Source of the DNA: an uncultured Planctomycetaceae bacterium
Lineage (GTDB): Bacteria; Planctomycetota; Phycisphaerae; Sedimentisphaerales; UBA12454
Reading direction: 5' to 3'
Assembly: GCA_964449435.1 (NCBI GenBank)
Contig: CAYUYR010000001.1
Location: forward strand, 134,796 to 198,795
DNA: 64,000 bases
Positions 1 through 64,000 of this stretch are shown here, one piece after another. Every line of letters starts with the position of its first letter. Within the stretch, counting starts at the first letter, position 1. Made by a program: the position numbers and the translations under genes. Under the pieces are notes generated by a model, which ran no database searches, was not told the DNA's origin, and saw only the letters and a list, made by a program, of their open reading frames with translations.

Positions 1-61
1 AGAACCGGCAACGATGGCGTTACTTGGTCTTGGCGGCCTGCTGCTTCGTCGCAGGAAATAA
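1..61 (+). CDS. C-terminal end of a PEP-CTERM-anchored protein (5'-partial at window edge)
   Basis: From nt 2 the frame reads EPATMALLGLGGLLLRRRK-stop: (P)EP motif, hydrophobic helix, Arg/Lys tail. Same layout as the C-terminus of the 50389..51138 product. Confidence 0.6.
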   Translation, partial: EPATMALLGLGGLLLRRRK

Positions 62-66
62 GACTG

Positions 67-93
67 TAGCCACGAAGGCACAAAGGCACAAAG
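67..93. repeat. TGTG block (inverted orientation)
   Basis: gtaGCCACGAAGGCACAAAGGCACAAAG, the reverse complement of CTTTGTGC CTTTGTGC CTTCGTGGC. Confidence 0.6.
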
Positions 94-140
94 TTTTATG
101 AAATTATTCTTAGTGTCTTGCCTATAGTACAACAACCAAA

Positions 141-165
141 CCCCGGCCAAAACCGGGGTTTTTTT
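141..165 (+). terminator. Rho-independent terminator
   Basis: CCCCGG-ccaaaa-CCGGGG hairpin followed by a T7 run. Confidence 0.75.
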
Positions 166-203
166 ATGCTTGAAAAAAGAACAATTATCGGTTATTAGTT
201 GTT

Positions 204-293
204 GAAGAAATAAGGATGTAAAGAGGCAAAGAAGTAGGGAAATCGAGCAAAGCCATTCCTTACATCCTTACTTCATTATTTCCTTGCCTCCTT
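204..293. repeat. AAGGA-rich block followed by a complementary CCTTAC-rich block
   Basis: TAAGGATGTAAAG pairs with CTTACATCCTTA, and AGAGGCAA pairs with TTGCCTCC. Ends 17 nt before the lipoprotein ATG. Confidence 0.6.
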
Positions 294-309
294 TTATAAA
301 GGAATAAAT

Positions 310-885
310 ATGGGAAAAACTATTGCATTATTTATACTATCTGTCTGCCTGTTTATTCTTGCCGGCTGTCAGTCCTTTGCTCGGAAGCCATCTGTTAACG
401 TGATTATTAAGGACAGCGTTGAATTTCCTAAAGAACTTGCCGGCAAATGGGTCTCCGATAAAGGTTGGGAATTTGTTTTTGAAGCTGACGGGACAATTTC
501 TTCAGCGTTAATCGATAACGGAATGGTAAGAGTAAAACCAACAAGCGAGCAGGTTACTACGATTCCGATGCAAATGGGGGGCAAGGGTGTTTATAAACTT
601 GGCCAGTGGGTTGTTCAATATACTCCTGAAACGCGTGAATTAGCCGTTGAAGTAGTAATAAAACACTTCCGTTTGGAAATGGGGCCTAATGCTTTAGAAG
701 GAAATAGTGAAGATTGGTTTATAGGACGAGTTTCAGAAGATTGGCAAATATGGGAGGCAGACTGGATCAGTATTCCCAAGTATATAGCACTTACTCCTGA
801 TCCCGGTGAACTGCCCGTTGACGCCGAAGATTATCCTCGCGGCATAGTTATCTTCAAGAAACTGCCGTCACAGGAAAATAACTGA
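310..885 (+). CDS. Hypothetical lipoprotein
   Basis: 191-aa ORF. Signal peptide with lipobox 'FILAGC'. No family recognised. Confidence 0.6.
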   Translation: MGKTIALFILSVCLFILAGCQSFARKPSVNVIIKDSVEFPKELAGKWVSDKGWEFVFEADGTISSALIDNGMVRVKPTSEQVTTIPMQMGGKGVYKLGQWVVQYTPETRELAVEVVIKHFRLEMGPNALEGNSEDWFIGRVSEDWQIWEADWISIPKYIALTPDPGELPVDAEDYPRGIVIFKKLPSQENN

Positions 886-886
886 T

Positions 887-3097
887 TTACTGCTGTTGTT
901 TTTGCCGCTTTTCAGATTCAAGATACTCGATGTATTGCCGCAGTTGACTAACAGCATCTGTATTTCCGGTTTGGGAAAAGAACTTAACGGCTTCCTGAGA
1001 GGCCTTAAGTGCTTCGTCAAACATTTCTTGAAATTCAAGTGCTCGTATTAGGCTAATTTGGTTCTCTAAAATCGAAGGATTTAGTTCAACGGCTTTCCTG
1101 AAATACACCGCCGCTTCATCAAACTTCCCCAACTCGGCTAATGAGTCTCCTAAAAGAACATTTATTTTGATAGATTCCGGATTATTCTTTAATTCCTCAC
1201 GGTATCTTTCAGCCGCCTTGCTGAATTCCTGAGAAGCTTCCCGATATTTGCCCAGCATTTTTAGTGCTGTGCCTAGACTGTAATGCAAATTCGCGGTATT
1301 TTCCTTAAATTCAGCTTTCTCGTCGTTATACTTAATAGCCTTTTTGAAGTTTTGAACGGCTTCTCCAAACCGGCCTTGTGCGGCTCTAATCATAGCCATT
1401 TCATAGTATGCAATAGTAGAGGCGGAGGGTTCGATTTTAATTATTTCTTCATATTTTGCAGCAGCTTCATCGAGTTTGCCCGCTTGTTTAAGTGTCTTTA
1501 TCTGCTCCCGCTTTTTTCCAACCAGCAAATCTTTCGCGCTTTGGTGCACTACAGGGGCGAGCAGATTTTCCACAGGGACATAATCATCAGTTAGTACTAT
1601 TTGGCGTGCCTTTTGTATGGCCGCTGACATTTCAGTATCGTTAAGATGCCAAAAATGTAGCGACTGTCTGTATTGCTTCATAAGCTTATCAGGTTCAAAT
1701 TCTCTTTTGGAAGCGATCAGTACGAATAAGGTGCGATTGGAGCGATGCTCATCCTCAGCTAAAACATAAACGTAAGGAAAGGTCTGCTTTAATGTATTGA
1801 TATAGGCGCCTAAAAAGCGTGCGCTGTTATAGATATCAATTGAATTTATCATATATACGCCGTCATCTGTAAGAATTTCGGCAATTTTATCGTTGAATTC
1901 TTTAGTAACAAGTTGATACGGCACCGAATAATCGCTAAAAGCGTCTTCGTAAATAAAATCGTATACCTTTGTTTGTTTTTTACTCAGAAGTTTATCAACA
2001 TAATTTCGAGCGTCCATCTGGAGGGTATTAATTGAACTGTTTTTTGAAAGTCCGAAAGCAGCCATAGCGGCCTTTGTAACACCGGGGTCTATCTCGGCAA
2101 CGTCATTTCGGCTTTTCGGCCAATGAGATTCTATATATTGCGGGAAAACGTATCCGCCTCCGCCGATATGGAAAACAGACAGGGACTCTTTGCCGTCGCT
2201 GAGTCCGTGTGTTAATGCTGCAAAAACAATAGTGTGAAAATATAACAGATCGTCTTTCTTATCCATTAAAATTTCGCTGTGCATCAGTTTGTCTTGCATA
2301 AACAATCTTTTATCAGGGTCTTTAGAAAGCTGTTTTACCGCAACATAGCAATAAGCAGTTTCGTCCCGGTAAATAATTTGAGGGTCGATTTTCTCTCTCA
2401 GTCCAGTGGATGTCCCTGCTTTTTGCAAGGATTCTGCCGGGGCCATTCCCATTAAAAATGCGCATAGAAACACTACGAGCCAGATGTACGCGGGCCAAAG
2501 ACGCACCCAATATAAAATTCCCATAACAAGCAGTGCCGCCCCAACGCTCCAGATTATCGCTATTGTTCCCATTGCCGGAATCAGATAGAAACCAGCCGCG
2601 AAAGTGCCGAAAATGCTTCCTGCCACACCCCATGCATAAATATCGCCGACGGTACGGCCTGTGGGCAGCCCTCTATCGAGAGCCATTTTAGCGACGACCG
2701 GACTTATCATACCCAGCAGCAGCGACGGCCCCAAAAATACCAAGGCTACGTGTGTGAATACCCTTACCGGCCAGCTTAATTTCCACAGCCATATCCATTC
2801 GCCGACCAGATTGTTCAGTATTACCACTACTACGCAGGCGATAGAGGAGAGAACAAAAATCACGGACAAGGCTTTTCGCGCCTTGAATTTATCCGCTATT
2901 CGTCCCCCTAAATAATTACCGATGGCTATGCCTGACAGCACTATGCCTATAACGGCCGTCCAGGTATATAATGAAGAACCCAGATGTCTTGCTATTAATC
3001 TGCTGGCAACCAGCTCAAGAATCATAATACAGGCGCTTGATATAAATACAGTGGCGCTGGGGATAAGAATCGACAAAAAACCTTTAGACTTATTCAT
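887..3097 (-). CDS. Fused polytopic membrane domain / spermidine synthase-like methyltransferase-fold / TPR-repeat protein
   Basis: 736 aa. N-terminal ~210 aa has multiple hydrophobic helices. Central region has 'FHIGGGGYVFPQYIE', 'EIDPGV', 'DARNY' and 'IYEDAFSDYSVPYQLVTKEF' (spermidine synthase-like SAM fold). C-terminal ~200 aa is TPR-like repeats. Confidence 0.75.
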   Translation of the reverse strand: MNKSKGFLSILIPSATVFISSACIMILELVASRLIARHLGSSLYTWTAVIGIVLSGIAIGNYLGGRIADKFKARKALSVIFVLSSIACVVVVILNNLVGEWIWLWKLSWPVRVFTHVALVFLGPSLLLGMISPVVAKMALDRGLPTGRTVGDIYAWGVAGSIFGTFAAGFYLIPAMGTIAIIWSVGAALLVMGILYWVRLWPAYIWLVVFLCAFLMGMAPAESLQKAGTSTGLREKIDPQIIYRDETAYCYVAVKQLSKDPDKRLFMQDKLMHSEILMDKKDDLLYFHTIVFAALTHGLSDGKESLSVFHIGGGGYVFPQYIESHWPKSRNDVAEIDPGVTKAAMAAFGLSKNSSINTLQMDARNYVDKLLSKKQTKVYDFIYEDAFSDYSVPYQLVTKEFNDKIAEILTDDGVYMINSIDIYNSARFLGAYINTLKQTFPYVYVLAEDEHRSNRTLFVLIASKREFEPDKLMKQYRQSLHFWHLNDTEMSAAIQKARQIVLTDDYVPVENLLAPVVHQSAKDLLVGKKREQIKTLKQAGKLDEAAAKYEEIIKIEPSASTIAYYEMAMIRAAQGRFGEAVQNFKKAIKYNDEKAEFKENTANLHYSLGTALKMLGKYREASQEFSKAAERYREELKNNPESIKINVLLGDSLAELGKFDEAAVYFRKAVELNPSILENQISLIRALEFQEMFDEALKASQEAVKFFSQTGNTDAVSQLRQYIEYLESEKRQKQQQ

Positions 3098-3425
3098 TAT
3101 TGAGTTTCCTTAAAATCGGTTCAGCAAGTATAACAGGTTAATTAAATTAAGGCAAGATGAACCATAAGTTAATATAAAGACGTTGAAAGTAGACAATTTA
3201 TTTGTTAATATCAGGTTAATTAGCGGCATTTAAAGCCTTTTCAGTATTAAAAAAGGTGAAAAATTCTCTTTTGTCCGATAAAGCCTAAAGTTATTATACT
3301 CCAAAGGCCGAAAATTCAGATATGGGACTATGTAATTTAAGATTGAAGATTTACGACCTAAGAAATAGTAAAAAAGCTGTTTAATGCTAAAAATACGTAT
3401 GAGACAGGTTCAAAACAGTAGATTA

Positions 3426-3460
3426 TCTCTGTGAACTCTGTGTTCTCTGTGGCCTAAAAC
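3426..3460. repeat. Phased TGTG block (3 x CTCTGTG at 9-bp spacing, ending TGTGGCCTAAAAC)
   Basis: tCTCTGTGaaCTCTGTGttCTCTGTGGCctaaaac. Lies 21 nt upstream of the ParA-CBM48 start. Confidence 0.6.
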
Positions 3461-3480
3461 AGGAATAAAGGATTATTCAA

Positions 3481-4743
3481 ATGAGAACGATAGCAGTAAT
3501 TAACCAAAAGGGCGGATGCGGAAAAACCACTGTTTCGATAAACCTTGCCAGCGCTCTCGCTGATGAAGGCAAGAAAACTTTACTGATTGACATGGACCCG
3601 CAGGGCCATTGCGCAGTTGGTCTTGCTGTGCCTGATGAGCAGATTGAGCAGAGCATTTACGATGTAATGCTCGGTTCAAGGCGAGGCGAGCCGACAAAGC
3701 TTTCTGAGATTTTGTGGGAGATTAGCGACAATTTCGAGCTTGCACCGGCGAGCATCGACCTGGCGGCTTTCGAGCAGCAGACCAACGGCACCACTGACCG
3801 TGAAAACTGCTTAAAGGATGTCCTCGCGGCCGTTGAAAAAGATTACGACTATGTGATTATCGATTGTCCGCCTGCCGTGGGGCTTTTGACTTTTAATGCC
3901 CTTCGCGCTTCGACGGACGTTATCGTGCCGGTAGAGACCGGATACTTTTCCCTTCATGGCCTAAGCAGACAGCTCGACACTTTAAGTATCCTCTGCAAGC
4001 AGTGTTCGCAGCATATAAATGTTATGGTTCTGGCCAGTATGTACGATATTCGAACGAAGATGGGCAGAGAGATTCTCGCCGAGCTTCGCAAGAATTTCGC
4101 AGGCAGAATGTTCTGGACGGTCGTCAACTTTAATACCAAGCTCAAGGAAGCCGCAAGTCTCGGCCAGCCGATATGCGAATACGACCCGGCAAGCAGGGGG
4201 CACAAGGATTTTCAGAGTCTTGCACAGGAGCTAATCGCTTCCGATACGCATATTGAGCAAAAACAGACGCTCAGCATAGCACGTAAGCAGATGCCGCCGG
4301 TAACAGAGCCTGCTATTCAGACGAGCAAGAGAAAAGAGATTATCGAATCGCTGGATGACAATTTTGAGTCTATAAGTGCTTCTGCTCAGGAGCTTCTTGC
4401 GGGTATTAAGGACAGTCCTGCCAAGGCCCTCGCCGCCCAGAATTTGGATGACAAGCTTAACGATTTTTATGGTGTTCGCCAACTCGGCGGCGCCGTCAGG
4501 TTTATTACCCTTTATCCGCGGGCACAGAATGTGCAGATTGCGGGCGATTTCAACAATTGGCAGCCTCAGAAAACAGCAATGCAAAAGAGCAAAGACGGAA
4601 AATGGGAATTGGCTCTCGAACTGGCTCCGGGCAAATATCGTTACAGAATGGTTGTTGACGGCCAGTGGCAGCAGGACCCGTATAATGAAAATGTCGAAGT
4701 GAATCCATTTGGGGAATATAACTCGGTTCTCGAAGTAAGATAA
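3481..4743 (+). CDS. Orphan ParA/MinD-family ATPase fused to a C-terminal AMPK-beta/CBM48-type glycogen-binding domain
   Basis: Deviant Walker A 'VINQKGGCGKTT' and 'VIIDCPPA'. After a ~85-aa linker the C-terminus reads 'IAGDFNNWQP...DGKWELALELAPGKYRYRMVVDGQWQQDPYNE...NSVLEV', the AMPK-beta GBD/CBM48 pattern. No parB adjacent. Confidence 0.85.
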   Translation: MRTIAVINQKGGCGKTTVSINLASALADEGKKTLLIDMDPQGHCAVGLAVPDEQIEQSIYDVMLGSRRGEPTKLSEILWEISDNFELAPASIDLAAFEQQTNGTTDRENCLKDVLAAVEKDYDYVIIDCPPAVGLLTFNALRASTDVIVPVETGYFSLHGLSRQLDTLSILCKQCSQHINVMVLASMYDIRTKMGREILAELRKNFAGRMFWTVVNFNTKLKEAASLGQPICEYDPASRGHKDFQSLAQELIASDTHIEQKQTLSIARKQMPPVTEPAIQTSKRKEIIESLDDNFESISASAQELLAGIKDSPAKALAAQNLDDKLNDFYGVRQLGGAVRFITLYPRAQNVQIAGDFNNWQPQKTAMQKSKDGKWELALELAPGKYRYRMVVDGQWQQDPYNENVEVNPFGEYNSVLEVR

Positions 4744-4768
4744 TAATAAATCAGGCAAAACACAAAGA

Positions 4769-4796
4769 GCATCCGCTAAAAACGGATGCTTTTTTA
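4769..4796 (+). terminator. Rho-independent terminator after the ParA-CBM48 gene
   Basis: GCATCCG-ctaaaaa-CGGATGC hairpin followed by T6. Confidence 0.75.
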
Positions 4797-4805
4797 TTTA
4801 ATCCC

Positions 4806-4845
4806 GTAAAACAAACCGGCCTTTCGCTTTAACACGAAAGGCCGG
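4806..4845 (-). terminator. Terminator hairpin for the convergent pseudopilin-like gene
   Basis: 11-bp stem CCGGCCTTTCG/CGAAAGGCCGG. On the minus strand it is followed by TTTGTTTTAC. Confidence 0.6.
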
Positions 4846-4894
4846 TACGACTGCAGCCTGATACAGTCTTATTTTTCTTCAAGTCCTTTAGGAC

Positions 4895-5941
4895 TTAATT
4901 AGCTCTGTCAATGTCCGAAACAAGATAGCTGTCGTCCACATGCCGTGGGTAATAAGTGTCGTCTGTTTGTATAGCAGTTGAGATTCTTATTGTAGGTAGA
5001 GTTCCGGTACCGCCGGCCGTTGATGAAGCGTCTTTTCCGCATTGTCTTTTTCTTTCAACTTCATCAGCACTGCCTGTTAAAGGCGATTCTCCCCAAGTGG
5101 TATAAATATTATCCGACTCGACGCCGCAATTTGCCTGTTTCTCAAATTTTGCACGCATATCCGCATAAAGAACGTTCTGTCCTTCCTTTTGGTGGTATGT
5201 GGAATTTCCGGCCGGGACCGAATCAACTCTAATTCGATCGTTTGTTGAGTCCCAAACATAAAGATAAGCAGTAGAAGTACTATCTATAGGGCTTTGCCAG
5301 AATGGACTTCTATCGGCCACAATCGGCCTCGTAAGGCTTGATGTTGTAGTTGGCGCAAAGACACCACCAGCTTGGCTTGCGACAAGCTTCACTGGTAATT
5401 GATAAGAATAACTTTGGTGTCCTTTGCCCCTGCTGCCATCCGGCACATCATGCTCTCTTGAACCAAAGTCCCATACTTCGGTTATAGTGGGAGGTGGAGT
5501 GGTCGCAAATTCATATTTGTTTATTTCGAATTTTTTCTGGTCCGAACCCGGGCAGATAAACTGTTCAACTGGAACATCGGCATATTTTACAAGTAAATAG
5601 AGATGAGCATTGAGGGTAACTCTGTGCAGAGCCGTTGTCTCTTCGAATATTACGTTTCTCCAGTCAAATGAATTTATACCTTCAATACCGCCTGTGCCTC
5701 GGTTCCACGTGGCGTCTGCACTTCCGGCAACGGGGAAAGACTCATATTTGTCGTCGCTACTGTAGGCCAGCATTGCTTTGCCGATACCCGAGATATTTGT
5801 GCCGCATATCAGACGCTGGGCAAGCTGTCGGATTTTGCTCAAAGCGGGCATAAGAATAGCCAACAGCATCGCGATAATGGCGATAACCACCAGCAATTCA
5901 ACCAGTGTAAAGCCTTTCTTTTTCATTTTCTGCCTTTCCAT
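4895..5941 (-). CDS. Prepilin-type N-terminal cleavage/methylation domain protein (pseudopilin-like, DUF1559/H-X9-DG type)
   Basis: N-terminus '[27 protein letters not shown]'. C-terminal 'YHQKEGQNVLYADMRAKF' resembles the H-X9-DG motif. Start could instead be the second ATG at 5926. Confidence 0.8.
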   Translation of the reverse strand: MERQKMKKKGFTLVELLVVIAIIAMLLAILMPALSKIRQLAQRLICGTNISGIGKAMLAYSSDDKYESFPVAGSADATWNRGTGGIEGINSFDWRNVIFEETTALHRVTLNAHLYLLVKYADVPVEQFICPGSDQKKFEINKYEFATTPPPTITEVWDFGSREHDVPDGSRGKGHQSYSYQLPVKLVASQAGGVFAPTTTSSLTRPIVADRSPFWQSPIDSTSTAYLYVWDSTNDRIRVDSVPAGNSTYHQKEGQNVLYADMRAKFEKQANCGVESDNIYTTWGESPLTGSADEVERKRQCGKDASSTAGGTGTLPTIRISTAIQTDDTYYPRHVDDSYLVSDIDRAN

Positions 5942-6565
5942 AAGTATTATCCTTTCTATTTTTTTTTAACCGAGATATTTGCGTTAAATGCTGCCTTTGA
6001 TAACAATTTTAATTCTATAAGAGCAAATAAACTGCACTTTTTGGCCATTGGCCGGTCTTTCACAAAATCTCAGTTTACAGGTTAATTTCAGCCAAAGAAC
6101 AGCATTTTTATGCATTTTTAAAAGAAACAGCAAAAACCGCTAACTTACCATAGATGCGCATCTTACAACTATCGTAAGAAACACACCATAACTTTAAAAG
6201 TTGTCTGAAAGAGGACTAAAAAGGCGGGCTGAAAAAATATGAAAGACTAAAAAATTATAATAACATTTTATTTAATTATGATTGCCCAGCCTTCAACGGG
6301 CTTCTTTCATACATCAATAAGAATAGCACATGGCCGAAAATACGTCAACAAAAAAATTAAAATAAGTAAAAAAGAATGAATAAACAGAAAGGGATGAAAA
6401 GGCGACATAAAAAAACCATTAAAAGGACTATAAATATCGTCTTTGCCCAAAGCGCCTATTTAAGCTATTTTTAAATACCTGTTATCGGACTTATAAAGCG
6501 GGATATAGGGCAGATAGGGTTTATCCCCTTGACATTAGTATTTGTGCCACTTAATCTTAAAAGCC

Positions 6566-6657
6566 ATAAGGATATAAGGAAGCAGGGAATTAAGAAGAAA
6601 GGACGTAAAGCGCCGGTATTGGATTTTCCTTACTTCTTTATTTCTTTACTTCCTTAA
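6566..6657. repeat. AAGGA-rich block followed by a complementary CCTTAC-rich block
   Basis: ATAAGGATATAAGGAAGCAGGGAATTAAGAAGAAAGGACGTAAAG ... TTCCTTACTTCTTTATTTCTTTACTTCCTTAATT. Ends 19 nt before the gltX ATG. Confidence 0.6.
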
Positions 6658-6675
6658 TTTTATGAAAGGCTCTAA

Positions 6676-8310
6676 ATGGCGATTACGCGGTTTGCACCAT
6701 CTCCGACGGGTTATCTTCACATTGGCGGGGCACGTACGGCCCTTTTCGACCTTTTATGGGCAAGAAAGACCGGCGGCAGCTTTATTCTTCGTATCGAAGA
6801 CACCGACCAGAGCCGAAACAGCCTAACCGCCGCAAAACAGGTAATGGACGATTTAAGATGGCTGGGGATTCAATGGGACTATGGCCCCGAAGTCGGCGGC
6901 CCGGCCGAACCGTATTACCAATCGCAAAGGCTTTATATTTACAGCCGTTATATCGAGCAGCTTTTGACTGCAGGCAAAGCCTATTATTGTTTCGATACCG
7001 CCGATGAACTCGACCAGATGCGCAAAAAGGCCGCCGAGAAAAAGCAGAACTTTGTCTATCCCCGTCCGAGTAAATTTCCAGACTCCGCGGACGTGGAAAA
7101 AGCAAAGGCCGCCGGCAGAGATGTTATGGTGCGTTTCTGTATGCCCGACGAGGAAGTAATTGTCGATGATGTGGTACGAGGACAGGTCAAATTCGACGCC
7201 AAAGATATCAGCGATTTTATAATCCTCAAAAGCGACGGCTTTCCTACCTATCATTTCGCCTGCGTTATCGACGACGAGCTTATGGGCATAACGCACGTTA
7301 TCAGAGGCCAGGAACATTTGATGAATACTCCCGGCCATATCGCTCTGCAAAAGGCGCTCGGATTTAAAACGCCTGTTTACGCCCATATGTCGATAACCGT
7401 CAGCGAAGGCGGCGGGAAAATGTCCAAACGCGACAGGGCAAAAGTCCTGAAGAACGCAATCAAAAAAACAGAAGGACTGGACAAGGAAAAACTCGCATCC
7501 ATCGGCGGCATAAGTATCGCTGAACTTGATGAATTCCTTACCGGCAAAGGCACTCCCGATAATCCGGCCATTGACGTGATGGCGAACTTTTTGGGTATCG
7601 AGCTGCCGGAGGTAAATATCGTCGATTTCTTCAAAAGCGGCTATCTGCCGCAGGCACTTGTGAATTTCATAGCGCTTTTGGGCTACAGCCCGCCGCTTGA
7701 TAAGGAGATTCTTACCTTTCAGGAGCTTATAGATACGTTCGACCCATCGCGGTTTAACAAGACAAACAGCCTTTTCGACCGTAAAAAACTGCTCGCGTTC
7801 AATATGGAACATATAAAACTGCTTGGCGAAGACGAACTTTTAAGCAGATATAAGGATTTTCTTAAAGTTGTAAAATCACCTGCCGCCGATGCCGATGATG
7901 CGCTGCTTAAAAGGATTTTAAAGGCAAGCCAGGGTGCAAGAACGCTTGCGGACATCGACCACAAGAGCAGATTTTTATTTATCGAAGACGGCAAAATAGA
8001 ATATAACCAGAAAGATGTGGAAAAAGTACTTCTTAAAAATAACGGCGAAGGCCTTGCGATGCTGACCGAATTGAAAACATTGCTGTCGCAGCTTCCGGTT
8101 TTGAATGAAGAAACAATAGAGAAAATGCTGCGGGCCCTTGCAGAGCAAAAGCAGGTCGGCCTCGGCAGGATTGCTCAGCCGCTGCGGGTCGCGATTTGCG
8201 GCACGACAGTTTCGCTGCCGATTTTCGAATCGATTGATATGCTTGGCCTCAAAGAGACAGTTAAAAGGATTGAAAGAACTATTAAAAAGTTTGAGGAGAA
8301 TTCATTATGA
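6676..8310 (+). CDS. gltX: Glutamate--tRNA ligase
   Basis: 'RFAPSPTGYLHIGGARTALF' (HIGH motif) and 'GGKMSKRD' (KMSKS motif). 544 aa. Confidence 0.95.
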   Translation: MAITRFAPSPTGYLHIGGARTALFDLLWARKTGGSFILRIEDTDQSRNSLTAAKQVMDDLRWLGIQWDYGPEVGGPAEPYYQSQRLYIYSRYIEQLLTAGKAYYCFDTADELDQMRKKAAEKKQNFVYPRPSKFPDSADVEKAKAAGRDVMVRFCMPDEEVIVDDVVRGQVKFDAKDISDFIILKSDGFPTYHFACVIDDELMGITHVIRGQEHLMNTPGHIALQKALGFKTPVYAHMSITVSEGGGKMSKRDRAKVLKNAIKKTEGLDKEKLASIGGISIAELDEFLTGKGTPDNPAIDVMANFLGIELPEVNIVDFFKSGYLPQALVNFIALLGYSPPLDKEILTFQELIDTFDPSRFNKTNSLFDRKKLLAFNMEHIKLLGEDELLSRYKDFLKVVKSPAADADDALLKRILKASQGARTLADIDHKSRFLFIEDGKIEYNQKDVEKVLLKNNGEGLAMLTELKTLLSQLPVLNEETIEKMLRALAEQKQVGLGRIAQPLRVAICGTTVSLPIFESIDMLGLKETVKRIERTIKKFEENSL

Positions 8311-9101
8311 CAAAACAAAACGATAAAATTAAAAAAGACTTCAGAATAAAATTGCTTGAGCATATTAAATTGTTTAACTCTGCCGTTTCCGCTAATAATG
8401 GGGATTGGATAGTAAAGGGCTTTATAGATATAGCTAAAAATATTTACACCATATCTGTCGATACGAAAGTAATTTCTAAAATAATGGAACTGCTCCTTTT
8501 CCCTCAAATTTGTCGGATTGCAAAAAAAATGGGCTGCAAAATAGTCCTCTGCAAAGAACAAAATTCTTATCCTGATATTACTTTTATAGACAGGGAAAAT
8601 AACAAATTTGCCATTGACATAAAAAGTACCTATAGGATAAACGAAGAAAAAGTCAATGGAATGACTTTAGGGGCGTTTACGGGGTACTTTAGGTATAGAG
8701 ATAGTAAAAAAAATACCACTTTTTCTTATAATGAATATGCGGGGCATTTTGTTCTTGGTATAATATATTCGAGAAATGAGTCTGGCGATGAAAGAAAAGT
8801 TTATAAACTTAATGATCTGCAAAACATAACGTCAGTGATTAAGGATTTTACATTTTTTGTCCAGGAAAAATATCGAATAGCTGCTGACAATCCGGGAAGC
8901 GGCAACACAAAAAACATCGGGTCTTTGAAAAATATTGATAAACTGGTAAACGGGCGTGGGGTTTTTTCCGAACTCGGCGAAGATGTTTTTGATGATTATT
9001 GGATGTATTATCTGACAAAAGATATGGCGAAAGCGGCCGATTTAAAAGGGCCACCGTATAAAAACATAACCGAATACAAAAAATACAAGAAAATGAAATA
9101 G
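8307..9101 (+). CDS. Type II restriction endonuclease, EcoRV family
   Basis: Blocks match my recollection of R.EcoRV: 'VDTKVISKIMELL', 'QNSYPDITF', 'KFAIDIKSTY' (PD...D-I-K catalytic motif), 'PGSGNTKNIGS', 'YKNITEYKKY'. ATG overlaps the gltX stop (ATGA). Visibly AT-rich. Confidence 0.85.
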   Translation: MTKQNDKIKKDFRIKLLEHIKLFNSAVSANNGDWIVKGFIDIAKNIYTISVDTKVISKIMELLLFPQICRIAKKMGCKIVLCKEQNSYPDITFIDRENNKFAIDIKSTYRINEEKVNGMTLGAFTGYFRYRDSKKNTTFSYNEYAGHFVLGIIYSRNESGDERKVYKLNDLQNITSVIKDFTFFVQEKYRIAADNPGSGNTKNIGSLKNIDKLVNGRGVFSELGEDVFDDYWMYYLTKDMAKAADLKGPPYKNITEYKKYKKMK

Positions 9102-9106
9102 AAACG

Positions 9107-10186
9107 ATGAGAGCAAAGAAAAATACAATTGATAATTTGCAAATGAGTTTTATGAATGACGATGCGGTTTTTCCGTCAACACGGTATCAGGGCAGTAAGC
9201 TCAAGATAGCCGACTGGATTTGGGATGCTGTATGTGATTTGGAATTTGAGACGACTCTTGATGCTTTCGGCGGAGCAGGCAGTGTAGGCTATATGTTAAA
9301 GCAGCACGACAAACAAATAACTTACAATGATATATTAAAATTTAACTGGTATATCGGCTCTGCCCTCATTCAAAATGACGAGGTTGTTCTATCTGATGAA
9401 GATGTTGATTTTGTTTTGAATGAAAATTCAAAGGTAAAATATCCGACATTTGTTCATGATACATTTGGGGATATTTACTTTACCAAAGACGAAAATAAGT
9501 GGATTGATAGAGTAACGACAAATATATTCCTGCTTGATGATTTTTACAAACGGGCTTTGGGCTTTTTCGCTCTTTTTCAGGCTTGTATTATCAAGCGGCC
9601 TTATAATCTTTTTCACCGTAAAAACTTATATATAAGATTATCTGAGGTCGAGAGAAGTTTTGGCAACAAAACGACATGGGACACGCCTTTCCAGGAGCAT
9701 TTTAAGCAATTTGTGGGAGAGGCCAATCAGGCGGTTTTCTGCAACGGCAAGCAGAACAAGGCGTTAAATCTTGATGTTTTTGATATAAATGAACATTACG
9801 ATCTTGTCTATATTGACACCCCTTATATCTCTAAAAAAGGAGTAGGAGTGGACTATCTCGGTTTCTATCATTTTCTTGAAGGATTAGCAAACTATGATGA
9901 CTGGAAAGAGAGAATTGATTATCATAGCAAACACAAGAGGCTGAAAGGCAATAGTTCTGTTTGGACAGACAAAAATGCCATTATCTCTGGTTTTGACAAA
10001 CTCTTTGATAAATTTAATGAAAGTATTTTAGTTGTTTCGTATAGAGCCGATGGTATCCCCTCGATATCGCAGTTGGTGGATTTGCTGAAGAAATATAAGA
10101 CAGAGGTGCGAGAAATAAAACGGACTAGCTATAAATACGTACTTAGCACAAATCATTCGGAAGAAGTGTTAATTTTAGGAATTTAA
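9107..10186 (+). CDS. Dam/D12-class (alpha-group) N6-adenine DNA methyltransferase
   Basis: 'RYQGSKLKI', motif I 'DAFGGAGSVG', motif IV 'VYIDTPYI'. Starts 5 nt after the endonuclease stop. Confidence 0.85.
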   Translation: MRAKKNTIDNLQMSFMNDDAVFPSTRYQGSKLKIADWIWDAVCDLEFETTLDAFGGAGSVGYMLKQHDKQITYNDILKFNWYIGSALIQNDEVVLSDEDVDFVLNENSKVKYPTFVHDTFGDIYFTKDENKWIDRVTTNIFLLDDFYKRALGFFALFQACIIKRPYNLFHRKNLYIRLSEVERSFGNKTTWDTPFQEHFKQFVGEANQAVFCNGKQNKALNLDVFDINEHYDLVYIDTPYISKKGVGVDYLGFYHFLEGLANYDDWKERIDYHSKHKRLKGNSSVWTDKNAIISGFDKLFDKFNESILVVSYRADGIPSISQLVDLLKKYKTEVREIKRTSYKYVLSTNHSEEVLILGI

Positions 10187-10188
10187 AA

Positions 10189-11094
10189 ATGAGTGTTCTT
10201 GTAACAGGTTCGATTGGGATTGATACTGTAACTACGCCTTTGGGCAAGAGCGAAAGCTGCCTCGGCGGCTCGGCTGTATATTTTTCGATGGCGGCAAGTT
10301 TTTTTTCGCCGGTGCGGTTTGTCGGAGTCGTCGGAAACGATTGTCCGTTCGATTTAGCAAAGGTCTTTTCCGGCAGGGACGTTGACCTGTCCGGCCTTGA
10401 AGTCCGCGACGGAAGCAAAACTTTCAGATGGAAAGGCTCCTATCAGGGAGATATGAGTCAGGCCGTAACCGATGCGATGGAGCTGAATGTTCTGTCCGAA
10501 CGTCCGCCGCTCGTGCCCGAGCATTTCAGGGACAGCGAATACGTATTTCTCGCCAATACTCATCCGGCCTTGCAAATTCAGCTTCTCGAACAGCTTAAGC
10601 AGCCGAAATTCGTCGTCGCAGATACGATGAACTGCTGGATTGACAACCAAGCGGACGAGCTGAAAAAACTGCTTCAGAGGATAAACGCTTTGATATTGAA
10701 CGACGGCGAAGCGAAAATGCTCACAAAGTGCGACAATCTCCCGGCCGCGGCGCAGGAACTGATAAAAATGGGGCCCAAAGTCGTGCTCATAAAGAAAGGC
10801 TCTCACGGCTCGATTTCGCTCGACAGCGAAGGCCACTGGATTGTTATCGGCGGATATCCGACAGTCAGTCTCAAAGACCCGACCGGCGCAGGCGATGCTT
10901 TTGCAGGCGCACTGATGGGTTATCTGGCCTCGGCCGACAGAGTAGATGTCAAAAATCTCAAGGCCGCCATCGCTTACGGCACGGTTACCGCTTCGCTCGT
11001 AATTGAAGGATTTTCTTTGTCCTCAATCGCGTCAGTCAGCAGGGCCGTAATTGACAAAAGATTTAACGAACTGAAGGAAATAACCGGATTTTAA
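10189..11094 (+). CDS. PfkB-family carbohydrate kinase
   Basis: 'DPTGAGDAFAGALMGYL' PfkB signature. 301 aa. Confidence 0.8.
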   Translation: MSVLVTGSIGIDTVTTPLGKSESCLGGSAVYFSMAASFFSPVRFVGVVGNDCPFDLAKVFSGRDVDLSGLEVRDGSKTFRWKGSYQGDMSQAVTDAMELNVLSERPPLVPEHFRDSEYVFLANTHPALQIQLLEQLKQPKFVVADTMNCWIDNQADELKKLLQRINALILNDGEAKMLTKCDNLPAAAQELIKMGPKVVLIKKGSHGSISLDSEGHWIVIGGYPTVSLKDPTGAGDAFAGALMGYLASADRVDVKNLKAAIAYGTVTASLVIEGFSLSSIASVSRAVIDKRFNELKEITGF

Positions 11095-11107
11095 AAAATC
11101 GTCGAGA

Positions 11108-11176
11108 GGTTGCGGTGGCGAAGCTCGTCACGGTTACGTTAGACGTCATACGCAAGACGAAACGAGCGTCGCAACC
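11108..11176. repeat. REP-like palindromic intergenic element, copy A (GGTTGCG...CGCAACC family)
   Basis: GGTTGCGGTGGCGAAGCTCGT ... ACGAGCGTCGCAACC. Aligns block by block with the reverse complement of 60655..60760. Confidence 0.6.
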
Positions 11177-11196
11177 AATGAACGAAATACGAATTT

Positions 11197-11775
11197 ATGC
11201 GTTGCTTTGTAGCGATTGATATTGATGACGGGCTTCGCGGCCGAATCGACAAACTTCAGAGAGAGTTTAAAAAACGTCTCAAAAATCCTGCCGGAATAAA
11301 ATGGGTCGAACCGAAACTTATTCATCTTACTATCAAATTCCTCGGCGAAATCGAGGACACCAGAGCAGACCAAATTGCTCAAACGCTCGAATCAGTTTGC
11401 GGCGGACATAAAGGCTTTGATATCGAATTTTCTACGGTCGGAAGTTTTGGCAGGCCGCCTAAGGTGATTTGGCTCGGCACCAAAAAGGTAACCGCCCAGC
11501 TTGAAAAACTCGCCCAGGACATCGAGCAGGCCTTTGAAAATCTCGGCTTCGAAAAGGAGCAGCGACCTTTCAGTCCGCATCTTACTATTGCCCGCGTAAA
11601 AGAAAGACGTCCCGACACTCAGCTCATTGAAGTTATCGGCGGGTTCGGAAAAATCGACGCTCAATCGGTAAAGGCCGATTCAGTATGCTTTTATAAAAGT
11701 CAGTTGACATCAGCCGGTCCTGTATATACGCTGTTGAAGAAAATTAACCTCAAGATTAGAGAGGAAGGAAAGTAA
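11197..11775 (+). CDS. thpR: RNA 2',3'-cyclic phosphodiesterase (2H family, LigT/ThpR)
   Basis: Two HxT motifs, 'HLTIKF' and 'HLTIAR'. N-terminus 'MRCFVAIDI'. Confidence 0.85.
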
Positions 11776-12821
11776 TGGCAAAAACAAGCAAGGCAAAGAA
11801 GGCGGTCACAGACGAAAAATCGTCAAAACCGGTAACGAAAAACGTAGCTCTCGAAAGGGCCATCGCCCAGATAGAAAAGCAGTACGGCAACGGCTCGATT
11901 ATGCAGATGGACGAGAGCAAATACGCCAAAATCGAGGGCATCCAGACAGGCTCCATTTCGCTTGATATCGCGCTGGGCGGCTGCGGAATACCCCGCGGCA
12001 GGGTAGTCGAGCTTTTCGGCCCTGAATCCAGCGGCAAAACGACTCTTGCGCTTCACGTCATCGCCAACGCACAAAAGGCCGGCGGCGTCGCTGCGTTTAT
12101 CGATGCCGAACACGCCCTTGATACGACCTGGGCCAAACGGCTCGGCGTGGACGTCAGCGGTCTTCTGGTCAGCCAGCCGGATACCGGCGAACAGGCCCTC
12201 GACATCGCAGAGATGCTGATAAAGTCTAACGCCGTCGATGTCATCGTTATAGATTCAGTCGCGGCACTTATTCCAGCCGCAGAACTCGCCGGCGAAATGG
12301 GCCAATCGCATATGGGACTTCAGGCAAGACTTATGAGCCAGGCGATGAGAAAACTCACAGGAGTTATAAACAAAAGTAAAACCAGCCTGATTTTCATCAA
12401 CCAAATCAGAATGAAAATCGGCGTTATGTTCGGCAATCCCGAAACCACAACCGGCGGAAACGCCCTGAAATTTTACAGCTCCGTAAGACTTGACGTCAGA
12501 AGGATTTCCACTATCAAAGACGCCGCAGGCGCCGTCGGCAGCAGGGTCAGGGCAAGAGTGGTAAAGAACAAAATCGCCCCGCCTTTCAGGGACGCTGAAT
12601 TTGACATAATGTTCGACAGCGGCATAAGTTATGAAGGCGACCTGCTCGATTTGGGCACAAACTGCGGCGTTGTCGCAAAAAGCGGCGCCTGGATTACTTA
12701 TGGCGATATAAAGCTTGGCCAGGGCAGGGAAAACGCCAGAAAATATCTTATCGAAAACGGCGAACTGAAAAAGGAAATCGCCGAAAAAATCCTCGTCGCT
12801 ATCGGCGTAAAAGAAAAATAA
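11775..12821 (+). CDS. recA: Recombinase RecA
   Basis: Walker A '[12 protein letters not shown]' and '[37 protein letters not shown]'. ATG overlaps the thpR stop (TAATG). Confidence 0.97.
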
Positions 12822-12844
12822 CTTTAATTGACGGTGGTTATCGA

Positions 12845-15535
12845 GTGTTAACAGCTTCACAAATTCGAAGTTCATTCATAGATTTTTTCGTTAAGAAGGA
12901 ACACACCTTTGTTCCGAGCTGGCCGGTTGTGCCGCTCGGCGACGAAAGCCTGCTGTTCACAAACGCCGGTATGAATCAGTTTAAGGATGTTTTTCTCGAC
13001 ACCGGCGCCAGGGATTACAAACGCGCCGCCAACAGTCAAAAGTGCATCCGCGCCGGCGGAAAGCACAACGACCTCGAAGATGTCGGAACCGATACTTATC
13101 ATCACACATTTTTCGAAATGCTCGGCAACTGGTCTTTCGGCGATTATTTCAAGGCCGAAGCAATAGAATGGGCATGGCAGCTTCTGACCGATGTATGGCA
13201 AATCGACCCGACGCGTCTTCACGTCACTTATTTCCAGGGCGATGAAAACGACGGCCTTTCAGCAGATAACGAAGCGCAAGATTTATGGCGCAAATTCCTG
13301 CCCGACGAGAGAATTCACAAGGGCAATAAAAAAGACAACTTCTGGGAAATGGGCGAAACAGGCCCCTGCGGCCCGTGCAGCGAAATCCATTACGACGGCA
13401 CGCCAGACAAATCCGGCTCGCAATTCATAAATAAGGACAATCCTAATGTAATTGAAATCTGGAATCTTGTTTTTATCCAGTACGACCGCGACGCCGACGG
13501 CAAATTATCGCCTCTGCCCGCAAAGCACGTCGATACAGGTATGGGTCTTGAAAGAATTACGCGAGTCCTGCAGGATAAACAATCAAATTACGATACGGAT
13601 TTGTTTATGCCGCTGCTCAACGCCATCGGCATACTTTGCAATCAGCAGTATTCAGGCTCAATGGACAAAAAAACCGACATCGCTTTTCGCGTCATCGCCG
13701 ACCATTTGCGAACGCTCGTATTCGCAATCACCGACGGCTGTATGCCGTCCAACGACGGCAGGGGATACGTCCTTCGCAGAATCTTACGAAGGGCAGCGCG
13801 TTTCGGCAGAACGCTCGATATGCACGAACCGTTTATTTACAGATTAGTCGATGTTGTTATCAACTCGATGAGCAAGGCTTTCGAAGAACTCAATCAAAGA
13901 GCCGAGCTTGTCAAAACCGTTATCAAATCCGAAGAGGAGAGTTTCGGCAAAACTCTCGACCGCGGCCTTGAGATTTTCGCCTCCGCCGCCGAAAAGGCCA
14001 AAGCCGCCGGCGTTATCAGCGGCGACGACGCCTTCCAGCTTTACGATACCTTCGGCTTTCCGCTCGATTTAACCCAGCTTATGGCAAGAGAGCAGAACTT
14101 GAAAGTCGATACGGTTGGCTTTGAAAAACTGATGGATGAGCAAAGACAGCGAGCAAGAGCCGCCCAGAAAACCGGCGCAGCCGTTTCGATTTCTGCCGAT
14201 ATCAAACTGCCCGCCACAAATGATTCTGCAAAATACGACAGGGATAATATACGCACGAAAATAACAGGCTTTATCGACCAGTCAGGCTTTTGCGATAACG
14301 GCCCTCTTGCGGCAGGCGATGATATCGCTGTTATACTCGAGAAGACCTGTTTTTACGCCGAGTCAGGCGGACAGGTCGGCGACAAGGGAATCATAAAATC
14401 TTCGTCCGGCGAATTTACCGTCGAAAATACCGAAAAAATCGCCGACTGCATCGTCCACAAAGGCAAACTCACAAAAGGCTCTATGAAAATCGGCGACGAC
14501 GTCGATGCGCTCGTCGATTCAGCCCGCCGACAGAGCAGAAAAAATCATACCGCAACGCATATTTTGCAGTGGGCTCTTCAGCAGACCCTCGGAAGACATA
14601 TCGCTCAGCAGGGCAGTCTTGTTTGTCCCCAGTATTTAAGATTCGATTTCACCTCGCCGAAGGCACTGTCGCCGGACGAAATTAAACAGGTCGAAAATCT
14701 CGTTAACGAAAAAATTCGTCAGAACCTGCCCGTAACTTCCGCTTGTTTGCCGCTCGACGAAGCCAAAAAACTCGGCGCAATGGCGCTGTTCAACGAAAAG
14801 TACGGCGACACCGTCAGGGTTATCGCCGTCGGCGCTCCGGACGAAAAAAATCTTTCTCAGGCCTTCAGCCGCGAATTTTGCGGCGGAACCCACATCGACA
14901 ACACCGGAAAAATCGCAGGCCTCAAAATAATAAAGGAAGAAAGCATCGCCGCGGGCGTTAGAAGGATTACCGCACTTACCGGCGAGGCTCTTCTCGATTA
15001 TCTCGCCGCCCAGAGCGATATTAACGCCCAGCTTTGTCAAATCCTCAAGGCAAAAGCGGAGGAACTGCCTGCTCGTTTGAATAAATTGCTCGACGAAAAT
15101 AAAAAACTCGCCAAACAGCTCAAGTCCGCCCCCGCGCAGACCGGCGGAACTAATTTTCTCGACAAGGCAAGGCAATTGCTCTCGCAAGCCGAGACAATCG
15201 GCGTTAGTGTTTTGGTAATAAGCAAAATCGACCCCGTGCCTGTCGAGCGAATTCGCACCGCCATTGATATGATAAAGAAAAAATCCGCTTCTTCCGTAGT
15301 AGTTTTCGGTATGGCCGAGGCTTCTGACAAAGCGACGCTGATTGCCGGCGTCAGCGACGACCTCGTGGAAAAAGGTTTAAAGGCCGGCGATTTGATTAAG
15401 GAAATCGCTCCTATCATCGGCGGCGCAGGAGGCGGAAGACCCCAAATGGCTCAGGCAGGCGGTAAAGACCCCTCGAAAATCGACGACGCCCTCGCAAGAG
15501 CATCCGAAATCATCAAGGCAAAACTGCGAAAGTAA
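12845..15535 (+). CDS. alaS: Alanine--tRNA ligase
   Basis: 'FTNAGMNQFK', 'HHTFFEMLGNWSFGDYFK', editing-domain 'HTATHIL', C-terminal 'GGAGGGRPQMAQAGG'. GTG start. Confidence 0.97.
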   Translation: MLTASQIRSSFIDFFVKKEHTFVPSWPVVPLGDESLLFTNAGMNQFKDVFLDTGARDYKRAANSQKCIRAGGKHNDLEDVGTDTYHHTFFEMLGNWSFGDYFKAEAIEWAWQLLTDVWQIDPTRLHVTYFQGDENDGLSADNEAQDLWRKFLPDERIHKGNKKDNFWEMGETGPCGPCSEIHYDGTPDKSGSQFINKDNPNVIEIWNLVFIQYDRDADGKLSPLPAKHVDTGMGLERITRVLQDKQSNYDTDLFMPLLNAIGILCNQQYSGSMDKKTDIAFRVIADHLRTLVFAITDGCMPSNDGRGYVLRRILRRAARFGRTLDMHEPFIYRLVDVVINSMSKAFEELNQRAELVKTVIKSEEESFGKTLDRGLEIFASAAEKAKAAGVISGDDAFQLYDTFGFPLDLTQLMAREQNLKVDTVGFEKLMDEQRQRARAAQKTGAAVSISADIKLPATNDSAKYDRDNIRTKITGFIDQSGFCDNGPLAAGDDIAVILEKTCFYAESGGQVGDKGIIKSSSGEFTVENTEKIADCIVHKGKLTKGSMKIGDDVDALVDSARRQSRKNHTATHILQWALQQTLGRHIAQQGSLVCPQYLRFDFTSPKALSPDEIKQVENLVNEKIRQNLPVTSACLPLDEAKKLGAMALFNEKYGDTVRVIAVGAPDEKNLSQAFSREFCGGTHIDNTGKIAGLKIIKEESIAAGVRRITALTGEALLDYLAAQSDINAQLCQILKAKAEELPARLNKLLDENKKLAKQLKSAPAQTGGTNFLDKARQLLSQAETIGVSVLVISKIDPVPVERIRTAIDMIKKKSASSVVVFGMAEASDKATLIAGVSDDLVEKGLKAGDLIKEIAPIIGGAGGGRPQMAQAGGKDPSKIDDALARASEIIKAKLRK

Positions 15536-15583
15536 CACTGGACACACTGTCATTCTGAACGAAGTGAAGAATCTCGTGGTTCG

Positions 15584-16888
15584 TTATTTTCCAATCCTTA
15601 TTTTTACGCTTTTTGCGTGCGCATCCAAACCTTCCGCTTCGGCAAGACGAATTATATCGCCGGCGCTTTTGGAAAGTCTCTTTTTATCGTATTCGATTAT
15701 GCTCATTGATTTGATAAAATCGTTGCTTGTCAGTGCGCTTGAAAATCTTGCGCTCCCGCCTGTCGGCAATGTATGGCTCGGCCCTGCGAAATAATCGCCC
15801 GTTGCCACAGGTGAGTAATCGCCGATGAATATCGCCCCTGCGTTTTCGATTTTTTGTGCGATTTGCCTGCTCTTTTTGCCGCACTGAATCTGCAAGTGTT
15901 CGGTGGCGAATTTATTCGCCCATTCGATACACTGCTGAATATTTTTAAATATTACAATTCCGCTGTACTGCTTAAGGCACTGTATAGTCTCTTTGCTGCG
16001 GCCAAGATTAGCGGCTTGTTTTTCAAGTTCGCTTATAACCTTCTGTGCCAGTCTTTTAGAAAGCGTAAAAAGCAGTGCGCTTCCGGGACTATGCTCGGCC
16101 TGACTGAGCATATCCGCCGCGACCCACGCAGGATTTGCAGAATCGTCGGCAATGAGCAAAACCTCGCTCGGCCCCGCCAGCGAATCGATTTTTACCTGTC
16201 CGAAAACAAGTCTTTTGGCCGTTTGTACCCATTGATTTCCCGGCCCGACTATCATATCGACGGGTTGGATTGTTTTTGTACCGTTAGCAATGGCCGCAAC
16301 CGCCTGAACTCCGCCGATTCGATAAACTTCTTTAATTTTCAGTTCATAACAAGTCGCCAGAATTACCGGATGAATACTGCCTTTATATCGCGGTGGCGAC
16401 ACAACCGCTATTTCTTTTACTCCCGCGACCTGTGCCGGCACTGCCGTCATTATCACGGTCGATGGCAAAGGAGCCGACGCCCCCGGCACACAAATACCGA
16501 CCCTTTTTATGGCCGTGTATTTTATGCCGGTTTTTTCCCCCGTCCCGATGAAAATCTTCTTTTGATAGTTTTTTACATTCGCAATCGCTTTTCTGATTGA
16601 CGAAAGTAGTTTTTTGTCGGTTTTCTGATGAGCTTTTTTCAGCTCCGCCGGATTTATTCGGAATTGCGATGGCGAAAATTCCACATTGTCGAATTTCGTT
16701 GTATATTCCGCAACTGCTTTATCGCCGCCGCTGCGTACTTTTTCGATAATCTCAGCGGCTTTTTTGCCTTCCAAACTGCGGGGACTGAACATTGCTTTTC
16801 CGCTTACTTTTTTGCGCAAATCTGATAGTTTTTGCTCAAAATTTTTCGATGTGTATGACAATAATATTTTTTGCAAATCCTTTTCCAT
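15584..16888 (-). CDS. hisD: Histidinol dehydrogenase
   Basis: 'SQAEHSPGSALL' and 'GPSHTLPTGGSARF'. 434 aa. Confidence 0.95.
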   Translation of the reverse strand: MEKDLQKILLSYTSKNFEQKLSDLRKKVSGKAMFSPRSLEGKKAAEIIEKVRSGGDKAVAEYTTKFDNVEFSPSQFRINPAELKKAHQKTDKKLLSSIRKAIANVKNYQKKIFIGTGEKTGIKYTAIKRVGICVPGASAPLPSTVIMTAVPAQVAGVKEIAVVSPPRYKGSIHPVILATCYELKIKEVYRIGGVQAVAAIANGTKTIQPVDMIVGPGNQWVQTAKRLVFGQVKIDSLAGPSEVLLIADDSANPAWVAADMLSQAEHSPGSALLFTLSKRLAQKVISELEKQAANLGRSKETIQCLKQYSGIVIFKNIQQCIEWANKFATEHLQIQCGKKSRQIAQKIENAGAIFIGDYSPVATGDYFAGPSHTLPTGGSARFSSALTSNDFIKSMSIIEYDKKRLSKSAGDIIRLAEAEGLDAHAKSVKIRIGK

Positions 16889-16917
16889 TTTCTCTTCAGT
16901 GTAATCCGTGGTTAAAT

Positions 16918-17691
16918 TTATTTTGCAAAATTACCATGACTGAAAACTCTTGTCGCCCGCTGCAAAAGCAGGTATCGTTTACCTTCGTATCTTGTAACAA
17001 TCGCGGAAATATTGAATCGCATCTGCATCGCAATCTGTTTTTGCAGGCTTGTCATACTTTCCAGTTCCGCGCATTCGAGCAGCGGAAGCTGCAGCAGGTC
17101 TATGTTTCTCCCCATCCCGTCGAAAGCGAAGTAAACGCCTTCTTCTGTCTGCCGCAAAAACCCCGTCCTGTCGAAAAGTATCCCGTCAGCCTCTGTGCCG
17201 ATTGGTTTTCTAAGTTCCGCAAGACTGATAACCCTCTTGGGCCTCAAAAGCAAAAGCACCTCGTCCGGTATGATTTTCACTTCGTTTGCGTCATTGGCAT
17301 CGGCGCTCGGCTTGGCCTCTTCGGCCTCGGCCACAGGCAGAAAGTATGACAGATAAATGAAATTTCTATTTCGGTATTTTGTTAGTTTGCCCCAGATGCG
17401 GTACGAATTTTTCTCTTCTGAGAATGTGCTTGCGAATTTTTCGAGCATACTCGAAGGCAGAATTGCGGTAGAAATTTTCGGGTCGAGCACGCCTTTGCCG
17501 TCCGTTATCGGCTCGAATACCGTAAAGAACCATTTGCCGTTTTCCGTCGTTATTTTCCCGTCGATTCCGTCGAGTACGAATCCGTCCCGAACAGGCAGCG
17601 GATTTTGCGCAAAACAAATTCCGGAAATCAAAAAAATCAGAGCCGCGAACGTGAGTGAGCGGTAAATAATCGGCTTTATCATTTCCAGCAT
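16918..17691 (-). CDS. Hypothetical secreted protein with an internal two-fold repeat
   Basis: Start trimmed to 'MLEMIKPIIYRSLTFAALIFLISGICFAQ' (signal peptide). The longer ORF to 17856 is an Arg-rich read-through overlapping the upstream gene. Confidence 0.5.
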   Translation of the reverse strand: MLEMIKPIIYRSLTFAALIFLISGICFAQNPLPVRDGFVLDGIDGKITTENGKWFFTVFEPITDGKGVLDPKISTAILPSSMLEKFASTFSEEKNSYRIWGKLTKYRNRNFIYLSYFLPVAEAEEAKPSADANDANEVKIIPDEVLLLLRPKRVISLAELRKPIGTEADGILFDRTGFLRQTEEGVYFAFDGMGRNIDLLQLPLLECAELESMTSLQKQIAMQMRFNISAIVTRYEGKRYLLLQRATRVFSHGNFAK

Positions 17692-18242
17692 TCCTTTAAC
17701 ATCTTTACTGCTTCTTCGGCGCCGCCTGCGAACCTGACGCAATCTCTGCTTGCCGCGTCGTCTTTTGCCATCAGTTCCACCAATGGCCTCCAGAAATCGC
17801 CCATAAGTATAATCGGTTTTGCCGGATTTATAAAGCCTTTGTTTGTCAGTTCCCAAATCTCCGCCAGTTCGAGCAGCGTCCCCGTCCCGCCCGGCAAAAC
17901 GACATAAGCATCGCCTGTTTCTACCAATTTCGCTACCCTTTGGGCGAGGTTTTCGGTTTTTATCTCCTGCGTTATGAATTCGTTTGCCCCTTTTCTGCCG
18001 AACGCCGTGCAGGTAATGCCTATTGTCTTTCCTTCTGCTTGTTTTGCCCCTTTTGCCGCCGCAAGCATTGTCCCGCCATATCCGCCGTTAGCGATTGCCA
18101 GCCCCGCCTCCGCGCACAATTTGCCCAGTTCATTCGCAAGCTTAAAAATGCTGTCTCCGTCTTTAACCCTGCTTGTCCCGAATATTGTTACGACTTTTCC
18201 GCCCATTATTTTTATTCTGCAAAGTTTAGGGTTGTTTTTCAC
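17679..18242 (-). CDS. LOG-family (TIGR00730) nucleotide phosphoribohydrolase-like protein
   Basis: 'GGYGGTMLAAAKGA' and 'PGGTGTLLELAEIWE'. GTG start, preceded by AAGGAAG. Confidence 0.8.
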   Translation of the reverse strand: MKNNPKLCRIKIMGGKVVTIFGTSRVKDGDSIFKLANELGKLCAEAGLAIANGGYGGTMLAAAKGAKQAEGKTIGITCTAFGRKGANEFITQEIKTENLAQRVAKLVETGDAYVVLPGGTGTLLELAEIWELTNKGFINPAKPIILMGDFWRPLVELMAKDDAASRDCVRFAGGAEEAVKMLKECWK

Positions 18243-18248
18243 ATATTG

Positions 18249-18289
18249 CCTTACTTCCTTTTTTGATTCTGTGTTCTGCGGCTATAAAC
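18249..18289. repeat. Composite short-repeat block (CCTTACTTCC + TCTGTGTTCTGCGGCTATAAAC)
   Basis: Both word families sit side by side. 'CTGCGGCTATAAACAAAAAAGCC' parallels 'CTGTGGCTATAACAAAAAGGCC' at 28003. Confidence 0.55.
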
Positions 18290-18318
18290 AAAAAAGCCCC
18301 GCTATAAATAACAGGGCT
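18289..18318 (-). terminator. Probable terminator downstream of csp
   Basis: Minus strand reads GCCC-tgttatttatagc-GGGGC followed by T6. Confidence 0.5.
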
Positions 18319-18406
18319 TTCGTTTTCAATCCGCCTTCGTCAAACCTCCGCCGCAATGCATGCTATGTAGGGCGGGGGCTATGGCGGACAAGGTTGTTTG
18401 ATAAGT

Positions 18407-18610
18407 CTAAGCCGGAACCACGTTTGTTGCGCAGGGGCCTTTCTTGCCCTCGCCGATGTCGAACGAAACGCTTTGGCCTTCATCGAGAGTCTTGAAACCC
18501 TGAGCCTTAATCTCTGAGTGATGAACGAACAAATCGGCGCCGCCTTCGTCCGGTGTGATAAAACCATAACCCTTACTTGCGTTGAACCATTTTACTTTAC
18601 CTGTACTCAC
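18407..18610 (-). CDS. cspA: Cold-shock protein (CspA family)
   Basis: '[15 protein letters not shown]' (RNP1) and 'DLFVHHS' (RNP2). 67 aa. About 300 bp of AT-rich upstream leader. Confidence 0.95.
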
Positions 18611-18920
18611 GTGATTACTCCTTAAATACTAAAAAACACTAAAAAAATAAGTAAACTGTCTCTCTACAACTATTTACCAGGAATTACTGCCGAGAGATGA
18701 AATAATGTCCCTGAAACTTTTTAATATACATAAAATCAACTTCTTTGCTCATTGTTAATAATAAATTTACCGCTAACATTAAACCAAAACAGCCGAAAAT
18801 TTGCAACAAATAAATCACAATTTATCCCAAAAAAAGACCTGAAAACATCGAAAATCATACAAAAACCAGCATTATTAGTCAAAAAACACGGTGTTATAGG
18901 ACTGAATTTATGGCAGATGG

Positions 18921-19970
18921 TTAATTTAATTTTGCTCTAAGCGTTTCAGCCCTGAGGATATCGCGCTGCTCGGCGTTGAGTGTTCGGCCTTTGTTCATCT
19001 GCAAGTGTGCAGGCTGGGTGAGTAAAAACAGCTCGTTTATCGTGTTAATCGATATTTCTTTTATTCTGCCCATATTTATACCCATTCTCAGGTTGCTCAA
19101 AAGGAACATAGCTTCGTGCGAGCTGATTAGTCTTGCGTTTTTCAGCACCGCCAAAGCGCGGGCGATTCTATCGTCCAGAATATTGGCGTCTTTGACCAGC
19201 AGCTTGTCGCGGGCCACTCTTTCGTATTCGACGATTTTAGGGATTATCAACGTCTGAAAATCTTCGACAATTTGTTTTTCGCTTATGCCCAGCGTAACCT
19301 GATTTGAAATCTGGAAGAAATCGCCGACCGCTTCCGTTCCTTCGCCAAACAGTCCCCGAACTGTAAGGTTCATATCCTTTACTGCCTCGAACAGTTTTTT
19401 AAGCTGCTCGGTCATTTTAAGGCCGGGCAGGTGCATCATCACCGAGACCCTTATACCTGTTCCGACGTTGGTAGGGCAGGCCGTCAAAAATCCGTATCGC
19501 CTGCTGAATGCGTATTCGATTTTTTCGCCTATGCAGTCGTCAATCCGGCTGATTTGCTCCCAGCATTTGTCAAGATTTAAACCCGGCGCAAGTACGCAGA
19601 GCCTTAAATGGTCTTCCTCGTTTATCTGTGCGGCGAAGAGCTCATTCGCGGCGATAACAACGCCTCGCGGCCCTCGGCCGATAGCGAGATTTCGGCTTAT
19701 AAGCTGTCTTTCGATAAGAAAATCCCGTTCGATACTGCTTCCGCCTGCGATGTCTATAAAAGCGATATCGCCCAGCCCGCCGAGCGATAGTATGATTTCC
19801 TTGAGGGTTCGCAGAATATTTTGTTTTTCCTCATCGTCGCAGCGGCAAATAAATCGATGTCCTGCCAAATTACGCGCAAGCCTTATTCGTGAGGAAACCA
19901 CAATGTCCGATAACGGAACATCAGGGTCGAACCATCGGCTCGTTTTCGTACTTAAATCTGTTAGTCTCAT
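18921..19970 (-). CDS. mcsB: Protein arginine kinase (ATP:guanido phosphotransferase)
   Basis: 'ACPTNVGTGIRVSVMMHLPGL' guanido-kinase active-site block. 349 aa. Start overlaps the mcsA stop. Confidence 0.9.
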   Translation of the reverse strand: MRLTDLSTKTSRWFDPDVPLSDIVVSSRIRLARNLAGHRFICRCDDEEKQNILRTLKEIILSLGGLGDIAFIDIAGGSSIERDFLIERQLISRNLAIGRGPRGVVIAANELFAAQINEEDHLRLCVLAPGLNLDKCWEQISRIDDCIGEKIEYAFSRRYGFLTACPTNVGTGIRVSVMMHLPGLKMTEQLKKLFEAVKDMNLTVRGLFGEGTEAVGDFFQISNQVTLGISEKQIVEDFQTLIIPKIVEYERVARDKLLVKDANILDDRIARALAVLKNARLISSHEAMFLLSNLRMGINMGRIKEISINTINELFLLTQPAHLQMNKGRTLNAEQRDILRAETLRAKLN

Positions 19971-20509
19971 TGCAGGTCTTTTAACCGGTCTCTGATTTTT
20001 GCCGCCAGCTCGTAATCTTCCTTCTTGACGGCTGCGTTCAATTGTTTTTGCAGCTCTTCGATTTTGTCCCTGTTGTCGTCCTCAGCGCCGTCGCCGCTTT
20101 GCGCCTTGGCGGGGACTTTGCCTTTGTGCGCCAGATTATTATCCTGTGTCTTTTCGATAACTTCTTTCAGTTCATCCTCGAAAATTTCGTAGTCTTTCGG
20201 ACAGCCCAGAAGCGCCTGTTTGCGAAACTGCTCCATAGTAATTCCGCATTCGCAGCAAACTTTCTTCGATATTTCAGAATCGCCGATTTCATCGCTGTGC
20301 TGATGAGCGGCGATGAGCGAACTCAAAAGCTCGTTTAGCGAAAGCTGGCTCTTTACAGACACACCTTCTTTTTGTGCGCAGTTCTGGCACAAATGGCTTT
20401 CAGTCCGCTGGCCGTTGATTATCTCGGTCAGATGAACCGTTGCTGTTTTGGTTTTACAAATCTCACACTGCATATCCGTTCGACTCCGCTCAGGAAAAGA
20501 CCGTTCCAC
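19967..20509 (-). CDS. mcsA: McsA-like activator of protein arginine kinase (zinc-finger + UVR domain)
   Basis: 'CEICKTK...HLCQNC' and 'CCECG' Cys pairs. C-terminal UVR-like 'AAVKKEDYELAAKIRDRLKDL'. Confidence 0.8.
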   Translation of the reverse strand: MERSFPERSRTDMQCEICKTKTATVHLTEIINGQRTESHLCQNCAQKEGVSVKSQLSLNELLSSLIAAHQHSDEIGDSEISKKVCCECGITMEQFRKQALLGCPKDYEIFEDELKEVIEKTQDNNLAHKGKVPAKAQSGDGAEDDNRDKIEELQKQLNAAVKKEDYELAAKIRDRLKDLQ

Positions 20510-20573
20510 TTTATTATACGAAAAAATCTCTTTAAAAAACCGCCAATCTTATATCGGCAGTAAAATAAAGCGA

Positions 20574-20948
20574 CTAAATAGACAAATTTTCACCGTATTT
20601 AGCCTTGCAGCCGGCAGATTCAGTAATCTCTGTGTATAAAGGACTTACGTTCACCGGCAGCCGTTGCTTTATTTGGCCGAAGATGTATTTTGCGATATTT
20701 TCGGCCGAAGTATTCATATTTTTAAAACAATCCAAATCTTCGAGTTTTTTGTCGTTAAAAAAGCTTACGATTTCGTCCAGAATTTTTTTGAGCCTATTAA
20801 AATCGAAAACCATTCCATTGTTGTCAAGTTCTTCTCCGCTAACCGCCGCCTCGACGAGCCAGTCGTGAATATGGTAGGGTTCAGCCGAGGCGGAAAATTT
20901 AAGCTGATGACCCGCTCGAAAAGTTGTCGTTACGGATATTGTGTACAA
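20574..20948 (-). CDS. queD: 6-carboxytetrahydropterin synthase / 6-pyruvoyl-tetrahydropterin synthase family
   Basis: 124 aa. 'FRAGHQL' and 'YHIHDWLVE' (His-rich Zn site pattern). Confidence 0.75.
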   Translation of the reverse strand: MYTISVTTTFRAGHQLKFSASAEPYHIHDWLVEAAVSGEELDNNGMVFDFNRLKKILDEIVSFFNDKKLEDLDCFKNMNTSAENIAKYIFGQIKQRLPVNVSPLYTEITESAGCKAKYGENLSI

Positions 20949-20957
20949 TTTTTTGTC

Positions 20958-21458
20958 CTATTTAATATGTCTTTCGGCAAGTCTCTTTTGCAGTTTTTCA
21001 TATACGCTTTGCGGAATCAGTTTCGAGATATCGCCGCCAAGCGCAGCGATTTCCCGGATAATGGTCGAGCTTGTAAAGCCGAACTCTTCACTGGTCATAA
21101 CGAAAACGGTTTCGATACCCGCAACAACGCGGTTGGTCATCGCAAGCTGAAATTCATATTGGACATCGGTAAGGTTTCGCAGACCCCGCAGCATCGCCGT
21201 TGCTCCGACACTGGCGGCGTATTCGACCGTCAGGCAGTCATAACTCTGAACAGTTACACCTTCGATTCCCGCCACCAGAGGTTTTATCATTTCGACCCGC
21301 TCGGCAGGAGTAAAGAGCTGGTTCTTCAGCGGACTTTTGCCCACGGCTACAATCAGCTCGTCGAAAAGTTTTACGCCTCTGTTTATTACGTCAAGATGGC
21401 CGTTGGTTATAGGGTCGAACGAACCCGGAAAGACCGCTCGGACAAATTTCTTCGCCAT
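20958..21458 (-). CDS. coaD: Pantetheine-phosphate adenylyltransferase
   Basis: 'AVFPGSFDPITNGHLDV'. Start trimmed to 'MAKKFVRAVFPG'. Confidence 0.92.
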   Translation of the reverse strand: MAKKFVRAVFPGSFDPITNGHLDVINRGVKLFDELIVAVGKSPLKNQLFTPAERVEMIKPLVAGIEGVTVQSYDCLTVEYAASVGATAMLRGLRNLTDVQYEFQLAMTNRVVAGIETVFVMTSEEFGFTSSTIIREIAALGGDISKLIPQSVYEKLQKRLAERHIK

Positions 21459-21511
21459 AATATACCTTTCGATTTGAACCTCCTCCAATTATAACCGAAA
21501 TGAATCTTTCG

Positions 21512-22195
21512 TCAAATATCATGCGCTGCACAAAGCGCAATTATCTTTTCGCGGTTTAGCCGTCGCCGCCTCGGCAAAGCGTTAATTTTCGTCTCGCACC
21601 TGTTTATGACCTGTTCGACAAGTTTAAGAGCCTCTTTTGCGCTTGCCGCCGAAACGAATAATCCGTGCCTTTCGAGGAATAATATCTTCGGCCCGCATCC
21701 GTATTTTTTTCGATATTGCGTTGTCAGTCTGCCGATTTTTTTCGCAAGACAGTACCCAGGCTTTGCGTAGGAAACCCATAAAGGCGCCGGTTTCGCATCG
21801 GCAAACAATTTCTCCAGTTCAGCCTTCCCGTTTTTAGCAATTAAAAATGCGCAAACCATAATCGGATGAAGATGAATTACGTATCTATCTAAAGAGATAT
21901 GCAGATTTGCCTCGATAGAAGGCCGGCGGTTTTCTTTCGTGTTATCCTCGCAGCAGGCGTTCAGACGCTCGGCGTTCTTTTTATCGCCGGTTATACGGCG
22001 GGCCTTTTGAAGGTTCATTTTTCGCCACCCCGTTTTCGCGCTCATATCTTTAAGGGCTGTCCCGCTCGCCTTTATGTACATAAATTTCCCGTCGGCTGTT
22101 TTTACGCTCGTATTCCCGCTGCCGTCCTGCGTCCAGTCAGCGTCTTTCCCGACCTTTCGGCTGATATATATCAGTTCTGTAAGTGCGGGGTTCAT
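21512..22195 (-). CDS. Class II aldolase/adducin-domain protein
   Basis: 'GSGNTSVKT...MYIKASGTALKDM', 'PSIEANLH', 'HLHP'. Resembles the aldolase half of bifunctional aldolase/SDR proteins. Confidence 0.65.
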   Translation of the reverse strand: MNPALTELIYISRKVGKDADWTQDGSGNTSVKTADGKFMYIKASGTALKDMSAKTGWRKMNLQKARRITGDKKNAERLNACCEDNTKENRRPSIEANLHISLDRYVIHLHPIMVCAFLIAKNGKAELEKLFADAKPAPLWVSYAKPGYCLAKKIGRLTTQYRKKYGCGPKILFLERHGLFVSAASAKEALKLVEQVINRCETKINALPRRRRLNREKIIALCAAHDI

Positions 22196-23556
22196 TAATT
22201 TCTCAATGATTGTATTTGTGCCGGTATTCGGCCTTTACGTTTAATGAAGTTAGGCGAGGCGGTTTTTGGTACTTTCATAATGGGGGCTGAGCCGAGCAGT
22301 CCGCCGAAATGTACGATTTGTCCTGCCTTTTTGCCCGGAATTGGTATAATTCTCACGCTTGTGGTTTTGTTATTCACAACGCCGATAGCAAGCTCGTCAG
22401 CGATTATTGAGCTTATAACTTCCGCCGATGTATCGCCGCTAACCGCGAACATATCTAATCCGACTGAGCAGATGCTTGTCAGGGCCTCGAGTTTTTCAAG
22501 ATTAAGGGCACCGCTGCGAACAGCCTTAATCATTCCCGCATCCTCGCTAACCGGAATAAACGTTCCCGACAAACCGCCGACATTTCCAGATGCCATTGCA
22601 CCGCCCTTTTTGACGGCGTCCATAAGCATTGCCAAAGCGGCAGTAGAGCCGGGTCTGCCCATCCGAGAAACACCCATCGCCTCTATTATTTCAGCTACGG
22701 AATCGCCGCGCTTGGGCGTCGAGGCAAGCGAAATATCGACAATACCGAAATCTATACCCATTAAGTCCGCCATTTCCCTGCCAATCAGCTCGCCGGCCCT
22801 TGTGATTTTGAAAACCGTCCGCTTTATAACCTCCGACAACATCGTCAAATCACATCTCGGATTATTAGAAACAACATCCCGAACAACGCCGGGGCCTGAG
22901 ATACCAATATTGAGCGAATAATCCGGCTCTCCAATTCCGTGATGGGCGCCTGCCATAAAAGGATTGTCCTCCGGCACATTGGCAAAGACCGCCAGCTTCG
23001 CACAGCCGATACCATTTTTACTGCTCGCCGCAAGGTCTTTAATAATATGGCCGACTTTTTCAATCGCCGTCATATTCATACCCGCTCTGCTCGATGCGAG
23101 ATTTAGAAAGCCGCACAATCGCTGAGTTTTCGACAACGCCTGCGGAATCGAATCAATAAGCAACTCATCGGCCTTTGTCATTCCCTTATGGACAAGTGCG
23201 CCGAAGCCGCCGATGAAATCGATGTCGGCAGTCTTGGCCGCCCTGTCGAGCGTTTTGGCGACGGAAACAACGGTCGAAATTTTTCGAGGCAGCGGCTCAA
23301 TCAGCAATGCGACCGGCGTTACGCTGATTCGCCGATTGGTAATCGGAATGCCGTATTTGTCCTCGAGCTGGTCGGCACATTGGTTCAGACGCTTGCCCAT
23401 TTCCGAAAGCCGCTTGTAAATCCTTTTATTAAAAGCGGCCGGGTTCCTGTCCATACAGTCTTTAAGATTAACGCCGAGCGTAACAGTTCTTATATCGAAA
23501 TTCTGCTCAATCGTCATCTTTACCGTTTCAAAAACCTCTTCAACCGATATTCTCAT
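22195..23556 (-). CDS. UPF0210 (DUF711/PFL4705-type) protein
   Basis: 453 aa. N-terminus 'VFETVKMTIEQNFDIRTVTLGVNLKDC' is typical of the family. Confidence 0.8.
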   Translation of the reverse strand: MRISVEEVFETVKMTIEQNFDIRTVTLGVNLKDCMDRNPAAFNKRIYKRLSEMGKRLNQCADQLEDKYGIPITNRRISVTPVALLIEPLPRKISTVVSVAKTLDRAAKTADIDFIGGFGALVHKGMTKADELLIDSIPQALSKTQRLCGFLNLASSRAGMNMTAIEKVGHIIKDLAASSKNGIGCAKLAVFANVPEDNPFMAGAHHGIGEPDYSLNIGISGPGVVRDVVSNNPRCDLTMLSEVIKRTVFKITRAGELIGREMADLMGIDFGIVDISLASTPKRGDSVAEIIEAMGVSRMGRPGSTAALAMLMDAVKKGGAMASGNVGGLSGTFIPVSEDAGMIKAVRSGALNLEKLEALTSICSVGLDMFAVSGDTSAEVISSIIADELAIGVVNNKTTSVRIIPIPGKKAGQIVHFGGLLGSAPIMKVPKTASPNFIKRKGRIPAQIQSLRN

Positions 23557-23673
23557 AATCCGTTCCTTTTATATATTCTTTGCCTTAAATTATATTTGCT
23601 GTCGTGCCGTTTTGCGAGGTTTTTGTTTCCTATTTTACTTGCAAAAAAAGCGGGCGGGATTAGAGTATCTAAA

Positions 23674-23710
23674 AATTTGTGTTTATTTGTGTGAATTTGT
23701 GGTTTAATAA
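23674..23710. repeat. Phased TGTG block (3 x ATTTGTG at ~10-bp spacing)
   Basis: aATTTGTGttt ATTTGTGtga ATTTGTGgtttaataaa. Confidence 0.6.
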
Positions 23711-23718
23711 ATCGAATT

Positions 23719-24297
23719 ATGTGGAATGTATTCGAATATCCGTTCACAGGAATCGCTACGACGGCCGCTTCGCTTTTGGCGGTATGGCTTTTCAATATCC
23801 TAAAACCCGACAAAAAACGCAAATGGCATTATTTAATACCGCTTTCAATTATTATAGCCGCTGTCGCTGTATCGTATTTCGTCCAGACCGACAGAGAGAA
23901 AATACTCGGTGCGGTAAACAAAGGCATCAAGGCCTTCAAAGAGGAGCAAATCGAGCCGATTCGGGAAATTATCGCAGACGATTACTTCGACGCTGTGCAT
24001 AACTCAAAAGAATATATAATCGCATACTGTCAGGCATTGTTCGAGACAGCGATGGTTGACAGGGTAACGTTTATCAGTCGAAAAACAGAGATAGAAAATG
24101 AGCGAGCGGTCTTTACGACAGAGGCGCTTGTAACTTTCGCAGAGGAAAGCGAAATAGCGAAAATGGGCAAGCCGTTTTTGATTGTCAAAGCAAGATTCTA
24201 TTTCGTGAAAACGCCGGATAACAACTGGCTCATCAACAGCTCTGAAATTTTGGAGCTGGACAGAAAATCTGTAAATTGGACGCAGATTAGGGGTTGA
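23719..24297 (+). CDS. Hypothetical membrane-anchored protein
   Basis: 192 aa. Two N-terminal hydrophobic helices. No family recognised. Confidence 0.5.
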   Translation: MWNVFEYPFTGIATTAASLLAVWLFNILKPDKKRKWHYLIPLSIIIAAVAVSYFVQTDREKILGAVNKGIKAFKEEQIEPIREIIADDYFDAVHNSKEYIIAYCQALFETAMVDRVTFISRKTEIENERAVFTTEALVTFAEESEIAKMGKPFLIVKARFYFVKTPDNNWLINSSEILELDRKSVNWTQIRG

Positions 24298-24311
24298 TGA
24301 TTCAACCGCGG

Positions 24312-24341
24312 ATTCCACGGATAACACGGAATTACACGGTG
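24312..24341. repeat. Phased CACGG block (3 x CACGG[AT] at 9-10-bp spacing)
   Basis: attcCACGGAtaaCACGGAattaCACGGTg. Confidence 0.6.
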
Positions 24342-24363
24342 TTTTTAAAATTTAAATAATTAA

Positions 24364-24427
24364 ATCTCTGTGGCAGGAAATAAAACGCATTTAGTCGGTG
24401 GCAAAAATAGACTTTGTGGCTAAAATT
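24364..24427. repeat. TGTGGC-type blocks (CTCTGTGGCA..., GTCGGTGGCA..., CTTTGTGGCTAAAA)
   Basis: Three [CT]GTGGC words, each followed by an A-rich tail. Confidence 0.55.
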
Positions 24428-24439
24428 TGAAATTTTTTC

Positions 24440-24468
24440 TTGACTTTAAAATCTCTCATTGCAATAAT
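24440..24468 (+). promoter_or_regulatory. Sigma-70-like promoter
   Basis: TTGACT - 17 nt - AATAAT, about 125 nt upstream of the 24595 start. Confidence 0.45.
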
Positions 24469-24594
24469 GAACAAGGACAAAAACACAGTGGAGAAAATCA
24501 AGAGATAATTTATTTGGAGAGAACTTGCGCTGCGAGAGGAATAGATTTATGGTGAGCGAACTTGCCCCCAGGAGGAATAGAAGGAGTCGAACCA

Positions 24595-25314
24595 ATGGAA
24601 CATAAAATTTTTCCGGCCGTTTTTGTTTTTCTAATCATCACAGCAATCTCATCGGCCCAGTATGACTATCCCGATTTGGCGGGCGACGCCAATATAATAA
24701 ATTTTTCCGATTTTACCGTCTTTGCGGAAAACTGGCAGCAAACCGGCGCCGGACTGGCGGGAGATTTCGACGATAGCGGCAAAGTCGATTTTCACGATTT
24801 GGCCTATCTTTCCTATTACTGGCTTACCGCACAATGGGAATGCAGGGAAATCGACCTCGACTACAGCGGCCTGATTGATTTTTCCGATTTTGTAATTTTC
24901 GCCGACTGCTGGCTGGCAGAGGCGGGCGGTCCGAACTATAATACAAATTGCGATTTTGACGATGATAATATAGTTAATGTTTACGATTTAAAGGCCTTTT
25001 GCGATTGCTGGCTCAAAGGCACAAGACCGCAGGATGTTTGGGAACGGTTCAAGTCGGCGCTGGCCGCAGGCGATATAAATCAAGCCGTTAGTTATTTTAC
25101 AAAAGACGAATCAGAAAAATATCGTGTTTTCTTTCAGGAACTCCAAACGCACCTCTCGCAAATGGTCAGCGAAATGGGCGAGTTGATTCTGATTGAGCGA
25201 TACGAAAATATTGCTTATTATGACCTTTTGCGACAGGAAAATGAAGAAACTTACGGTTATCCTGTGCTTTTCGTCAAGGATGAATATAGCCACTGGAAAA
25301 TAAGTGATTTTTAA
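24595..25314 (+). CDS. Secreted protein with three dockerin-like (EF-hand type) repeats
   Basis: Signal peptide 'MEHKIFPAVFVFLIITAISSAQ'. Repeats 'DFDDSGKVDFHDLAYLSYYW', 'DLDYSGLIDFSDFVIFADCW', 'DFDDDNIVNVYDLKAFCDCW'. Confidence 0.6.
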   Translation: MEHKIFPAVFVFLIITAISSAQYDYPDLAGDANIINFSDFTVFAENWQQTGAGLAGDFDDSGKVDFHDLAYLSYYWLTAQWECREIDLDYSGLIDFSDFVIFADCWLAEAGGPNYNTNCDFDDDNIVNVYDLKAFCDCWLKGTRPQDVWERFKSALAAGDINQAVSYFTKDESEKYRVFFQELQTHLSQMVSEMGELILIERYENIAYYDLLRQENEETYGYPVLFVKDEYSHWKISDF

Positions 25315-25355
25315 ATATAGACTTAAGAATAAAAATTTTAGATTAGGATTTGGTT

Positions 25356-25679
25356 ATGGAAAATAAAGAAAAAAAATTTCAGTTATCTTTTTTTGCATTT
25401 ATTCTGAGTTTAATATCAATACCTCTTCAAATAAGTTGTCTGCTAATGGTGAATTTTGATTCAGCAGGTTTAAATCCGGTTATTGGTGCATTAAAGCCGC
25501 TTGCATATTATGGAAGTCTGATTATTCCTGCATCAGCATTTCTGTTGGGCGGTATTACATTGTTTATTAAAACTTCTTTTAAAAAATATGCGGTAGCAGC
25601 GATGATAGTAAGTGTTTTATCAGTGGCTGTTTTTTATATAGTGTTAATGACTGATTTAATGCTTAATTTTCCGAAGTGA
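25356..25679 (+). CDS. Small hypothetical membrane protein
   Basis: About 107 aa with three hydrophobic helices. AT-rich. Confidence 0.4.
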   Translation: MENKEKKFQLSFFAFILSLISIPLQISCLLMVNFDSAGLNPVIGALKPLAYYGSLIIPASAFLLGGITLFIKTSFKKYAVAAMIVSVLSVAVFYIVLMTDLMLNFPK

Positions 25680-25701
25680 AATAGCGGAGAGAAAATATAA
25701 A

Positions 25702-27810
25702 ATGAGAAAATTAAAAACAGGTTTAGTTATTGTTTGTTTAGTTTGTTTTTGCCAACTATTATATGCCTTTGAAAACAAATATACCCATCCGGCAATAACA
25801 AAAGAGGCGGTCAATAATACTACCTCGCAAATAGATGATTATTTGAAAACGCAACTGGGTTTCGGTAGTGGATTAACGACGGAATTATACTGGAATTTCC
25901 CATCGGATATAGAGAAAAGAATAAAAGCAGGTGATGCAAACCCTGCCGAGAAAACCAGAACCATGCTCGAATGGATTAAAACTGGCAGTAATATTGAAGA
26001 TGAAGATGGAAGTGTATTTGTACCTCCTTACAGGGCACGACATCATTTTCATGACCCATATCGCAATGCTGGTTTGGATAATCATACCGATAATCCCGGT
26101 TGGGATGCCCCTTTCTGGTCGAGTTGGCTTCCGTTAGGAGAATCAGCATTGGATTGGGCAATAATTGGTCATAGTTCTTATGAGCCGTACAATAATCATG
26201 ATAAATGGATTACGGCAAGGAATATATTTTATCATTCCTTGACGGAGCCAAACAAAGCATCGCGTGAGGCATATTTGGCAGAATCTCTTATGAAATTAGG
26301 CTGTCTGTTGCATCTGCTTGAGGATATGGGAGTTCCTGCGCATACAAGAAACGATTTTCTCTTTGCGCATTTCAGAAGCGCCACAGCTTTTGGCAATCCG
26401 CTGGAAGAATGGGTTGAACAAAAGATAAAAAATAACGGTGGTAATATTCCGTCAAGTTTTCTTGCTGGCTGGACGCCGACACCGCAAGTTTTTGACAAAG
26501 TTTCGAGATATTTTGATACGGATATATACACAGGCAATTATCTTGGTGATGGCGTTCCGACTCCCGGCACGTGGGGGCTGTCGGAGAGAACTAATTATCA
26601 GTTTTTATCTTATAGTACAATTTTCAGGGCGGATGATGGCACAAAATATTATTTCCCTCATCCAGATCCTTGTAATACAAGCCCGCATATAGATTCATCC
26701 TGGTGGTACAAACGTCGTTACAAAACCGGCTACGGCATAACTCACTTGGCCAGAACAAAATATATAACAAAATATGCTGAGGATTATTTAGGGACTCCAT
26801 ATGCCGAGTCTGTAATACCGTATGATACGACTTTTGATAAAGCTATTTATAACGATTATGCGGCGATAACTTTGCCACGGACGATTAACTATGCGGCCGG
26901 GCTGGTTAATTACTTCTTCCGCGGCAGGTTAAGCGTGGAAGCCGAATGTATAGAATGTGATGTCTTTGAGCTTACTATTACCAATAAGTCAAGTAATTCC
27001 GGGACGCCGCAGACCTTAAAAGACGGCGATTTCGAGTTGTACTGGGAAGATGCGGCGGGCAATAGGGCGGAGGTGCCGGATTGCGGCATTGACGGCGGCT
27101 GGGCGTCGAGCAGCACTTTGGCTTATGATGGGACTGTAACGGCGACATTTATTAAGCCGACGGCGGGAGAGCCTGTTAAGTATATTTTGGTTTATAGGGG
27201 CAATATCTGTGAAAATCCGAACCAGCCGGATGCCGATGATGAAACCGCCATAGCCGTAACTGTCTTCGCTCCTCCATCGGACAATTGCTGTGTTGTAGTA
27301 GGGGCTTGTTGTTTGCCAGATGCGGATTGCAACCAAATAACGGAAAATGATTGCGCAGCACTTGGGGGCTATTGGCTTGGTGAAGACACCTCTTGCGATG
27401 ATTGTTATGTCGAAGGCGCAGGATGTTGCAACGTATATCCAGCACCAAAGTATAGATTTGTATCTCTGATTGGGTGGACAAGCCCCAGTTTTGAAGGATG
27501 CCCACGTTATGTGTTAAAAACATCGTCATTTATTGTATCTTTAACTATTGCATTTGGAGACGATTGCACTTATGACACGGGCTCTATCTCTGCCGTAGCA
27601 GACAGCTATCGGTACAATACAGATACAGGAGAGTGCGTTTACAGAGCGACTTGGGGGGGGTCATTGACTCTTGGCGTAAGTGTGGATAAAACGTTTGTTT
27701 CTTTTGGGTTGGAGGATGGTGAGGTTCTTTTTAGTGGTGAAAATGAGAGCTGTGGCGGAAGCGTCAGCAATACAATAGAAGAGTATGGGGGGAGCGCATC
27801 GGTGCGTTGA
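25702..27810 (+). CDS. Secreted zinc-dependent phospholipase C / S1-P1 nuclease-superfamily-like protein with a Cys-rich C-terminal region
   Basis: Signal peptide. 'YTHPAIT', 'ARHHFHDPY', 'HLLEDMGVPAHTRND' follow the His/Asp metal-site spacing of the PLC/P1 fold. C-terminus 'GACCLPDADCNQITENDCAALGGYWLGEDTSCDDC'. Confidence 0.5.
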   Translation: MRKLKTGLVIVCLVCFCQLLYAFENKYTHPAITKEAVNNTTSQIDDYLKTQLGFGSGLTTELYWNFPSDIEKRIKAGDANPAEKTRTMLEWIKTGSNIEDEDGSVFVPPYRARHHFHDPYRNAGLDNHTDNPGWDAPFWSSWLPLGESALDWAIIGHSSYEPYNNHDKWITARNIFYHSLTEPNKASREAYLAESLMKLGCLLHLLEDMGVPAHTRNDFLFAHFRSATAFGNPLEEWVEQKIKNNGGNIPSSFLAGWTPTPQVFDKVSRYFDTDIYTGNYLGDGVPTPGTWGLSERTNYQFLSYSTIFRADDGTKYYFPHPDPCNTSPHIDSSWWYKRRYKTGYGITHLARTKYITKYAEDYLGTPYAESVIPYDTTFDKAIYNDYAAITLPRTINYAAGLVNYFFRGRLSVEAECIECDVFELTITNKSSNSGTPQTLKDGDFELYWEDAAGNRAEVPDCGIDGGWASSSTLAYDGTVTATFIKPTAGEPVKYILVYRGNICENPNQPDADDETAIAVTVFAPPSDNCCVVVGACCLPDADCNQITENDCAALGGYWLGEDTSCDDCYVEGAGCCNVYPAPKYRFVSLIGWTSPSFEGCPRYVLKTSSFIVSLTIAFGDDCTYDTGSISAVADSYRYNTDTGECVYRATWGGSLTLGVSVDKTFVSFGLEDGEVLFSGENESCGGSVSNTIEEYGGSASVR

Positions 27811-27811
27811 T

Positions 27812-27994
27812 ATGTTTAATTTAAAAGATGAATGTTTACAGCGAAAAGTGATAAGTTCTGCCAGAAAGAATCTTTCTGCCGAACAAATTATCGACTGTAA
27901 AAATTGTGAAAACGCTTCTGAAAAGAAAATATGGTGCTGTAAATTCGGTTTTTATTTCGATAAACCGTTAATATCAGCGCCGAATAAAAATTAA
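27812..27994 (+). CDS. Possible small Cys-rich protein, translationally coupled
   Basis: ATG sits 1 nt after the upstream stop. 60 aa with 'DCKNCEN...WCCKFG'. Weak support. Confidence 0.3.
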   Translation: MFNLKDECLQRKVISSARKNLSAEQIIDCKNCENASEKKIWCCKFGFYFDKPLISAPNKN

Positions 27995-27997
27995 AAT

Positions 27998-28020
27998 ACC
28001 TCTGTGGCTATAACAAAAAG
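27998..28020. repeat. TGTGGC-type block
   Basis: aCCTCTGTGGCTATAACAAAAAG. CTGTGG pairs with CCACAG 18 nt downstream. Confidence 0.55.
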
Positions 28021-28165
28021 GCCTCCCACAGCCGAAGGGGAGAGAAATTAGATAGTTTTTGCGGTTGATTTCAATTCTTGACCGGCGGGGTTTATTCTGT
28101 TATCGTACTGGCCCGTTTATTGATGTGAATTTAGCGTATTAGCGGAAGCTGTTCGGAGCGATTTA

Positions 28166-30355
28166 ATGACTTATTACGGACGTATATGGAAGTATGTTTG
28201 GCCGCAATGGCACAGGGTAGCGCTGCTGCTTGTGGCGGTGTTTTTAGTTAGCTCGCTGTTCGCGCTGAGTTTTATGACTATTATTCCGCTGCTGAAGGTG
28301 ATGATGGGCGAGGAGGGACTTCACGGCTGGATAGACCGCAAAACCTGCGAGAACCGTTATGGGATAGATTTTTACGTTCCGGATACGATGGACATCATTC
28401 ACAGCGATGAAATGGTTTACGGCCTGAAAGTTCACGGCGTAGAAAAGGACGGCCTTGCTGTCGAGTCCGGTTTCAGGGCGGGCGATATAGTAATATCTGT
28501 AAGTGATGATTCTAATGATGTTGCAGCTGAGAAACAATTATCCGCAAAGATGCTCGAAATTTTGGCGTTAGCGTCGGGCGAGGGGTTTTTGAAGATGGAT
28601 ATTCGCCGATTCACCGCAGGAGAGATTGCCACGTTAGAGATTGTGATGAGAAAGCCTTATAAAGAGATGTATGACGATGCGGGGTTTATGACTCGCGCGG
28701 GCTGGTCGGCGAAATGGGCTTTAATGGAAAACGCGCAAAAAGCGATAAGTCTTTTACCGCGCGACAACGGGAAAGAAGCGAAGAAAAACGCTGTGATGTT
28801 CATAATTATTGCGATGATAGGGGTAACGATATTTCGATGTCTGGGTACATTCATACAAAAATATATGGGGGCTAAAATTGTACAGACTGCCACCGCCCGT
28901 CTTCGTGAAGACCTTTTTGCCCACGCGATGGATATGAGGGTGGCCTATTTTACGGCGTACGGCACAAGCGACGCTACGAGCAGAATGATAGGCGACGTCA
29001 ACGGCATCGGTAAGGGTATTAAAGTTTTTCTCGGCAAGAACCTGCAGGAGCCGTTAAAAGCGTTTTTTATGCTGGCTTTCGCTATGGTTTTGAATTACAA
29101 GCTGACGCTGATTTTTCTTTTGTCGGCGCCGGCGGTACTGTTTGTCTTTTCCAATCTCGGCAAAAAGATACGAAAATACGCAGGCAAATCGCTTAGAAGC
29201 TCGGCGGTTATGCTCGGAAAGCTGCAGGAGTCGATAGCCGCGATTCGGGTCGTTAAAGTTTATAATCGCCAGCAGTATGAATCGCAGGTTTACAACGGCA
29301 TAAGCAACAGGTTGCTCAAGCAGTCGCTGCGTTTGGCTAAAGTCGATTCAGCGACAGGGCCATTGCTCGATGTCCTTGGGATGATTGCAGGCTCGGCGGC
29401 TCTTCTTTTGGGCATAATATGGGTTACCGAGAGTAATATGCAGGCGAGTACTTTCTTCGGCATATTGATAGCGCTGGGGGTGGCGGCTGAATCGGTTAGA
29501 AAGACCAGCGATGTTTGGAATCAGATTCAGGACTGCAATGCGGCATCCGACAGGGTTTTCCAGCTTTTGGACAGTGAGGTCGAGTATGAAAAGCCGGGCG
29601 CTGTCGAACTTGCTCCGCTGAAGAATAAAATCGAGTTTCAGAATGTAGTTTTTACCTATCCGAAAAGCAATGAGACTGTCTTAAAAGGCATAAACTTATC
29701 CATCAAAGCCAGCCATAATATTGCGATAGTAGGGCCAAACGGTTCGGGAAAGACGACGCTCGTAAATCTGCTGCCTCGATTCTTCAATCCGGACAGCGGC
29801 AGAATCCTGATAGACGGAGTAGATATATCCGATTGCACGCTTAAAAGCCTTCGTAATCAAATTGCGATGGTTACTCAGGAAGTTGTTACCTTTAACGATA
29901 CAATAAGTGCAAATATCAGCTACGGCAATCCAGATGCGACAATGGATGATATTATAACAGCGGCAAAGAGGGCGTATGTTCATGAATTCATCGAGCCGCT
30001 CCCCGACGGCTATAACACAGTTATAGGCGAACACGGCACCGGCCTGAGCGGCGGACAGCTTCAGCGTATAGTTATCGCGCGGGCGCTCCTGAAAAATCCC
30101 GCGCTCCTGATTTTCGACGAGGCGATGAGCCAGGTCGATGCCGACAGCGAAGCGAAGATACATAAGGTGCTCGAAGAATTAATGCACGACAGGACCAGCT
30201 TTGTGATAGCGCATCGTTTCAGTACGGTGATATCGGCCGACAGGATAGTGGTTATGAATCACGGCCAGATTATAGCACAAGGCGTACACGACGAATTAAT
30301 AAAGGATTGCAGTCTGTACAAGAGCCTTTATGAGACGCAATTAATAGTAACCTAA
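28166..30355 (+). CDS. MsbA-like ABC exporter (fused permease + ATPase) with a ~160-aa periplasmic insert containing a PDZ-like domain
   Basis: Walker A 'GPNGSGKTT', signature 'LSGGQLQR', Walker B 'LLIFDEA', 'IAHR'. Insert between TM1 and TM2 contains 'GLKVHGVEKDGLAVESGFRAGDIVISV'. Confidence 0.88.
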   Translation: MTYYGRIWKYVWPQWHRVALLLVAVFLVSSLFALSFMTIIPLLKVMMGEEGLHGWIDRKTCENRYGIDFYVPDTMDIIHSDEMVYGLKVHGVEKDGLAVESGFRAGDIVISVSDDSNDVAAEKQLSAKMLEILALASGEGFLKMDIRRFTAGEIATLEIVMRKPYKEMYDDAGFMTRAGWSAKWALMENAQKAISLLPRDNGKEAKKNAVMFIIIAMIGVTIFRCLGTFIQKYMGAKIVQTATARLREDLFAHAMDMRVAYFTAYGTSDATSRMIGDVNGIGKGIKVFLGKNLQEPLKAFFMLAFAMVLNYKLTLIFLLSAPAVLFVFSNLGKKIRKYAGKSLRSSAVMLGKLQESIAAIRVVKVYNRQQYESQVYNGISNRLLKQSLRLAKVDSATGPLLDVLGMIAGSAALLLGIIWVTESNMQASTFFGILIALGVAAESVRKTSDVWNQIQDCNAASDRVFQLLDSEVEYEKPGAVELAPLKNKIEFQNVVFTYPKSNETVLKGINLSIKASHNIAIVGPNGSGKTTLVNLLPRFFNPDSGRILIDGVDISDCTLKSLRNQIAMVTQEVVTFNDTISANISYGNPDATMDDIITAAKRAYVHEFIEPLPDGYNTVIGEHGTGLSGGQLQRIVIARALLKNPALLIFDEAMSQVDADSEAKIHKVLEELMHDRTSFVIAHRFSTVISADRIVVMNHGQIIAQGVHDELIKDCSLYKSLYETQLIVT

Positions 30356-30375
30356 TTTGTGCGGATACTGTGCGG

Positions 30376-32466
30376 ATGCCGAATATCAGCGTTTGTATTC
30401 CGACTTATAACAGGGAACATCTTTTAAAAGAAACTCTCGACAGTGTTTTTGCGCAGACATACAGAGATTTCGAGGTTGTTATAGTCGATGACGGTTCGAC
30501 CGACGGCACAAAACAGATGCTCGAAAGAAACGGTTACGATGTGCGGTATCACTGGCAGGAAAACGCAGGGGATGCCAACGCGAGGAATAAACTGATTGAG
30601 ATTGCAAGCGGGAGATACATTTCATTTCTCGACTCGGACGACCTTTTGTATCCCGACGCGCTTGAAAAAATGATGCAGGCGATGCCGCAGGGGGCCGAAG
30701 ATATTGTTGTTTACGGCCCTTATGTTTCGATAGACGAACACGGCAATATTTTGCGAAAATCGAAAAAGAAACTGTTTAACGGGCGGATAACAAGACATCT
30801 TTTTGAGAACATATTGATACATTCCTGCGGCTCTCTTTTTCCGAAGAAAATTCTGGTTGAAGCAGGATGCTTTGATGTTTCTCTGTCTGTCTGTTCGGAC
30901 TATGATTTGTGGCTTCGGCTGTCGCTGGATTACGATTTTATCAGTATAAACAAGCCGGTTTTTAAAAGGAGACGGCACTGCGGAAATCTTTCGAGAGTTT
31001 GTTTTGCCAACAGCAATATAGAATACTGTGTTCTCGAGAATTTTTATTACAACGGCGGCGGCAGAAGGGTAATGCCTTATAAAGCGGCGATGGCGAGGTT
31101 GAGCAAAGAGCAATACAGGGCGGCAAGAAACGCGATTAGAGAATCGATGCGAACGACGGCCTGCGATTTTTTGACAAAATCCCTGAAGAGACATTTTCAT
31201 TTTAAGACCCTTTTGTGGTTTTTCATAGCTCAAAAAGGCGTTCATCCTGCGCTTTGGGGAAAAGCGGACCGCTCAAATATAGAGGAAAACAGCAAACCTT
31301 TGATTAAAAGGTTGCGGACTGTGTCGGATATAAGAGTGGCGATAGAATTCAATCCTGTAGTTATAAATAGATTTTCCGGTTTTTACACTTTCGGTGTGGG
31401 GCTGCTGAAAGGATTTGCGGCGATAACGGATAAACCCGAACTGATGCTTTTTTATTCGAATCGTTTTGCATCGCAGGTAAAGGAGATAATCGAGAGCGAA
31501 CTGCCGGGGAAGATGGAATCAAAACCACTGACGATAAAGATGCGGCAGCTTGAAAATTTTTGGAGTTATTTTAATTATCCCAAGCTGGAGCATCTGACAG
31601 GAGATTTCGATATTTATCATTGTTTTCATCATTTGATGCCTCCGACCGACGGCAAACCCCGTCTTATGACGGTTCACGATTTACGGCGTTATAAGCTGCC
31701 GCAGTTATACAAAGAGTCAAAACTTGACCGGTTTGAGAATGCTGTCAGGAGGGCCGACCATTTTATAGCTGTCTCACAATCGACGAAAAACGATTTGTGT
31801 TCGGTCTTTAAAATAGACGCTGATAAGGTCGATGTTGTATCGCTGGCAGCGGGTTTTGAGCCTTTGGAATATAGTGCGGAACAGAAAAACAGCATAAAAC
31901 TTCAATTATCCGAAAAATTGGGCCAAAAGCTGGACGATTACCTTGTTGTTATTTCGTCTCCGGACAGTCGAAAAAATATTTCCCGTACGGTCGAAGCCTT
32001 TGAGTCGACGAGGAGATATTTTCCTGATAATCTCAAACTTGCGGTAATAGGACAATTGCCGAAACGCGAAGAAGCGTTCGTGAAAAAACTTAAAAGCGGT
32101 TATTATCCGAATGTTTTTTGGGCAGGAGAAGTTGACGATTTGCGTCCGTGGCTGGGCTGTGCAAAGGCGCTGATTTTCGCGAGTCTTTACGAGGGGTTCG
32201 GCATTCCTATTCTTGAGGGATTCAGTTGCGGTACGGCGGTAATTACGTCCAATATTTCATCAATGCCTGAAGTCGGCGGCGATGCTGTTTTGTATGTTGA
32301 CCCGCTCAGTGAAGAATCAATAGCAGATGCGATTATAAAGATTTCAAGCGATGAAAAATTGAGGAGCAAGCTGATTGAGGCGGGGACCCAAAGAAATAAA
32401 CAATTTACGTGGAAGAAAACTGCTGAGGACGTTATAAAAGTTTATAAAAAATTATCGGGAATTTAA
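30376..32466 (+). CDS. Bifunctional glycosyltransferase (N-terminal GT2 + C-terminal GT4)
   Basis: GT2: 'ISVCIPTYNRE', 'VVIVDDGSTDGT', 'LDSDD'. GT4: 'ASLYEGFGIPILEGFSCGTAVITSNISSMPEV'. Confidence 0.85.
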   Translation: MPNISVCIPTYNREHLLKETLDSVFAQTYRDFEVVIVDDGSTDGTKQMLERNGYDVRYHWQENAGDANARNKLIEIASGRYISFLDSDDLLYPDALEKMMQAMPQGAEDIVVYGPYVSIDEHGNILRKSKKKLFNGRITRHLFENILIHSCGSLFPKKILVEAGCFDVSLSVCSDYDLWLRLSLDYDFISINKPVFKRRRHCGNLSRVCFANSNIEYCVLENFYYNGGGRRVMPYKAAMARLSKEQYRAARNAIRESMRTTACDFLTKSLKRHFHFKTLLWFFIAQKGVHPALWGKADRSNIEENSKPLIKRLRTVSDIRVAIEFNPVVINRFSGFYTFGVGLLKGFAAITDKPELMLFYSNRFASQVKEIIESELPGKMESKPLTIKMRQLENFWSYFNYPKLEHLTGDFDIYHCFHHLMPPTDGKPRLMTVHDLRRYKLPQLYKESKLDRFENAVRRADHFIAVSQSTKNDLCSVFKIDADKVDVVSLAAGFEPLEYSAEQKNSIKLQLSEKLGQKLDDYLVVISSPDSRKNISRTVEAFESTRRYFPDNLKLAVIGQLPKREEAFVKKLKSGYYPNVFWAGEVDDLRPWLGCAKALIFASLYEGFGIPILEGFSCGTAVITSNISSMPEVGGDAVLYVDPLSEESIADAIIKISSDEKLRSKLIEAGTQRNKQFTWKKTAEDVIKVYKKLSGI

Positions 32467-33333
32467 CAGTTCATCGAGTTTCTGCATAATAAGTTCGGGC
32501 GTGAGCATTTCTTTGCATACCGGTTTTTCGCAGGGTTTCTCGAGCCAGCAGGGACTGCAGGGCAGGTCTGCGGTTATATTTATGTTGCAGGGATATCCGA
32601 AGACTTTGGGGTCTTCTGCGCCGCCGAAAAGTACGATACAGGGAGTATTGACAGCGGTTGCCAGATGTATGATTCCGCCATCGTGCGAGATTACCGCATC
32701 GCAGTGCTTGAGTACGGCTGCGGTTTTTCGATAGCCAAGATTTCTCCAATTTTTTGCGCCTTCGAGCAATGGGCCTTCTTTTTTGTCGCCGACCTGAATA
32801 ACTGTGATATTTGCTTTTCTAAGCAGAACGGCAAGCTGCTGCCATTTTTCGATGTCGTAGAATTTATTCGGTATTTTGGTGTTTAGTTTTCCTGAAGGGG
32901 CGATAGCGACAAGCGGCCTCGGCAGACGCTGCAAAAGCCATTTGCGGTAATCCGTTTCTTTTTGTGTGAGGTAAATTCGCGGCTTATATATTCTGTTTTG
33001 TACTTTTATTCCGACCAAATCGTACATTCTGTCGATTATATGTTTGACAGACGAGGCATCTCTGAAGTCTGCATACGTATATTCGCTCAGCCGGACAGCT
33101 CTTTTGTAGAGCGAAGGATTTTTTTCCATTACGACCCGTGCATTGTAACAGGCGGCAACGTCCGGATTATTTTCGAAGATTTCGAACCGCCTCTTTGCGA
33201 GGATAAATACTCTCATATCCGGGAATTCTTTTTTGATTCCCGCGATGACAGCCGTTGCCATCAGGTTGTCTCCGAACCCGTGGCCGATTGAGAGGTAAAC
33301 GGCCTTACCGGCGTTTTCAGTAAAATCGGTCAA
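32452..33333 (-). CDS. Glycosyltransferase family 9 (heptosyltransferase-like)
   Basis: 'GHGFGDNLM' and 'HDGGIIHLATAVNTPCIVLFGG'. Convergent with the GT2-GT4 gene, with a 15-nt overlap. Confidence 0.75.
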   Translation of the reverse strand: MTDFTENAGKAVYLSIGHGFGDNLMATAVIAGIKKEFPDMRVFILAKRRFEIFENNPDVAACYNARVVMEKNPSLYKRAVRLSEYTYADFRDASSVKHIIDRMYDLVGIKVQNRIYKPRIYLTQKETDYRKWLLQRLPRPLVAIAPSGKLNTKIPNKFYDIEKWQQLAVLLRKANITVIQVGDKKEGPLLEGAKNWRNLGYRKTAAVLKHCDAVISHDGGIIHLATAVNTPCIVLFGGAEDPKVFGYPCNINITADLPCSPCWLEKPCEKPVCKEMLTPELIMQKLDELLNSR

Positions 33334-33544
33334 CTTGTCAGGCCTTAATACTCGATTAGAAGCGTTTTTCTTACGGTTTTCGGTATTTTACAGTTTAGTT
33401 TGTGTCTTTCAAGAACTGTTTTTATGCAAAAAAAAAGGTTTTCAAACAGATATTGATATGGTATTATCGCCGGCATAGTCGGCAACAACTGTTTGCGCTG
33501 GGCAAAAAGAACAGAGTTGGCCATAAATTAGGAAAGGATAAGTT

Positions 33545-35575
33545 ATGGAATTTAGTTTACCTGATATTTTGGTGTTTCTGGTGTTTGTAGTTTGTGTAAT
33601 TTCGGTAGGCCTGATTAAAAGCCGACACGAAAAGAGCAGCGAAGATTATTTTCTTGCCAGTCGAGGATTGAGCTGGTGGTTAATCGGATTTTCTCTGATA
33701 GCCGCCAATATATCTACCGAGCAGTTCGTCGGAATGAGCGGCAACGCCGCCAGCCATGTCGGCCTGGCAATTGCCAGTTATGAATGGATGGCTGCGATTA
33801 CCCTTGTATTAGTTGCGTTTTGTTTTCTGCCGTATTTCCTGCGAGCAGGAATTTTCACCATACCTGAGTTTCTTGAATACAGGTATAACTCCACAGCGCG
33901 AACAATTATGGCAGTCGCTACAATTTTTATCTACTTGCTTTTACTCGGCTCGGTAACATATTCCGGCGCATTGACGATTAGCACGCTTGCGGGGCAGATG
34001 GGGTACAATGTAAGTCTGCTTGCAGGGTCTTTGGTAATCGGCATTATAGCGATGATTTATGTTGGAGCAGGCGGCCTGAAAGCCTGCGCATGGGCGGATT
34101 TGATTCAAGGCAGCGCGCTGATAATCGGCGGCATTATAGTTCTGGTTTTTGCGTTTGTCAAACTCGGTATGGTAACCGAAGCAACAAAAATTGTAAATGT
34201 GGACACCGGAGCGATTGCAATTCAATCGTTTTCGCCGGATAGCGGGGCAGTTGAACGCTTTATGAGTTTGAACAGGGCTCGTATGAATATGTTTCTGCCG
34301 AAAACGGACAGCGTTTTGCCCTGGACGGCTTTATTGCTCGGCCTGTGGATTCCGAACTTGTATTACTGGGGACTTAACCAGTATGTTACCCAGAGGACTC
34401 TTGGTTCAAAATCGCTTTCTCAGGGGCAGAAGGGCATCGTCTTTGCCGCTGCGTTGAAACTGATAATGCCGTTTGCCATCGTAATTCCGGGCATAATAGC
34501 TTTTAACCTCTACGCCAAGGATATGCAGTTTGAAGCGACTTATGATAATGGGCCCGTAATTACAAAATATCTTAAAGCCAATCCTAATACAATGCTCGTA
34601 GAAAAGGTTTATTCGCCCGATGCAAATACAATTGCCGGCTGGCAAAGCGGGCGTTTTATGCTCGCTGTTTATGAAGACCAAAAGGCGCTAAAGGCTGTCA
34701 AAACACAAAATCCATTTGTGCTTTCGATTGAGCAGGCTAAATTTGACGCGGCATCTCCGGCGGAATTTACAGTATTCAAATCGGACGACAAGGCGTGGAA
34801 AAGTACATTTCCTGCTCTGGCTGTCGAACTTGACGATTATAACGCTTCTGTCGAAGCGGCGGCAAAAGCGGCCAATAGAAGGGTTTCAACGGAAAAATTC
34901 ATCGCCTACAAATATGACACTGCATTGGCGCAACTGCTCGGCAATGTTTTGCCGCAGAAGGTTGGCATTGTGGGGTTTGTGCTTGCGGCTCTTTTGGGCG
35001 CGGTGGTTAGTTCGCTGGCTGCCATGCTCAATGCGGCATCGACGATTTTTTCAATGGATGTTTACAAAAGATATATCTCGCCGAACGCATCGCAAAAGGC
35101 TATCGTATTTTTGGGGCGTACCTGCGTGGTGGTTTTTGGGTTCATAGCTATTGTGCTTGCGCCTCAGCTCGGCAATCCGAAAATCAGCAATAGTATTTTT
35201 ACAATCATTCAGGAAGGACAGGGTTTTATTTCGCCGGGTATTTTGGCGGTATTTGTTTTTGGTTTTATTGTTCGCAAAGCTCCGCCTGCCGCCGGTGTAC
35301 TGGGGCTGCTTACGAACATTGTGTCTTATGGTATATTGAAATTTGCTGTTCCGAGTATTCAGTTCCTGAACCGTATGGCAATCTGCTTCGGCCTTTGCAT
35401 TTTGGTTATGACTATTATTACGCTGCTCAAGCCTTTGGCAAAACCAATCGAGTTTAAGCAGAATACGACGATTGATTTGAAGACTTCTAAAGGCGCATTG
35501 CTCGTCGGCATAGTCGTTGTTGTAATTACGCTGATTTTCTACGTGATATTCAGCCCGTTCGGAATAGCGAAGTAA
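33545..35575 (+). CDS. Sodium:solute symporter family (SGLT-like) sugar transporter
   Basis: 'SRGLSWWLIGFSLIAANISTEQFVGMSG'. About 14 hydrophobic segments plus a ~140-aa soluble insert. Confidence 0.9.
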   Translation: MEFSLPDILVFLVFVVCVISVGLIKSRHEKSSEDYFLASRGLSWWLIGFSLIAANISTEQFVGMSGNAASHVGLAIASYEWMAAITLVLVAFCFLPYFLRAGIFTIPEFLEYRYNSTARTIMAVATIFIYLLLLGSVTYSGALTISTLAGQMGYNVSLLAGSLVIGIIAMIYVGAGGLKACAWADLIQGSALIIGGIIVLVFAFVKLGMVTEATKIVNVDTGAIAIQSFSPDSGAVERFMSLNRARMNMFLPKTDSVLPWTALLLGLWIPNLYYWGLNQYVTQRTLGSKSLSQGQKGIVFAAALKLIMPFAIVIPGIIAFNLYAKDMQFEATYDNGPVITKYLKANPNTMLVEKVYSPDANTIAGWQSGRFMLAVYEDQKALKAVKTQNPFVLSIEQAKFDAASPAEFTVFKSDDKAWKSTFPALAVELDDYNASVEAAAKAANRRVSTEKFIAYKYDTALAQLLGNVLPQKVGIVGFVLAALLGAVVSSLAAMLNAASTIFSMDVYKRYISPNASQKAIVFLGRTCVVVFGFIAIVLAPQLGNPKISNSIFTIIQEGQGFISPGILAVFVFGFIVRKAPPAAGVLGLLTNIVSYGILKFAVPSIQFLNRMAICFGLCILVMTIITLLKPLAKPIEFKQNTTIDLKTSKGALLVGIVVVVITLIFYVIFSPFGIAK

Positions 35576-35777
35576 TACCAATAACAAAGAAGATGACGGC
35601 TTTGTTTGAGGTCTTGTTGGTTGTGCGAGGCAAGTCGGCAAGCGCACAACTGCGGAGGGGTGGTGTTGCGCGTTTTTATGCGTCTGATATAAATAATAAG
35701 TACCTTGGACGCAGAATCAGTAAAACGCTTCACGCTTCACAAACGATGAAGTTTCCCCAGTTTAGCCATTTTTTCTT

Positions 35778-35806
35778 TTGACAATGTACAATCATTCATG
35801 TATACT
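35778..35806 (+). promoter_or_regulatory. Sigma-70-like promoter
   Basis: TTGACA - 17 nt - TATACT, about 125 nt upstream of the amylase start. Confidence 0.5.
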
Positions 35807-35931
35807 ATCTTGTGTCCTTTACCAGAACACTAAATAGTGCTTTAGGGTTGAAAAATACGGGTTTTTTCAATCGAGAGCTATAATACTGTAATTTTGGTGT
35901 GATAATATCGACAATGAATGAAAGGGAAAAA

Positions 35932-38040
35932 ATGGGAAAGCCCGGTTTGACCTTTGTAATTGTTCTAATAGTTTCTACTGCTATAGGCAGCAGCTTATTT
36001 GCAGGTGGCGACCCTCTTGATTCCAACAGTGTAATATTCCAGACCTTTTACTGGGATGTACCGGCGGGAGGGACGTGGTACAATACCATCGCGGACAAAG
36101 CTCCCGGATTAAAATCTGCCGGCTTCACACATTTTTGGTTCCCGCCTCCGGCAAAGGGGGCAAGCGGCGGTTATTCAATGGGCTACGACCTGTTTGATAA
36201 TTATGACCTGGGAAACTATTACCAGAAGAGCACAACTGAAACTCGTTTTGGAAGTCTCTCAGAACTCCAGGCAGCAGCGGCGGCTTGCGGCAATGTTCTT
36301 TTGGACCTCGTAGCAAACCATATGATGGGCGCACCTACGCAGTGTGTAGATGCGGGGGATGGGAAATCATATTGGCAGAATTTTACTTACCCCCATGGCA
36401 CATTCGAGAAGGGCTGTGAACACTTTCATCCTGGCGAACCGGCGAACAGCGACGGCTATGAATACCTTATGGGCGAGGATGTAGCTCATATGACCACCTA
36501 TATGTTTGACGGCCAAAGTACATGGGCCAGCTGGACAAAGTCCACGATTGGAAATGTGTCGGGTTTCCGGCTGGATGCAGTCAAGCATTTTAGTTGGAAT
36601 ATGTCCAAGGAATTCGGCACTATCGGCAGTTGTATTGGAGAATACTGGGACAGCAAAACCAATATTCTGAATTGGATGAGTTATACGGGTAATTACGCTT
36701 TCGATTTTCCGCTTTATTATACGATGAGGGATTCTGGAGCCGGCGCTCTTGATGAAGCCGGTCTTTGCTCGCCGAAGGGTATAAGTTTTGTTAATAACCA
36801 TGACATGGAGAGAGAAACAAACCAAATCACTCAGAAATCCAGGGCTTACGGGTTTATTATGTATATTACCCCGACCCCTTCTGTATTTTGGTCGGACTGG
36901 TTTGACAGTCCATTATATCCTGATATCCGGCGTGCTTTGGAGGCGAGAAACGCTTATGATTTTAGCGGTACCACGACCATTTATAAGGCAACAAATCTCA
37001 TTATTTTTAATAATAACGGGCTGGTTTATGGCTGTTTCAACAGCGCCGGCACTGCGGGCAGCAGAACAATAACAGCAAGTCCAAATACAACGTACCGTGC
37101 AATAGCATGGGGACCTGGCGATCGGCCGGCCGACGTCATATCTGACGGAAGCGGCAGCGTAACGCTCACCGTCCCTGCTGTAGGATATTGTTACTGGTAT
37201 GGTGGCAACATAGGTACAAAGGCCGCCGTTCCGGATCCGGTTAATGGGGAAACTAACGTCAGCACTGCTATAGAATTAAGCTGGCTCGCCGGTGACGGTG
37301 CAGTATCTCACGATGTCTATTTCGGCACCGATGAAGCCGATGTGGCAGATGCCAATAGGTCTTCAGGCGAATTCAAAGGCAACCAGACAGATGCAACCTT
37401 TAATCCCGGTACTTTGGATTACACTATGACCTACTATTGGCGTATCGATGAAATAGACGCAGGGGATACCATTGCCGCAGGCGACGTCTGGAGCTTTACG
37501 GTGCGTCATTCCGATTGTCTGAGCGCGTATGACACTGTGCATGTCCCAGGTGATAGCACAGCAGTGTTCGGAAGCTCTTGGAATCCCGACGGTGCCGATA
37601 ACGAAATGACGCTCGTTGCCGACTATACCTGGCGATGGGAACGCAAAATCTCCAGCGCAACGAGTGTTGAATATAAGTTTGCAATGAATGGTTCCTGGGG
37701 TATAAACAGGGGTTTGGGAAGCACTTCCGGCACCAATTTGCCGCAAGACAACTGGAGCCTCGCACAGGACGGTGCTAATATCAACGCAAATCTTCCTGCG
37801 GCGACTTGTGTTTGGGAGTATTACGAAGACACCGAAACCAGTAAATTATATGTGAACGTTGATTTTAACATTGACGGCAATGTGGACTTCGCCGATTATG
37901 TTATCTTCGCTGGCCGCTGGTTCGATGAGGGTTGTGCCGGACCCGACTGGTGTGATGGCGCCGACCTCGATAAGAGCGGTTCTGTGAACTGGTATGATTT
38001 AGCTGAATTTGTCGAAGTTTGGCTGCTCAATACCAACTAG
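35932..38040 (+). CDS. Modular GH13 alpha-amylase (archaeal-type catalytic core + YYWRIDE module + starch-binding-like module + dockerin-like tail)
   Basis: 'FQTFYWD', 'DLVANHMMG', 'GFRLDAVKHF', 'GEYWD', 'FVNNHD', then 'HDVYFGTD...YYWRIDEI', 'HVPGD...EYKFAMNGSW', 'DGNVDFADYVIFAGRWF'. Start chosen at the ATG preceded by GAAAGGGAAAA. Confidence 0.9.
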   Translation: MGKPGLTFVIVLIVSTAIGSSLFAGGDPLDSNSVIFQTFYWDVPAGGTWYNTIADKAPGLKSAGFTHFWFPPPAKGASGGYSMGYDLFDNYDLGNYYQKSTTETRFGSLSELQAAAAACGNVLLDLVANHMMGAPTQCVDAGDGKSYWQNFTYPHGTFEKGCEHFHPGEPANSDGYEYLMGEDVAHMTTYMFDGQSTWASWTKSTIGNVSGFRLDAVKHFSWNMSKEFGTIGSCIGEYWDSKTNILNWMSYTGNYAFDFPLYYTMRDSGAGALDEAGLCSPKGISFVNNHDMERETNQITQKSRAYGFIMYITPTPSVFWSDWFDSPLYPDIRRALEARNAYDFSGTTTIYKATNLIIFNNNGLVYGCFNSAGTAGSRTITASPNTTYRAIAWGPGDRPADVISDGSGSVTLTVPAVGYCYWYGGNIGTKAAVPDPVNGETNVSTAIELSWLAGDGAVSHDVYFGTDEADVADANRSSGEFKGNQTDATFNPGTLDYTMTYYWRIDEIDAGDTIAAGDVWSFTVRHSDCLSAYDTVHVPGDSTAVFGSSWNPDGADNEMTLVADYTWRWERKISSATSVEYKFAMNGSWGINRGLGSTSGTNLPQDNWSLAQDGANINANLPAATCVWEYYEDTETSKLYVNVDFNIDGNVDFADYVIFAGRWFDEGCAGPDWCDGADLDKSGSVNWYDLAEFVEVWLLNTN
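37519..37887. repeat. Starch-binding-like module, DNA copy 1
   Basis: Near-identical to 38184..38554. Long identical runs include 'acggtgccgataacgaaatgacgctc' and 'aaaatctccagcgcaacgagtgttgaata'. Confidence 0.85.
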
Positions 38041-38107
38041 TAATGACACAAAAAAAGGGAAATTTCTAACGGCGTTGACCTATATAACAGGCGAAAGGGA
38101 AAAGATA

Positions 38108-40219
38108 ATGAGAAAGTTAACTTTAACTTTTACACTTTTAATTGCTGTTATTACAAGCAACAGCTTATTTGCTAACGAGTTTTTAAGCGCATACAAGACC
38201 GTTCACGTCCCGGGTGATGACTTTGACGTGTTCGGAAGCTACTGGGACACCGACGGTGCCGATAACGAAATGACGCTCATTGCCGACTATACCTGGCGAT
38301 GGGTACGCAAAATCTCCAGCGCAACGAGTGTTGAATACAAGTTTGCAATGAATGGTTCCTGGGATACAAATAGGGGTTTGGGAAGCACTTCCGGCACCGA
38401 TTTACCACAAGACAACAGGGACCTCGTACATGACGGTAATAATTTCAACGCAAATCTTCCTGCGGCAACTTGTGTTTGGGAGTATTACGAAAACACCGAA
38501 ACCAGTAAATTGTATGTACTGCCTGCCGACCTTAATACTGACGGCAATGTGGACAGCCGGTCTCCTGCTCCGGTGTTCGAGGACTCAGCCTCCCTGGCCG
38601 CCGCGGCCAAGAAACCGCGGGCGTCTTATTTCCCCTCGCCGGATGACTGGCGACGCCAGGTCATTTATCAGATTATCACCGACCGCTTTGACAACGGCGA
38701 CCCGTCTAATGATAATGCACATCCCCGGGGGCGGGTGGCCCCGGCAAACGGCGAAGCAATCCACGGCGGAGATTTTCGCGGGGTTGAAAAGCGGCTGGCT
38801 TATCTTGAATCTCTGGGAGTGACCGCCATCTGGATTTCGCCTATTTTCCTCAACTCACACGGACAGTATCATGGCTATTGCACGTTTGATTTTGACAGAA
38901 TCGACCCGCACTGGGGGACACTGAAGGATCTGCATTCGCTCATCGATGCTGCGCACGAGCGCGGCATTCGCGTCTTCTTCGACGTCATCTGCAACCACAT
39001 GGCCGATTTGATTGAGCCGAACAGTCCTGAACCGGCGGCATGGAAAGCGCCGCCGCAGACCTACACGCTGCGATGGCGTCAGCCGTCTTTGCGTTATCCG
39101 CCTCCATTCGACAATCTCGATTTGTTTCACGCCCACGGACCAATTGACTGGAATGTCTCACAGTCCGTCATTCTCGGTGAGCTCTATAATCTGGACGACC
39201 TCAATACGGAGCTGCCGCAGGTCCGTGAGTATCTAACGCAGGCGTTTAAAAATCTAATCACAGCGATGAATTGCGACGGCTTTCGAGTGGACACCACAAG
39301 GCACGTCGAGCCGGAATTCTGGCGATACTGGTGCCGGCAAGTCAAGGCCCACGCCGCGTCACTCGGCAAGAAAAATTTCCTGATTTTTGGAGAGTCGTGG
39401 GAATACGACAACACCAAGCTGAATCGCTATCTTGTCGATGAAAACGGCGAACGGATTTACGATTCTCTACTGGATTTTCCCGGCATGAAGGTGATGCTGA
39501 ACGTTTTCGCTAAAAATGCAGCGGGCACAACTGCGTTGAAAAGTGCCTACGAACGGGCCCTGCGGCAACTTGCGCCGCACGCACATGACCGAATGGTGCG
39601 CTTCATCGACAATCACGACGGTAAACGATTCCTGACCGTTGCCGCTGAAAGCCAGCCTGACGTCGAAAAGCGACACGGACGGCTGAAACTGGCGTTGACC
39701 TACATGCTCACCAGCGGCGGCGTGCCGATAATCTACTACGGCACCGAACAGGGATTCGAAGGCGGCTCGAAGGACTGGGACAGCAGCAGAGAGGATATGT
39801 TCGATGGCGAATTCGAGTTAGGCCCTTCCGAAGGCGACAACTTCAATTTGGAGACCGAACTTTTCCGTTTTACACAAAAGTTGCTGCGTACACGAGCCGG
39901 ACATAAAGCACTTCAGCTCGGAGATATGAAATGGCTGGCAACCAGCAGTGATGGGCCTGGTGTTCTGGCTTATCTGCGAAGCGAGGGCCATAATGGAGTC
40001 CTTATTGTCATGAACACAAACGAAGTGAAGAACGCCGAGTTCAGCTCGCCGGAGTTATTCGGCTCGACAGATGGGGCGTCGGACGATGCTGCTTTGCGTC
40101 CTGCCGAAGGATGGCTGACACAGTGGCCCGACCGCAGCAAGCCGCTGATACTCAGCCCTCAGGAAATCGCCGTATTTGAGGTTCAGTTGCGAGAGTCCTC
40201 CAAAGCACCCAACAGTTAA
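38108..40219 (+). CDS. GH13 alpha-amylase-family enzyme with an N-terminal starch-binding-like module
   Basis: Signal peptide 'MRKLTLTFTLLIAVITSNSLFA'. GH13 regions 'DVICNH', 'GFRVDTTRH', 'FGESWE', 'FIDNHD'. Also 'ITDRFDNGDPSND'. Confidence 0.9.
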   Translation: MRKLTLTFTLLIAVITSNSLFANEFLSAYKTVHVPGDDFDVFGSYWDTDGADNEMTLIADYTWRWVRKISSATSVEYKFAMNGSWDTNRGLGSTSGTDLPQDNRDLVHDGNNFNANLPAATCVWEYYENTETSKLYVLPADLNTDGNVDSRSPAPVFEDSASLAAAAKKPRASYFPSPDDWRRQVIYQIITDRFDNGDPSNDNAHPRGRVAPANGEAIHGGDFRGVEKRLAYLESLGVTAIWISPIFLNSHGQYHGYCTFDFDRIDPHWGTLKDLHSLIDAAHERGIRVFFDVICNHMADLIEPNSPEPAAWKAPPQTYTLRWRQPSLRYPPPFDNLDLFHAHGPIDWNVSQSVILGELYNLDDLNTELPQVREYLTQAFKNLITAMNCDGFRVDTTRHVEPEFWRYWCRQVKAHAASLGKKNFLIFGESWEYDNTKLNRYLVDENGERIYDSLLDFPGMKVMLNVFAKNAAGTTALKSAYERALRQLAPHAHDRMVRFIDNHDGKRFLTVAAESQPDVEKRHGRLKLALTYMLTSGGVPIIYYGTEQGFEGGSKDWDSSREDMFDGEFELGPSEGDNFNLETELFRFTQKLLRTRAGHKALQLGDMKWLATSSDGPGVLAYLRSEGHNGVLIVMNTNEVKNAEFSSPELFGSTDGASDDAALRPAEGWLTQWPDRSKPLILSPQEIAVFEVQLRESSKAPNS
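38184..38554. repeat. Starch-binding-like module, DNA copy 2
   Basis: See 37519..37887. Protein 'VHVPGDDFDVFGSYWDTDGADNEMTLIADYTWRW...' versus 'VHVPGDSTAVFGSSWNPDGADNEMTLVADYTWRW...'. Confidence 0.85.
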
Positions 40220-40264
40220 CAAAAACCCCGAAATCTACGGCTATAATTAACGATTAAGGCGTCA

Positions 40265-42229
40265 TTATTGCTTTGATGTCGGTTGCGATTCCGTTTCTTG
40301 TTGTTCTACTTGTTCCTCGGTTTCTTGTTGTTCTTCGGATTGAACAGCCGAATCCAGCTTTGACTTCAGTTCCGTCAGAAGTTTGTATATCATGGAATCT
40401 TTACCTTTTTGGCATGTTTGACAATCACCCCTTCTCTCTTCGAGCTCTTCAATTTGCACAAGTCCTCTTTCAACAAAAGTTTTGCCCGTGGATATATATT
40501 TTTTATCAAAATCTCTTAATTCGTAGCAGTATCGGCCGAGCTGCACATACGCGGATAAAAGCCATTCATCAATGGCGATGGCCTTCTTAAAGTAATCAAT
40601 CGCCTTGGCTTGAGCATTAATATCATTCTCAAGAGAGGCGACTAACTTGCCCATATTTATCTGGATGTCATAGATATCAAAGCCGATTCTGCTGCCGAGC
40701 TCTGCGAAAATAAGCACTGATTCTGCTTTATCCTGCCGTGCCTTTGATGTCTTTGTCTCTGTTTTTTTGCCCTGTTCCGTATATTCATTTAAGAAATATC
40801 GGCCGATTTGGTAATAATAATCGCTGAGCATATAGCGCAAAACATTGGGCTCTTCCTCGATATTGCTCAATGTACTATCCGGTATGTTCCATATACTTAT
40901 TTGGTCTGCTTTTATTTCATTCTGTGATTTGGGCCCCGGCACAACCTCATAGTACAATGGATGGGGCAGCAGCCATTCGTCTCCGCTTGTCTTATATGGC
41001 CAGGTCAAGTAAATCCCGCCGACTTTTTTAGAAGGGCCGGAACCTTCACTGCCCCTGGTTTGCTTAATTATTGTCTCCGACGGTTTATTTTCTCGAATTG
41101 ACAAGCCGATGGTCCTGTCTATGATTTTACGCCGGTTCTCGATAACATAAGACCCCGTTAGATTGCCGAGCATATTATCAAACAAATATCCGTCCGCGTC
41201 ATAAATTTGCACGTCGTTTCGATACCCTTCGAGCTGATGTAAAATTTGGAGGGCGTAAAGTTTTATATCGAACTCGCCGAAACCTGTATATAAAATGCTG
41301 TCGGTCTTTAACCCCGATAACAGCAGCTTCGGGTATTGAAGAAACAGTCCTTTTAATTCGCCGGCATGCTTCATATATCGAGCCATCAGGCAATTTTCTG
41401 TTTTCCAGGACGAGTTGGAATAGAGAACGGAAAGATTGAAAAAGCCCCTTTTCTTCCACATGCCTTCATACGGCTTCAATTTGAGATACTCGAATCGTGC
41501 GTTGAATATATCCCGAAGATTGCCGGTAAAAATATGAGTGGGCTTTAATTCTTCAAAAAAAGTGTCTGCAATTTTATATTGGCTCTCCTGCCATAACGGG
41601 CTTCCCTTTTTTACTAATGAACGCGCTGTCAAATAGTTTTCAATGGCCTTAAAGCACGTCTGATGCCATTTATCGTGTTCTCCCTGCAGGTAATAAATAC
41701 GGTTATTGTGCTTTAAATCATCCCCTGCCTTTATGTAATAGCCGGCTGATTTATCATACGATTTTTGTTTTACGCCCTTTTTGACGGCGTCTTGCAGCTC
41801 ATTGTATTTTTCCCTGTTTTTCGAGACCTGCTCAGCGGTATCCCGGCTTACAATAAAATCTCCCTTTCGCAGGAGATGCTTTTTGCCCTTTATTTTACCG
41901 GAAAAATCGACAGGTACGTCTCTCGGCAATGCTCTCAAAAACTTCAGGTTATGAACCTCTATAATATTCAATTTCTCATCCACGGCGAAACAGCTTTTCG
42001 ACTTTTTCAGCTCAACTAATGAATCGCTAAACGCCGAATTTAGTATGGCCGGTCTGTAATAAGAGGTAAAACTGACGCCGCTGCCGTCGATTCCGTCAAT
42101 GACAGCGAGTGTTTTTCGGCTGTACTCGAGGCGTTCGGTCTGCGACACTATGCCTGCATATACGGAATTAACGCTAAAGATAAATATAGCAAAAATAAAT
42201 GCTTTCCGGAACCGTCTTCTGCGTGTCAT
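40265..42229 (-). CDS. Hypothetical secreted protein (TPR-like C-terminal part, acidic Glu/Gln tail)
   Basis: 654 aa. Signal-like N-terminus 'FIFAIFIFSVNSVYA'. Tail 'EEQQETEEQVEQQETESQ'. Visibly AT-rich. No family recognised. Confidence 0.5.
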   Translation of the reverse strand: MTRRRRFRKAFIFAIFIFSVNSVYAGIVSQTERLEYSRKTLAVIDGIDGSGVSFTSYYRPAILNSAFSDSLVELKKSKSCFAVDEKLNIIEVHNLKFLRALPRDVPVDFSGKIKGKKHLLRKGDFIVSRDTAEQVSKNREKYNELQDAVKKGVKQKSYDKSAGYYIKAGDDLKHNNRIYYLQGEHDKWHQTCFKAIENYLTARSLVKKGSPLWQESQYKIADTFFEELKPTHIFTGNLRDIFNARFEYLKLKPYEGMWKKRGFFNLSVLYSNSSWKTENCLMARYMKHAGELKGLFLQYPKLLLSGLKTDSILYTGFGEFDIKLYALQILHQLEGYRNDVQIYDADGYLFDNMLGNLTGSYVIENRRKIIDRTIGLSIRENKPSETIIKQTRGSEGSGPSKKVGGIYLTWPYKTSGDEWLLPHPLYYEVVPGPKSQNEIKADQISIWNIPDSTLSNIEEEPNVLRYMLSDYYYQIGRYFLNEYTEQGKKTETKTSKARQDKAESVLIFAELGSRIGFDIYDIQINMGKLVASLENDINAQAKAIDYFKKAIAIDEWLLSAYVQLGRYCYELRDFDKKYISTGKTFVERGLVQIEELEERRGDCQTCQKGKDSMIYKLLTELKSKLDSAVQSEEQQETEEQVEQQETESQPTSKQ

Positions 42230-42381
42230 TTGCTTACTCCTTATTACCCTATTCGGCTATTTTAGCGGTTTTGCAATAAGTTGTATATTAAGTAGTTTCA
42301 AGCGAAAGGGCAACGGATTATTTTCTCCGCTGCCCTTTACTTTCAGTTGCTTGAACTGGTCTGCAAAATGTTACTTCAGCG

Positions 42382-43737
42382 CTACGGTCTGCCGCCTCCG
42401 CCGTCTGGTGGTCCGCCGCCGGGTCCGCCGTCATCGCCGCCGCCGCCGTCGCCGCTGCCTTCCGCCCAGTAGGCATATCCCCTGGCAGGTGCGGTCAAAG
42501 TCACATTGCCGTCCGCGTCGGATGTAACATCAGCCGGCTGATCGCCAGGACCCCATGCTACCGCCGTATACGTTGTGCTTGCCTTTAGTGTTACCGTACC
42601 GCCGCCCGCTCTCCGATCGCTGTTGAAACAGCCATAAACCGGCGCATTATTCTTGAAAATAATGAAGCTGGTCGCCTTGTAGATGGTAGATGTGCCGCTA
42701 AAGTCATACTGCTTTCTTGCATCCAGAGCACGCTGGATACTTGGCTGTAAAGTAGAGTTAAACCAGTCCGGCCAGAACACACAAGGGGTCGGCTCAATAT
42801 ACATAATAAACCCGTAAGCCATGTCTTTGGCGCCAATCCCGTCCGAGTCGTGGTTGGCGACGAAACTTACACCCTTGCTTGAGCAAAGGCCGGCTCCATC
42901 AAGAGCGCCGGCTCCGGAATCCTTCATCGTATAATAAAGCGGGAAGTCAAAGGCGTAATTGCCCGTGTGGCTCATCCAGTTCAGGATGTTCTCTTTGCTG
43001 TCCCAGTACTCGCCTACACACATACCGAGGGTGCCGAATGTCTTGGACATATCCCAACTAAAATGCTTGACAGCATCCAGCCGGAAACCCGCCACATTGC
43101 CAATCGTGGACTTCATCCAGCTGGCCCAGTTCTTCTGGCCGTCGTACATATAGCTGGTCATATGAGCTACGTCCTCGCCCATAATGTATTCATAGCCGTC
43201 GCTGTCCGCCGGCTCGCCAGGATGAAAGTGTTCACAGCCCTTCTCGAATGTGCCATGCGGGTAGTAAAAATTCTGCCAATATGATTTTCCATCCCCTGCA
43301 TCTACACACTGCTCGGGTGCGCCCATCATATGGTTTGGCACGAGGTCCGGAAGAACGTTGCCGCAAGCTTGGGCGGCTGCCTGAAGCTCTGAGAGACTTC
43401 CAAAGGCAGTTTCAATTGTGCCTTTCTGGTCGTATTCGCCTAAATCATAGTTATCGAACACGTCATAGCCCATTCCGCTATTGCCGCTGCTGCCCTTGCA
43501 AGGTACCGGGAACCAGAAATGCGTAAAGCCCGCTGTTTTCAATCCTGAAGCCCTGTCCGCGATATAATTGTACCAGTTGCCCTTGCCTGACTCGTTAAAG
43601 CAGTCCCAGTAAAAGGCCTGGAACATTATTATGCTGCTTTCTGCGGCAAACAGGATGCTGTTTGTACCAGCAATCAACAGGAGCAGCATAAGGACCAAAT
43701 TTGTCTTTTTTATCTTTCTCATTTTTTTTCCTTTCAT
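42382..43737 (-). CDS. GH13 alpha-amylase, archaeal-type core, copy A
   Basis: 'FQAFYWD', 'GMGYDVFDNYDLGEYDQKGTIETAFGS', 'DLVPNHMMG', 'GFRLDAVKHF', 'GEYWD', 'FDFPLYY', 'FVANHD'. Gly/Asp-rich tail. Start may be the ATG at 43722. Confidence 0.9.
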   Translation of the reverse strand: MKGKKMRKIKKTNLVLMLLLLIAGTNSILFAAESSIIMFQAFYWDCFNESGKGNWYNYIADRASGLKTAGFTHFWFPVPCKGSSGNSGMGYDVFDNYDLGEYDQKGTIETAFGSLSELQAAAQACGNVLPDLVPNHMMGAPEQCVDAGDGKSYWQNFYYPHGTFEKGCEHFHPGEPADSDGYEYIMGEDVAHMTSYMYDGQKNWASWMKSTIGNVAGFRLDAVKHFSWDMSKTFGTLGMCVGEYWDSKENILNWMSHTGNYAFDFPLYYTMKDSGAGALDGAGLCSSKGVSFVANHDSDGIGAKDMAYGFIMYIEPTPCVFWPDWFNSTLQPSIQRALDARKQYDFSGTSTIYKATSFIIFKNNAPVYGCFNSDRRAGGGTVTLKASTTYTAVAWGPGDQPADVTSDADGNVTLTAPARGYAYWAEGSGDGGGGDDGGPGGGPPDGGGGRP

Positions 43738-44135
43738 ACTTCAATCCCCCATGCTTTGCTCTGCTGAGCTACACACTCGGCGGCAAAACACCTGCTGTTT
43801 TTTCTTTCCCGTATCGGCCCGGGCTCATCAGAACCGGGCTGCTGAAACAACGGAAAAGAATCTGAACACGCCGAACCCTGCTCTTGCACATAATTAACCT
43901 CCTTTCCGGATTGGCGGTGCCTTTCAAGAGATTCATAAACCCTTTTACATAACGATATATCACAACAACAGTCCTTTTCGTGATTCGTATGAGTGCTTCC
44001 TGCGTGGTCTATCAACGTCTGTCTGTGGTTGAAAATGTGCCTCTGCTGCCGCTCTTTGCTATCCGTCATCCATAACCATGCATACTTGACACAAAAAACA
44101 CACTCTAAATCCTGAGAAATACTCTCATTATACGA

Positions 44136-44163
44136 ATTATACCAAACCTGTTTTTCGTGTCAA
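44136..44163 (-). promoter_or_regulatory. Consensus sigma-70 promoter for amylase copy A
   Basis: Minus strand reads TTGACA - 16 nt - TATAAT. About 390-405 nt upstream of the start codon. Confidence 0.55.
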
Positions 44164-44380
44164 GTAAAAAAATCCTTTTTTTCTTCGTGAGCGTTCACGC
44201 GAAAACACGCTTTTTAGGCCAGGAACGCTTTTTTCCCGGTGAACGCTAAATGCTCAATGAGTTTTGGAATGGAGATTTGATTTGTTCGAGGTGTTTGACG
44301 ATGAGAGCTTGCAGTATGGCGTGTTTTGAATATTTGGTTCTGCCGGCGGAATAATTTTTATCTCGCAGTGCTTTTCAATA

Positions 44381-44423
44381 TAAAAAGAATGGAGGGCAGC
44401 CTCTAATTTAAAGGTTGCCCTCC
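44381..44423 (-). terminator. Rho-independent terminator after amylase copy B
   Basis: GGAGGGCA/TGCCCTCC 8-bp stem, followed on the minus strand by ATTCTTTTTA. Confidence 0.65.
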
Positions 44424-44456
44424 ACTTAAAATCGTCTGCAAAATGTTACTTCAGCG

Positions 44457-45788
44457 CTACGGTCTGCCGCCTCCGCCGCCTGGTGTTGTTCCGCCGTCGT
44501 CGCCGCCGCCGCCGTCGCCGCTGCCTTCCGCCCAGTAGGCATATCCCTTGGCAGGTGCGGTCAAAGTCACTTTGCCGTTCGAGTCGGATGTAACATCAGC
44601 CGGCTGATCGCCAGGACCCCATGCTACCGCCGTATACGTTGTGCTTGCCTTTAGTGTTACCGTACCGCCGCCCGCTCTCCGATCGCTGTTGAAACAGCCA
44701 TAAACCGGCGCATTATTCTTGAAAATAATGAAGCTGGTCGCCTTGTAGATGGTAGATGTGCCGCTAAAGTCATACTGCTTTCTTGCATCCAGAGCACGCT
44801 GGATACTTGGCTGTAAAGTAGAGTTAAACCAGTCCGGCCAGAACACACAAGGGGTCGGCTCAATATACATAATAAACCCGTAAGCCATGTCTTTGGCGCC
44901 AATCCCGTCCGAGTCGTGGTTGGCGACGAAACTTACACCCTTGCTTGAGCAAAGGCCGGCTCCATCAAGAGCGCCGGCTCCGGAATCCTTCATCGTATAA
45001 TAAAGCGGGAAGTCAAAGGCGTAATTGCCCGTGTGGCTCATCCAGTTCAGGATGTTCTCTTTGCTGTCCCAGTACTCGCCTACACACATACCGAGGGTGC
45101 CGAATGTCTTGGACATATCCCAACTAAAATGCTTGACAGCATCCAGCCGGAAACCCGCCACATTGCCAATCGTGGACTTCATCCAGCTGGCCCAGTTCTT
45201 CTGGCCGTCGTACATATAGCTGGTCATATGAGCTACGTCCTCGCCCATAATGTATTCATAGCCGTCGCTGTCCGCCGGCTCGCCAGGATGAAAGTGTTCA
45301 CAGCCCTTCTCGAATGTGCCATGCGGGTAGTAAAAATTCTGCCAATATGATTTTCCATCCCCTGCATCTACACACTGCTCGGGTGCGCCCATCATATGGT
45401 TTGGCACGAGGTCCGGAAGAACGTTGCCGCAAGCTTGGGCGGCTGCCTGAAGCTCTGAGAGACTTCCAAAGGCAGTTTCAATTGTGCCTTTCTGGTCGTA
45501 TTCGCCTAAATCATAGTTATCGAACACGTCATAGCCCATTCCGCTATTGCCGCTGCTGCCCTTGCAAGGTACCGGGAACCAGAAATGCGTAAAGCCCGCT
45601 GTTTTCAATCCTGAAGCCCTGTCCGCGATATAATTGTACCAGTTGCCCTTGCCTGACTCGTTAAAGCAGTCCCAGTAAAAGGCCTGGAACATTATTATGC
45701 TGCTTTCTGCGGCAAACAGGATGCTGTTTGTACCAGCAATCAACAGGAGCAGCATAAGGACCAAACTTGTCTTTTTTATCTTTTTCAT
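44457..45788 (-). CDS. GH13 alpha-amylase, archaeal-type core, copy B
   Basis: 443 aa. Identical to copy A except the first ~10 and last ~45 residues. Confidence 0.9.
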   Translation of the reverse strand: MKKIKKTSLVLMLLLLIAGTNSILFAAESSIIMFQAFYWDCFNESGKGNWYNYIADRASGLKTAGFTHFWFPVPCKGSSGNSGMGYDVFDNYDLGEYDQKGTIETAFGSLSELQAAAQACGNVLPDLVPNHMMGAPEQCVDAGDGKSYWQNFYYPHGTFEKGCEHFHPGEPADSDGYEYIMGEDVAHMTSYMYDGQKNWASWMKSTIGNVAGFRLDAVKHFSWDMSKTFGTLGMCVGEYWDSKENILNWMSHTGNYAFDFPLYYTMKDSGAGALDGAGLCSSKGVSFVANHDSDGIGAKDMAYGFIMYIEPTPCVFWPDWFNSTLQPSIQRALDARKQYDFSGTSTIYKATSFIIFKNNAPVYGCFNSDRRAGGGTVTLKASTTYTAVAWGPGDQPADVTSDSNGKVTLTAPAKGYAYWAEGSGDGGGGDDGGTTPGGGGGRP

Positions 45789-46213
45789 TTTTTTCTCCTA
45801 TCAAATTTCTTTAATCCCCGGCGTTTCGCTCCGCTGAGATACACACCCGGCGGCAAAACACCTGTTTTTTTTTCTTTCCCGTATCGGCCCGGGCTCATCA
45901 GAACCGGACCAGATACTAACTGCTAAAGCAACGGCAAAGAAGCTGAACACGCCAAACCCTGCTCTTGCACATAATTAACCTCACTTTCCGGATTGGCTGT
46001 GCCCTTCAAGAAATTCATAAACCCTTTTATACAACAATATGTCACAACAACAGTCCTTTTCGTGATTCATAATGGGTGCCTCCTGCGTGAACAATCAACG
46101 TCCGTCTATGGTTGGAAATGTGCCCCTGCTGCCGCTCTTTGCTATCCGTCATCCATCATACATAACACAAGCACACCCCAAACCCCCAAATCCGATGTAT
46201 TCTCTTTATACAA

Positions 46214-46241
46214 AGCATACTAAACATGTTTTTCGTGTCAA
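46214..46241 (-). promoter_or_regulatory. Sigma-70-like promoter for amylase copy B
   Basis: Minus strand reads TTGACA - 16 nt - TATGCT. Positionally homologous to the copy A promoter. Confidence 0.5.
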
Positions 46242-46422
46242 GTATTTCCACTTTTTTCTTCGTGAGCGTTCACGCGAAAACACGCTTTTTAGGCCCAAAA
46301 CGCCTTTTTTCCCAGTGAACGCTCACCTTTTTTCTTATTTTTGCCGTGGTCCGATATCAATTTTGTCTCTAATGAAAAACCGTTCGCCTTATAAGTACTT
46401 ATTTCAATGGAAGTTATAATTG

Positions 46423-46447
46423 TTCTTCCTTACTTTCTTAATAAGGC
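46423..46447. repeat. Short CCTTAC-type block
   Basis: ttcttCCTTACtttcttaataagg. Confidence 0.4.
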
Positions 46448-46475
46448 TCACCGGCAAGCAATACGAAGAAAAGCC

Positions 46476-46504
46476 TTGACAGTCCAATTTCATAATTGTA
46501 TGGT
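46476..46504 (+). promoter_or_regulatory. Sigma-70-like promoter
   Basis: TTGACA - 17 nt - TATGGT, about 85 nt upstream of the GH31 start. Confidence 0.45.
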
Positions 46505-46588
46505 ACGACAGGCTTATGGTAAGGCCTTTTTGGGCACAAGGTTTAACTAGATAAAATTAGGTTGTGAAATGGACTGAAAGGGAAAATT

Positions 46589-48802
46589 ATGATGGTTTTT
46601 AGCAAACGATTTAGGTTCTGGGTAATTGCACTTGTCTTGTCTATTTTGTCTGTGGGCTGCGCAGAACAACTCGGCCAGTCGCAATTGCTCGGCGACGGAA
46701 TCGTTCGTTTTTACGAGCCGAATGTGGTAATTAAGGATTTGCCTCCTTCAATGTCGCTTGAGCGTGAGCCGAGTGTAATCGGCAAGGTTCCCGCTGAATG
46801 GAAACTTGTCCCAAAATTCGGGTTTGATAAAAGCACCGGCAGACATACCGCCGTTATGAAAATCGACGCCGGCACAAGCCTGTACGGCACCGGTGAAGCG
46901 GCTGGTCCGCTGCTGCGCAACGGGCGCATGAGCGAATGCTGGAATACCGACGCTTATGGTTACGACGATTCAACTCCATCGCTGTACCAGTCGCATCCGT
47001 GGGTTTTGGCAGTAAGGAAAGATGGGACCGCTTTTGGAGTGCTGGCCGATACTACCTGGCGATGTCAGATTGACTTGAGCAAAGACATAAAATTCTCTGC
47101 TGAAGGACCAAGTTTCCCTGTGCTCGTCATCGATGCCAATTCCCCGCAGAATGTGCTGCGGAAACTGGCGACTCTTATCGGCAAAATACCCCTGCCGCCA
47201 AAGTGGGCAATCGGTTATCACCAGTGCCGGTACTCTTACTACCCGGACGAACGTGTGCGCGAGATAGCCAGGGAATTCCGCAGCCGTAAGATTCCCTGTG
47301 ATATCATTTGGCTGGACATCCATTATATGGACGGGTACCGGATTTTCACTTTCGACCCCAATCATTTTCCAGACCCTGCCGGCTTGAACGATGACCTGCA
47401 CAAGATGGCTTTCAAGACAGTCTGGATGATTGACCCCGGCGTCAAAGCCGAGAAGGGCTATTTCGTTTATGACCAGGGTACCGCAGGCGACCACTGGGTA
47501 AAGAGCGCCGAGGGCAAAGAGTATAACGGCGAGGTCTGGCCTGGAATGTGCGCATTTCCCGACTATACCAGGCCGGAAACTCGTGCATGGTGGGCGTCAT
47601 TGTACAAACCCTTTATGGCGCTCGGCGTTGACGGCGTCTGGAATGATATGGACGAGCCGGCTGTCTTTAACGTAAAGTCAAAAACTATGCCTCTCTATAA
47701 TATTCACCGCGGCGGCGGCGGACTGCCTCAGGGGCCGCACGCTCAATATCATAACGTTTACGGTATGCTGATGGTTAAAGCTTCGCGTGAAGGTATCCAG
47801 GCGGCCAACCCGGATAAACGACCATTTGTACTTACAAGAGCGAACTTCATCGGGGGCCACAGATATGCCGCCACATGGACAGGCGATAACGTTGCTAACT
47901 GGGAGCATCTTGGCTGGTCCGTTACGATGTCCCTTAATCTCGGCCTGTCCGGCCAGCCTTTCAGTGGGCCGGATATCGGAGGGTTCAGCGAGGACGGCGA
48001 TGCAAAACTGTTTGCACGCTGGTTCGGCGTGGGAGCGCTGCTGCCATTTTCCCGTGGGCACACCGATGTTAAGAGCAGGGATAAGGAACCGTGGACATTC
48101 GGAAAAGACGTTGAGAACTCCTGCCGGACAGCATTAGAGCGGCGATACCGTTTACTGCCGTATTTGTACACTCTATTTTATGAAGCATCCGTAACCGGCC
48201 TGCCGGTAATGCGACCGGTATTCTTTACTGACCCCGCTAATACGAAGCTGCGAAGTGAGGACAGCGCATTCCTGCTCGGCTCAGACCTGCTGGTCGTTCC
48301 TCAACTGAAAGAAAATTTAAACCAAACTGCTATTCAGCCATCTGGTATATGGCGGACGGTTTCACTAGTTGGCGAAGACAGCGCAAAAGACGTTAATCAA
48401 CCCGAATTAAAAATCCGCGGCGGAGCCATCATCACGCTCGGCCGAGTAGTGCAAAGCACAGAAGAAATCTCGCTCAACCCGCTTACGCTGCTGGTCTGCC
48501 TCGATGAAAATGGACTGGCCCAAGGCGTATTATACGAGGACGCAGGCAACGGCTACGGCTATCGCGATGGCGAGTATCTGCTGACAAAATATGCAGCTCG
48601 GCAGGATGGCGAACGCGTAATCGTTGAGATACTAAGTCAGCAGGGCAAAATGCAGAGACCGAAACGCAATGTAATCGTCGAACTTATAACGGACAAAGGC
48701 GTAATTAAAGCCGAAGGCGATGAAACAAAACAGATTGTAATTGATATGCCGCAAAAAACAGCGTTTTCAGGGCTGAAACCAGCCCCTTTAGCGGGTTGGT
48801 GA
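46589..48802 (+). CDS. GH31 alpha-glucosidase (lipoprotein signal)
   Basis: 'GVWNDMDEP' (nucleophile block), 'TWTGDN', 'HNVYG'. N-terminus 'VLSILSVGC'. Confidence 0.92.
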   Translation: MMVFSKRFRFWVIALVLSILSVGCAEQLGQSQLLGDGIVRFYEPNVVIKDLPPSMSLEREPSVIGKVPAEWKLVPKFGFDKSTGRHTAVMKIDAGTSLYGTGEAAGPLLRNGRMSECWNTDAYGYDDSTPSLYQSHPWVLAVRKDGTAFGVLADTTWRCQIDLSKDIKFSAEGPSFPVLVIDANSPQNVLRKLATLIGKIPLPPKWAIGYHQCRYSYYPDERVREIAREFRSRKIPCDIIWLDIHYMDGYRIFTFDPNHFPDPAGLNDDLHKMAFKTVWMIDPGVKAEKGYFVYDQGTAGDHWVKSAEGKEYNGEVWPGMCAFPDYTRPETRAWWASLYKPFMALGVDGVWNDMDEPAVFNVKSKTMPLYNIHRGGGGLPQGPHAQYHNVYGMLMVKASREGIQAANPDKRPFVLTRANFIGGHRYAATWTGDNVANWEHLGWSVTMSLNLGLSGQPFSGPDIGGFSEDGDAKLFARWFGVGALLPFSRGHTDVKSRDKEPWTFGKDVENSCRTALERRYRLLPYLYTLFYEASVTGLPVMRPVFFTDPANTKLRSEDSAFLLGSDLLVVPQLKENLNQTAIQPSGIWRTVSLVGEDSAKDVNQPELKIRGGAIITLGRVVQSTEEISLNPLTLLVCLDENGLAQGVLYEDAGNGYGYRDGEYLLTKYAARQDGERVIVEILSQQGKMQRPKRNVIVELITDKGVIKAEGDETKQIVIDMPQKTAFSGLKPAPLAGW

Positions 48803-48959
48803 AACAGCCTTGAAAATTTCAGGTTAAACTGCGGATTTCAGCCTTGCAGTAAAGACAGGATTAGTGTATAATTTGCCAAGTACGGCGAATATTGAAAGTT
48901 TTTGAGATGAAATTGTTGTTTTAAACTTATAAATTAACAGGCAGGGATATTTAATAATA

Positions 48960-49844
48960 ATGAACGTAAAGGGCTTTGTTATGAGCAGACAGAAAGACGA
49001 ATTTGGTGCGGCAAAAGTAAAGGTTTCTAACCGCGGAAGAAACAGGTTCGAGAAGGCGTTCACGTTAGTTGAGCTTTTAGTGGTAATCTCGATTATTGCG
49101 ATATTGCTGGCGGTGTTGATGCCGGCGCTGCAAAAAGCCAGGAAACAAGCCAGGGTCGTTATTTGCAAGTCCAACCTCAGGCAATGGGGCATTATGTTTT
49201 CGATGTACTGCGAGGATAACAATAGCCGCTTCTTCAGCGGCCTGTTCGAGGGTGTGACCAGGGATCACGGCGAATACTGGAGATTTCCCATGAAACCGTA
49301 TTCCAAGGATGAAAAGATGTGGATGTGCGCAGAGGCCACAAAGCCGCGGGTCGGCGGGGGAGAGCCTCATGTTGGAGACCCGCCTACTACAGCATGGGAA
49401 TGGGATGGTCAGGTAGGCAGCTATGGTATTAATGGCTGGGTAATGAATCCAACGCCGGGAGCGGACAGCCTCTATGGCCGCGGTCCCGCGTCATACTACT
49501 GGAGAACCTCTCAGCAGAAAGGCTTGAATAATATACCCGTATTTTTGGATACGTGGTTCACTGATGCCTGGCCAAAGGATGTTGACAAGCCTTATACGAC
49601 GTCAGAGAATAGCCCATCCGATTCAGCGACGATTGGCTCGGATGAAATGCAGAGAGTTTGCGTCAACCGACACAGTGGGTACGTAGATGTTGCCTTTATG
49701 GATTGGTCTGTCAGGAAAGTCGGACTTAAGGAGTTGTGGACCTTGAAATGGCATCCGACTTTCGACACGAGAAATCGCTGGACCCACCCCCGCGTCCGGC
49801 TTACAAGTTGGCCGAGATGGATGCAAAAGTTCAAAGATTATTGA
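48960..49844 (+). CDS. Prepilin-type N-terminal cleavage/methylation domain protein (pseudopilin-like)
   Basis: '[24 protein letters not shown]' and '[16 protein letters not shown]' (H-X9-D-like). True start uncertain; several in-frame ATG/GTG codons lie upstream of the hydrophobic segment. Confidence 0.75.
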
Positions 49845-50077
49845 AAAAAGACTATTATGCAGATGACAAAGGCCGGACCCGGTGGTCCGGCCTTTTTTGC
49901 TGCCCGAAAGCAGGAACCTGCCAGCCAGCCGCTCACTTCGTTGTTAGGGACGGCTTTTGGTGAACATTCTTATGAATACCAGTAAATAACGACCCAGAAA
50001 ATAGGTTTTACGGGTCAAAGGTAATGCTGCCTCTTGCGGGAAAATAGAAAAAAATAGTAGGCGAGGCAAAAAAAATC

Positions 50078-50107
50078 TTGACAGGCATATAGCTAATCTG
50101 GTATAAA
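50078..50107 (+). promoter_or_regulatory. Sigma-70-like promoter
   Basis: TTGACA - 18 nt - TATAAA, about 280 nt upstream of the 50389 start. Confidence 0.4.
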
Positions 50108-50388
50108 TAGATTAGTTGGTATAAATGTAAATAGGTTAAGTTGAGCGTGGTGGAAGAAGTGTGTTTTGCACCAAGCCGCGGGCTTTCGCAGTTTTGCCGC
50201 TGAAAGCTCTGATTGGTTTCTCTCACTGGGAGAGAGGACATGCTTTCGTTAAACCCCGTTTTAAAAAAGGTTGTTTTGACAATCGCGAGTTCGGCGTGTT
50301 TGTCGAAGACACATAGGTGTTTGTTTTGACGTGTAGTCAAAGCAAAAAAAAAGAAGTTTTGTTTTTTTTAGTTGATGGAGGAAGAATT

Positions 50389-51138
50389 ATGTGTAAGAAA
50401 TTGTTCTTTATGTTGATGGTTCTTGCTGTTGTTGGACTGGCTGTCACGGCAAGAGCTGAGGATTACCGCGTAGCCGGCGACTGGAACGGCTGGGACAACA
50501 CAATCGACGTTATGACTGACAACGGAGACGGCACATGGTCGGCTACGATTACAGGATTAACCCCCGGCTCGCGTCAGGAGTTCAAGTTTTACGAGGATTG
50601 GGATATGGTCTGGGTGAACACCGACGGAAATGGGAGCAACAATTGGCTCTATGCCGATGCTGAAGGTTCAGTTACCGTCGGGTTGAACACCAACACTGTG
50701 TCAGACGGCTGGCTAACTACGACCAACCGCACCGGCATGAGCACCGACGGAGCCGGCACAGGCTGGGTAATCGCCGGCAGCTTCGGCGGCGCGGGACTTC
50801 CCGATTGGAGTACTACAGGCTTACCGATGGATGATATGGGCGGCGGGATGTACGAACTGACCCTGTATCTGCCGGCAGGCAGCGGAGCCGATTGGGTGGA
50901 CCCGGGTCTCAACAGTTATGCGTGGAAAGCCGTCGCCTATGACTCTTGGGATTCAATCAGCGAGGATGGTCGCGGCGTGAACACGCAAAACGCTGTGGTC
51001 ACAGTCGATGAGGAAAATGAATACGTGACATTCTACCTTGATGCCCATACCGGCGTGGTAAGAACGGAAGTCATTCCTGAGCCGGCAACGATTGCCCTTC
51101 TTGGTCTTGGTTTAGCGCTGATTCGCAGGAAACGCTAA
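50389..51138 (+). CDS. PEP-CTERM-anchored protein with two starch-binding-like beta-sandwich modules
   Basis: Signal peptide 'MCKKLFFMLMVLAVVGLAVTARA'. 'YRVAGDWNGWDN...GDGTWSATI...QEFKFYEDW' and 'WVIAGSFGG...MYELTLYLPAG'. C-terminus 'IPEPATIALLGLGLALIRRKR'. Confidence 0.75.
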   Translation: MCKKLFFMLMVLAVVGLAVTARAEDYRVAGDWNGWDNTIDVMTDNGDGTWSATITGLTPGSRQEFKFYEDWDMVWVNTDGNGSNNWLYADAEGSVTVGLNTNTVSDGWLTTTNRTGMSTDGAGTGWVIAGSFGGAGLPDWSTTGLPMDDMGGGMYELTLYLPAGSGADWVDPGLNSYAWKAVAYDSWDSISEDGRGVNTQNAVVTVDEENEYVTFYLDAHTGVVRTEVIPEPATIALLGLGLALIRRKR

Positions 51139-51203
51139 TTTTACGCTAATACGGCTAATTACTTTCTAAAAGTATTAGTTAGCCGATGATTTTGTACGAG
51201 TTT

Positions 51204-51250
51204 GGGGCCTGTGCCGGTTCAATCAGCACAGGCCCCAGTTGTTTTTGTGA
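51204..51250 (+). terminator. Rho-independent terminator
   Basis: GGGGCCTGTGC ... GCACAGGCCCC stem, then AGTTGTTTTT. Confidence 0.75.
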
Positions 51251-51516
51251 GCAATGAGGGTTCACAGCAGGCAAATTGGAAATAGCGCCCGGATGAGACC
51301 GAACGAGATGAATCGCTTAGGTCTGGAAGAGCGAGGGGGCAAAAGTGAGCGCTTTTTTGCGTTTTTTGTTATTTTTTGCGGAAATTTAGAAGAATTGATA
51401 AAATTTACTTGAAATAAACCGATGAGTTTGGTAAAATAAGCAAAATTTATAACTTATGGTCATAAAAGGAAGGAAGAAATAGAAATTGTCAGTCAGAAAA
51501 AGAAAGGGAAATTATC

Positions 51517-54500
51517 ATGCGTAAAAAACTTATTTATCTAATTTCTTTTGTTGTGCTGCTGACTCTGGCCGGTAATGTGTCAGCAGACTTAGACACAGAC
51601 CCTAATCTCGTAGCGCACTATAAGCTGGATGGCGATGCCAACGATACCGGTCTCGTCTCCCCGGTAGCCGACGGCGTCTTAAATGGCGACCCTGCATGGA
51701 CAAATGGGCGAGCAGAGGTAGGCGGGTCAATCGACTTCGACGGCAGCAGCGAATGGGTGGAGATACCGGACGCTAACAAGCTCGACATCACCGACGATCT
51801 CACTGTCGCGTTCTGGATGAGGGTTGATCACTTCGGCAGTCGGTGGCAGACGGTTGTTATCAAGGGCGTCTCCTGGGACGACAACGTCTGGAAGTTTGAG
51901 CATGCTTACGACAACGAGGGCGGTATCTTCTTCAGAGTTGGGGGCGAGGGGGAAACGGGCGTCGGCATATCGGGGCTGACGGACGTGAACGATGGCAATT
52001 GGCATCACATTGCCGGAACGTATGAGAAAGCAACAGGAGCTGCGAATATATATATAGACGGTATTTTGGAGGCTGGCGCAAGCGCTGCCGCAGGAACAGC
52101 AATACCGACAAACGATCATCCCCTCTATATCAACCTGGTGAAGGATGGGTGGCATCTCGACGGCGGCATCGACGACCTGCGTGTCTATAAACGTGTCCTC
52201 TCGTCAACTGAGATAGAGGCATTAGGATATAATATTCCCTACTTACAAGCCCATGACCCCGACCCAAGTGTTGGACAAATGGGTGTGCCGGCAAGTGTGG
52301 TCCTTGGCTGGACAGCGGGAGATTATGCAGATACGCACGATGTGTACTTAGGCACCGATAAAACCGCTGTGGCAGAGGCCAACACATCCACGCCGGACAT
52401 ATTCCAAGGCAACCAGGCAGGTACAACATACGACCCACCTGGAGACCTTCCACAAGAGACCATTTACTACTGGCGGATTGATGAGGTCAATGATGCTAAT
52501 AGTGATATTTGGCCCGGCTGGGTCTGGAGCTTTGCAGTCGCCTCCCCGTATCCCACTAACCCGAGCCCTGCTGATGGTTACCAATATGCGCCCCTGGATG
52601 CGAACCTCACCTGGACTGCGGGAGCTACAGCAGTCGAGCACAGGGTGTACTTTGGCACAGCCAGTAACCCGCCGCCCAAGGCGTGGGTGACTATGCCCAC
52701 TACCACCTGGGACCCAGGCCCCCTTACAGCAGGCGTGACTTACTACTGGAAGATATTAGCGAGGGAAGCGGATGGCACGACGACGTACACAGGCCCTATC
52801 TGGAGTTTCAGAGCAACAAACCAGCTGCGCGGCTGGTGGGAGTTTGATGACGGCGATGGTAATACTCCCATCGATTCAAGCGGTAACGGCAATCATGCTG
52901 TCTTTGGTGTTTCCCCGAATAGTCTGCCTACCTGGACGACCGATGGGCGGCTCGGCTCGGCGCTTGAGTTTGACGGCGACGAGGACTGGGTAGAGGTCGA
53001 CCGTGACCCGAACTTAGACATAACCAAATCTATGACGCTTGCGGTCTGGATAAAAATCTATAATTTCGGCGGTGATAACCAGAGCATCATCGGCAAGTTC
53101 GACAACTGGAAGTTTGAGAGAGCAGGTACCGGCGGTACTATCCTCTGGGTCGTCGAGGGCGGAGCGCCCTGGACCACCTATGGAAACATAAGCATTGACG
53201 ACGGTGAATGGCATCACCTCGCAGGAACGTATGACGGAGCAACAGGGTATCAGACTCTATATGTGGATGGTGTTCTGGACGTGCAGACGAGCGGTACGAC
53301 GCCCCACACGATACCGACCAGTACGAACCCGCTTTATATCGGCTCGAATGGTCTCGCTTGCGTCGTTGACGACCTCCGACTTTACGACTATTGTCTGTCG
53401 GGGAGCGAGATATCGGACTTGGCAAATATTCCCTGGCCGCCAGAAGCCCGTACCCCCAAGCCGGCCAATAAGTCAACTGTGGCAATGAAACCGGATAAGA
53501 TGCTTACTCTTAGCTGGGTAGCAGGACCTGCTGCTGCCTCGCACGATGTATATTTCGGCACCGCTTTTAGCGATGTCAACGATGCCGGCACCCTCGACAC
53601 CGAGTTCAAAGGCAATCAGGCAGGTACGACCTATGGTGTCGGGCCACTTGAAACAGTGAATACCTACTACTGGCGGATTGATGAAGTCAATGATGCCAAT
53701 AGTGATATCTGGAAAGGCCACGTCTGGCGCTTTACAACAGCAGAATATTTCTCCGTGGATAATTTTGAGGACTACAGCGGCACCGAACCCGATAGAATTT
53801 TTGACCCTAACGGGTGGGTAGCCGGCGGCGGCGGGCTTGTGGATTTCAGCGACTCCAATATAGTCATGGTTCACGGAGGTCTACAGGCGATGGCGCTTGA
53901 ATACGATAACCTTGCATCGCCGTATGATTCAAATGCCACCCACACATTTGGTTCGTCGCAGGATTGGACTGTCGATGGCATCAAGTCATTGGAGCTGTGG
54001 GTTAGAGGTTGGCCGGCATACGTCGGCGGCTGGGCAGAGGCCTCAGGTACCCACACAATTACCGCCTCCGGCACAGACATTGAGGATGTGCCGAACGTGA
54101 AATCAGGAACAGGCTACCACGATGAGTTCCATTACGCCTATAAGGAAATAACCGGCAGCGGGCTTGTGACGATTATAGCGAAAGTAGAAAGTATCAGTCC
54201 CACCGACCCGTGTGTCCCCATCCACGAATGGGCCAAGGCCGGCGTGATGGTTCGCAAGTCGCTGGATCCGAACTCTAAGAACGCTCTTATGTGTATCACG
54301 CCTGAAATGGGCGGAGCTTTCCAGTATCGTGAAGTGGATGCCGGTGGCACCACCAGCTATAACTACTACGCAAGCGGCGAGGATTACGTTGCCTTGAAGG
54401 ACATTAACGCTCCATACTGGGTAAAGCTGGAGCTGGACTCCGATTACGGTGACATTTATGCTTATCATTCGTCTGACGGCAGCACCTGGACCGAGGTACA

Positions 54501-55101
54501 AGACGTTTGGCTTAATATTCCGGATATGACTTTGCCGGTATATGTAGGTTTAGCGGTAACCGCTCATAACGCTTCGGCAGTAGTCACAGCAGAGTTCTCC
54601 AATGTCTCCATAAGCGGAGGGACGCCGTCAGCATGGGACAATCAAGACGTCGGCATATATAGCAACATCGGTGCTTTGCCGCTGTACATAACTTTGGAGG
54701 ATGACAGCGCAGTCAGCCATACGATTACCCACACTGATCCCAATATAGTTTTGCAACCCAGTTGGCAGGCGTGGAATATCGCCTTGAGCGATTTCACAGA
54801 CGTGGACCTGGCAAATATCAAGAAGATAACTCTTGGTGTCGGGCCCGCAGACCCCTGTGGTATAGGAACGGTGTACGTTGACGATATCCTGCTGTATCCG
54901 CCTAGATGTATGTATGGCTGGACGCCTGACTTTACCGGCGACTGCTTCGTTGACTACGACGACCTTAAGATACTGGCAGATAACTGGCTGGCATTGGTTA
55001 GTCCTGCCGTTGACCTGAATGACGATGGCGACGTTGACTTCGAAGATTTTGCTGTCTTGGCGAGTCAGTGGTTTGAGGCGGCACTATGGCCGATTGAATA
55101 A
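51517..55101 (+). CDS. Giant secreted protein: 2 x LamG + 3 x YYWRIDE-type modules + lectin-like region + dockerin-like tail
   Basis: LamG hallmarks 'LVAHYKLDGDANDT', 'GNWHHIAGTY', 'DDLRVYKRVLS', repeated 400 aa later. Modules 'HDVYLGTD...YYWRIDEVNDANSDIW'. Tail 'DLNDDGDVDFEDFAVLASQWF'. Confidence 0.8.
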   Translation: MRKKLIYLISFVVLLTLAGNVSADLDTDPNLVAHYKLDGDANDTGLVSPVADGVLNGDPAWTNGRAEVGGSIDFDGSSEWVEIPDANKLDITDDLTVAFWMRVDHFGSRWQTVVIKGVSWDDNVWKFEHAYDNEGGIFFRVGGEGETGVGISGLTDVNDGNWHHIAGTYEKATGAANIYIDGILEAGASAAAGTAIPTNDHPLYINLVKDGWHLDGGIDDLRVYKRVLSSTEIEALGYNIPYLQAHDPDPSVGQMGVPASVVLGWTAGDYADTHDVYLGTDKTAVAEANTSTPDIFQGNQAGTTYDPPGDLPQETIYYWRIDEVNDANSDIWPGWVWSFAVASPYPTNPSPADGYQYAPLDANLTWTAGATAVEHRVYFGTASNPPPKAWVTMPTTTWDPGPLTAGVTYYWKILAREADGTTTYTGPIWSFRATNQLRGWWEFDDGDGNTPIDSSGNGNHAVFGVSPNSLPTWTTDGRLGSALEFDGDEDWVEVDRDPNLDITKSMTLAVWIKIYNFGGDNQSIIGKFDNWKFERAGTGGTILWVVEGGAPWTTYGNISIDDGEWHHLAGTYDGATGYQTLYVDGVLDVQTSGTTPHTIPTSTNPLYIGSNGLACVVDDLRLYDYCLSGSEISDLANIPWPPEARTPKPANKSTVAMKPDKMLTLSWVAGPAAASHDVYFGTAFSDVNDAGTLDTEFKGNQAGTTYGVGPLETVNTYYWRIDEVNDANSDIWKGHVWRFTTAEYFSVDNFEDYSGTEPDRIFDPNGWVAGGGGLVDFSDSNIVMVHGGLQAMALEYDNLASPYDSNATHTFGSSQDWTVDGIKSLELWVRGWPAYVGGWAEASGTHTITASGTDIEDVPNVKSGTGYHDEFHYAYKEITGSGLVTIIAKVESISPTDPCVPIHEWAKAGVMVRKSLDPNSKNALMCITPEMGGAFQYREVDAGGTTSYNYYASGEDYVALKDINAPYWVKLELDSDYGDIYAYHSSDGSTWTEVQDVWLNIPDMTLPVYVGLAVTAHNASAVVTAEFSNVSISGGTPSAWDNQDVGIYSNIGALPLYITLEDDSAVSHTITHTDPNIVLQPSWQAWNIALSDFTDVDLANIKKITLGVGPADPCGIGTVYVDDILLYPPRCMYGWTPDFTGDCFVDYDDLKILADNWLALVSPAVDLNDDGDVDFEDFAVLASQWFEAALWPIE

Positions 55102-55135
55102 ATAGCCGCTAATTAGGCGATGATTTAGTATTAGT

Positions 55136-55180
55136 CCGGGGCCTATACTGGTATTCAGTATGGGCCCCGGTTGTTTTTTC
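55136..55180 (+). terminator. Rho-independent terminator
   Basis: CCGGGGCCTATACTG ... CAGTATGGGCCCCGG stem, then TTGTTTTTT. Confidence 0.75.
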
Positions 55181-55370
55181 ACCTTTAAGGGCTTGCATTC
55201 AGAAATAACAGGCCGGCAGTTAGACCGAAATTACCCCAAAAATGGAAAAGGATGAAGTTTAACGTTCAGGTTAAGTGTAAAAAGTTCGCTATAGAAATAA
55301 CCCAAAATAAGGCAAGGATAACAAGCTGTTGATAACATTTTGTGCTGTTTGCGAAATCTGCGGCTGATTT

Positions 55371-55700
55371 CTACGTTCTTCTGAACACTGCCACGATATT
55401 TTCAACCTCGACCACGAATAGCCTATTATCTCCTTCGAAATCAACCGGTATTGCCCCTTTTGGGTTGAACAGGACTTTGTCGTATTGCTTGAGCGGGATT
55501 TCGGGCATATTTTGCACCTCTGCCGAGACGGCCACGACTCTGCCGGTTATGGTTGGTATTTCGATATTATCCGGCAGTTTAATTCCGCCTTTTGTTTCTT
55601 TTTTATCTTCGTCTTTACGGATGAGTACTCTTTTGCCGATGGGTTCGACCGTTTCGATTGGCGTTGTTTCGCTGTTTTTAATATCTTTATCCGGTTTCAT
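55371..55700 (-). CDS. groES: Co-chaperonin GroES (no adjacent groEL)
   Basis: 'IEPIGKRVLIRK...ETKGGIKLPD...GRVVAVS...GDKVLF'-like pattern. 109 aa with a ~15-aa N-terminal extension. Confidence 0.88.
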   Translation of the reverse strand: MKPDKDIKNSETTPIETVEPIGKRVLIRKDEDKKETKGGIKLPDNIEIPTITGRVVAVSAEVQNMPEIPLKQYDKVLFNPKGAIPVDFEGDNRLFVVEVENIVAVFRRT

Positions 55701-55705
55701 ATTAA

Positions 55706-55783
55706 CTTTCTTTATTTCTTTATATCCTTACTTGCCTACTTCTTTGCATCCTTACTTCTTTATTCTGTGTCCTGTGTTTTACC
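55706..55783. repeat. CCTTAC/CTTTATTTC block followed by a TGTG block
   Basis: ctttctttatttctttatatCCTTACttgcctacttctttgcatCCTTACttctttattCTGTGTcCTGTGTtttacc. On the groES sense strand it forms a purine-rich leader. Confidence 0.6.
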
Positions 55784-56057
55784 TTCTCACTTGACATCTT
55801 CTATCTATAATTCCTCTTTTATTAACAGCTTTTTTGTGATAAATCAATTCTTTTTTGGCCGGTTTTGCCGACAAAATCGGCAGTTTTCCCTTTTTAACGC
55901 AGGGTTATAAGTGGATTATTTACAAGGGGTTGCAAACGTTAAATTGGGCTGTAAAGCCCTATATTGCCTCTTTTAACGGCATTTGAGCTTGAAATTTGGA
56001 AATTATTATTTTTCGGGTTGTTTTGATGGTAGATTTTTTAATGGAAGATTGAGCGTT

Positions 56058-56085
56058 TTGCCGATTATCTATGTATAGGTATAAA
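56058..56085 (+). promoter_or_regulatory. Possible promoter of a short non-coding unit
   Basis: TTGCCG - 16 nt - TATAAA. Confidence 0.3.
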
Positions 56086-56158
56086 GCAGGGCAAGCTGTG
56101 GAAACACGAGCGGCTGATTATTAAAATATTAAATGTAATCTTCTTCTTCCTCCTCCTG

Positions 56159-56204
56159 CGAGCAGTTAGCGTTTCTTCACCGGGCGCGACTGCTCGTTTT
56201 TTTT
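56159..56204 (+). terminator. Orphan rho-independent terminator (no upstream plus-strand CDS)
   Basis: CGAGCAGT ... ACTGCTCG stem followed by T8. Preceded by the CU-rich run TCTTCTTCTTCCTCCTCCT. Confidence 0.65.
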
Positions 56205-56287
56205 GCCTCGTGATTGGGATGCTAAACGGTCGCTCTAATTCATAGCGGTACAATAAATAGAGCTATCTCTAATAGTTACAGATTATT

Positions 56288-57844
56288 ATGACTTATCTTG
56301 CGGTGCCAATATCAGGGGAAAATATTCAAAGCTGCCAAGAGCAGCTCAAAACGGCTGTCCAGGCGGGAGCTGAAATGCTCGAACTGCGGACCGATTATAT
56401 AGAGTCCCTCGATACAGATAAATTAAAAGAGCTGATTACAGCGGCAAAGCAAACCTCCCTGCCGCTCATCGTTACTTGCAGAGATGCCGAACAAGGCGGA
56501 CAAAATAATCTGCCCGCGCCGCTGCGAAGTCAAATCCTGGCCGAGGCGGTAAAACTTGGCGCAGATTTAATCGACTGCGAATATGCGAATTTCATAAAAA
56601 GCGACTTCGGCGAAGTCAAAAAAGCCCTTGCCGAGAATACAAAAACAAGACTCATCCTGTCGGCGCATAATTTCAAAGAGCCTTTTGGAAATTTAGACGA
56701 GATTTACGAACAGATGTTCGCGGCATTTCCGGCGGCAATCGCAAAAACAGCCTATCAGGCCGAGCATATAAACGACTGCTTTGCGGCTTTCGATATCCTT
56801 AAAAAATACGGTAATAAGGCAATCGCTATATGTATGGGACAGGCGGGCGTTATAAGCAGGATTATGGCAAAGAAATTGGACGCTTTTCTGACGTTTGCGA
56901 GGAACGAAGATACGGCCGCAACAGCCTCAGGACAAATAACCATAGAAAAAATGAAAAAACAGTACCGGTTCGATTCGATAAATAACGAAACCGAATTTTT
57001 CGGTCTTATCGGCGCTCCAGTGGGACATTCCATAGGTCCGGTCGTACATAACGCCTGTTTCGCAGCAAAAAAAATAAACTGCGTATATCTGCCGATGCTC
57101 GTGGGCGGAGGACAGACACAATTCGACGAATTTCTCGACAATATAACCGCAAGAGACTGGCTGAATATACGGGGATTCAGCGTAACGATTCCGCATAAGG
57201 TCAATGCGCTCGAATATGCCGAGGAAAAGGGAGAATATATCGAGCCTTTAGCGGCGAAAATCGGCGCGGTCAATACATTAATCGTAGGATTGAACAACAG
57301 AATCAACGGCTATAACACCGATTACACCGGAGCGATGGATGCGCTGACAGATGCGATGGATATAAGAAGAAAACAACTGCACGGCAAAACCGCGGCGGTA
57401 ATCGGCGCAGGCGGCGCGGCAAGGGCAATCGTCGCAGGATTGGCCGACGTGGGAGCGAAAATAACGATATACAACCGCACAATATCGAAAGCACAGAACC
57501 TCGCGGCCGAATTCGACTGCCGCTGGGCAAGTCTTGAAAATTTGAAAAATATCGACGCCGAAATCATAATCAACTGCACAAGTATCGGAATGCATCCGAA
57601 AACAGATGCAAGTCCGGTGCCTAAAGAATGCCTGAAACCGACAATGGTCGTTTTCGATACGGTTTATAACCCCTTGGAAACACTGCTTTTACAGCAGGCA
57701 AAACAAGCCGGCGCAAAAACTGTGGGCGGATTTGAGATGTTTATCGGCCAGGCGGCGGAACAATTTAAACTTTTCACACACAAGGACTGTCCGCTGGATA
57801 CGCTGCGAGAAGCAACACTCGAGATATTGAGAGAAAAATCTTAA
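56288..57844 (+). CDS. aroDE: Bifunctional 3-dehydroquinate dehydratase (type I) / shikimate 5-dehydrogenase
   Basis: The N-terminal ~225 aa is AroD-like ('MLELRTDY', 'LILSAHNF'). The C-terminal half is AroE-like ('GLIGAPVGHSIGP', 'GAGGAARAIVAGL', 'NCTSIGM'). Confidence 0.88.
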   Translation: MTYLAVPISGENIQSCQEQLKTAVQAGAEMLELRTDYIESLDTDKLKELITAAKQTSLPLIVTCRDAEQGGQNNLPAPLRSQILAEAVKLGADLIDCEYANFIKSDFGEVKKALAENTKTRLILSAHNFKEPFGNLDEIYEQMFAAFPAAIAKTAYQAEHINDCFAAFDILKKYGNKAIAICMGQAGVISRIMAKKLDAFLTFARNEDTAATASGQITIEKMKKQYRFDSINNETEFFGLIGAPVGHSIGPVVHNACFAAKKINCVYLPMLVGGGQTQFDEFLDNITARDWLNIRGFSVTIPHKVNALEYAEEKGEYIEPLAAKIGAVNTLIVGLNNRINGYNTDYTGAMDALTDAMDIRRKQLHGKTAAVIGAGGAARAIVAGLADVGAKITIYNRTISKAQNLAAEFDCRWASLENLKNIDAEIIINCTSIGMHPKTDASPVPKECLKPTMVVFDTVYNPLETLLLQQAKQAGAKTVGGFEMFIGQAAEQFKLFTHKDCPLDTLREATLEILREKS

Positions 57845-57868
57845 CCGCCAATATTAAATTCTTATGCT

Positions 57869-57973
57869 GGTTACGTCGAACGGCTGCGGTGGTGATGCTC
57901 GTTTCGTGTTCCGTTTTCCGGTTGCGTTTAAAAAACGCTTTACGATTGACGCTGCTGAAACGCGTTTCGCAAC
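57869..57973. repeat. REP-like palindromic element, copy B
   Basis: GGTTACGTCGAACGGCTGCGGTGGTGATGCTCGTTTCG ... GAAACGCGTTTCGCAACC. Lies between convergent genes. Confidence 0.5.
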
Positions 57974-57999
57974 CGATATACGAAAGAGGCAACCTGTTA

Positions 58000-60036
58000 T
58001 TACTCAGCTTCTTCCTGTTTCTGTTTTTCGTACTGGGCGACGACCTGCTGCTGAACGTTAGAAGGCACAACTTCATAGTGACTCAATGTCATAGAGTAGC
58101 TGCCCTGACCGCCGGTAACGCTCTTTAACTGACTGTCATAACTTGCCACTTCAGCCAGAGGAACCAGCGCTTTGATGACCATCATATTTCCGGCAAGCAT
58201 ATCCTGGCCCTGTACCCTGCCTCTTCTGCTGGACAGGTCGCCGGCGATACTGCCGACGTGGTCGGCGGGAACGGTGATTTCGATATTGACGATTGGTTCG
58301 AGCAGGCAGGGTTTTGCCTTCTGAACGGCATCGATAAAGGCGCCTTTACCGGCGGCACGGAAAGCGACTTCTTTCGAATCGACGGGGTGGTGCTTGCCGT
58401 CATAAATTGAAACTTTAATATCCTGCATCGGGTAGCCTGCGACAACGCCTGTCTCTACCACGCCCTGAATACCTTTTATAATTGGGGATTCAAACTGGCC
58501 GGGAATAGAGCCGCCAAAGACGTCCCATGTGCATTGCAGAGATTCTTCCGAACCTCGCGGAGCAGGTTCAACACGCAGATAAACTTCGCCGAACTGGCCT
58601 GCGCCGCCGGTCTGTTTTTTATGACGGTAATGGCCGTCAGCCTTTGCGGTGATAGTCTCGCGATACGGAATTTTGGGTTTTTTGGTGGTAACGGAAAGTT
58701 TGAACCGTTTTTCCATTTTCGAGAGCATAACGCGAAGATGCAAATCGCCGAGTCCGCTGATAACAAGCTCGTGGGTCTGATGGTCGCGGCTGACCTTGAA
58801 GCAAACGTCTTCTTCGGTGAGTTTTTCCATCGCGGCGCCTAATTTCTGTTCATCGCCTTTAGACGTCGGCTCGAGAGCAAGACTGAACATTGGGGCCGGA
58901 ACCTTGGGCATCTCGAATTTGCCTGAAACTTTGCCGTCGTGAATGAGGTCGCCAATCTGGAGTTCCTCGAGTTTGGCAAGAGTAATAATATCGCCCGCGA
59001 CGCCGGCTGGGATTTCACTGATTTCAGTGCCCTGATTTTTAAGGACGTGGCCTGGCCGAATAGCTTTTTTATCGGTGCCTCTCATCATAGAGGTATCGCT
59101 CTTGAGCGTTCCGCTGAAGATTCTTATCGAGGCGTATTTCATATTGGAACGCGGGTCAAGACCAATCCTGAAGACAAGGCCTGCGAGCGGGCCTGCGGCG
59201 TCTGCCTTGATTTCGGTAATTTTGTCGCCGTCGATGAGTTTTGCCGGTTTTACCTGTGCCGGCGAAGGAGCATAATTAGTAATCAAATCCAGAAGCTCGG
59301 TAATGCCGACTTCCTTGCGGGCGTTGGCAAAAAGAATCGGGACGATTTTCCCTTCCGCAATCGCCTTTGCGAAAACAGCGGCGATTTTATCCTGCGAGAG
59401 CTGTTCGCCGCCAAGATAGGCCTCCATAAGCTTATCGTCGGCCTCGATTGCACTTTCGACGAGCTCGGTATGCCCCTGCGCGACATCCATAACAGGCGAA
59501 CTGCCGGTGCTGTTGGCAAGACAGTCGATAACCGATGACTTGTCGGCTGAAGGTAAATTTGCGCATCTGCACTGTGTGCCGAAAGTTTGCTGAATGATTC
59601 CGATAAGCTCGGAAATATCCGCTGTTTCCGAGTCGATTTTATTGATGATTATGAGCCTGGACTTTTGAGCCTCCTCGGCGGCCTGGTAAAGTTTTCGGGT
59701 ATTGATTTCGACACCGGCAGAAGCGTTTATCACCACCGCACATAAATCAGCGGCAGGAATCGAAGTCAAAGCTGCGCCGATAAAATCGGGATAGCCGGGA
59801 GTGTCGAGCAGATTTATGGTCTTGCCGTTATGAACGGTGTGCATAATCGCCGAGTGAATGGAATGACTGCGTTCCTTTTCCTCATCGTCAAAATCGCAAA
59901 CGGTATTTTTCTCCTCGATAGTTCCCAACCTGTTGGTTTTGCCGGTCTTATGGAGAATCGCCTCGGCGATGCTTGTCTTGCCTGCTCCGCCGTGCCCGAG
60001 AAGTACTACGTTCCGAATATCGTTGATATCAGCCAC
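58000..60036 (-). CDS. Elongation factor G paralog (EF-G-like GTPase)
   Basis: G1 'GHGGAGKTS', G3 'DTPGYPDF', G4 'NKID', and EF-G domains III-V. Start set at the GTG preceded by AGGAG; the ORF track begins 9 codons earlier at TTG. Confidence 0.85.
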   Translation of the reverse strand: MADINDIRNVVLLGHGGAGKTSIAEAILHKTGKTNRLGTIEEKNTVCDFDDEEKERSHSIHSAIMHTVHNGKTINLLDTPGYPDFIGAALTSIPAADLCAVVINASAGVEINTRKLYQAAEEAQKSRLIIINKIDSETADISELIGIIQQTFGTQCRCANLPSADKSSVIDCLANSTGSSPVMDVAQGHTELVESAIEADDKLMEAYLGGEQLSQDKIAAVFAKAIAEGKIVPILFANARKEVGITELLDLITNYAPSPAQVKPAKLIDGDKITEIKADAAGPLAGLVFRIGLDPRSNMKYASIRIFSGTLKSDTSMMRGTDKKAIRPGHVLKNQGTEISEIPAGVAGDIITLAKLEELQIGDLIHDGKVSGKFEMPKVPAPMFSLALEPTSKGDEQKLGAAMEKLTEEDVCFKVSRDHQTHELVISGLGDLHLRVMLSKMEKRFKLSVTTKKPKIPYRETITAKADGHYRHKKQTGGAGQFGEVYLRVEPAPRGSEESLQCTWDVFGGSIPGQFESPIIKGIQGVVETGVVAGYPMQDIKVSIYDGKHHPVDSKEVAFRAAGKGAFIDAVQKAKPCLLEPIVNIEITVPADHVGSIAGDLSSRRGRVQGQDMLAGNMMVIKALVPLAEVASYDSQLKSVTGGQGSYSMTLSHYEVVPSNVQQQVVAQYEKQKQEEAE

Positions 60037-60174
60037 AATAAACTCCTGAGAATAGAACTGCAAAATGCCTTTAACTGCCTAAAAAGGCAGATGATACAAT
60101 AAAAAAGGTACAAGGGCAAGGGGAATTTAGAAAACAAAAAACCCAAAGTAAATAAATCGTTATGCTTAATCTTC

Positions 60175-60203
60175 TTGCAAAACCGGCGATAAGCCTGTAA
60201 ATT
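60175..60203 (+). promoter_or_regulatory. Sigma-70-like promoter for the tRNA pair
   Basis: TTGCAA - 17 nt - TAAATT, 25 nt upstream of the first tRNA. Confidence 0.45.
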
Positions 60204-60228
60204 GTAGCGGTTTAAATCGTTTTATGAC

Positions 60229-60302
60229 GGGCTCGTAGCTCAGCCTGGTAGAGCAGCGGACTCATAATCCGTCGGTCCAAGGTTCAAATCCTTGCGGGCC
60301 CA
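60229..60302 (+). tRNA. tRNA with CAT anticodon (elongator Met, or Ile2 if lysidine-modified)
   Basis: Manual cloverleaf: acceptor GGGCTCG/CGGGCCC, D arm GCTC/GAGC, anticodon stem GCGGA/TCCGT with loop CTCATAA, T arm CAAGG-TTCAAAT-CCTTG. 74 nt, no encoded CCA. G1-C72 rules out an initiator. Confidence 0.85.
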
Positions 60303-60315
60303 GTGTACCATAGTT

Positions 60316-60386
60316 TGGGGAATAGTGTAACGGCAGCACGAGTGGCTCTGAACCACTTAGTCAAGGTTCGAATCCTTGTTCCCCAG
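60316..60386 (+). tRNA. tRNA-Gln (CTG)
   Basis: Acceptor TGGGGAA/TTCCCCA (U1-A72, G73). Anticodon stem AGTGG/CCACT with loop CTCTGAA. T arm CAAGG-TTCGAAT-CCTTG. 71 nt. Confidence 0.88.
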
Positions 60387-60447
60387 TTTTCTCCCCTCCA
60401 TTCTATCTTGCGTTTTAGTTGAGTATGATGTGAGTCCTAAAAAGGCG

Positions 60448-60645
60448 GGTATGTTAGAAGCCGATGATGGAAAAGGATTCGACTCAACCCGTCTGGCCGG
60501 CCCGCGGCTGAGCGAAAATATCTACAAAATGGGAGGCAGAGGCGTACTGCTGATTAAGTCATATATGGACGAAGTAGAATACAGCAAAACAGGCAATACA
60601 GTACGTATGCTCAAATTCAACAGCAAGGCCGCCAGAGGCGGATAA
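60448..60645 (+). pseudogene. C-terminal remnant of an RsbW/SpoIIAB-type anti-sigma Ser kinase (HATPase_c)
   Basis: 'DDGKGFD...GGRGVLLIKSYMDEVEYSKTGNTVRMLK' covers only the G1/G2-box half. The N-terminal ~80 aa (N-box) is missing, and the ORF's upstream part runs into tRNA-Gln. Confidence 0.6.
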
Positions 60646-60654
60646 ATATCGGTA

Positions 60655-60760
60655 ATGTTGCGTATAACGGTTAGCCCGCCTACGGCGGGTAAAGGTTGCG
60701 CGGCTCGATTCGGTTGCGTTAACCGATAAACGTAAAACCAAACGAGCTGCGCCACCGATA
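60655..60760. repeat. REP-like palindromic element, copy C (inverted relative to copy A)
   Basis: GGTTGCGCGGCTCGATTCGGTTGCGTTAACCGATAAACGTAAAACCAAACGAGCTGCGCCACCG, plus a CCCGCC-tac-GGCGGG hairpin. Confidence 0.6.
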
Positions 60761-60979
60761 GACGAGGGACGATGTTCAGCCCCTCCGTATTACCTGAAAA
60801 AAGACGCTTTTTTACCGAAAAATCGTCAAAAATTTTGCCCTGTTTTGACGTAACCCCTTGTCAATCCTCAACGAAATTTTTTTCACTTTTTAAAAAAGCG
60901 CCTTTTTTTTCCGACACTTTTTTAAAAAAATTTACCCGCCTATGGCGTGGTACCGGACAAAAATCAGCCGAAAAATCGT

Positions 60980-61008
60980 TTGTTTCCGCTAAAAAACAGG
61001 GGTATAAT
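60980..61008 (+). promoter_or_regulatory. Sigma-70-like promoter upstream of dinD
   Basis: TTGTTT - 17 nt - TATAAT. Confidence 0.4.
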
Positions 61009-61055
61009 TTGTCAGAAAATGTAAATAAGCAGTTTTGTTAAACAGAGGGAATATT

Positions 61056-61949
61056 ATGAATGACAACCTGCCGGTAAAAGGCCAAAAGTCCTTTGAGGAA
61101 TTAAAGAAAACCAATAAGCATAATGCCGAATACTGGAACGCAAGAGATTTACAGCCTTTGCTGGGCTATAATCATTGGCGAAGCTTTGAAAATGCTGTTT
61201 CCAAAGCGATAGTATCCTGCGAAAAGTCGGGAAATGAGCCGAATTATCATTTTGCGCGCGCGCGCAAAATGATAATTTTAGGCAAAAAGGGCGAAAGGGA
61301 AGTGGTTGATTATCAGCTTTCGCGTTTTGCCTGCTATTTAATCGCACAAAACGGCGACCCCCGCAAAGGGGAAATTGCCAACGCCCAGAAATATTTCGCC
61401 ATTCAGACACGAAGGCAGGAGATTTCGGATATTTTAGCGGCCGATATGGAACGGCTCGAACTGAGAAAACAGACATCGGAAGAATTTCGGGCATTATCCG
61501 GAGCCGCACGCAATGCCGGAGTGCAAAGTAAGATGTTCGGCATTTTTCACGATGCCGGCTACAAAGGTCTTTACGGCGACAGGGGCGTTGAAGATGTCAA
61601 GAAACTCAAAAAAATCGATAAACGTGAGAATCTGATGGACAGAATGAATACTACGGAACTGGCGGCCAATCAGTTTAGAATGACGCAGGCACGCGAAAAG
61701 CTGCAAAAAGAAAGAATTAAAAATCAGGAGCAGGCAATCCGGACGCATAAAAAAGTAGGTCGGGAAGTGCGTGATGCGATTAAGCGAATCGGCGGTACTT
61801 TGCCGGAAAATATTCCGCCTGCCGAACATATAAAACAGGTAAAAAAACGGATTCAAGGCGTCAAACCCCGTTTGCAATTAGATGAACAAAACGCCAAAGG
61901 TTTAATCGGCGGCAATGGCACAAAAAAAGAGGAGGATAACAACGAATAA
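61056..61949 (+). CDS. dinD: DNA damage-inducible protein D homolog
   Basis: Blocks shared with E. coli DinD as I recall it: 'FEELKKTN...EYWNARDLQPLLGY', 'LSRFACYLIAQNGDP', 'YFAIQTRRQE', 'TTELAANQFR', 'VGREVR'. Confidence 0.8.
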   Translation: MNDNLPVKGQKSFEELKKTNKHNAEYWNARDLQPLLGYNHWRSFENAVSKAIVSCEKSGNEPNYHFARARKMIILGKKGEREVVDYQLSRFACYLIAQNGDPRKGEIANAQKYFAIQTRRQEISDILAADMERLELRKQTSEEFRALSGAARNAGVQSKMFGIFHDAGYKGLYGDRGVEDVKKLKKIDKRENLMDRMNTTELAANQFRMTQAREKLQKERIKNQEQAIRTHKKVGREVRDAIKRIGGTLPENIPPAEHIKQVKKRIQGVKPRLQLDEQNAKGLIGGNGTKKEEDNNE

Positions 61950-61973
61950 AAATTTAAAATAACTAAAAAAAGT

Positions 61974-62585
61974 ATGCCAATGATGAAAAAAATTGTGCCG
62001 ATAGTTTTGCTCGCTGCCTACGTGAGCGTATTTGCCGTTTGCGCGGTCTCGCCTTACGACAGGGGCGTTTGGCTCGTCGAGAATATTCCCATCGTTCTGA
62101 TAGTCGCCGTCAACCTTGTCATTTATAGATATTTCAAATTCAGTCCGCTAAGTTTCATTCTTATGTCGTTTCTGATTATTCTGCATACCATCGGCGGCCA
62201 TTTCACTTTTGAGCGTGTGCCTTTCGGCTTTGTTACGGAACTTTTCGGATTTACGCGAAATCATTACGACAGGGTTTCGCATTTTACCGTCGGTTTTTAC
62301 GCCTATCCGCTGGCTGAAATTCTGCTCGTCAAAAAACTTGTCCGCTCAAAATGGATATTGGCGATGTTTCCGATATTCGCGATATTCACCGTAGCGGCGG
62401 GCTATGAGATATTCGAATGGCTCTATGCGCTTTCTGCCGAGGCCGCAGCGGGGGCGGCGGTGCTCGGCTCGCAGGGCGATGTCTGGGACGCTCAAAAAGA
62501 TATGCTCGCAGATGGACTGGGGGCGGTCTTCGCAATTGCGCTTTTCTGGGCGGTAAATCGCAGGCAAATAAAGCAAATCGGCTGA
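61974..62585 (+). CDS. DUF2238 (YjdF-like) inner-membrane protein
   Basis: 203 aa. 'HTIGGHFTFERVPFG', 'RNHYDRVSHFTVGF', 'GSQGDVWDAQKDMLAD'. Confidence 0.7.
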   Translation: MPMMKKIVPIVLLAAYVSVFAVCAVSPYDRGVWLVENIPIVLIVAVNLVIYRYFKFSPLSFILMSFLIILHTIGGHFTFERVPFGFVTELFGFTRNHYDRVSHFTVGFYAYPLAEILLVKKLVRSKWILAMFPIFAIFTVAAGYEIFEWLYALSAEAAAGAAVLGSQGDVWDAQKDMLADGLGAVFAIALFWAVNRRQIKQIG

Positions 62586-62640
62586 TTTTACAAAATCAGG
62601 CAGTAAGGCACGCAGTTTTCTATATATTTATTGTTTTTTT

Positions 62641-62667
62641 AGTGTCTTTGTGCCTTCGTGGCTGTAC
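62641..62667. repeat. TGTG block (CTTTGTGC CTTCGTGGC)
   Basis: agtgtCTTTGTGCCTTCGTGGCtgtac. Reverse complement of the block at 67..93. Confidence 0.6.
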
Positions 62668-62772
62668 GTCCGATAAATCTTATTTTAGGGTGTTCGGTAT
62701 AATTTTAGATTAAACGCGTCTCTGTATTTGTCGAAGTTAGGTTTGGACAGATTTTTTTAGAGGCGCGAAAAA

Positions 62773-63198
62773 ATGACAATCAAAAAAATTGCACGAACCG
62801 TATTCGACAGTTTTCAGAACAGCGACATTATACTGACGATTCTCGACCGAGGCGGCAGTTATGTATCCAATAAGGTAGAGGTTTTCGAGCAGGTTTTTTC
62901 CAGACAGGAACTGCTCGCTAATCTTTGCGGGCGAATCGACGACGGCTGCGAGCCGCTCATCGCTCAAATCGGCGATTATTCCGTTGCCGCGACGGGCTTT
63001 TCAGCTAACGGTAGTTTCGGCGGTTATGCGGTAATGCTGCTGCCGGGCTGCAATCTTGAAAAAGCGGTCGGCTGCACAGATTTTATCGAGATTATATTGA
63101 GTCAGATTGCGCTCCTCGCCGAGCGGGCAGTGCAGGATTCGCAAATCCCAGGCCTGAATTATCAGGCTCAATTACAGACCGAATCGGTTTTGAATTAA
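62773..63198 (+). CDS. Hypothetical protein
   Basis: 141-aa ORF. No family recognised. Confidence 0.4.
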   Translation: MTIKKIARTVFDSFQNSDIILTILDRGGSYVSNKVEVFEQVFSRQELLANLCGRIDDGCEPLIAQIGDYSVAATGFSANGSFGGYAVMLLPGCNLEKAVGCTDFIEIILSQIALLAERAVQDSQIPGLNYQAQLQTESVLN

Positions 63199-63309
63199 GA
63201 CACGCCTGCCCTGTAGGATTGTTTCGCAATCCGTATCGGGGCCTGCCCTGAGCTTGCCGAAGGGGCCTGTCGGTATAACGCTTTCATCTTTTGAAAAAAG
63301 TTCAATAGT

Positions 63310-64000
63310 TTACGAAAGACTGAGTTGGCAGTGTCGAGCATTACTCTTAGATTGAGACTGCACAAATAGACTTGGTTCTCTCCTCGTATTTTCTATTCTT
63401 TGAGTAGCTATATCAAAATATGATTGATCAATTTCTATTCCGATAAAGTTTCTGCCTAATTGCTTAGCCACAACACCTGTAGTGCCAGAACCCATAAAAG
63501 GATCAAGAACAGTGTCGCCTTCTTTGCTTCCAATAAGTATTATCCTTTGTAACAGAGTTTCAGGTTTTTCTGTTGGATGACTAGTTAGATGTCTGCTGGC
63601 TGGCAGAATCCATAGGTTGCGCATTTGTTTGCCGCCGTTGATTTGTCTTGCTAATTCATAATTGAAATAATATTTTTTCGATTTACTTGCCAACCAAATT
63701 AACTCCGTTGAAGGTGCACAACGATTACCTTGTAACAATGGGGCAGCATTGGGTTTGAACCATATAATGTCATTTATTATCCACATACCCAGTTTTTTCA
63801 ATAAAACACCTATTGATGGATGATTATGTAATGTTCCTGATATCCAAATAGTTCCATCGTCTTTTAGGACTCTGAGACAGGCCTCTATCCATTGTTTATT
63901 AAATTTATGTATGTCTTCTATCTCGTCCCATTCTCCCTTATTACATATAGCAACTTTCCCATTTTTGCATGTAAGATGATTTTTACCAGATAGATTATAT
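63310..64000 (-). CDS. Beta-class N4/N6 DNA methyltransferase (5'-partial; continues past window end)
   Basis: 'VLDPFMGSGTTGVVAKQLGRNFIGIEID' (motif I at the C-terminus). My hand translation shows the frame stays open upstream of the listed TTG start to nt 64000 ('...LKDDGTIWISGTLHNHPSIGVLLKKLGMWIINDIIWFKPNAAP'). Very AT-rich. Confidence 0.8.
   Translation of the reverse strand, partial: YNLSGKNHLTCKNGKVAICNKGEWDEIEDIHKFNKQWIEACLRVLKDDGTIWISGTLHNHPSIGVLLKKLGMWIINDIIWFKPNAAPLLQGNRCAPSTELIWLASKSKKYYFNYELARQINGGKQMRNLWILPASRHLTSHPTEKPETLLQRIILIGSKEGDTVLDPFMGSGTTGVVAKQLGRNFIGIEIDQSYFDIATQRIENTRREPSLFVQSQSKSNARHCQLSLS

What the first reader, a model, noticed from the sequence alone, without database searches (positions are those of the whole stretch)
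3481..4743. Orphan ParA/MinD ATPase fused to a CBM48/AMPK-beta glycogen-binding module: candidate glycogen-granule positioning system
**Seen in the sequence.**
- Residues 1-250 are a complete ParA/MinD-type ATPase, with deviant Walker A 'NQKGGCGKTT' (signature Lys included) and 'VIIDCPPA'.
- After a ~85-aa low-complexity linker, residues ~335-420 read 'VRFITLYPRAQNVQIAGDFNNWQPQKTAMQKSKDGKWELALELAPGKYRYRMVVDGQWQQDPYNENVEVNPFGEYNSVLEV'. This follows the AMPK-beta glycogen-binding domain/CBM48 pattern (GxFNNW ... G.h.Y+F.VDG.W..DP ... N.h.V).
- The gene looks monocistronic: a 380-bp AT-rich upstream region on one side and its own terminator at 4769..4796 on the other.
- No parB or other adaptor gene is nearby.

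**Established knowledge.** ParA/MinD ATPases position chromosomes, plasmids, carboxysomes (McdAB), chemoreceptor arrays and other cargos. They normally do this through a separate adaptor protein.

**Inference.** Here the cargo-recognition function appears to be built into the ATPase and points to alpha-glucan. That suggests spatial organisation or segregation of glycogen granules on the nucleoid. I know of no characterised example. The same window carries a very large alpha-glucan catabolic locus.
Basis: partly seen in the sequence, partly recalled or inferred. Interest (0 to 1): 0.8.

Follow-up and report, generated by a model that had tools for sequence, protein, structure and literature searches.

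The report
ParA ATPase with built-in glycogen binder
A stand-alone gene found across a whole class of planctomycete bacteria joins a ParA-type cargo-positioning ATPase to a glycogen-binding module by a flexible tether, which suggests an undescribed and still untested way for bacteria to place or share out their glycogen stores.

Summary
ORF 3481..4743 (+) encodes a 420-aa protein with three parts: a complete Soj-type ParA ATPase (residues 1-252), an 83-aa linker, and a C-terminal CBM48/AMPK-beta-type carbohydrate-binding module (residues 336-420). Both domains pass Pfam's curated cut-offs and are confirmed by fold.

The fusion is not a one-off. It is conserved across class Phycisphaerae: several hundred species genomes, and 141 of the best 150 clusters at 50% identity. 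The domain order never changes, while the linker varies from 21 to 439 aa. ATP-turnover residues and the sugar-stacking Trp/Arg residues are almost invariant.

The gene always stands alone. No parB and no other neighbour is conserved across the family. New here: it has its own strongly conserved promoter resembling the sigma-28 consensus, and a conserved amphipathic helix in the linker.

Nothing in the searched literature links a ParA/MinD ATPase to glycogen.

The glycogen-positioning reading is plausible but untested. Caveats:
- An acidic residue sits at the AMPK T148 position.
- Only two of four Soj DNA-contact residues are kept.
- No ATPase activator is identified.
- I could not determine whether these genomes also have a canonical ParAB.

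Verdict: a real, widespread, uncharacterised variant of a known kind. Interest is about 0.7.

The parts
3238..3254 (+). Palindrome-like box TTTTCAGTATTAAAAAA upstream of the promoter. The family consensus is about TCAGTAYTGA. A second, weaker copy lies at 3336-3352. Possibly a regulator site.
   Evidence: Seen in the upstream alignment. A box within 2 mismatches of TCAGTACTGA occurs in 36 of 80 loci, against 13% of shuffled upstream regions. Coordinates. The enrichment is moderate and the element is not universal.
3271..3282 (+). Box A, TTGTCCGATAAA: a conserved element immediately upstream of the -35-like hexamer.
   Evidence: GTCC[GCA]ATAA is present in 68 of 80 loci (0.5% of shuffles). Box A followed by TAAAG is present in 62 of 80 (0% of shuffles). 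39 of 80 metagenome promoter hits also carry it.
3286..3314 (+). Sigma-28/FliA-like promoter: -35-like TAAAGTTA (3286-3293), a 13-nt spacer, and -10-like GCCGAAAA (3307-3314). The -10-like element ends 166 nt before the ATG.
   Evidence: TAAAG-N13-18-CCGAWWA occurs in 49-50 of 75-80 loci, against 0-0.08% of shuffles and 1.2% of random windows. About 50 of the 61 occurrences in 1.26 Mb of related DNA lie directly upstream of this gene. The published FliA consensus is TAAAGTTT-N11-GCCGATAA (PMC7286023). The high-GC branch has TCAAG-N15/16-CCCGATAA. Recognition by a sigma-28 factor was not tested.
3315..3329 (+). Conserved block TTCAGATATGGGACT directly after the -10-like element. It is probably the transcription start region or the start of the 5' leader.
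   Evidence: Conserved among the closer relatives in an otherwise unalignable intergenic region.
3468..3472 (+). Shine-Dalgarno-like AAGGA, 8 nt before the ATG.
   Evidence: GAATAAAGGATTATTCAA-ATG is conserved across loci. Coordinates.
3481..4236 (+). Soj-type ParA/MinD ATPase domain, res 1-252. Walker A NQKGGCGKTT is at 3502-3531. Catalytic residues: K10, K15, D37, D39, D128.
   Evidence: Pfam AAA_31 and CbiA. Sequence matches to solved structures. Fold match. Catalytic residues are present in 139-140 of 140 family representatives.
4237..4485 (+). Linker, res 253-335, mostly disorder-like. It contains island 1 (4330-4404, res 284-308), an amphipathic helix with a/d-type spacing L291, L295, I298, A302, L305. 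It also contains island 2 (4441-4482, res 321-334, D.KLNDFYGVRQ), which leads into the CBM.
   Evidence: Conservation. Helices 281-308 and 314-330 are predicted at low confidence. Across the family the linker is 21-439 aa and rich in A, P, E, S and T. The island-1 helix is conserved in the broad family as [ST]RA[AE][ED]LAxRARxL.
4486..4743 (+). CBM48/AMPK-beta-type carbohydrate-binding module, res 336-420, plus the stop codon. Predicted ligand residues: W360, R389, W396, F410, G411, N414, with E412 at the AMPK T148 position.
   Evidence: Pfam AMPK1_CBM and CBM_48. Alignment to 1z0n. Model pLDDT 94-98. Fold matches. Residue conservation. AMPK residue roles from PMC6274970.
4769..4799 (+). Intrinsic terminator: hairpin GCATCCG-CTAAAAA-CGGATGC followed by a T-run.
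   Evidence: A second hairpin on the minus strand (4846-4815) terminates the convergent downstream gene.

Best explanation
The gene encodes a one-polypeptide positioning or tethering device for cytoplasmic alpha-glucan (glycogen).

Shown:
- The N-terminal domain is a catalytically intact Soj-type ParA ATPase.
- The C-terminal domain is a CBM48 of the AMPK-beta glycogen-binding type, with its sugar-stacking residues intact.
- The two are joined by a flexible linker of very variable length that carries one conserved amphipathic helix.
- The architecture is conserved across class Phycisphaerae.
- The gene is transcribed on its own from a conserved promoter that resembles the sigma-28 consensus.

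Inferred:
- In the ATP-bound state the ATPase dimerises and binds a large cellular surface, most likely the nucleoid as in Soj and McdA.
- The CBM holds a glycogen particle. ATP binding and hydrolysis therefore make and break links between glycogen and that surface.
- At the least, this would tether glycogen to the nucleoid, so that it is spread along the cell and inherited by both daughters rather than collecting at one pole.
- If something bound to the granule also stimulates the ATPase, the system would work as a full ParA diffusion-ratchet that spaces granules. Candidates are the conserved linker helix displayed at high density on a granule, or an unidentified partner.
For: - Domain identities: Pfam above curated cut-offs, PDB sequence matches, fold matches.
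- ATPase catalytic residues K10, K15, D37, D39 and D128 are present in 139-140 of 140 representatives that are at most about 50% identical to each other.
- Carbohydrate-contact equivalents of AMPK beta1 are conserved: W100 to W360 (97%), K126 to R/K389 (95%), W133 to W396 (95%), G147 to G411 (96%), N150 to N/D414 (86%). These residues are needed for glycogen binding in AMPK (PMC6274970).
- 141 of the best 150 clusters at 50% identity have the ATPase followed by exactly one C-terminal CBM, with a linker of 21-439 aa. All 120 best hits in each of two searches carry both domains.
- No genuine split version was found. The short CBM-only proteins are broken gene calls.
- No parB and no universally conserved neighbour in about 90 contexts.
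- No signal peptide is evident by eye at the N-terminus, so the protein and its ligand are presumably cytoplasmic (sequence; no prediction tool was run).
- One relative has a GH57 glycogen branching enzyme 3 kb away.
- There is precedent for one protein binding both nucleoid and a storage granule (PhaM, PhaF, PhaH), and for ParA-based organelle spacing (McdAB) (PMC13052382).
- In E. coli, which has no such protein described, glycogen accumulates as condensates at the old pole and skews division (PMC12706056).
Against: - Nothing here is functional evidence.
- The position equivalent to AMPK T148 is Glu in this protein (E, D or G across the family). The phosphomimetic T148D blocks glycogen binding in AMPK (PMC6274970).
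- Of the four HpSoj lysines that bind non-specific DNA (K199, K227, K230, K247; PMC6393308), only two equivalents stay basic (R196, K220). K227 is replaced by an invariant Phe in this subfamily, and these positions vary across the broad family. So the surface that the ATPase patterns on is uncertain.
- A ParA ratchet needs an ATPase-activating partner, and none is identified. The arginines of the linker helix in the broad family are not kept in this subfamily.
- It is not shown that these organisms store glycogen as particles.
- The alpha-glucan locus in the window is catabolic, 30-45 kb away and not linked in relatives.
- Whether the genomes hold a separate canonical ParAB is unknown.
Confidence: 0.45

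Rival explanations
1. This is the lineage's chromosomal partition ParA (the Soj orthologue) that has acquired a CBM48. Chromosome segregation is its main job. Glycogen acts as an anchor or sink for ParA, as polar landmark proteins do in other bacteria, or as a nutritional input to segregation or replication control.
For: - The ATPase is closest to bona fide chromosomal Soj proteins, at 36-42% identity, and not to MinD or McdA.
- The gene is class-wide, and each of the 80 loci returned comes from a different contig, so it looks single-copy.
- In the broad family the Soj-type Arg at the first DNA-contact position is the commonest residue.
- JGI annotates it as 'chromosome partitioning protein'.
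Against: - It is never next to parB in about 90 contexts, and the neighbourhoods differ between clades. Canonical soj normally sits beside spo0J/parB (established knowledge).
- It scores 108 bits against the NCBIfam ParA_partition cut-off of 180.
- The DNA-contact positions are only loosely conserved, while the CBM sugar residues are almost invariant. That points to glucan binding as central to the function, not an accessory.
Confidence: 0.2
2. It is a glycogen sensor rather than a glycogen mover. As with the AMPK beta CBM, glucan occupancy changes the activity or location of the attached enzyme. Here, glycogen load would titrate or switch a ParA/MinD-type regulator whose output is something else, for example division-site placement as with MipZ, PomZ or MinD.
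For: - The CBM is of the AMPK-beta subtype: AMPK1_CBM scores higher than CBM_48.
- In AMPK the module couples glycogen to enzyme regulation (PMC6274970).
- The conserved linker helix could dock on the ATPase.
- Maf lies upstream in all three Phycisphaeraceae loci and bactofilins lie nearby in one of them.
- In E. coli, glycogen condensates shift nucleoid and division positions (PMC12706056).
Against: - No output partner is identified.
- The very variable, disorder-like linker of 21-439 aa fits a tether better than a fixed regulatory interface.
- The full-length model gives no confident inter-domain contact.
Confidence: 0.15
3. The CBM48-fold module does not bind storage glycogen. It binds another glycan or a protein, and the ATPase positions a different cargo. 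Given the sigma-28-like promoter, that cargo could be a motility- or dispersal-stage structure.
For: - The promoter resembles the FliA consensus, and ParA/MinD relatives such as FlhG and ParC act on flagella and chemoreceptor arrays (established knowledge).
- Glu at the AMPK T148 position could disfavour glycogen binding.
- Some CBM48 modules accompany non-glucan enzymes, for example the feruloyl esterases among the fold hits.
Against: - All the key aromatic and basic glucan-contact residues are conserved at 95% or more.
- The best sequence and fold matches are glycogen- or starch-binding modules.
- No flagellar or chemotaxis gene is linked to the gene, and no second gene shares the promoter form in 80 sampled metagenome hits.
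Confidence: 0.1

Closest known systems
McdA/McdB carboxysome positioning system (ParA/MinD family)
   Same: Both use a ParA-type ATPase to organise a large, non-DNA cytoplasmic cargo. The cargo-recognition part contains a long disordered region of very variable length and sequence, as McdB does (PMC13052382). The gene is independent of parB.
   Different: McdA and McdB are two proteins, and McdB both binds the cargo and stimulates McdA. Here the cargo-binding module is fused to the ATPase and no activator is identified. The cargo would be a polysaccharide, not a protein shell. The ATPase keeps the signature lysine and is Soj-like; the McdA structures rank well below Soj in the fold search.
Chromosomal ParABS (Soj/ParA with Spo0J/ParB)
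   Same: The ATPase domain is closest to Soj in sequence and fold and has the same catalytic residues.
   Different: No parB lies nearby in any context. The protein scores below the NCBIfam ParA_partition cut-off. It carries a C-terminal CBM48, and only two of the four HpSoj DNA-contact positions stay basic.
PhaM / PhaF / PhaH tethers between PHB granules and the nucleoid
   Same: One polypeptide carries both the scaffold-binding function and the storage-granule-binding function, and it serves distribution and inheritance of a carbon-storage granule (table in PMC13052382).
   Different: Those proteins are not ATPases. They bind DNA through histone-like tails and bind PHB rather than glucan. 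Here the link would be switched by nucleotide.
AMPK/SNF1 beta-subunit carbohydrate-binding module (CBM48)
   Same: This is the best sequence match (E=4e-8) and a whole-domain fold match (TM ~0.8). The glycogen-contact residues W100, K126, W133, G147 and N150 are conserved.
   Different: It is attached to a P-loop ATPase, not to a kinase scaffold. T148 is replaced by Glu. It is bacterial and restricted to one class.
Plant PTST proteins (coiled coil plus C-terminal CBM48 that deliver partner proteins to starch granules). This comparison comes from my own knowledge and was not checked here.
   Same: The layout is similar: a helical or coiled-coil segment followed by a C-terminal CBM48 that targets something to an alpha-glucan particle.
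   Different: PTST proteins have no ATPase and act as adaptors for starch synthases. No homology beyond the CBM48 is implied.

Membership tests
ParA/MinD (deviant Walker A, SIMIBI) ATPases | Deviant Walker A KGGxxGK[ST] with the signature lysine | tested here: met
   NQKGGCGKTT at res 8-17. K10 and K15 are present in 139 of 140 representatives.
ParA/MinD (deviant Walker A, SIMIBI) ATPases | Profile match above the curated threshold, and the fold | tested here: met
   AAA_31 176.7 bits against 27; CbiA 69.3 against 25.4. Foldseek TM 0.80-0.84 (normalised to target) to Soj and ParA structures.
ParA/MinD (deviant Walker A, SIMIBI) ATPases | Catalytic Asp residues (switch I / Walker A') and Walker B | tested here: met
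   D37, D39 and D128 are invariant in 140 representatives. D39 aligns with HpSoj D41.
ParA/MinD (deviant Walker A, SIMIBI) ATPases | ATP-dependent dimerisation and ATPase activity | not testable with these tools
   Needs biochemistry.
Canonical chromosomal ParA (Soj) of a ParABS system | Encoded next to parB/spo0J | tested here: not met
   No ParBc hit among the window ORFs of at least 180 aa that were scanned. No GERRxRA motif in the window or in about 90 related loci with flanks of up to 10 kb (shorter where contigs end). The gene tables of the related loci show no ParB.
Canonical chromosomal ParA (Soj) of a ParABS system | Reaches the NCBIfam ParA_partition equivalog cut-off | tested here: not met
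   108.4 bits against a cut-off of 180.
Canonical chromosomal ParA (Soj) of a ParABS system | Basic residues that bind non-specific DNA (HpSoj K199, K227, K230, K247) | tested here: inconclusive
   The equivalents are R196, F217, K220 and A237, so two of four stay basic. R239 and K222 lie nearby. These positions vary across the broad family.
CBM48 / AMPK-beta glycogen-binding domain | Profile match above the curated threshold | tested here: met
   AMPK1_CBM 53.2 bits against 26.8; CBM_48 42.4 against 22.4.
CBM48 / AMPK-beta glycogen-binding domain | Beta-sandwich fold superimposable on solved CBM48 modules | tested here: met
   Model pLDDT 94-98. AMPK beta1/beta2 CBMs give TM 0.78-0.82 (normalised to target) and rmsd 1.4-2.6 A. 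The CBM48 modules of rice BEI and E. coli GlgB also match.
CBM48 / AMPK-beta glycogen-binding domain | Carbohydrate-contact residues (beta1 W100, K126, W133, G147, N150) | tested here: met
   W360, R389, W396, G411 and N414, conserved at 86-97% across 140 representatives. Residue roles from PMC6274970.
CBM48 / AMPK-beta glycogen-binding domain | Residue at beta1 T148 compatible with glucan binding | tested here: inconclusive
   Glu412 here, and E, G or D across the family. T148D blocks binding in AMPK. The effect in this context is unknown.
CBM48 / AMPK-beta glycogen-binding domain | Binds glycogen or alpha-glucan in vitro | not testable with these tools
   Needs a pull-down or ITC.
McdAB-type two-component organelle positioning system | A separate adaptor protein that binds the cargo and stimulates the ATPase | tested here: not met
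   No neighbour is conserved across the family. The cargo-binding module is fused. A conserved downstream protein of unknown function exists only in the three Phycisphaeraceae loci examined.
Sigma-28 (FliA)-dependent promoters | TAAAGTTT-N11-GCCGATAA | tested here: inconclusive
   The window has TAAAGTTA-N13-GCCGAAAA, matching 7 of 8 positions in each element but with a spacer 2 nt longer. The motif is strongly conserved upstream of the gene in the family. The consensus is from PMC7286023. The sigma factor was not identified, and no other regulon member was found.

The most novel reading that the evidence does not exclude
A self-contained, single-polypeptide ParA machine that actively spaces and partitions glycogen condensates along the nucleoid. 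The CBM48 loads many copies onto a granule. Their conserved linker helices, concentrated on the granule surface, stimulate ATP hydrolysis by nucleoid-bound dimers in trans. This creates the depletion gradient that moves granules apart. The whole device is switched on by a sigma-28-type developmental promoter, so that daughter or dispersal cells inherit a carbon reserve. This would be the first positioning system for a polysaccharide store, and the first ParA ratchet without a separate adaptor.
Probability: 0.2. Interest if true: 0.88.

Novelty: new variant of a known kind. Interest (0 to 1): 0.7.

Why it matters
ParA/MinD ATPases are the general bacterial solution for placing large cargos: chromosomes, plasmids, carboxysomes and chemoreceptor arrays. 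In the known systems the cargo is recognised by a separate adaptor protein.

No system is known for glycogen, the most widespread bacterial carbon store. A 2025 review of organelle positioning does not mention glycogen at all. Recent work shows that unpositioned glycogen condensates in E. coli pile up at the old pole, displace the nucleoid and make division asymmetric.

A class-wide protein that wires a glycogen-binding module directly to a ParA motor would provide three things:
- a candidate answer to how some bacteria control the placement and inheritance of glycogen;
- a natural 'minimal' ParA system in which motor and cargo-binder are one chain, useful for dissecting or engineering ParA ratchets;
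- a directly testable hypothesis. Two cultured isolates carry the gene, and the E. coli condensate assay offers a heterologous read-out.

If instead it proves to be the chromosomal ParA with a glycogen input, it would link carbon storage to chromosome segregation, which would also be new.

Tried and rejected
- **Unfused version.** I looked for an unfused, two-gene version of the system. The short linker+CBM proteins that sit on long contigs start inside the ATPase, and a truncated AAA_31 fragment lies just upstream. One contig has many other split genes. They are broken gene calls, not stand-alone adaptors.
- **Conserved neighbours.** All-against-all clustering of ORFs from 89 loci found none that is universal. 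The recurring ones are clade-specific: PurE+Memo, a secreted PEP-CTERM protein, HSP20 and an E2 acyltransferase.
- **Structured RNA upstream.** Rfam found nothing at E up to 1. I considered a stem between GTCC and GGAC but saw no covariation in the alignment, so I read the element as a promoter.
- **Regulon partners.** Scanning 1.26 Mb of related DNA and sampling 80 metagenome hits found no second recurrent gene behind this promoter form.
- **Separate canonical ParAB in Phycisphaerae.** The tools give at most 10 kb around a hit. The literature searches were uninformative, and the paper I recalled is not held.
- **Taxonomy of distant members.** The cluster look-up returned no organism names. 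The profile search resolved this instead.
- **AlphaFold-database fold search.** It was unavailable.
- **Downstream unknown protein of Phycisphaeraceae.** It has no Pfam or PDB match.
- **MinD-like membrane targeting.** I rejected this reading because the C-terminus is the CBM and MinD is a far weaker match than Soj.
Full report
**1. The observation**

It has an AAGGA ribosome-binding site 8 nt upstream, conserved in relatives.

It is flanked by a divergent gene (887..3097, a membrane protein with a weak spermidine-synthase-like match and TPR repeats) and a convergent gene (4895..5941, with a prepilin-type N-terminal methylation motif). The upstream gap is 383 bp at 30.5% GC, against 46.5% for the window. 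A hairpin with a T-run at 4769-4799 ends the gene. The gene is therefore monocistronic.

Pfam places AAA_31 on residues 1-180 (E=5.6e-52) and CbiA on residues 4-231. It places AMPK1_CBM (E=3.6e-14) and CBM_48 (E=9e-11) on residues 338-420. All are above the curated cut-offs.

**2. The two domains**

*ATPase.* By sequence it is closest to chromosomal Soj/ParA structures: 8ray 5e-50, T. thermophilus Soj 9e-45, H. pylori Soj 4e-40. MinD reaches only 1e-15. A full-length AlphaFold model (mean pLDDT 66.7) matches B. subtilis Soj, 8ray and T. thermophilus Soj with TM 0.82-0.84 normalised to the target. The signature and P-loop lysines, the two switch aspartates and the Walker B aspartate are all present.

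*C-terminal module.* Its best PDB sequence match is the AMPK beta1 glycogen-binding domain (E=4e-8). A model built from a deeper alignment reaches pLDDT 94-98 over the module. It superimposes on the AMPK beta1/beta2 CBMs (TM 0.78-0.82, rmsd 1.4-2.6 A) and on the CBM48 modules of branching enzymes.

The AMPK residues needed for glycogen binding (PMC6274970) map as follows:

| AMPK beta1 | This protein |
|---|---|
| W100 | W360 |
| K126 | R389 |
| W133 | W396 |
| L146 | F410 |
| G147 | G411 |
| N150 | N414 |
| T148 | E412 |

E412 is a caveat, because the phosphomimetic T148D blocks glycogen binding in AMPK.

**3. A large family, not a curiosity**

- All 120 best database hits (61-94% identity) carry both domains. 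They are named only 'AAA family ATPase', 'hypothetical protein' or 'chromosome partitioning protein'.
The best 80 are almost all full length.
- An exhaustive search of representatives clustered at 50% identity returned 150 hits of at least 265 bits. A plain Soj scores about 170.
- Local HMMs show that 141 of these 150 have the ATPase followed by exactly one C-terminal CBM. Seven have the ATPase only, probably as fragments. Two are unrelated poly-CBM48 proteins.
- Every informative organism name lies in class Phycisphaerae: Sedimentisphaerales, Anaerohalosphaeraceae, Tepidisphaerales, Phycisphaeraceae. Many automated MAG labels read 'Pirellulales', and two contigs are labelled Aegiribacteria and Kuenenia. 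At 59-60% identity, these look like labelling or binning problems.
- Two cultured isolates carry the gene: Anaerohalosphaeraceae bacterium U12dextr (L029) and Phycisphaeraceae bacterium D3-23, which has a closed chromosome (L089).

**4. What selection preserves**

Across 140 representatives that are mutually at most about 50% identical:

- The ATP-turnover residues are present in 139-140 of 140.
- The glucan-contact positions are conserved: W360 97%, R/K389 95%, W396 95%, G411 96%.
- The equivalents of the four HpSoj lysines that bind non-specific DNA (K199, K227, K230, K247; PMC6393308) are R196, F217, K220 and A237 in this protein. They are only loosely conserved across the family. In this subfamily the Soj motif IPRNVRL reads NFNT[KR]L, with an invariant Phe.

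So ATP cycling and glucan binding are clearly under joint selection. The surface to which the ATPase binds is less certain.

**5. The linker**

Its length ranges from 21 to 439 aa (median 146). It is rich in Ala, Pro, Glu, Ser and Thr and is nearly neutral, so it looks like a flexible tether. It is not featureless, however.

- In this subfamily, residues 284-308 form a conserved amphipathic helix with a/d-type spacing (L291, L295, I298, A302, L305).
- Residues 321-334 (D.KLNDFYGVRQ) lead into the CBM.
- The first helix is conserved in the broad family as [ST]RA[AE][ED]LAxRARxL. The hydrophobic positions are shared with this protein, but the arginines are not.

Its role is unknown. It could serve dimerisation, docking on the ATPase, or activation.

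**6. Genomic context**

In the window and in about 90 related loci there is no conserved neighbour and no ParB. The contexts differ between clades:

- TPR protein, pseudopilin and GltX, as in this window;
- DUF6057 and PurE-Memo;
- a Wza/Wzc/Wzy polysaccharide-export cluster;
- Maf-LpxK in Phycisphaeraceae.

Evidence: Pfam annotation of 38 window proteins (37 ORFs of at least 180 aa besides the fusion gene; the few left unscanned lie inside annotated genes) finds no ParBc domain.

Apparent stand-alone linker+CBM proteins are broken gene calls of the fusion.

In the three Phycisphaeraceae loci, a conserved same-strand downstream protein of 562-805 aa follows the gene. It has no Pfam or PDB match, and it is absent from the window and from the other loci. 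It is a possible clade-specific partner.

One relative has a GH57 glycogen branching enzyme 3 kb upstream.

The window's alpha-glucan locus is real: four alpha-amylase-type GH13 genes, a MalA-like GH31, an SSF transporter and a CBM48/PEP-CTERM protein, spanning about 33.5-51.1 kb. It is 30-45 kb away and is not linked to the gene in relatives, so it adds little.

**7. A conserved private promoter (new here)**

In intergenic regions that are otherwise unalignable, the gene is preceded by three elements:

- box A, GTCC[GC]ATAAA (window 3271-3282);
- TAAAG(TTTT) (window 3286-3293);
- after about 12-13 nt, (G)CCGAWAA (window 3307-3314).

- The strict motif is present in 49-50 of 75-80 loci, against 0-0.08% of shuffles and 1.2% of random windows.
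- Box A plus the -35-like element is present in 62 of 80 loci, against none of the shuffles.
- About 50 of the 61 occurrences in 1.26 Mb of related DNA sit directly upstream of this gene.
- The high-GC Phycisphaeraceae carry TCAAG-N15/16-CCCGATAA.

The pattern resembles the FliA/sigma-28 consensus TAAAGTTT-N11-GCCGATAA (PMC7286023), with a slightly longer spacer.

A metagenome scan for the lineage's variant gave 80 sampled hits. Of these, 42 precede this gene, and the rest are non-recurrent. I found no other regulon member, and the sigma factor remains unidentified.

A palindrome-like box (about TCAGTAYTGA) is moderately enriched nearby: 36 of 80 loci against 13% of shuffles. Rfam finds no known RNA.

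**8. How it most likely works**

*Shown:* an intact Soj-type ATPase, an AMPK-beta-type CBM48 with intact sugar-binding residues, a flexible tether with one conserved helix, class-wide conservation, and independent transcription.

*Inferred:* the ATP-bound dimer binds a large surface, most likely the nucleoid, while the CBM holds cytoplasmic alpha-glucan. ATP cycling would then make and break links between glycogen and that surface.

The minimal outcome is nucleotide-switched tethering, with glycogen 'hitch-hiking' on the nucleoid. This is analogous to the PhaM, PhaF and PhaH tethers of PHB granules (PMC13052382).

A full McdAB-like ratchet would additionally need an ATPase activator on the granule. 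The linker helix or an unidentified partner could supply it. I give the positioning/tethering reading 0.45.

*Rivals:*
- the lineage's chromosomal ParA with a glycogen add-on (0.2);
- a glycogen sensor that controls another ParA/MinD-type output (0.15);
- a different ligand or cargo (0.1).

**9. Novelty**

I ran five searches combining ParA or the ParA/MinD family with glycogen, CBM48, glycogen-binding domain or Phycisphaerae terms. None returned a description of such a protein. The search behind surfaced a 2025 review of organelle positioning, and that review never mentions glycogen.

Recent E. coli work shows what happens without control. Glycogen condensates accumulate at the old pole and skew nucleoid and division positions (PMC12706056).

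The components are both well known. What is new is the fusion, the predicted cargo and the absence of a separate adaptor. I class it as a new variant of a known kind.

The library does not cover most subscription journals, so an earlier mention cannot be ruled out.

Noticed in passing
window 3238-3329; also about 100-280 nt upstream of the gene in most related loci (for example L022, L029, L063): There is a strongly conserved, gene-specific promoter architecture: box A GTCC[GC]ATAAA, then TAAAG(TTTT), then about 12-13 nt, then (G)CCGAWAA. It resembles the sigma-28/FliA consensus. A palindrome-like TCAGTAYTGA box is moderately enriched nearby.
   Followed up: yes
L089 11575-13263; L090 11449-13284; L091 11519-13936: In Phycisphaeraceae, a conserved protein of 562-805 aa with no Pfam or PDB match follows the fusion gene on the same strand, 50-225 nt downstream. 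Its N-terminus reads RQSIDDLAEHYLTG, its central part reads GNLPGLSGPWLTQYAQ, and it has a conserved C-terminal domain. It is absent from the window and from the Sedimentisphaerales-type loci. It may be a clade-specific partner.
   Followed up: partly
L091 5381-7084 and 14333-15481: A GH57 glycogen branching enzyme (Glyco_hydro_57 + BE_C) lies 3 kb upstream of the fusion gene in one Phycisphaeraceae contig, and two bactofilin genes lie 3-4 kb downstream. Maf-LpxK lie divergently upstream in all three Phycisphaeraceae loci.
   Followed up: no
protein residues 13, 43-44 (window 3517-3519 and 3607-3612): This family has a Cys inside the Walker A loop (KGGCGKT; C in 119 of 140 representatives, otherwise S or V). 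It also has a conserved His-Cys pair after the DxDPQ motif, where Soj has N-A. This could be a redox- or metal-sensitive feature near the dimer interface. I did not explore it.
   Followed up: no
window 33545-51138: There is an alpha-glucan utilisation cluster: an SSF transporter (33545-35575); four alpha-amylase-type GH13 genes (35899-38040 with an X25 domain, 38009-40219, 42382-43737, 44457-45788); a MalA-like GH31 (46589-48802); a pseudopilin-like gene; and a PEP-CTERM protein with a weak CBM48 match (50317-51138). The two 443-451-aa GH13 genes give almost identical profile scores, so they look like recent paralogues.
   Followed up: partly
window 8307-10186: An EcoRV-family restriction endonuclease (E=5e-103) and a D12-class N6-adenine methyltransferase sit between gltX and pfkB. 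In the syntenic relative L006, gltX is followed directly by pfkB. The restriction-modification pair therefore looks like an insertion.
   Followed up: partly
window 18921-20509: An ATP:guanido phosphotransferase (McsB-like protein arginine kinase) lies directly downstream of a UVR-motif protein (McsA-like) on the minus strand. This pairing is best known from Firmicutes.
   Followed up: no
window 25702-27810 and 40265-42229: Two large ORFs (702 and 654 aa) have no Pfam or NCBIfam match. The second is embedded in the alpha-glucan locus.
   Followed up: no
P0243 (1812 aa) and P0284 (1436 aa): These proteins carry 18 and 7 tandem CBM48 copies that are about 40% identical to this CBM. P0284 has a signal-peptide-like N-terminus, so it is probably a secreted starch-binding enzyme. 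They are unrelated to the cytoplasmic fusion.
   Followed up: partly
L057, L074, and many loci labelled 'uncultured Pirellulales': Copies that are 59-60% identical sit on contigs labelled Candidatus Aegiribacteria and Candidatus Kuenenia stuttgartiensis. Many MAGs from automated pipelines are labelled Pirellulales. All curated names point to Phycisphaerae, so these labels are probably binning or labelling errors.
   Followed up: no
window 61035-61949: A protein with a BRO-N domain, which is typical of phage and mobile elements, lies near the end of the window.
   Followed up: no
L124 (metagenome contig), downstream of the motif at 7999-8026: One of the promoter-pattern hits outside this gene family precedes a gene whose product looks by eye like a sigma-70-family protein (...RYLPLVYGVSRRYCQR...). 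An autoregulated fliA in an unidentified organism would look like this. I did not analyse it.
   Followed up: no

Follow-up and report, generated by a model that had tools for sequence, protein, structure and literature searches.

Identical core between diverged ends in a tandem pair of predicted alpha-amylase genes from an uncultured Planctomycetaceae bacterium: probable gene conversion between old paralogues

Organisation of the amylase locus

The window analysed here, a stretch of 64,000 nucleotides from an uncultured Planctomycetaceae bacterium, holds an alpha-glucan utilisation locus in the order sodium/solute symporter, amyC, second GH13 gene, 654-aa unknown protein, amyA, amyB and GH31 alpha-glucosidase; the features are compiled in Table 1. 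As read from their sequences, amyA and amyB are two complete copies of a predicted secreted GH13 alpha-amylase gene, arranged head to tail on the minus strand. The tandem duplication of an amylase gene proposed in an earlier note on this DNA is thus confirmed, with the corrections that the left ends given there (42359 and 44434) lie 9 nt too far to the right of those obtained by alignment (42350 and 44425), and that the spacer between the units measures 177 bp instead of 186 bp. Each unit, ~1.9 kb in size, comprises 32 nt of 3' sequence, the CDS, a ~400-nt leader, a sigma-70-type promoter and a palindromic element, the latter being truncated in unit A. Gapped local alignment of the two units, repeated with blastn, covers 1922 columns with 93.8% identity, 73 substitutions and 47 gap columns. 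Sequence similar to the spacer is absent from the window flanks, from the syntenic relative described below and from 76 loci; the claim that it carries the terminator of copy B agrees with the strong hairpin found there. With a predicted promoter and terminator each, amyA and amyB presumably form independent transcription units.

Table 1. Coordinates of the features in the window
Feature	Position	Strand	Basis or remarks
recA	11775-12821	plus	Pfam RecA, E = 6e-132
amyC, third, inverted paralogue, 702 aa	35932-38040	plus	similarity to A/B
Older exchanged tract in amyC, ~336 bp	36283-36618	plus	third-position test; partners 43033-43368 (A) and 45099-45434 (B)
Hairpin downstream of amyA, in native flank conserved with the relative	42300-42342	minus	fold -26.2 kcal/mol, z = -5.3; aligned with L067
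Duplication unit A	42350-44247	minus	local alignment and blastn against unit B
amyA, secreted GH13 alpha-amylase (predicted), ORF of 451 aa	42382-43737	minus	ORF list, 1MWO homology, NF006970
Putative converted tract, copy A	42517-43699	minus	1183 bp identical to 44583-45765; 394 whole codons
Conserved leader core upstream of amyA, most degenerate copy	43715-43948	minus	nhmmer E = 1e-60
amyA promoter: TTGACA, 16-nt spacer, TG-extended TATAAT	44136-44163	minus	predicted; 12/12 consensus
Element copy at upstream end of unit A	44186-44247	.	cut in last 3 nt of right repeat
Unique spacer, 177 bp, with amyB intrinsic terminator	44248-44424	minus	similarity comparison and fold
amyB terminator, hairpin then U-run	44388-44426	minus	fold -27.4 kcal/mol, z = -5.5
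Duplication unit B	44425-46323	minus	local alignment and blastn against unit A
amyB, second copy, 443 aa	44457-45788	minus	ORF list, homology
Putative converted tract, copy B	44583-45765	minus	1183 bp identical to 42517-43699
Conserved leader core upstream of amyB	45781-46030	minus	nhmmer E = 6e-69
amyB promoter: TTGACA, 16-nt spacer, TATGCT	46214-46241	minus	predicted; 10/12 consensus
66-nt palindromic insertion element	46261-46326	.	sequence, empty site in relative L067

The identity of the duplicated gene as an amylase, asserted in the earlier note, is borne out by its best match among solved structures, the Pyrococcus woesei alpha-amylase 1MWO (E = 6e-37, residues 34-330), and E <= 0.01 is reached by 35 alpha-amylase sequences of the PDB. 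The motifs DLVPNH, GFRLDAVKH, GEYWD and FVANHD line up with their 1MWO counterparts (conserved regions I-IV), as do the N-terminal motif MFQAFYWD and the positions of Asp, Glu and Asp, whose predicted catalytic role we take from established GH13 knowledge; the enzyme type is presumably that of subfamily GH13_7 (CAZy). The amylase assignment, a prediction, holds by homology to solved alpha-amylases, and the protein would be a divergent GH13 member rather than the equivalog of an enzyme already characterised. It resembles the GH13 enzymes of the archaeal/Flavobacteriaceae type in these conserved regions and catalytic positions, but amyA reaches neither the threshold of the NCBIfam alpha-amylase equivalog NF006970 (263.5 bits against 516) nor that of Pfam PF00128 (19.2 bits, the cutoff being 22). 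A further difference from the archaeal-type enzymes, of which a bacterial relative has been described (PMC3922116), lies in the predicted Sec-type signal peptide and the Gly-rich C-terminal tail without an X25-like module. This tail (…GGGGRP* in amyA) is, in the closest homologues, the linker to an X25-like binding module, which is missing here. The amyA ORF has an extra upstream in-frame ATG compared with amyB, and the ATG at 43722 (446 aa), common to amyB, is the likely true start. The collections searched yielded no closer strain; apart from the protein itself, the best match there was 73-74% identical.

Both copies are preceded by a ~230-nt leader, which may be a structured cis-regulatory RNA of riboswitch-like kind and is better conserved than the genes downstream of it. 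Across taxa, leader identity amounts to 81-93% against CDS identities of 65-82%, with fourfold differences of 22-60%; the amyB leader core is 93% identical to the leader of the relative, while the CDS is 65% identical. The leader is also found upstream of a different gene (in L075). Its predicted structure has 43 pairs, with 95% of cells paired in 9 sequences, and 8 of the 43 predicted pairs are broken in the amyA leader core. In the same 9 sequences, the covariation score was reached by 1 of 500 shuffles, and changes on both sides occurred at 3 pairs, no more than in shuffles. There was no Rfam 15 match at E <= 1 for the leader in 42200-46650, and at gathering thresholds the whole window returned two tRNAs only.

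The junction of the duplication is marked by a palindromic insertion of 66 nt, which is accompanied by a 10-bp target duplication. The element ends in perfect 12-bp terminal inverted repeats (GTGAGCGTTCAC … GTGAACGCTCAC), its hairpin has a z of -3.8, and the direct repeat CTTTTTTCTT flanks it at 46251-46260 and 46327-46336; in the relative (L067) a single CTTTTTTCTT without the element represents the empty site. The element 12-mer occurs 3 times where 0.29 occurrences are expected. The copy in unit A is cut exactly at the end of the A/B homology; this point is the duplication junction. Terminal inverted repeats, target duplication, lack of coding capacity, an empty site in a relative and a rearrangement junction at the element end are all features shared with MITEs. 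A dispersed family, as known for MITEs, was not found: within the 64-kb window and the 76 loci, the two copies made by the duplication, in units A and B, were the only ones. To our knowledge, it has no cognate transposase.

An identical core between diverged ends

Comparison of the two cores revealed 0 mismatches and 0 indels over 1183 bp, slightly more than the ~1.17 kb (42530-43700 versus 44596-45766) previously noted as identical. The transitions at both sides of this tract are abrupt. On the 3' side, the coding end and the 32 nt downstream differ at 11 of 158 aligned sites (7.0%) and by one 9-nt indel, as had been described; on the 5' side, the coding end and upstream sequence differ at 62 of 534 sites (11.6%) and by 11 indel events. 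The latter figures agree with the earlier description of ~500 bp rich in substitutions and indels, although this is not anonymous upstream DNA: it contains the promoter, the conserved leader and the small insertion element. The signal-peptide start differs as well, in accordance with the same note (MRKIKKTN in amyA versus MKKIKKTS in amyB). Sliding-window identity, proposed there as a check, is far from uniform and changes sharply at the tract edges, 0% divergence standing against 7-12%. If the 73 substitutions were placed at random in the 1875 aligned sites, a free block of 1183 would arise with P ~ 1e-30. Both ends of the tract fall within the CDS: one lies 23 nt past the start codon common to the two copies, the other 135 nt short of the stop. 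The idea of a converted "catalytic core" is correct in placing the tract in coding sequence but not in confining it to the catalytic core.

The identical tract is all coding and the diverged parts are mostly non-coding or encode the Gly-rich tail, a distribution that would be expected if purifying selection or a constraint on codon usage alone kept the coding core identical while non-coding sequence and tail drifted. The 394 identical codons contain 166 fourfold-degenerate sites without a single difference, where 10-19 would be expected at flank rates (P = 2e-5 to 1e-9). The same codons are free to change elsewhere: amyA and amyC, compared over 265 of the 394, differ at 47% of synonymous sites (pS 0.47), and 60% of fourfold sites differ from the gene of the relative. 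Together with tract edges that do not match the CDS ends, the fourfold sites and the synonymous divergence from amyC argue that selection is not the cause of the core identity; the synonymous-site test refutes it, and we consider such an explanation hardly conceivable. Outside the tract, the 3' coding ends of A and B are separated by 2 synonymous and 7 non-synonymous changes, and this region evolves near-neutrally.

Age of the duplication and of the core

A syntenic relative (L067-L069) carries one short amylase gene between the same neighbours. Its flanks share 93-94% nucleotide identity with the window, and neutral divergence at fourfold sites is 0.104 (~10%); the single amylase at the site itself is very different, its CDS being 58% identical at the amino acid level. 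The three leaders are practically equidistant, with identities of 86.4% (A-B), 86.2% (A-relative) and 86.5% (B-relative) and with 29, 24 and 27 unique substitutions in A, B and the relative, respectively. Outside the core, A and B differ by 7-14%, a range comparable in magnitude to their divergence from the single-copy relative. The single-copy relative, the equidistant leaders and the neutral divergence of ~10% argue that the copies are old and the identity of their core is secondary, so that the duplication would be old and the homogenisation of the core recent. Compared with the flanks, the core would be younger by a factor of about 6 or more, a statement independent of its divergence being exactly zero. 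The star-like distances of the leaders may be too large owing to relaxed constraint after their duplication (in the leader core, A has 15 unique changes and B 5), and the duplication may postdate the split from the relative, for which the palindromic element, found in both units and absent from the relative, also argues.

One could also suppose that the whole 1.9-kb unit was duplicated recently, and that DNA of a diverged relative subsequently replaced the leader of A, the spacer and the 3' end of B, with crossovers at the core edges. These three parts are contiguous (43700-44582), so that one import could explain both ends, and allele replacement with respect to the relative is evident from the dissimilar CDS within highly similar flanks. 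A donor 7-12% diverged should, however, differ inside the cores too, whereas the edges are sharp and zero imported differences are found; the donor would furthermore have had to carry this tandem array and palindromic element as well. By the unique changes given above, it is the leader core of B, not of A, that lies near the relative, the 5' part is diverged in both copies, and neither leader looks wholesale foreign. We regard this course of events as quite improbable.

Assembly as a source of the pattern

The earlier note had named a collapsed or chimeric assembly as the alternative to gene conversion. In such a case two copies would exist whose cores are not truly identical, because a short-read assembler reused one consensus edge twice or because polishing with mis-mapped reads homogenised them; the extreme form would be a mis-join of two strain haplotypes. 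The nearest relatives are all metagenome-assembled, a 1183-bp exact repeat exceeds typical short-read inserts, bubble-popping would presumably yield exact identity, and a de Bruijn assembler walking one repeat edge twice, or a polisher, would hide a few real differences. On the other hand, a collapse cannot make flanks with 7-12% divergence and indels, nor a unique spacer with its own terminator. The two new junctions (44247/44248 and 44424/44425) fall in unique DNA beyond the limits of the identical tract, the assembled path would be the sole route through the repeat that uses all unique segments, and the window has 0 Ns. Were the units alleles of two strains, the 3' end of B should enter the conserved left flank and the upstream end of A the GH31 flank; neither does. 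Bubble-popping masks low divergence only, so even then the flanks would have diverged far more than the core. An artefact of assembly or polishing is accordingly judged unlikely. As regards its two forms, the chimera is made unlikely by the position of the junctions, while smoothing of a few core SNPs is a small possibility; smoothing cannot create the mosaic itself. It is the exact zero divergence of the core in the real genome that we infer.

Gene conversion among the amylase paralogues

The suggestion that a centre less diverged than its flanks points to gene conversion therefore stands, with 0% divergence in the core against 7-12% at the ends, identical synonymous sites and a single-copy relative. 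In our view the pattern is probably due to gene conversion of the RecA type between two tandem paralogues that are old and whose core was homogenised recently. Non-reciprocal homologous recombination of the RecA type, within one chromosome or between sister chromosomes, would have copied ~1.18 kb of one CDS onto the other and thereby erased all differences; both this mechanism and its direction are what we infer. Homologous-recombination machinery is encoded in the same genome, recA lying within the window.

The event is of a known kind, concerted evolution, as in tufA/tufB and the rRNA operons. RecA-dependent conversion occurs with or without crossing over, and has been described for tufA/tufB in Salmonella and many other bacteria; the tuf genes have 1169 of 1182 bp in common (PMC8022953). 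Both systems consist of two coding paralogues on one chromosome with near-identical coding regions in differing surroundings, and share non-reciprocal homologous recombination as the (here proposed) mechanism and a tract of similar size. In contrast, the tuf copies are dispersed over different operons, essential and highly expressed, whereas the amylase genes are adjacent direct repeats for an accessory, predicted secreted enzyme, with upstream leader and promoter belonging to the duplicated unit. Likewise, intragenomic conversion homogenises rRNA operons and the repeated gene families of Mycobacterium tuberculosis, at a pace much higher than that at which point mutations diversify the repeats (PMC8022953); those cases are documented by reads or experimental lineages, the present one by one assembled sequence. 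Long-read studies suggest that conversion between bacterial paralogues is common and under-reported (PMC12046097).

Concerted evolution in prokaryotes can be long-lasting, and its recurrence over long periods in tufA/tufB is a likeness to the present locus (PMC6053082); the A/B pair itself is known from one genome rather than from a cross-species series. At this locus, recurrence is indicated by amyC, which carries X25-like and dockerin-like modules at its C-terminus and shares 78% nucleotide identity with the A/B core. Third-position differences between amyC and amyA/B drop from 44% outside to 14% inside the older tract, a contrast reached by 0 of 300 permutations, and segment-wise identities show the rise to be specific to the A-C pair. 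In an earlier event, ~340 bp would thus have been exchanged with this inverted paralogue 6 kb away. This second tract argues that exchange among the amylase paralogues of the locus is recurrent, that is, that they may undergo concerted evolution.

The duplicated amylase genes and their locus

The tandem alpha-amylase genes amyA and amyB belong to an alpha-glucan utilisation locus that runs from a sodium/solute symporter through amyC (a third, inverted paralogue), a second GH13 gene and a gene for a 654-aa protein of unassigned family to amyA and amyB, followed by a GH31 alpha-glucosidase, a prepilin-type protein and a CBM48/PEP-CTERM protein. Among solved structures, the best match of the amyA/amyB proteins is the alpha-amylase of Pyrococcus woesei (1MWO, E = 6e-37), and their DLVPNH, GFRLDAVKH, GEYWD and FVANHD regions align with solved alpha-amylases. 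The curated thresholds are missed despite these matches (Pfam PF00128, 19.2 bits, cutoff 22; NCBIfam NF006970, 263 bits, threshold 516), which points to divergent GH13 enzymes. Both proteins start with a signal-peptide-like segment and terminate in a Gly-rich stretch (…GGGGRP*). In the closest homologues, the database proteins P0002, P0003 and P0006 (72-76% identity), this stretch connects the enzyme to an X25-like binding module, which amyA/amyB lack. A protein search and scans of genome and metagenome collections for closer strains returned a best non-self match of about 74% aa identity, and the homologues with a named source belong to Planctomycetota and Sedimentisphaerales MAGs.

According to the predicted promoters and terminators, amyA and amyB each form a separate transcription unit. 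The ATG common to both copies (43722 in amyA, 45788 in amyB) is preceded by an AGGA(G) motif; a strong hairpin with a U-run lies downstream of amyB, within the spacer that separates the duplicated units (z = -5.5), and another hairpin lies downstream of amyA in native flank (z = -5.3). An ORF of 111 aa upstream of amyA (43734-44069) was rejected as a gene, being devoid of a Pfam match and disrupted in frame by indels in copy B. The 654-aa protein (40265-42229, minus strand), which adjoins amyA and has no Pfam or NCBIfam match, shares no more than 77.7% identity with the corresponding protein of a syntenic genome that has one amylase at the amyA/amyB site (hereafter the relative), as compared with 92-98% for its neighbours, and a similar gene comes after the short amylase in contig L072. 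The protein may belong to the amylase cassette as a rapidly evolving partner.

Coordinates of the amylase genes, their duplicated units and the associated sequence features (window positions unless a compared locus, L0nn, is named)
Feature	Position	Strand	Details
amyA ORF	42382-43737	minus	ORF list
amyB ORF	44457-45788	minus	ORF list
amyC	35932-38040	plus	702 aa; blastn
Unit A	42350-44247		gapped local alignment and blastn against unit B
Unit B	44425-46323		gapped local alignment and blastn against unit A
Unique spacer between units	44248-44424		177 bp
Predicted amyA promoter	44163 to 44136	minus	12/12 consensus, extended -10
Predicted amyB promoter	46241 to 46214	minus	10/12 consensus
Palindromic element, upstream end of unit B	46261-46326		66 nt; perfect 12-bp terminal inverted repeats
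Older exchanged tract	amyC 36283-36618; A 43033-43368; B 45099-45434		336 bp; chi-square scan
Swapped coding sequences	42345-43722 and 44425-45788		versus L067 16758-18020
Leader, amyA	43715-43948	minus
Leader, amyB	45781-46030	minus
Leader, relative's short amylase	L067 18015-18255
Leader, amylase	L001 9379-9607
Leader, amylase	L070 380-608		L070/L025
Leaders, both genes of L075	4747-4978 and 1315-1689
Leader, amylase	L066 462-839
Leader, amylase	L076 2054-2373

An identical core between diverged ends

Units A and B align over 1922 columns with 93.8% identity (73 substitutions, 47 gap columns), and all differences are confined to the two ends of the units. Positions 42517-43699 and 44583-45765 show neither mismatch nor indel over 1183 bp of assembled sequence, whereas divergence reaches 7.0% at the 3' end (11 of 158 aligned sites, plus a 9-nt indel within the Gly-rich tail) and 11.6% at the 5' end with the upstream region (62 of 534 sites, plus 11 indel events); both transitions are abrupt. 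The tandem units, identical core and diverged ends described in an earlier note are thus borne out by gapped local alignment and blastn, sliding identity being clearly non-uniform; the left unit boundaries had been placed 9 nt off. An assembly artefact may have smoothed away a few real SNPs in the core, but it could not produce diverged flanks, indels or a unique spacer with its terminator; moreover, the duplication junctions fall outside the repeat core and the window is free of Ns.

Random placement of the 73 substitutions in 1875 aligned sites would leave an empty block of 1183 bp with P ~ 1e-30. In a conservative test restricted to the 166 fourfold-degenerate sites of the 394 identical codons, the flank rates of 6.3-11.7% predict 10-19 differences, and the probability of finding none is 2e-5 to 1e-9. 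That selection alone keeps the core identical is refuted by its synonymous sites, which are identical as well. For the same codons, the proportion of synonymous differences from amyC reaches 0.47, and 60% of the fourfold sites differ from the relative's amylase gene. The last 45 codons, outside the identical tract, display near-neutral drift between A and B (2 synonymous and 7 non-synonymous changes). Neither chance nor selection explains why the core is identical.

Age of the duplication and probable gene conversion

The relative was found via the amyC orthologue P0004, in three assemblies of the syntenic locus (L067, L068, L069). Its neighbouring proteins are 92-98% identical to those of the window, with DNA identities of 93.9% over 28155-40260 and 92.7% over 46327-49941, a pooled fourfold-site divergence of 0.104 and an intergenic divergence of 3-8%; flanked by the same neighbours it has a single short amylase, not two. 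The promoter-plus-leader regions (~460 nt) of A, B and the relative are equidistant (86.4, 86.2 and 86.5% identity; 29, 24 and 27 substitutions unique to A, B and the relative), which suggests that the two copies are about as old as the split from the relative. The duplication may be somewhat younger if duplicated leaders evolve faster, as suggested by the conserved leader core, where 15 changes are unique to A and 5 to B. Whichever leader rate holds, the duplication is old and the 0% divergence of the core is secondary, a phylogenetic pattern characteristic of gene conversion.

RecA-type recombination between amyA and amyB accounts best for the data, and in it the core of one copy would overwrite that of the other non-reciprocally; recA itself is encoded 30 kb from the amylase paralogues. 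The conversion tract measures at most 1183 bp and, because of the ~10% prior divergence, is probably little shorter. It is formally possible that the duplication was recent and that imported DNA then replaced the stretch between the cores, but such an import needs crossovers precisely at both tract edges and a donor carrying the same array. Conversion of the core, the main interpretation of the earlier note, was right in the light of the mosaic, the fourfold-site test and the calibration by the relative. The pattern agrees with the established bacterial case of tufA/tufB and matches that of rRNA operons, in which conversion is more than 100-fold faster than mutation (PMC8022953); amyA/amyB is a new instance of a well-known process. 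Along these lines, long-lasting concerted evolution in prokaryotes has been documented in a survey (PMC6053082), and long-read work described conversion between paralogues as common yet overlooked (PMC12046097).

An older tract shared with amyC

Over 36032-37197, amyC and the A/B core share 78% identity. Third codon positions of amyA and amyC were scanned with a two-breakpoint maximum chi-square test (300 permutations), which delimited a tract of 336 bp in which 14% of these positions differ, versus 44% elsewhere, a contrast matched by 0/300 permutations. Only the A-C pair shows this rise in identity, which is absent in comparison with the relative's short amylase, and within the tract amyC is the nearest sequence to amyA (0.88). 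Transfer from amyC to amyA/B was the initial reading; segment-wise identities to outgroups favour the opposite direction, the amyC tract being markedly more distant than usual from its own clade (P0007, 0.71, versus 0.81-0.83 elsewhere) and unusually close to the A-type clade (P0002, 0.79, versus 0.60-0.68 elsewhere). The relative carries the tract in its amyC too, and the simplest reading is that an A-type gene probably converted amyC in the common ancestor. With this second, older tract, exchange among the amylase paralogues of the locus is thus recurrent. The C-terminal X25-like binding module of amyC (37522-37887) recurs at 38186-38554, at the N-terminus of the 736-aa GH13 protein encoded by the next gene (85.9% nt identity over 369 bp); here, too, a module may have been duplicated or exchanged inside the locus.

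A palindromic element at the duplication junction

The upstream end of unit B is occupied by a palindromic element with the layout GTGAGCGTTCAC-N41-GTGAACGCTCAC, predicted to fold as a hairpin (z = -3.8) and bordered on both sides by the 10-bp direct repeat CTTTTTTCTT (whole site 46251-46336). The relative has one CTTTTTTCTT without the element (L067 18487-18496), a classic empty site. Unit A contains the same element (site 44175-44250), which argues that the insertion preceded the duplication. The A/B homology stops within its last 3 nt, at 44247, where the unique spacer starts, so that the element end is one of the two duplication breakpoints. This location hints that the rearrangement was set off by the palindrome or by the machinery that transposes it. 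No further copies of the element were found in the 64-kb window or in 76 compared loci. An interpretation of the palindromic 12-mers as a regulon-wide LacI-type operator was discarded: they are confined to the two amy units, the window encodes no LacI-family regulator, and the relative's empty site marks them as insertion ends. Derivation of the spacer by divergence from the sequence downstream of amyA, from the downstream sequence in the relative or from the sequence upstream of the GH31 gene was rejected (z ~ 0 in each case), and a similarity search over the 76 loci gave no match to it.

A retained leader and exchanged coding sequences

The leader core of copy B is 93% identical to that of the relative, while the coding sequences behind these leaders share 58% protein identity, differ at 60% of fourfold sites and fall into different clades of the family tree; amyA/amyB are thus not orthologous to the relative's amylase at the same site. 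The flanks of the two genomes are ~93-94% identical and the 5' breakpoint lies at about the start codon; in one lineage, then, a different coding sequence has come to stand behind the old leader. This more likely happened in the relative, since the amyC tract points to the presence of an A-type gene in the common ancestor.

The conserved leader comprises the last ~230 nt upstream of the start codon. In several Planctomycetota-like lineages it precedes genes for alpha-glucan utilisation, namely amylases of three clades and, in one of the two L075 copies, a gene unrelated to them that encodes a metallophosphatase with carbohydrate-binding modules. Its copies stand before amyA and amyB, the relative's short amylase, four amylase genes that are more distant (L001, L066, L070/L025 and L076) and both genes of L075; a 79-nt fragment opens contig L072. 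Across comparisons the leader is consistently 81-93% identical, versus 65-82% nt identity for the downstream coding sequence, with fourfold differences of 22-60%. Since the leader is kept while the genes behind it are swapped, it may act as a portable homology arm for swapping coding sequences. In L066, L075 and L076, one fixed position of the leader is interrupted by variable insertions (100-190 nt) of a hairpin or MITE-like type.

For nine sequences, RNAalifold predicts five helices with 43 pairs (95% of cells paired) around a segment resembling a Shine-Dalgarno sequence and start codon. Covariation is weak: its score was beaten or matched by 1/500 shuffles, but only three pairs vary on both sides, no better than in the shuffles; a leader RNA structure is plausible. 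Rfam gave no match to the leader. A hammerhead-like CUGAUGAG…GAAA (Rfam negative, stem II closing pair failing by hand) and a tRNA-like GUAGCUCAGC (ARAGORN and Rfam negative) were treated as chance resemblances. Most leaders contain a Shine-Dalgarno-like GGAGGTG followed by a short ORF (MCKRLVSLASLLLL*), for example at 45934-45990 (minus strand) of the window and at about 2120-2180 in L076. A conserved leader peptide finds no support, given a 5-nt insertion that shifts the frame in the window and L067, and an ACG start in L066 and L075a. The short ORF is similar to the genuine N-terminus of two amylases, P0020 and P0015 (MCKKLV…); it may be what is left of a duplicated gene start, or else serve as an attenuator uORF.

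Of the 43 predicted pairs, 8 are broken in amyA, 4 in amyB and 1-2 in the other copies, so that amyA has the worst-kept leader and also the better promoter, which hints that two proteins identical in their core are regulated differently.

Other genes of the window

A gene at 3481-4743 (plus strand) fuses a ParA/MinD-type ATPase (AAA_31, CbiA) to a C-terminal glycogen-binding module (CBM48 / AMPK1_CBM / X25-like), an unusual architecture that suggests glycogen-granule positioning. At 8307-10186 (plus strand), a gene pair for an EcoRV-family restriction endonuclease (Pfam E = 5e-103) and an adjoining D12-class adenine methyltransferase is inserted between gltX-like and pfkB-like genes. The gene for a 1194-aa LamG-domain protein contains an internal repeat (52303-52536 versus 53509-53736, 69% nt identity).

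Implications

The conversion alters no concept. It provides a clean, quantifiable case of concerted evolution, with sharp tract edges, an age calibration from a single-copy relative and an older tract linking a third paralogue. The case comes from a Planctomycetota-like bacterium that is uncultivated, and it extends a list made up mostly of tuf, rRNA and antigen genes by a secreted carbohydrate-active enzyme from a phylum that has received little study. It also cautions that the identity of paralogues in polysaccharide-utilisation loci is not a measure of duplication age, and that such loci are easily mis-assembled or under-counted in MAGs. The by-products are perhaps worth more follow-up than the conversion itself, namely the mobile junction palindrome, the coding-sequence replacement between near-identical genomes and, above all, the unannotated leader. 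That the latter is at once an undescribed cis-regulatory leader of ~230 nt (~400 in its long form), a portable homology arm and a site of regulatory subfunctionalisation between A and B is a tentative proposal, to which we give somewhat less than an even chance. If true, copy A, with its perfect promoter and decaying leader, and copy B, with its leader kept, would represent regulatory subfunctionalisation of conversion-matched proteins. The leader is a candidate new regulatory RNA for starch/glycogen use.
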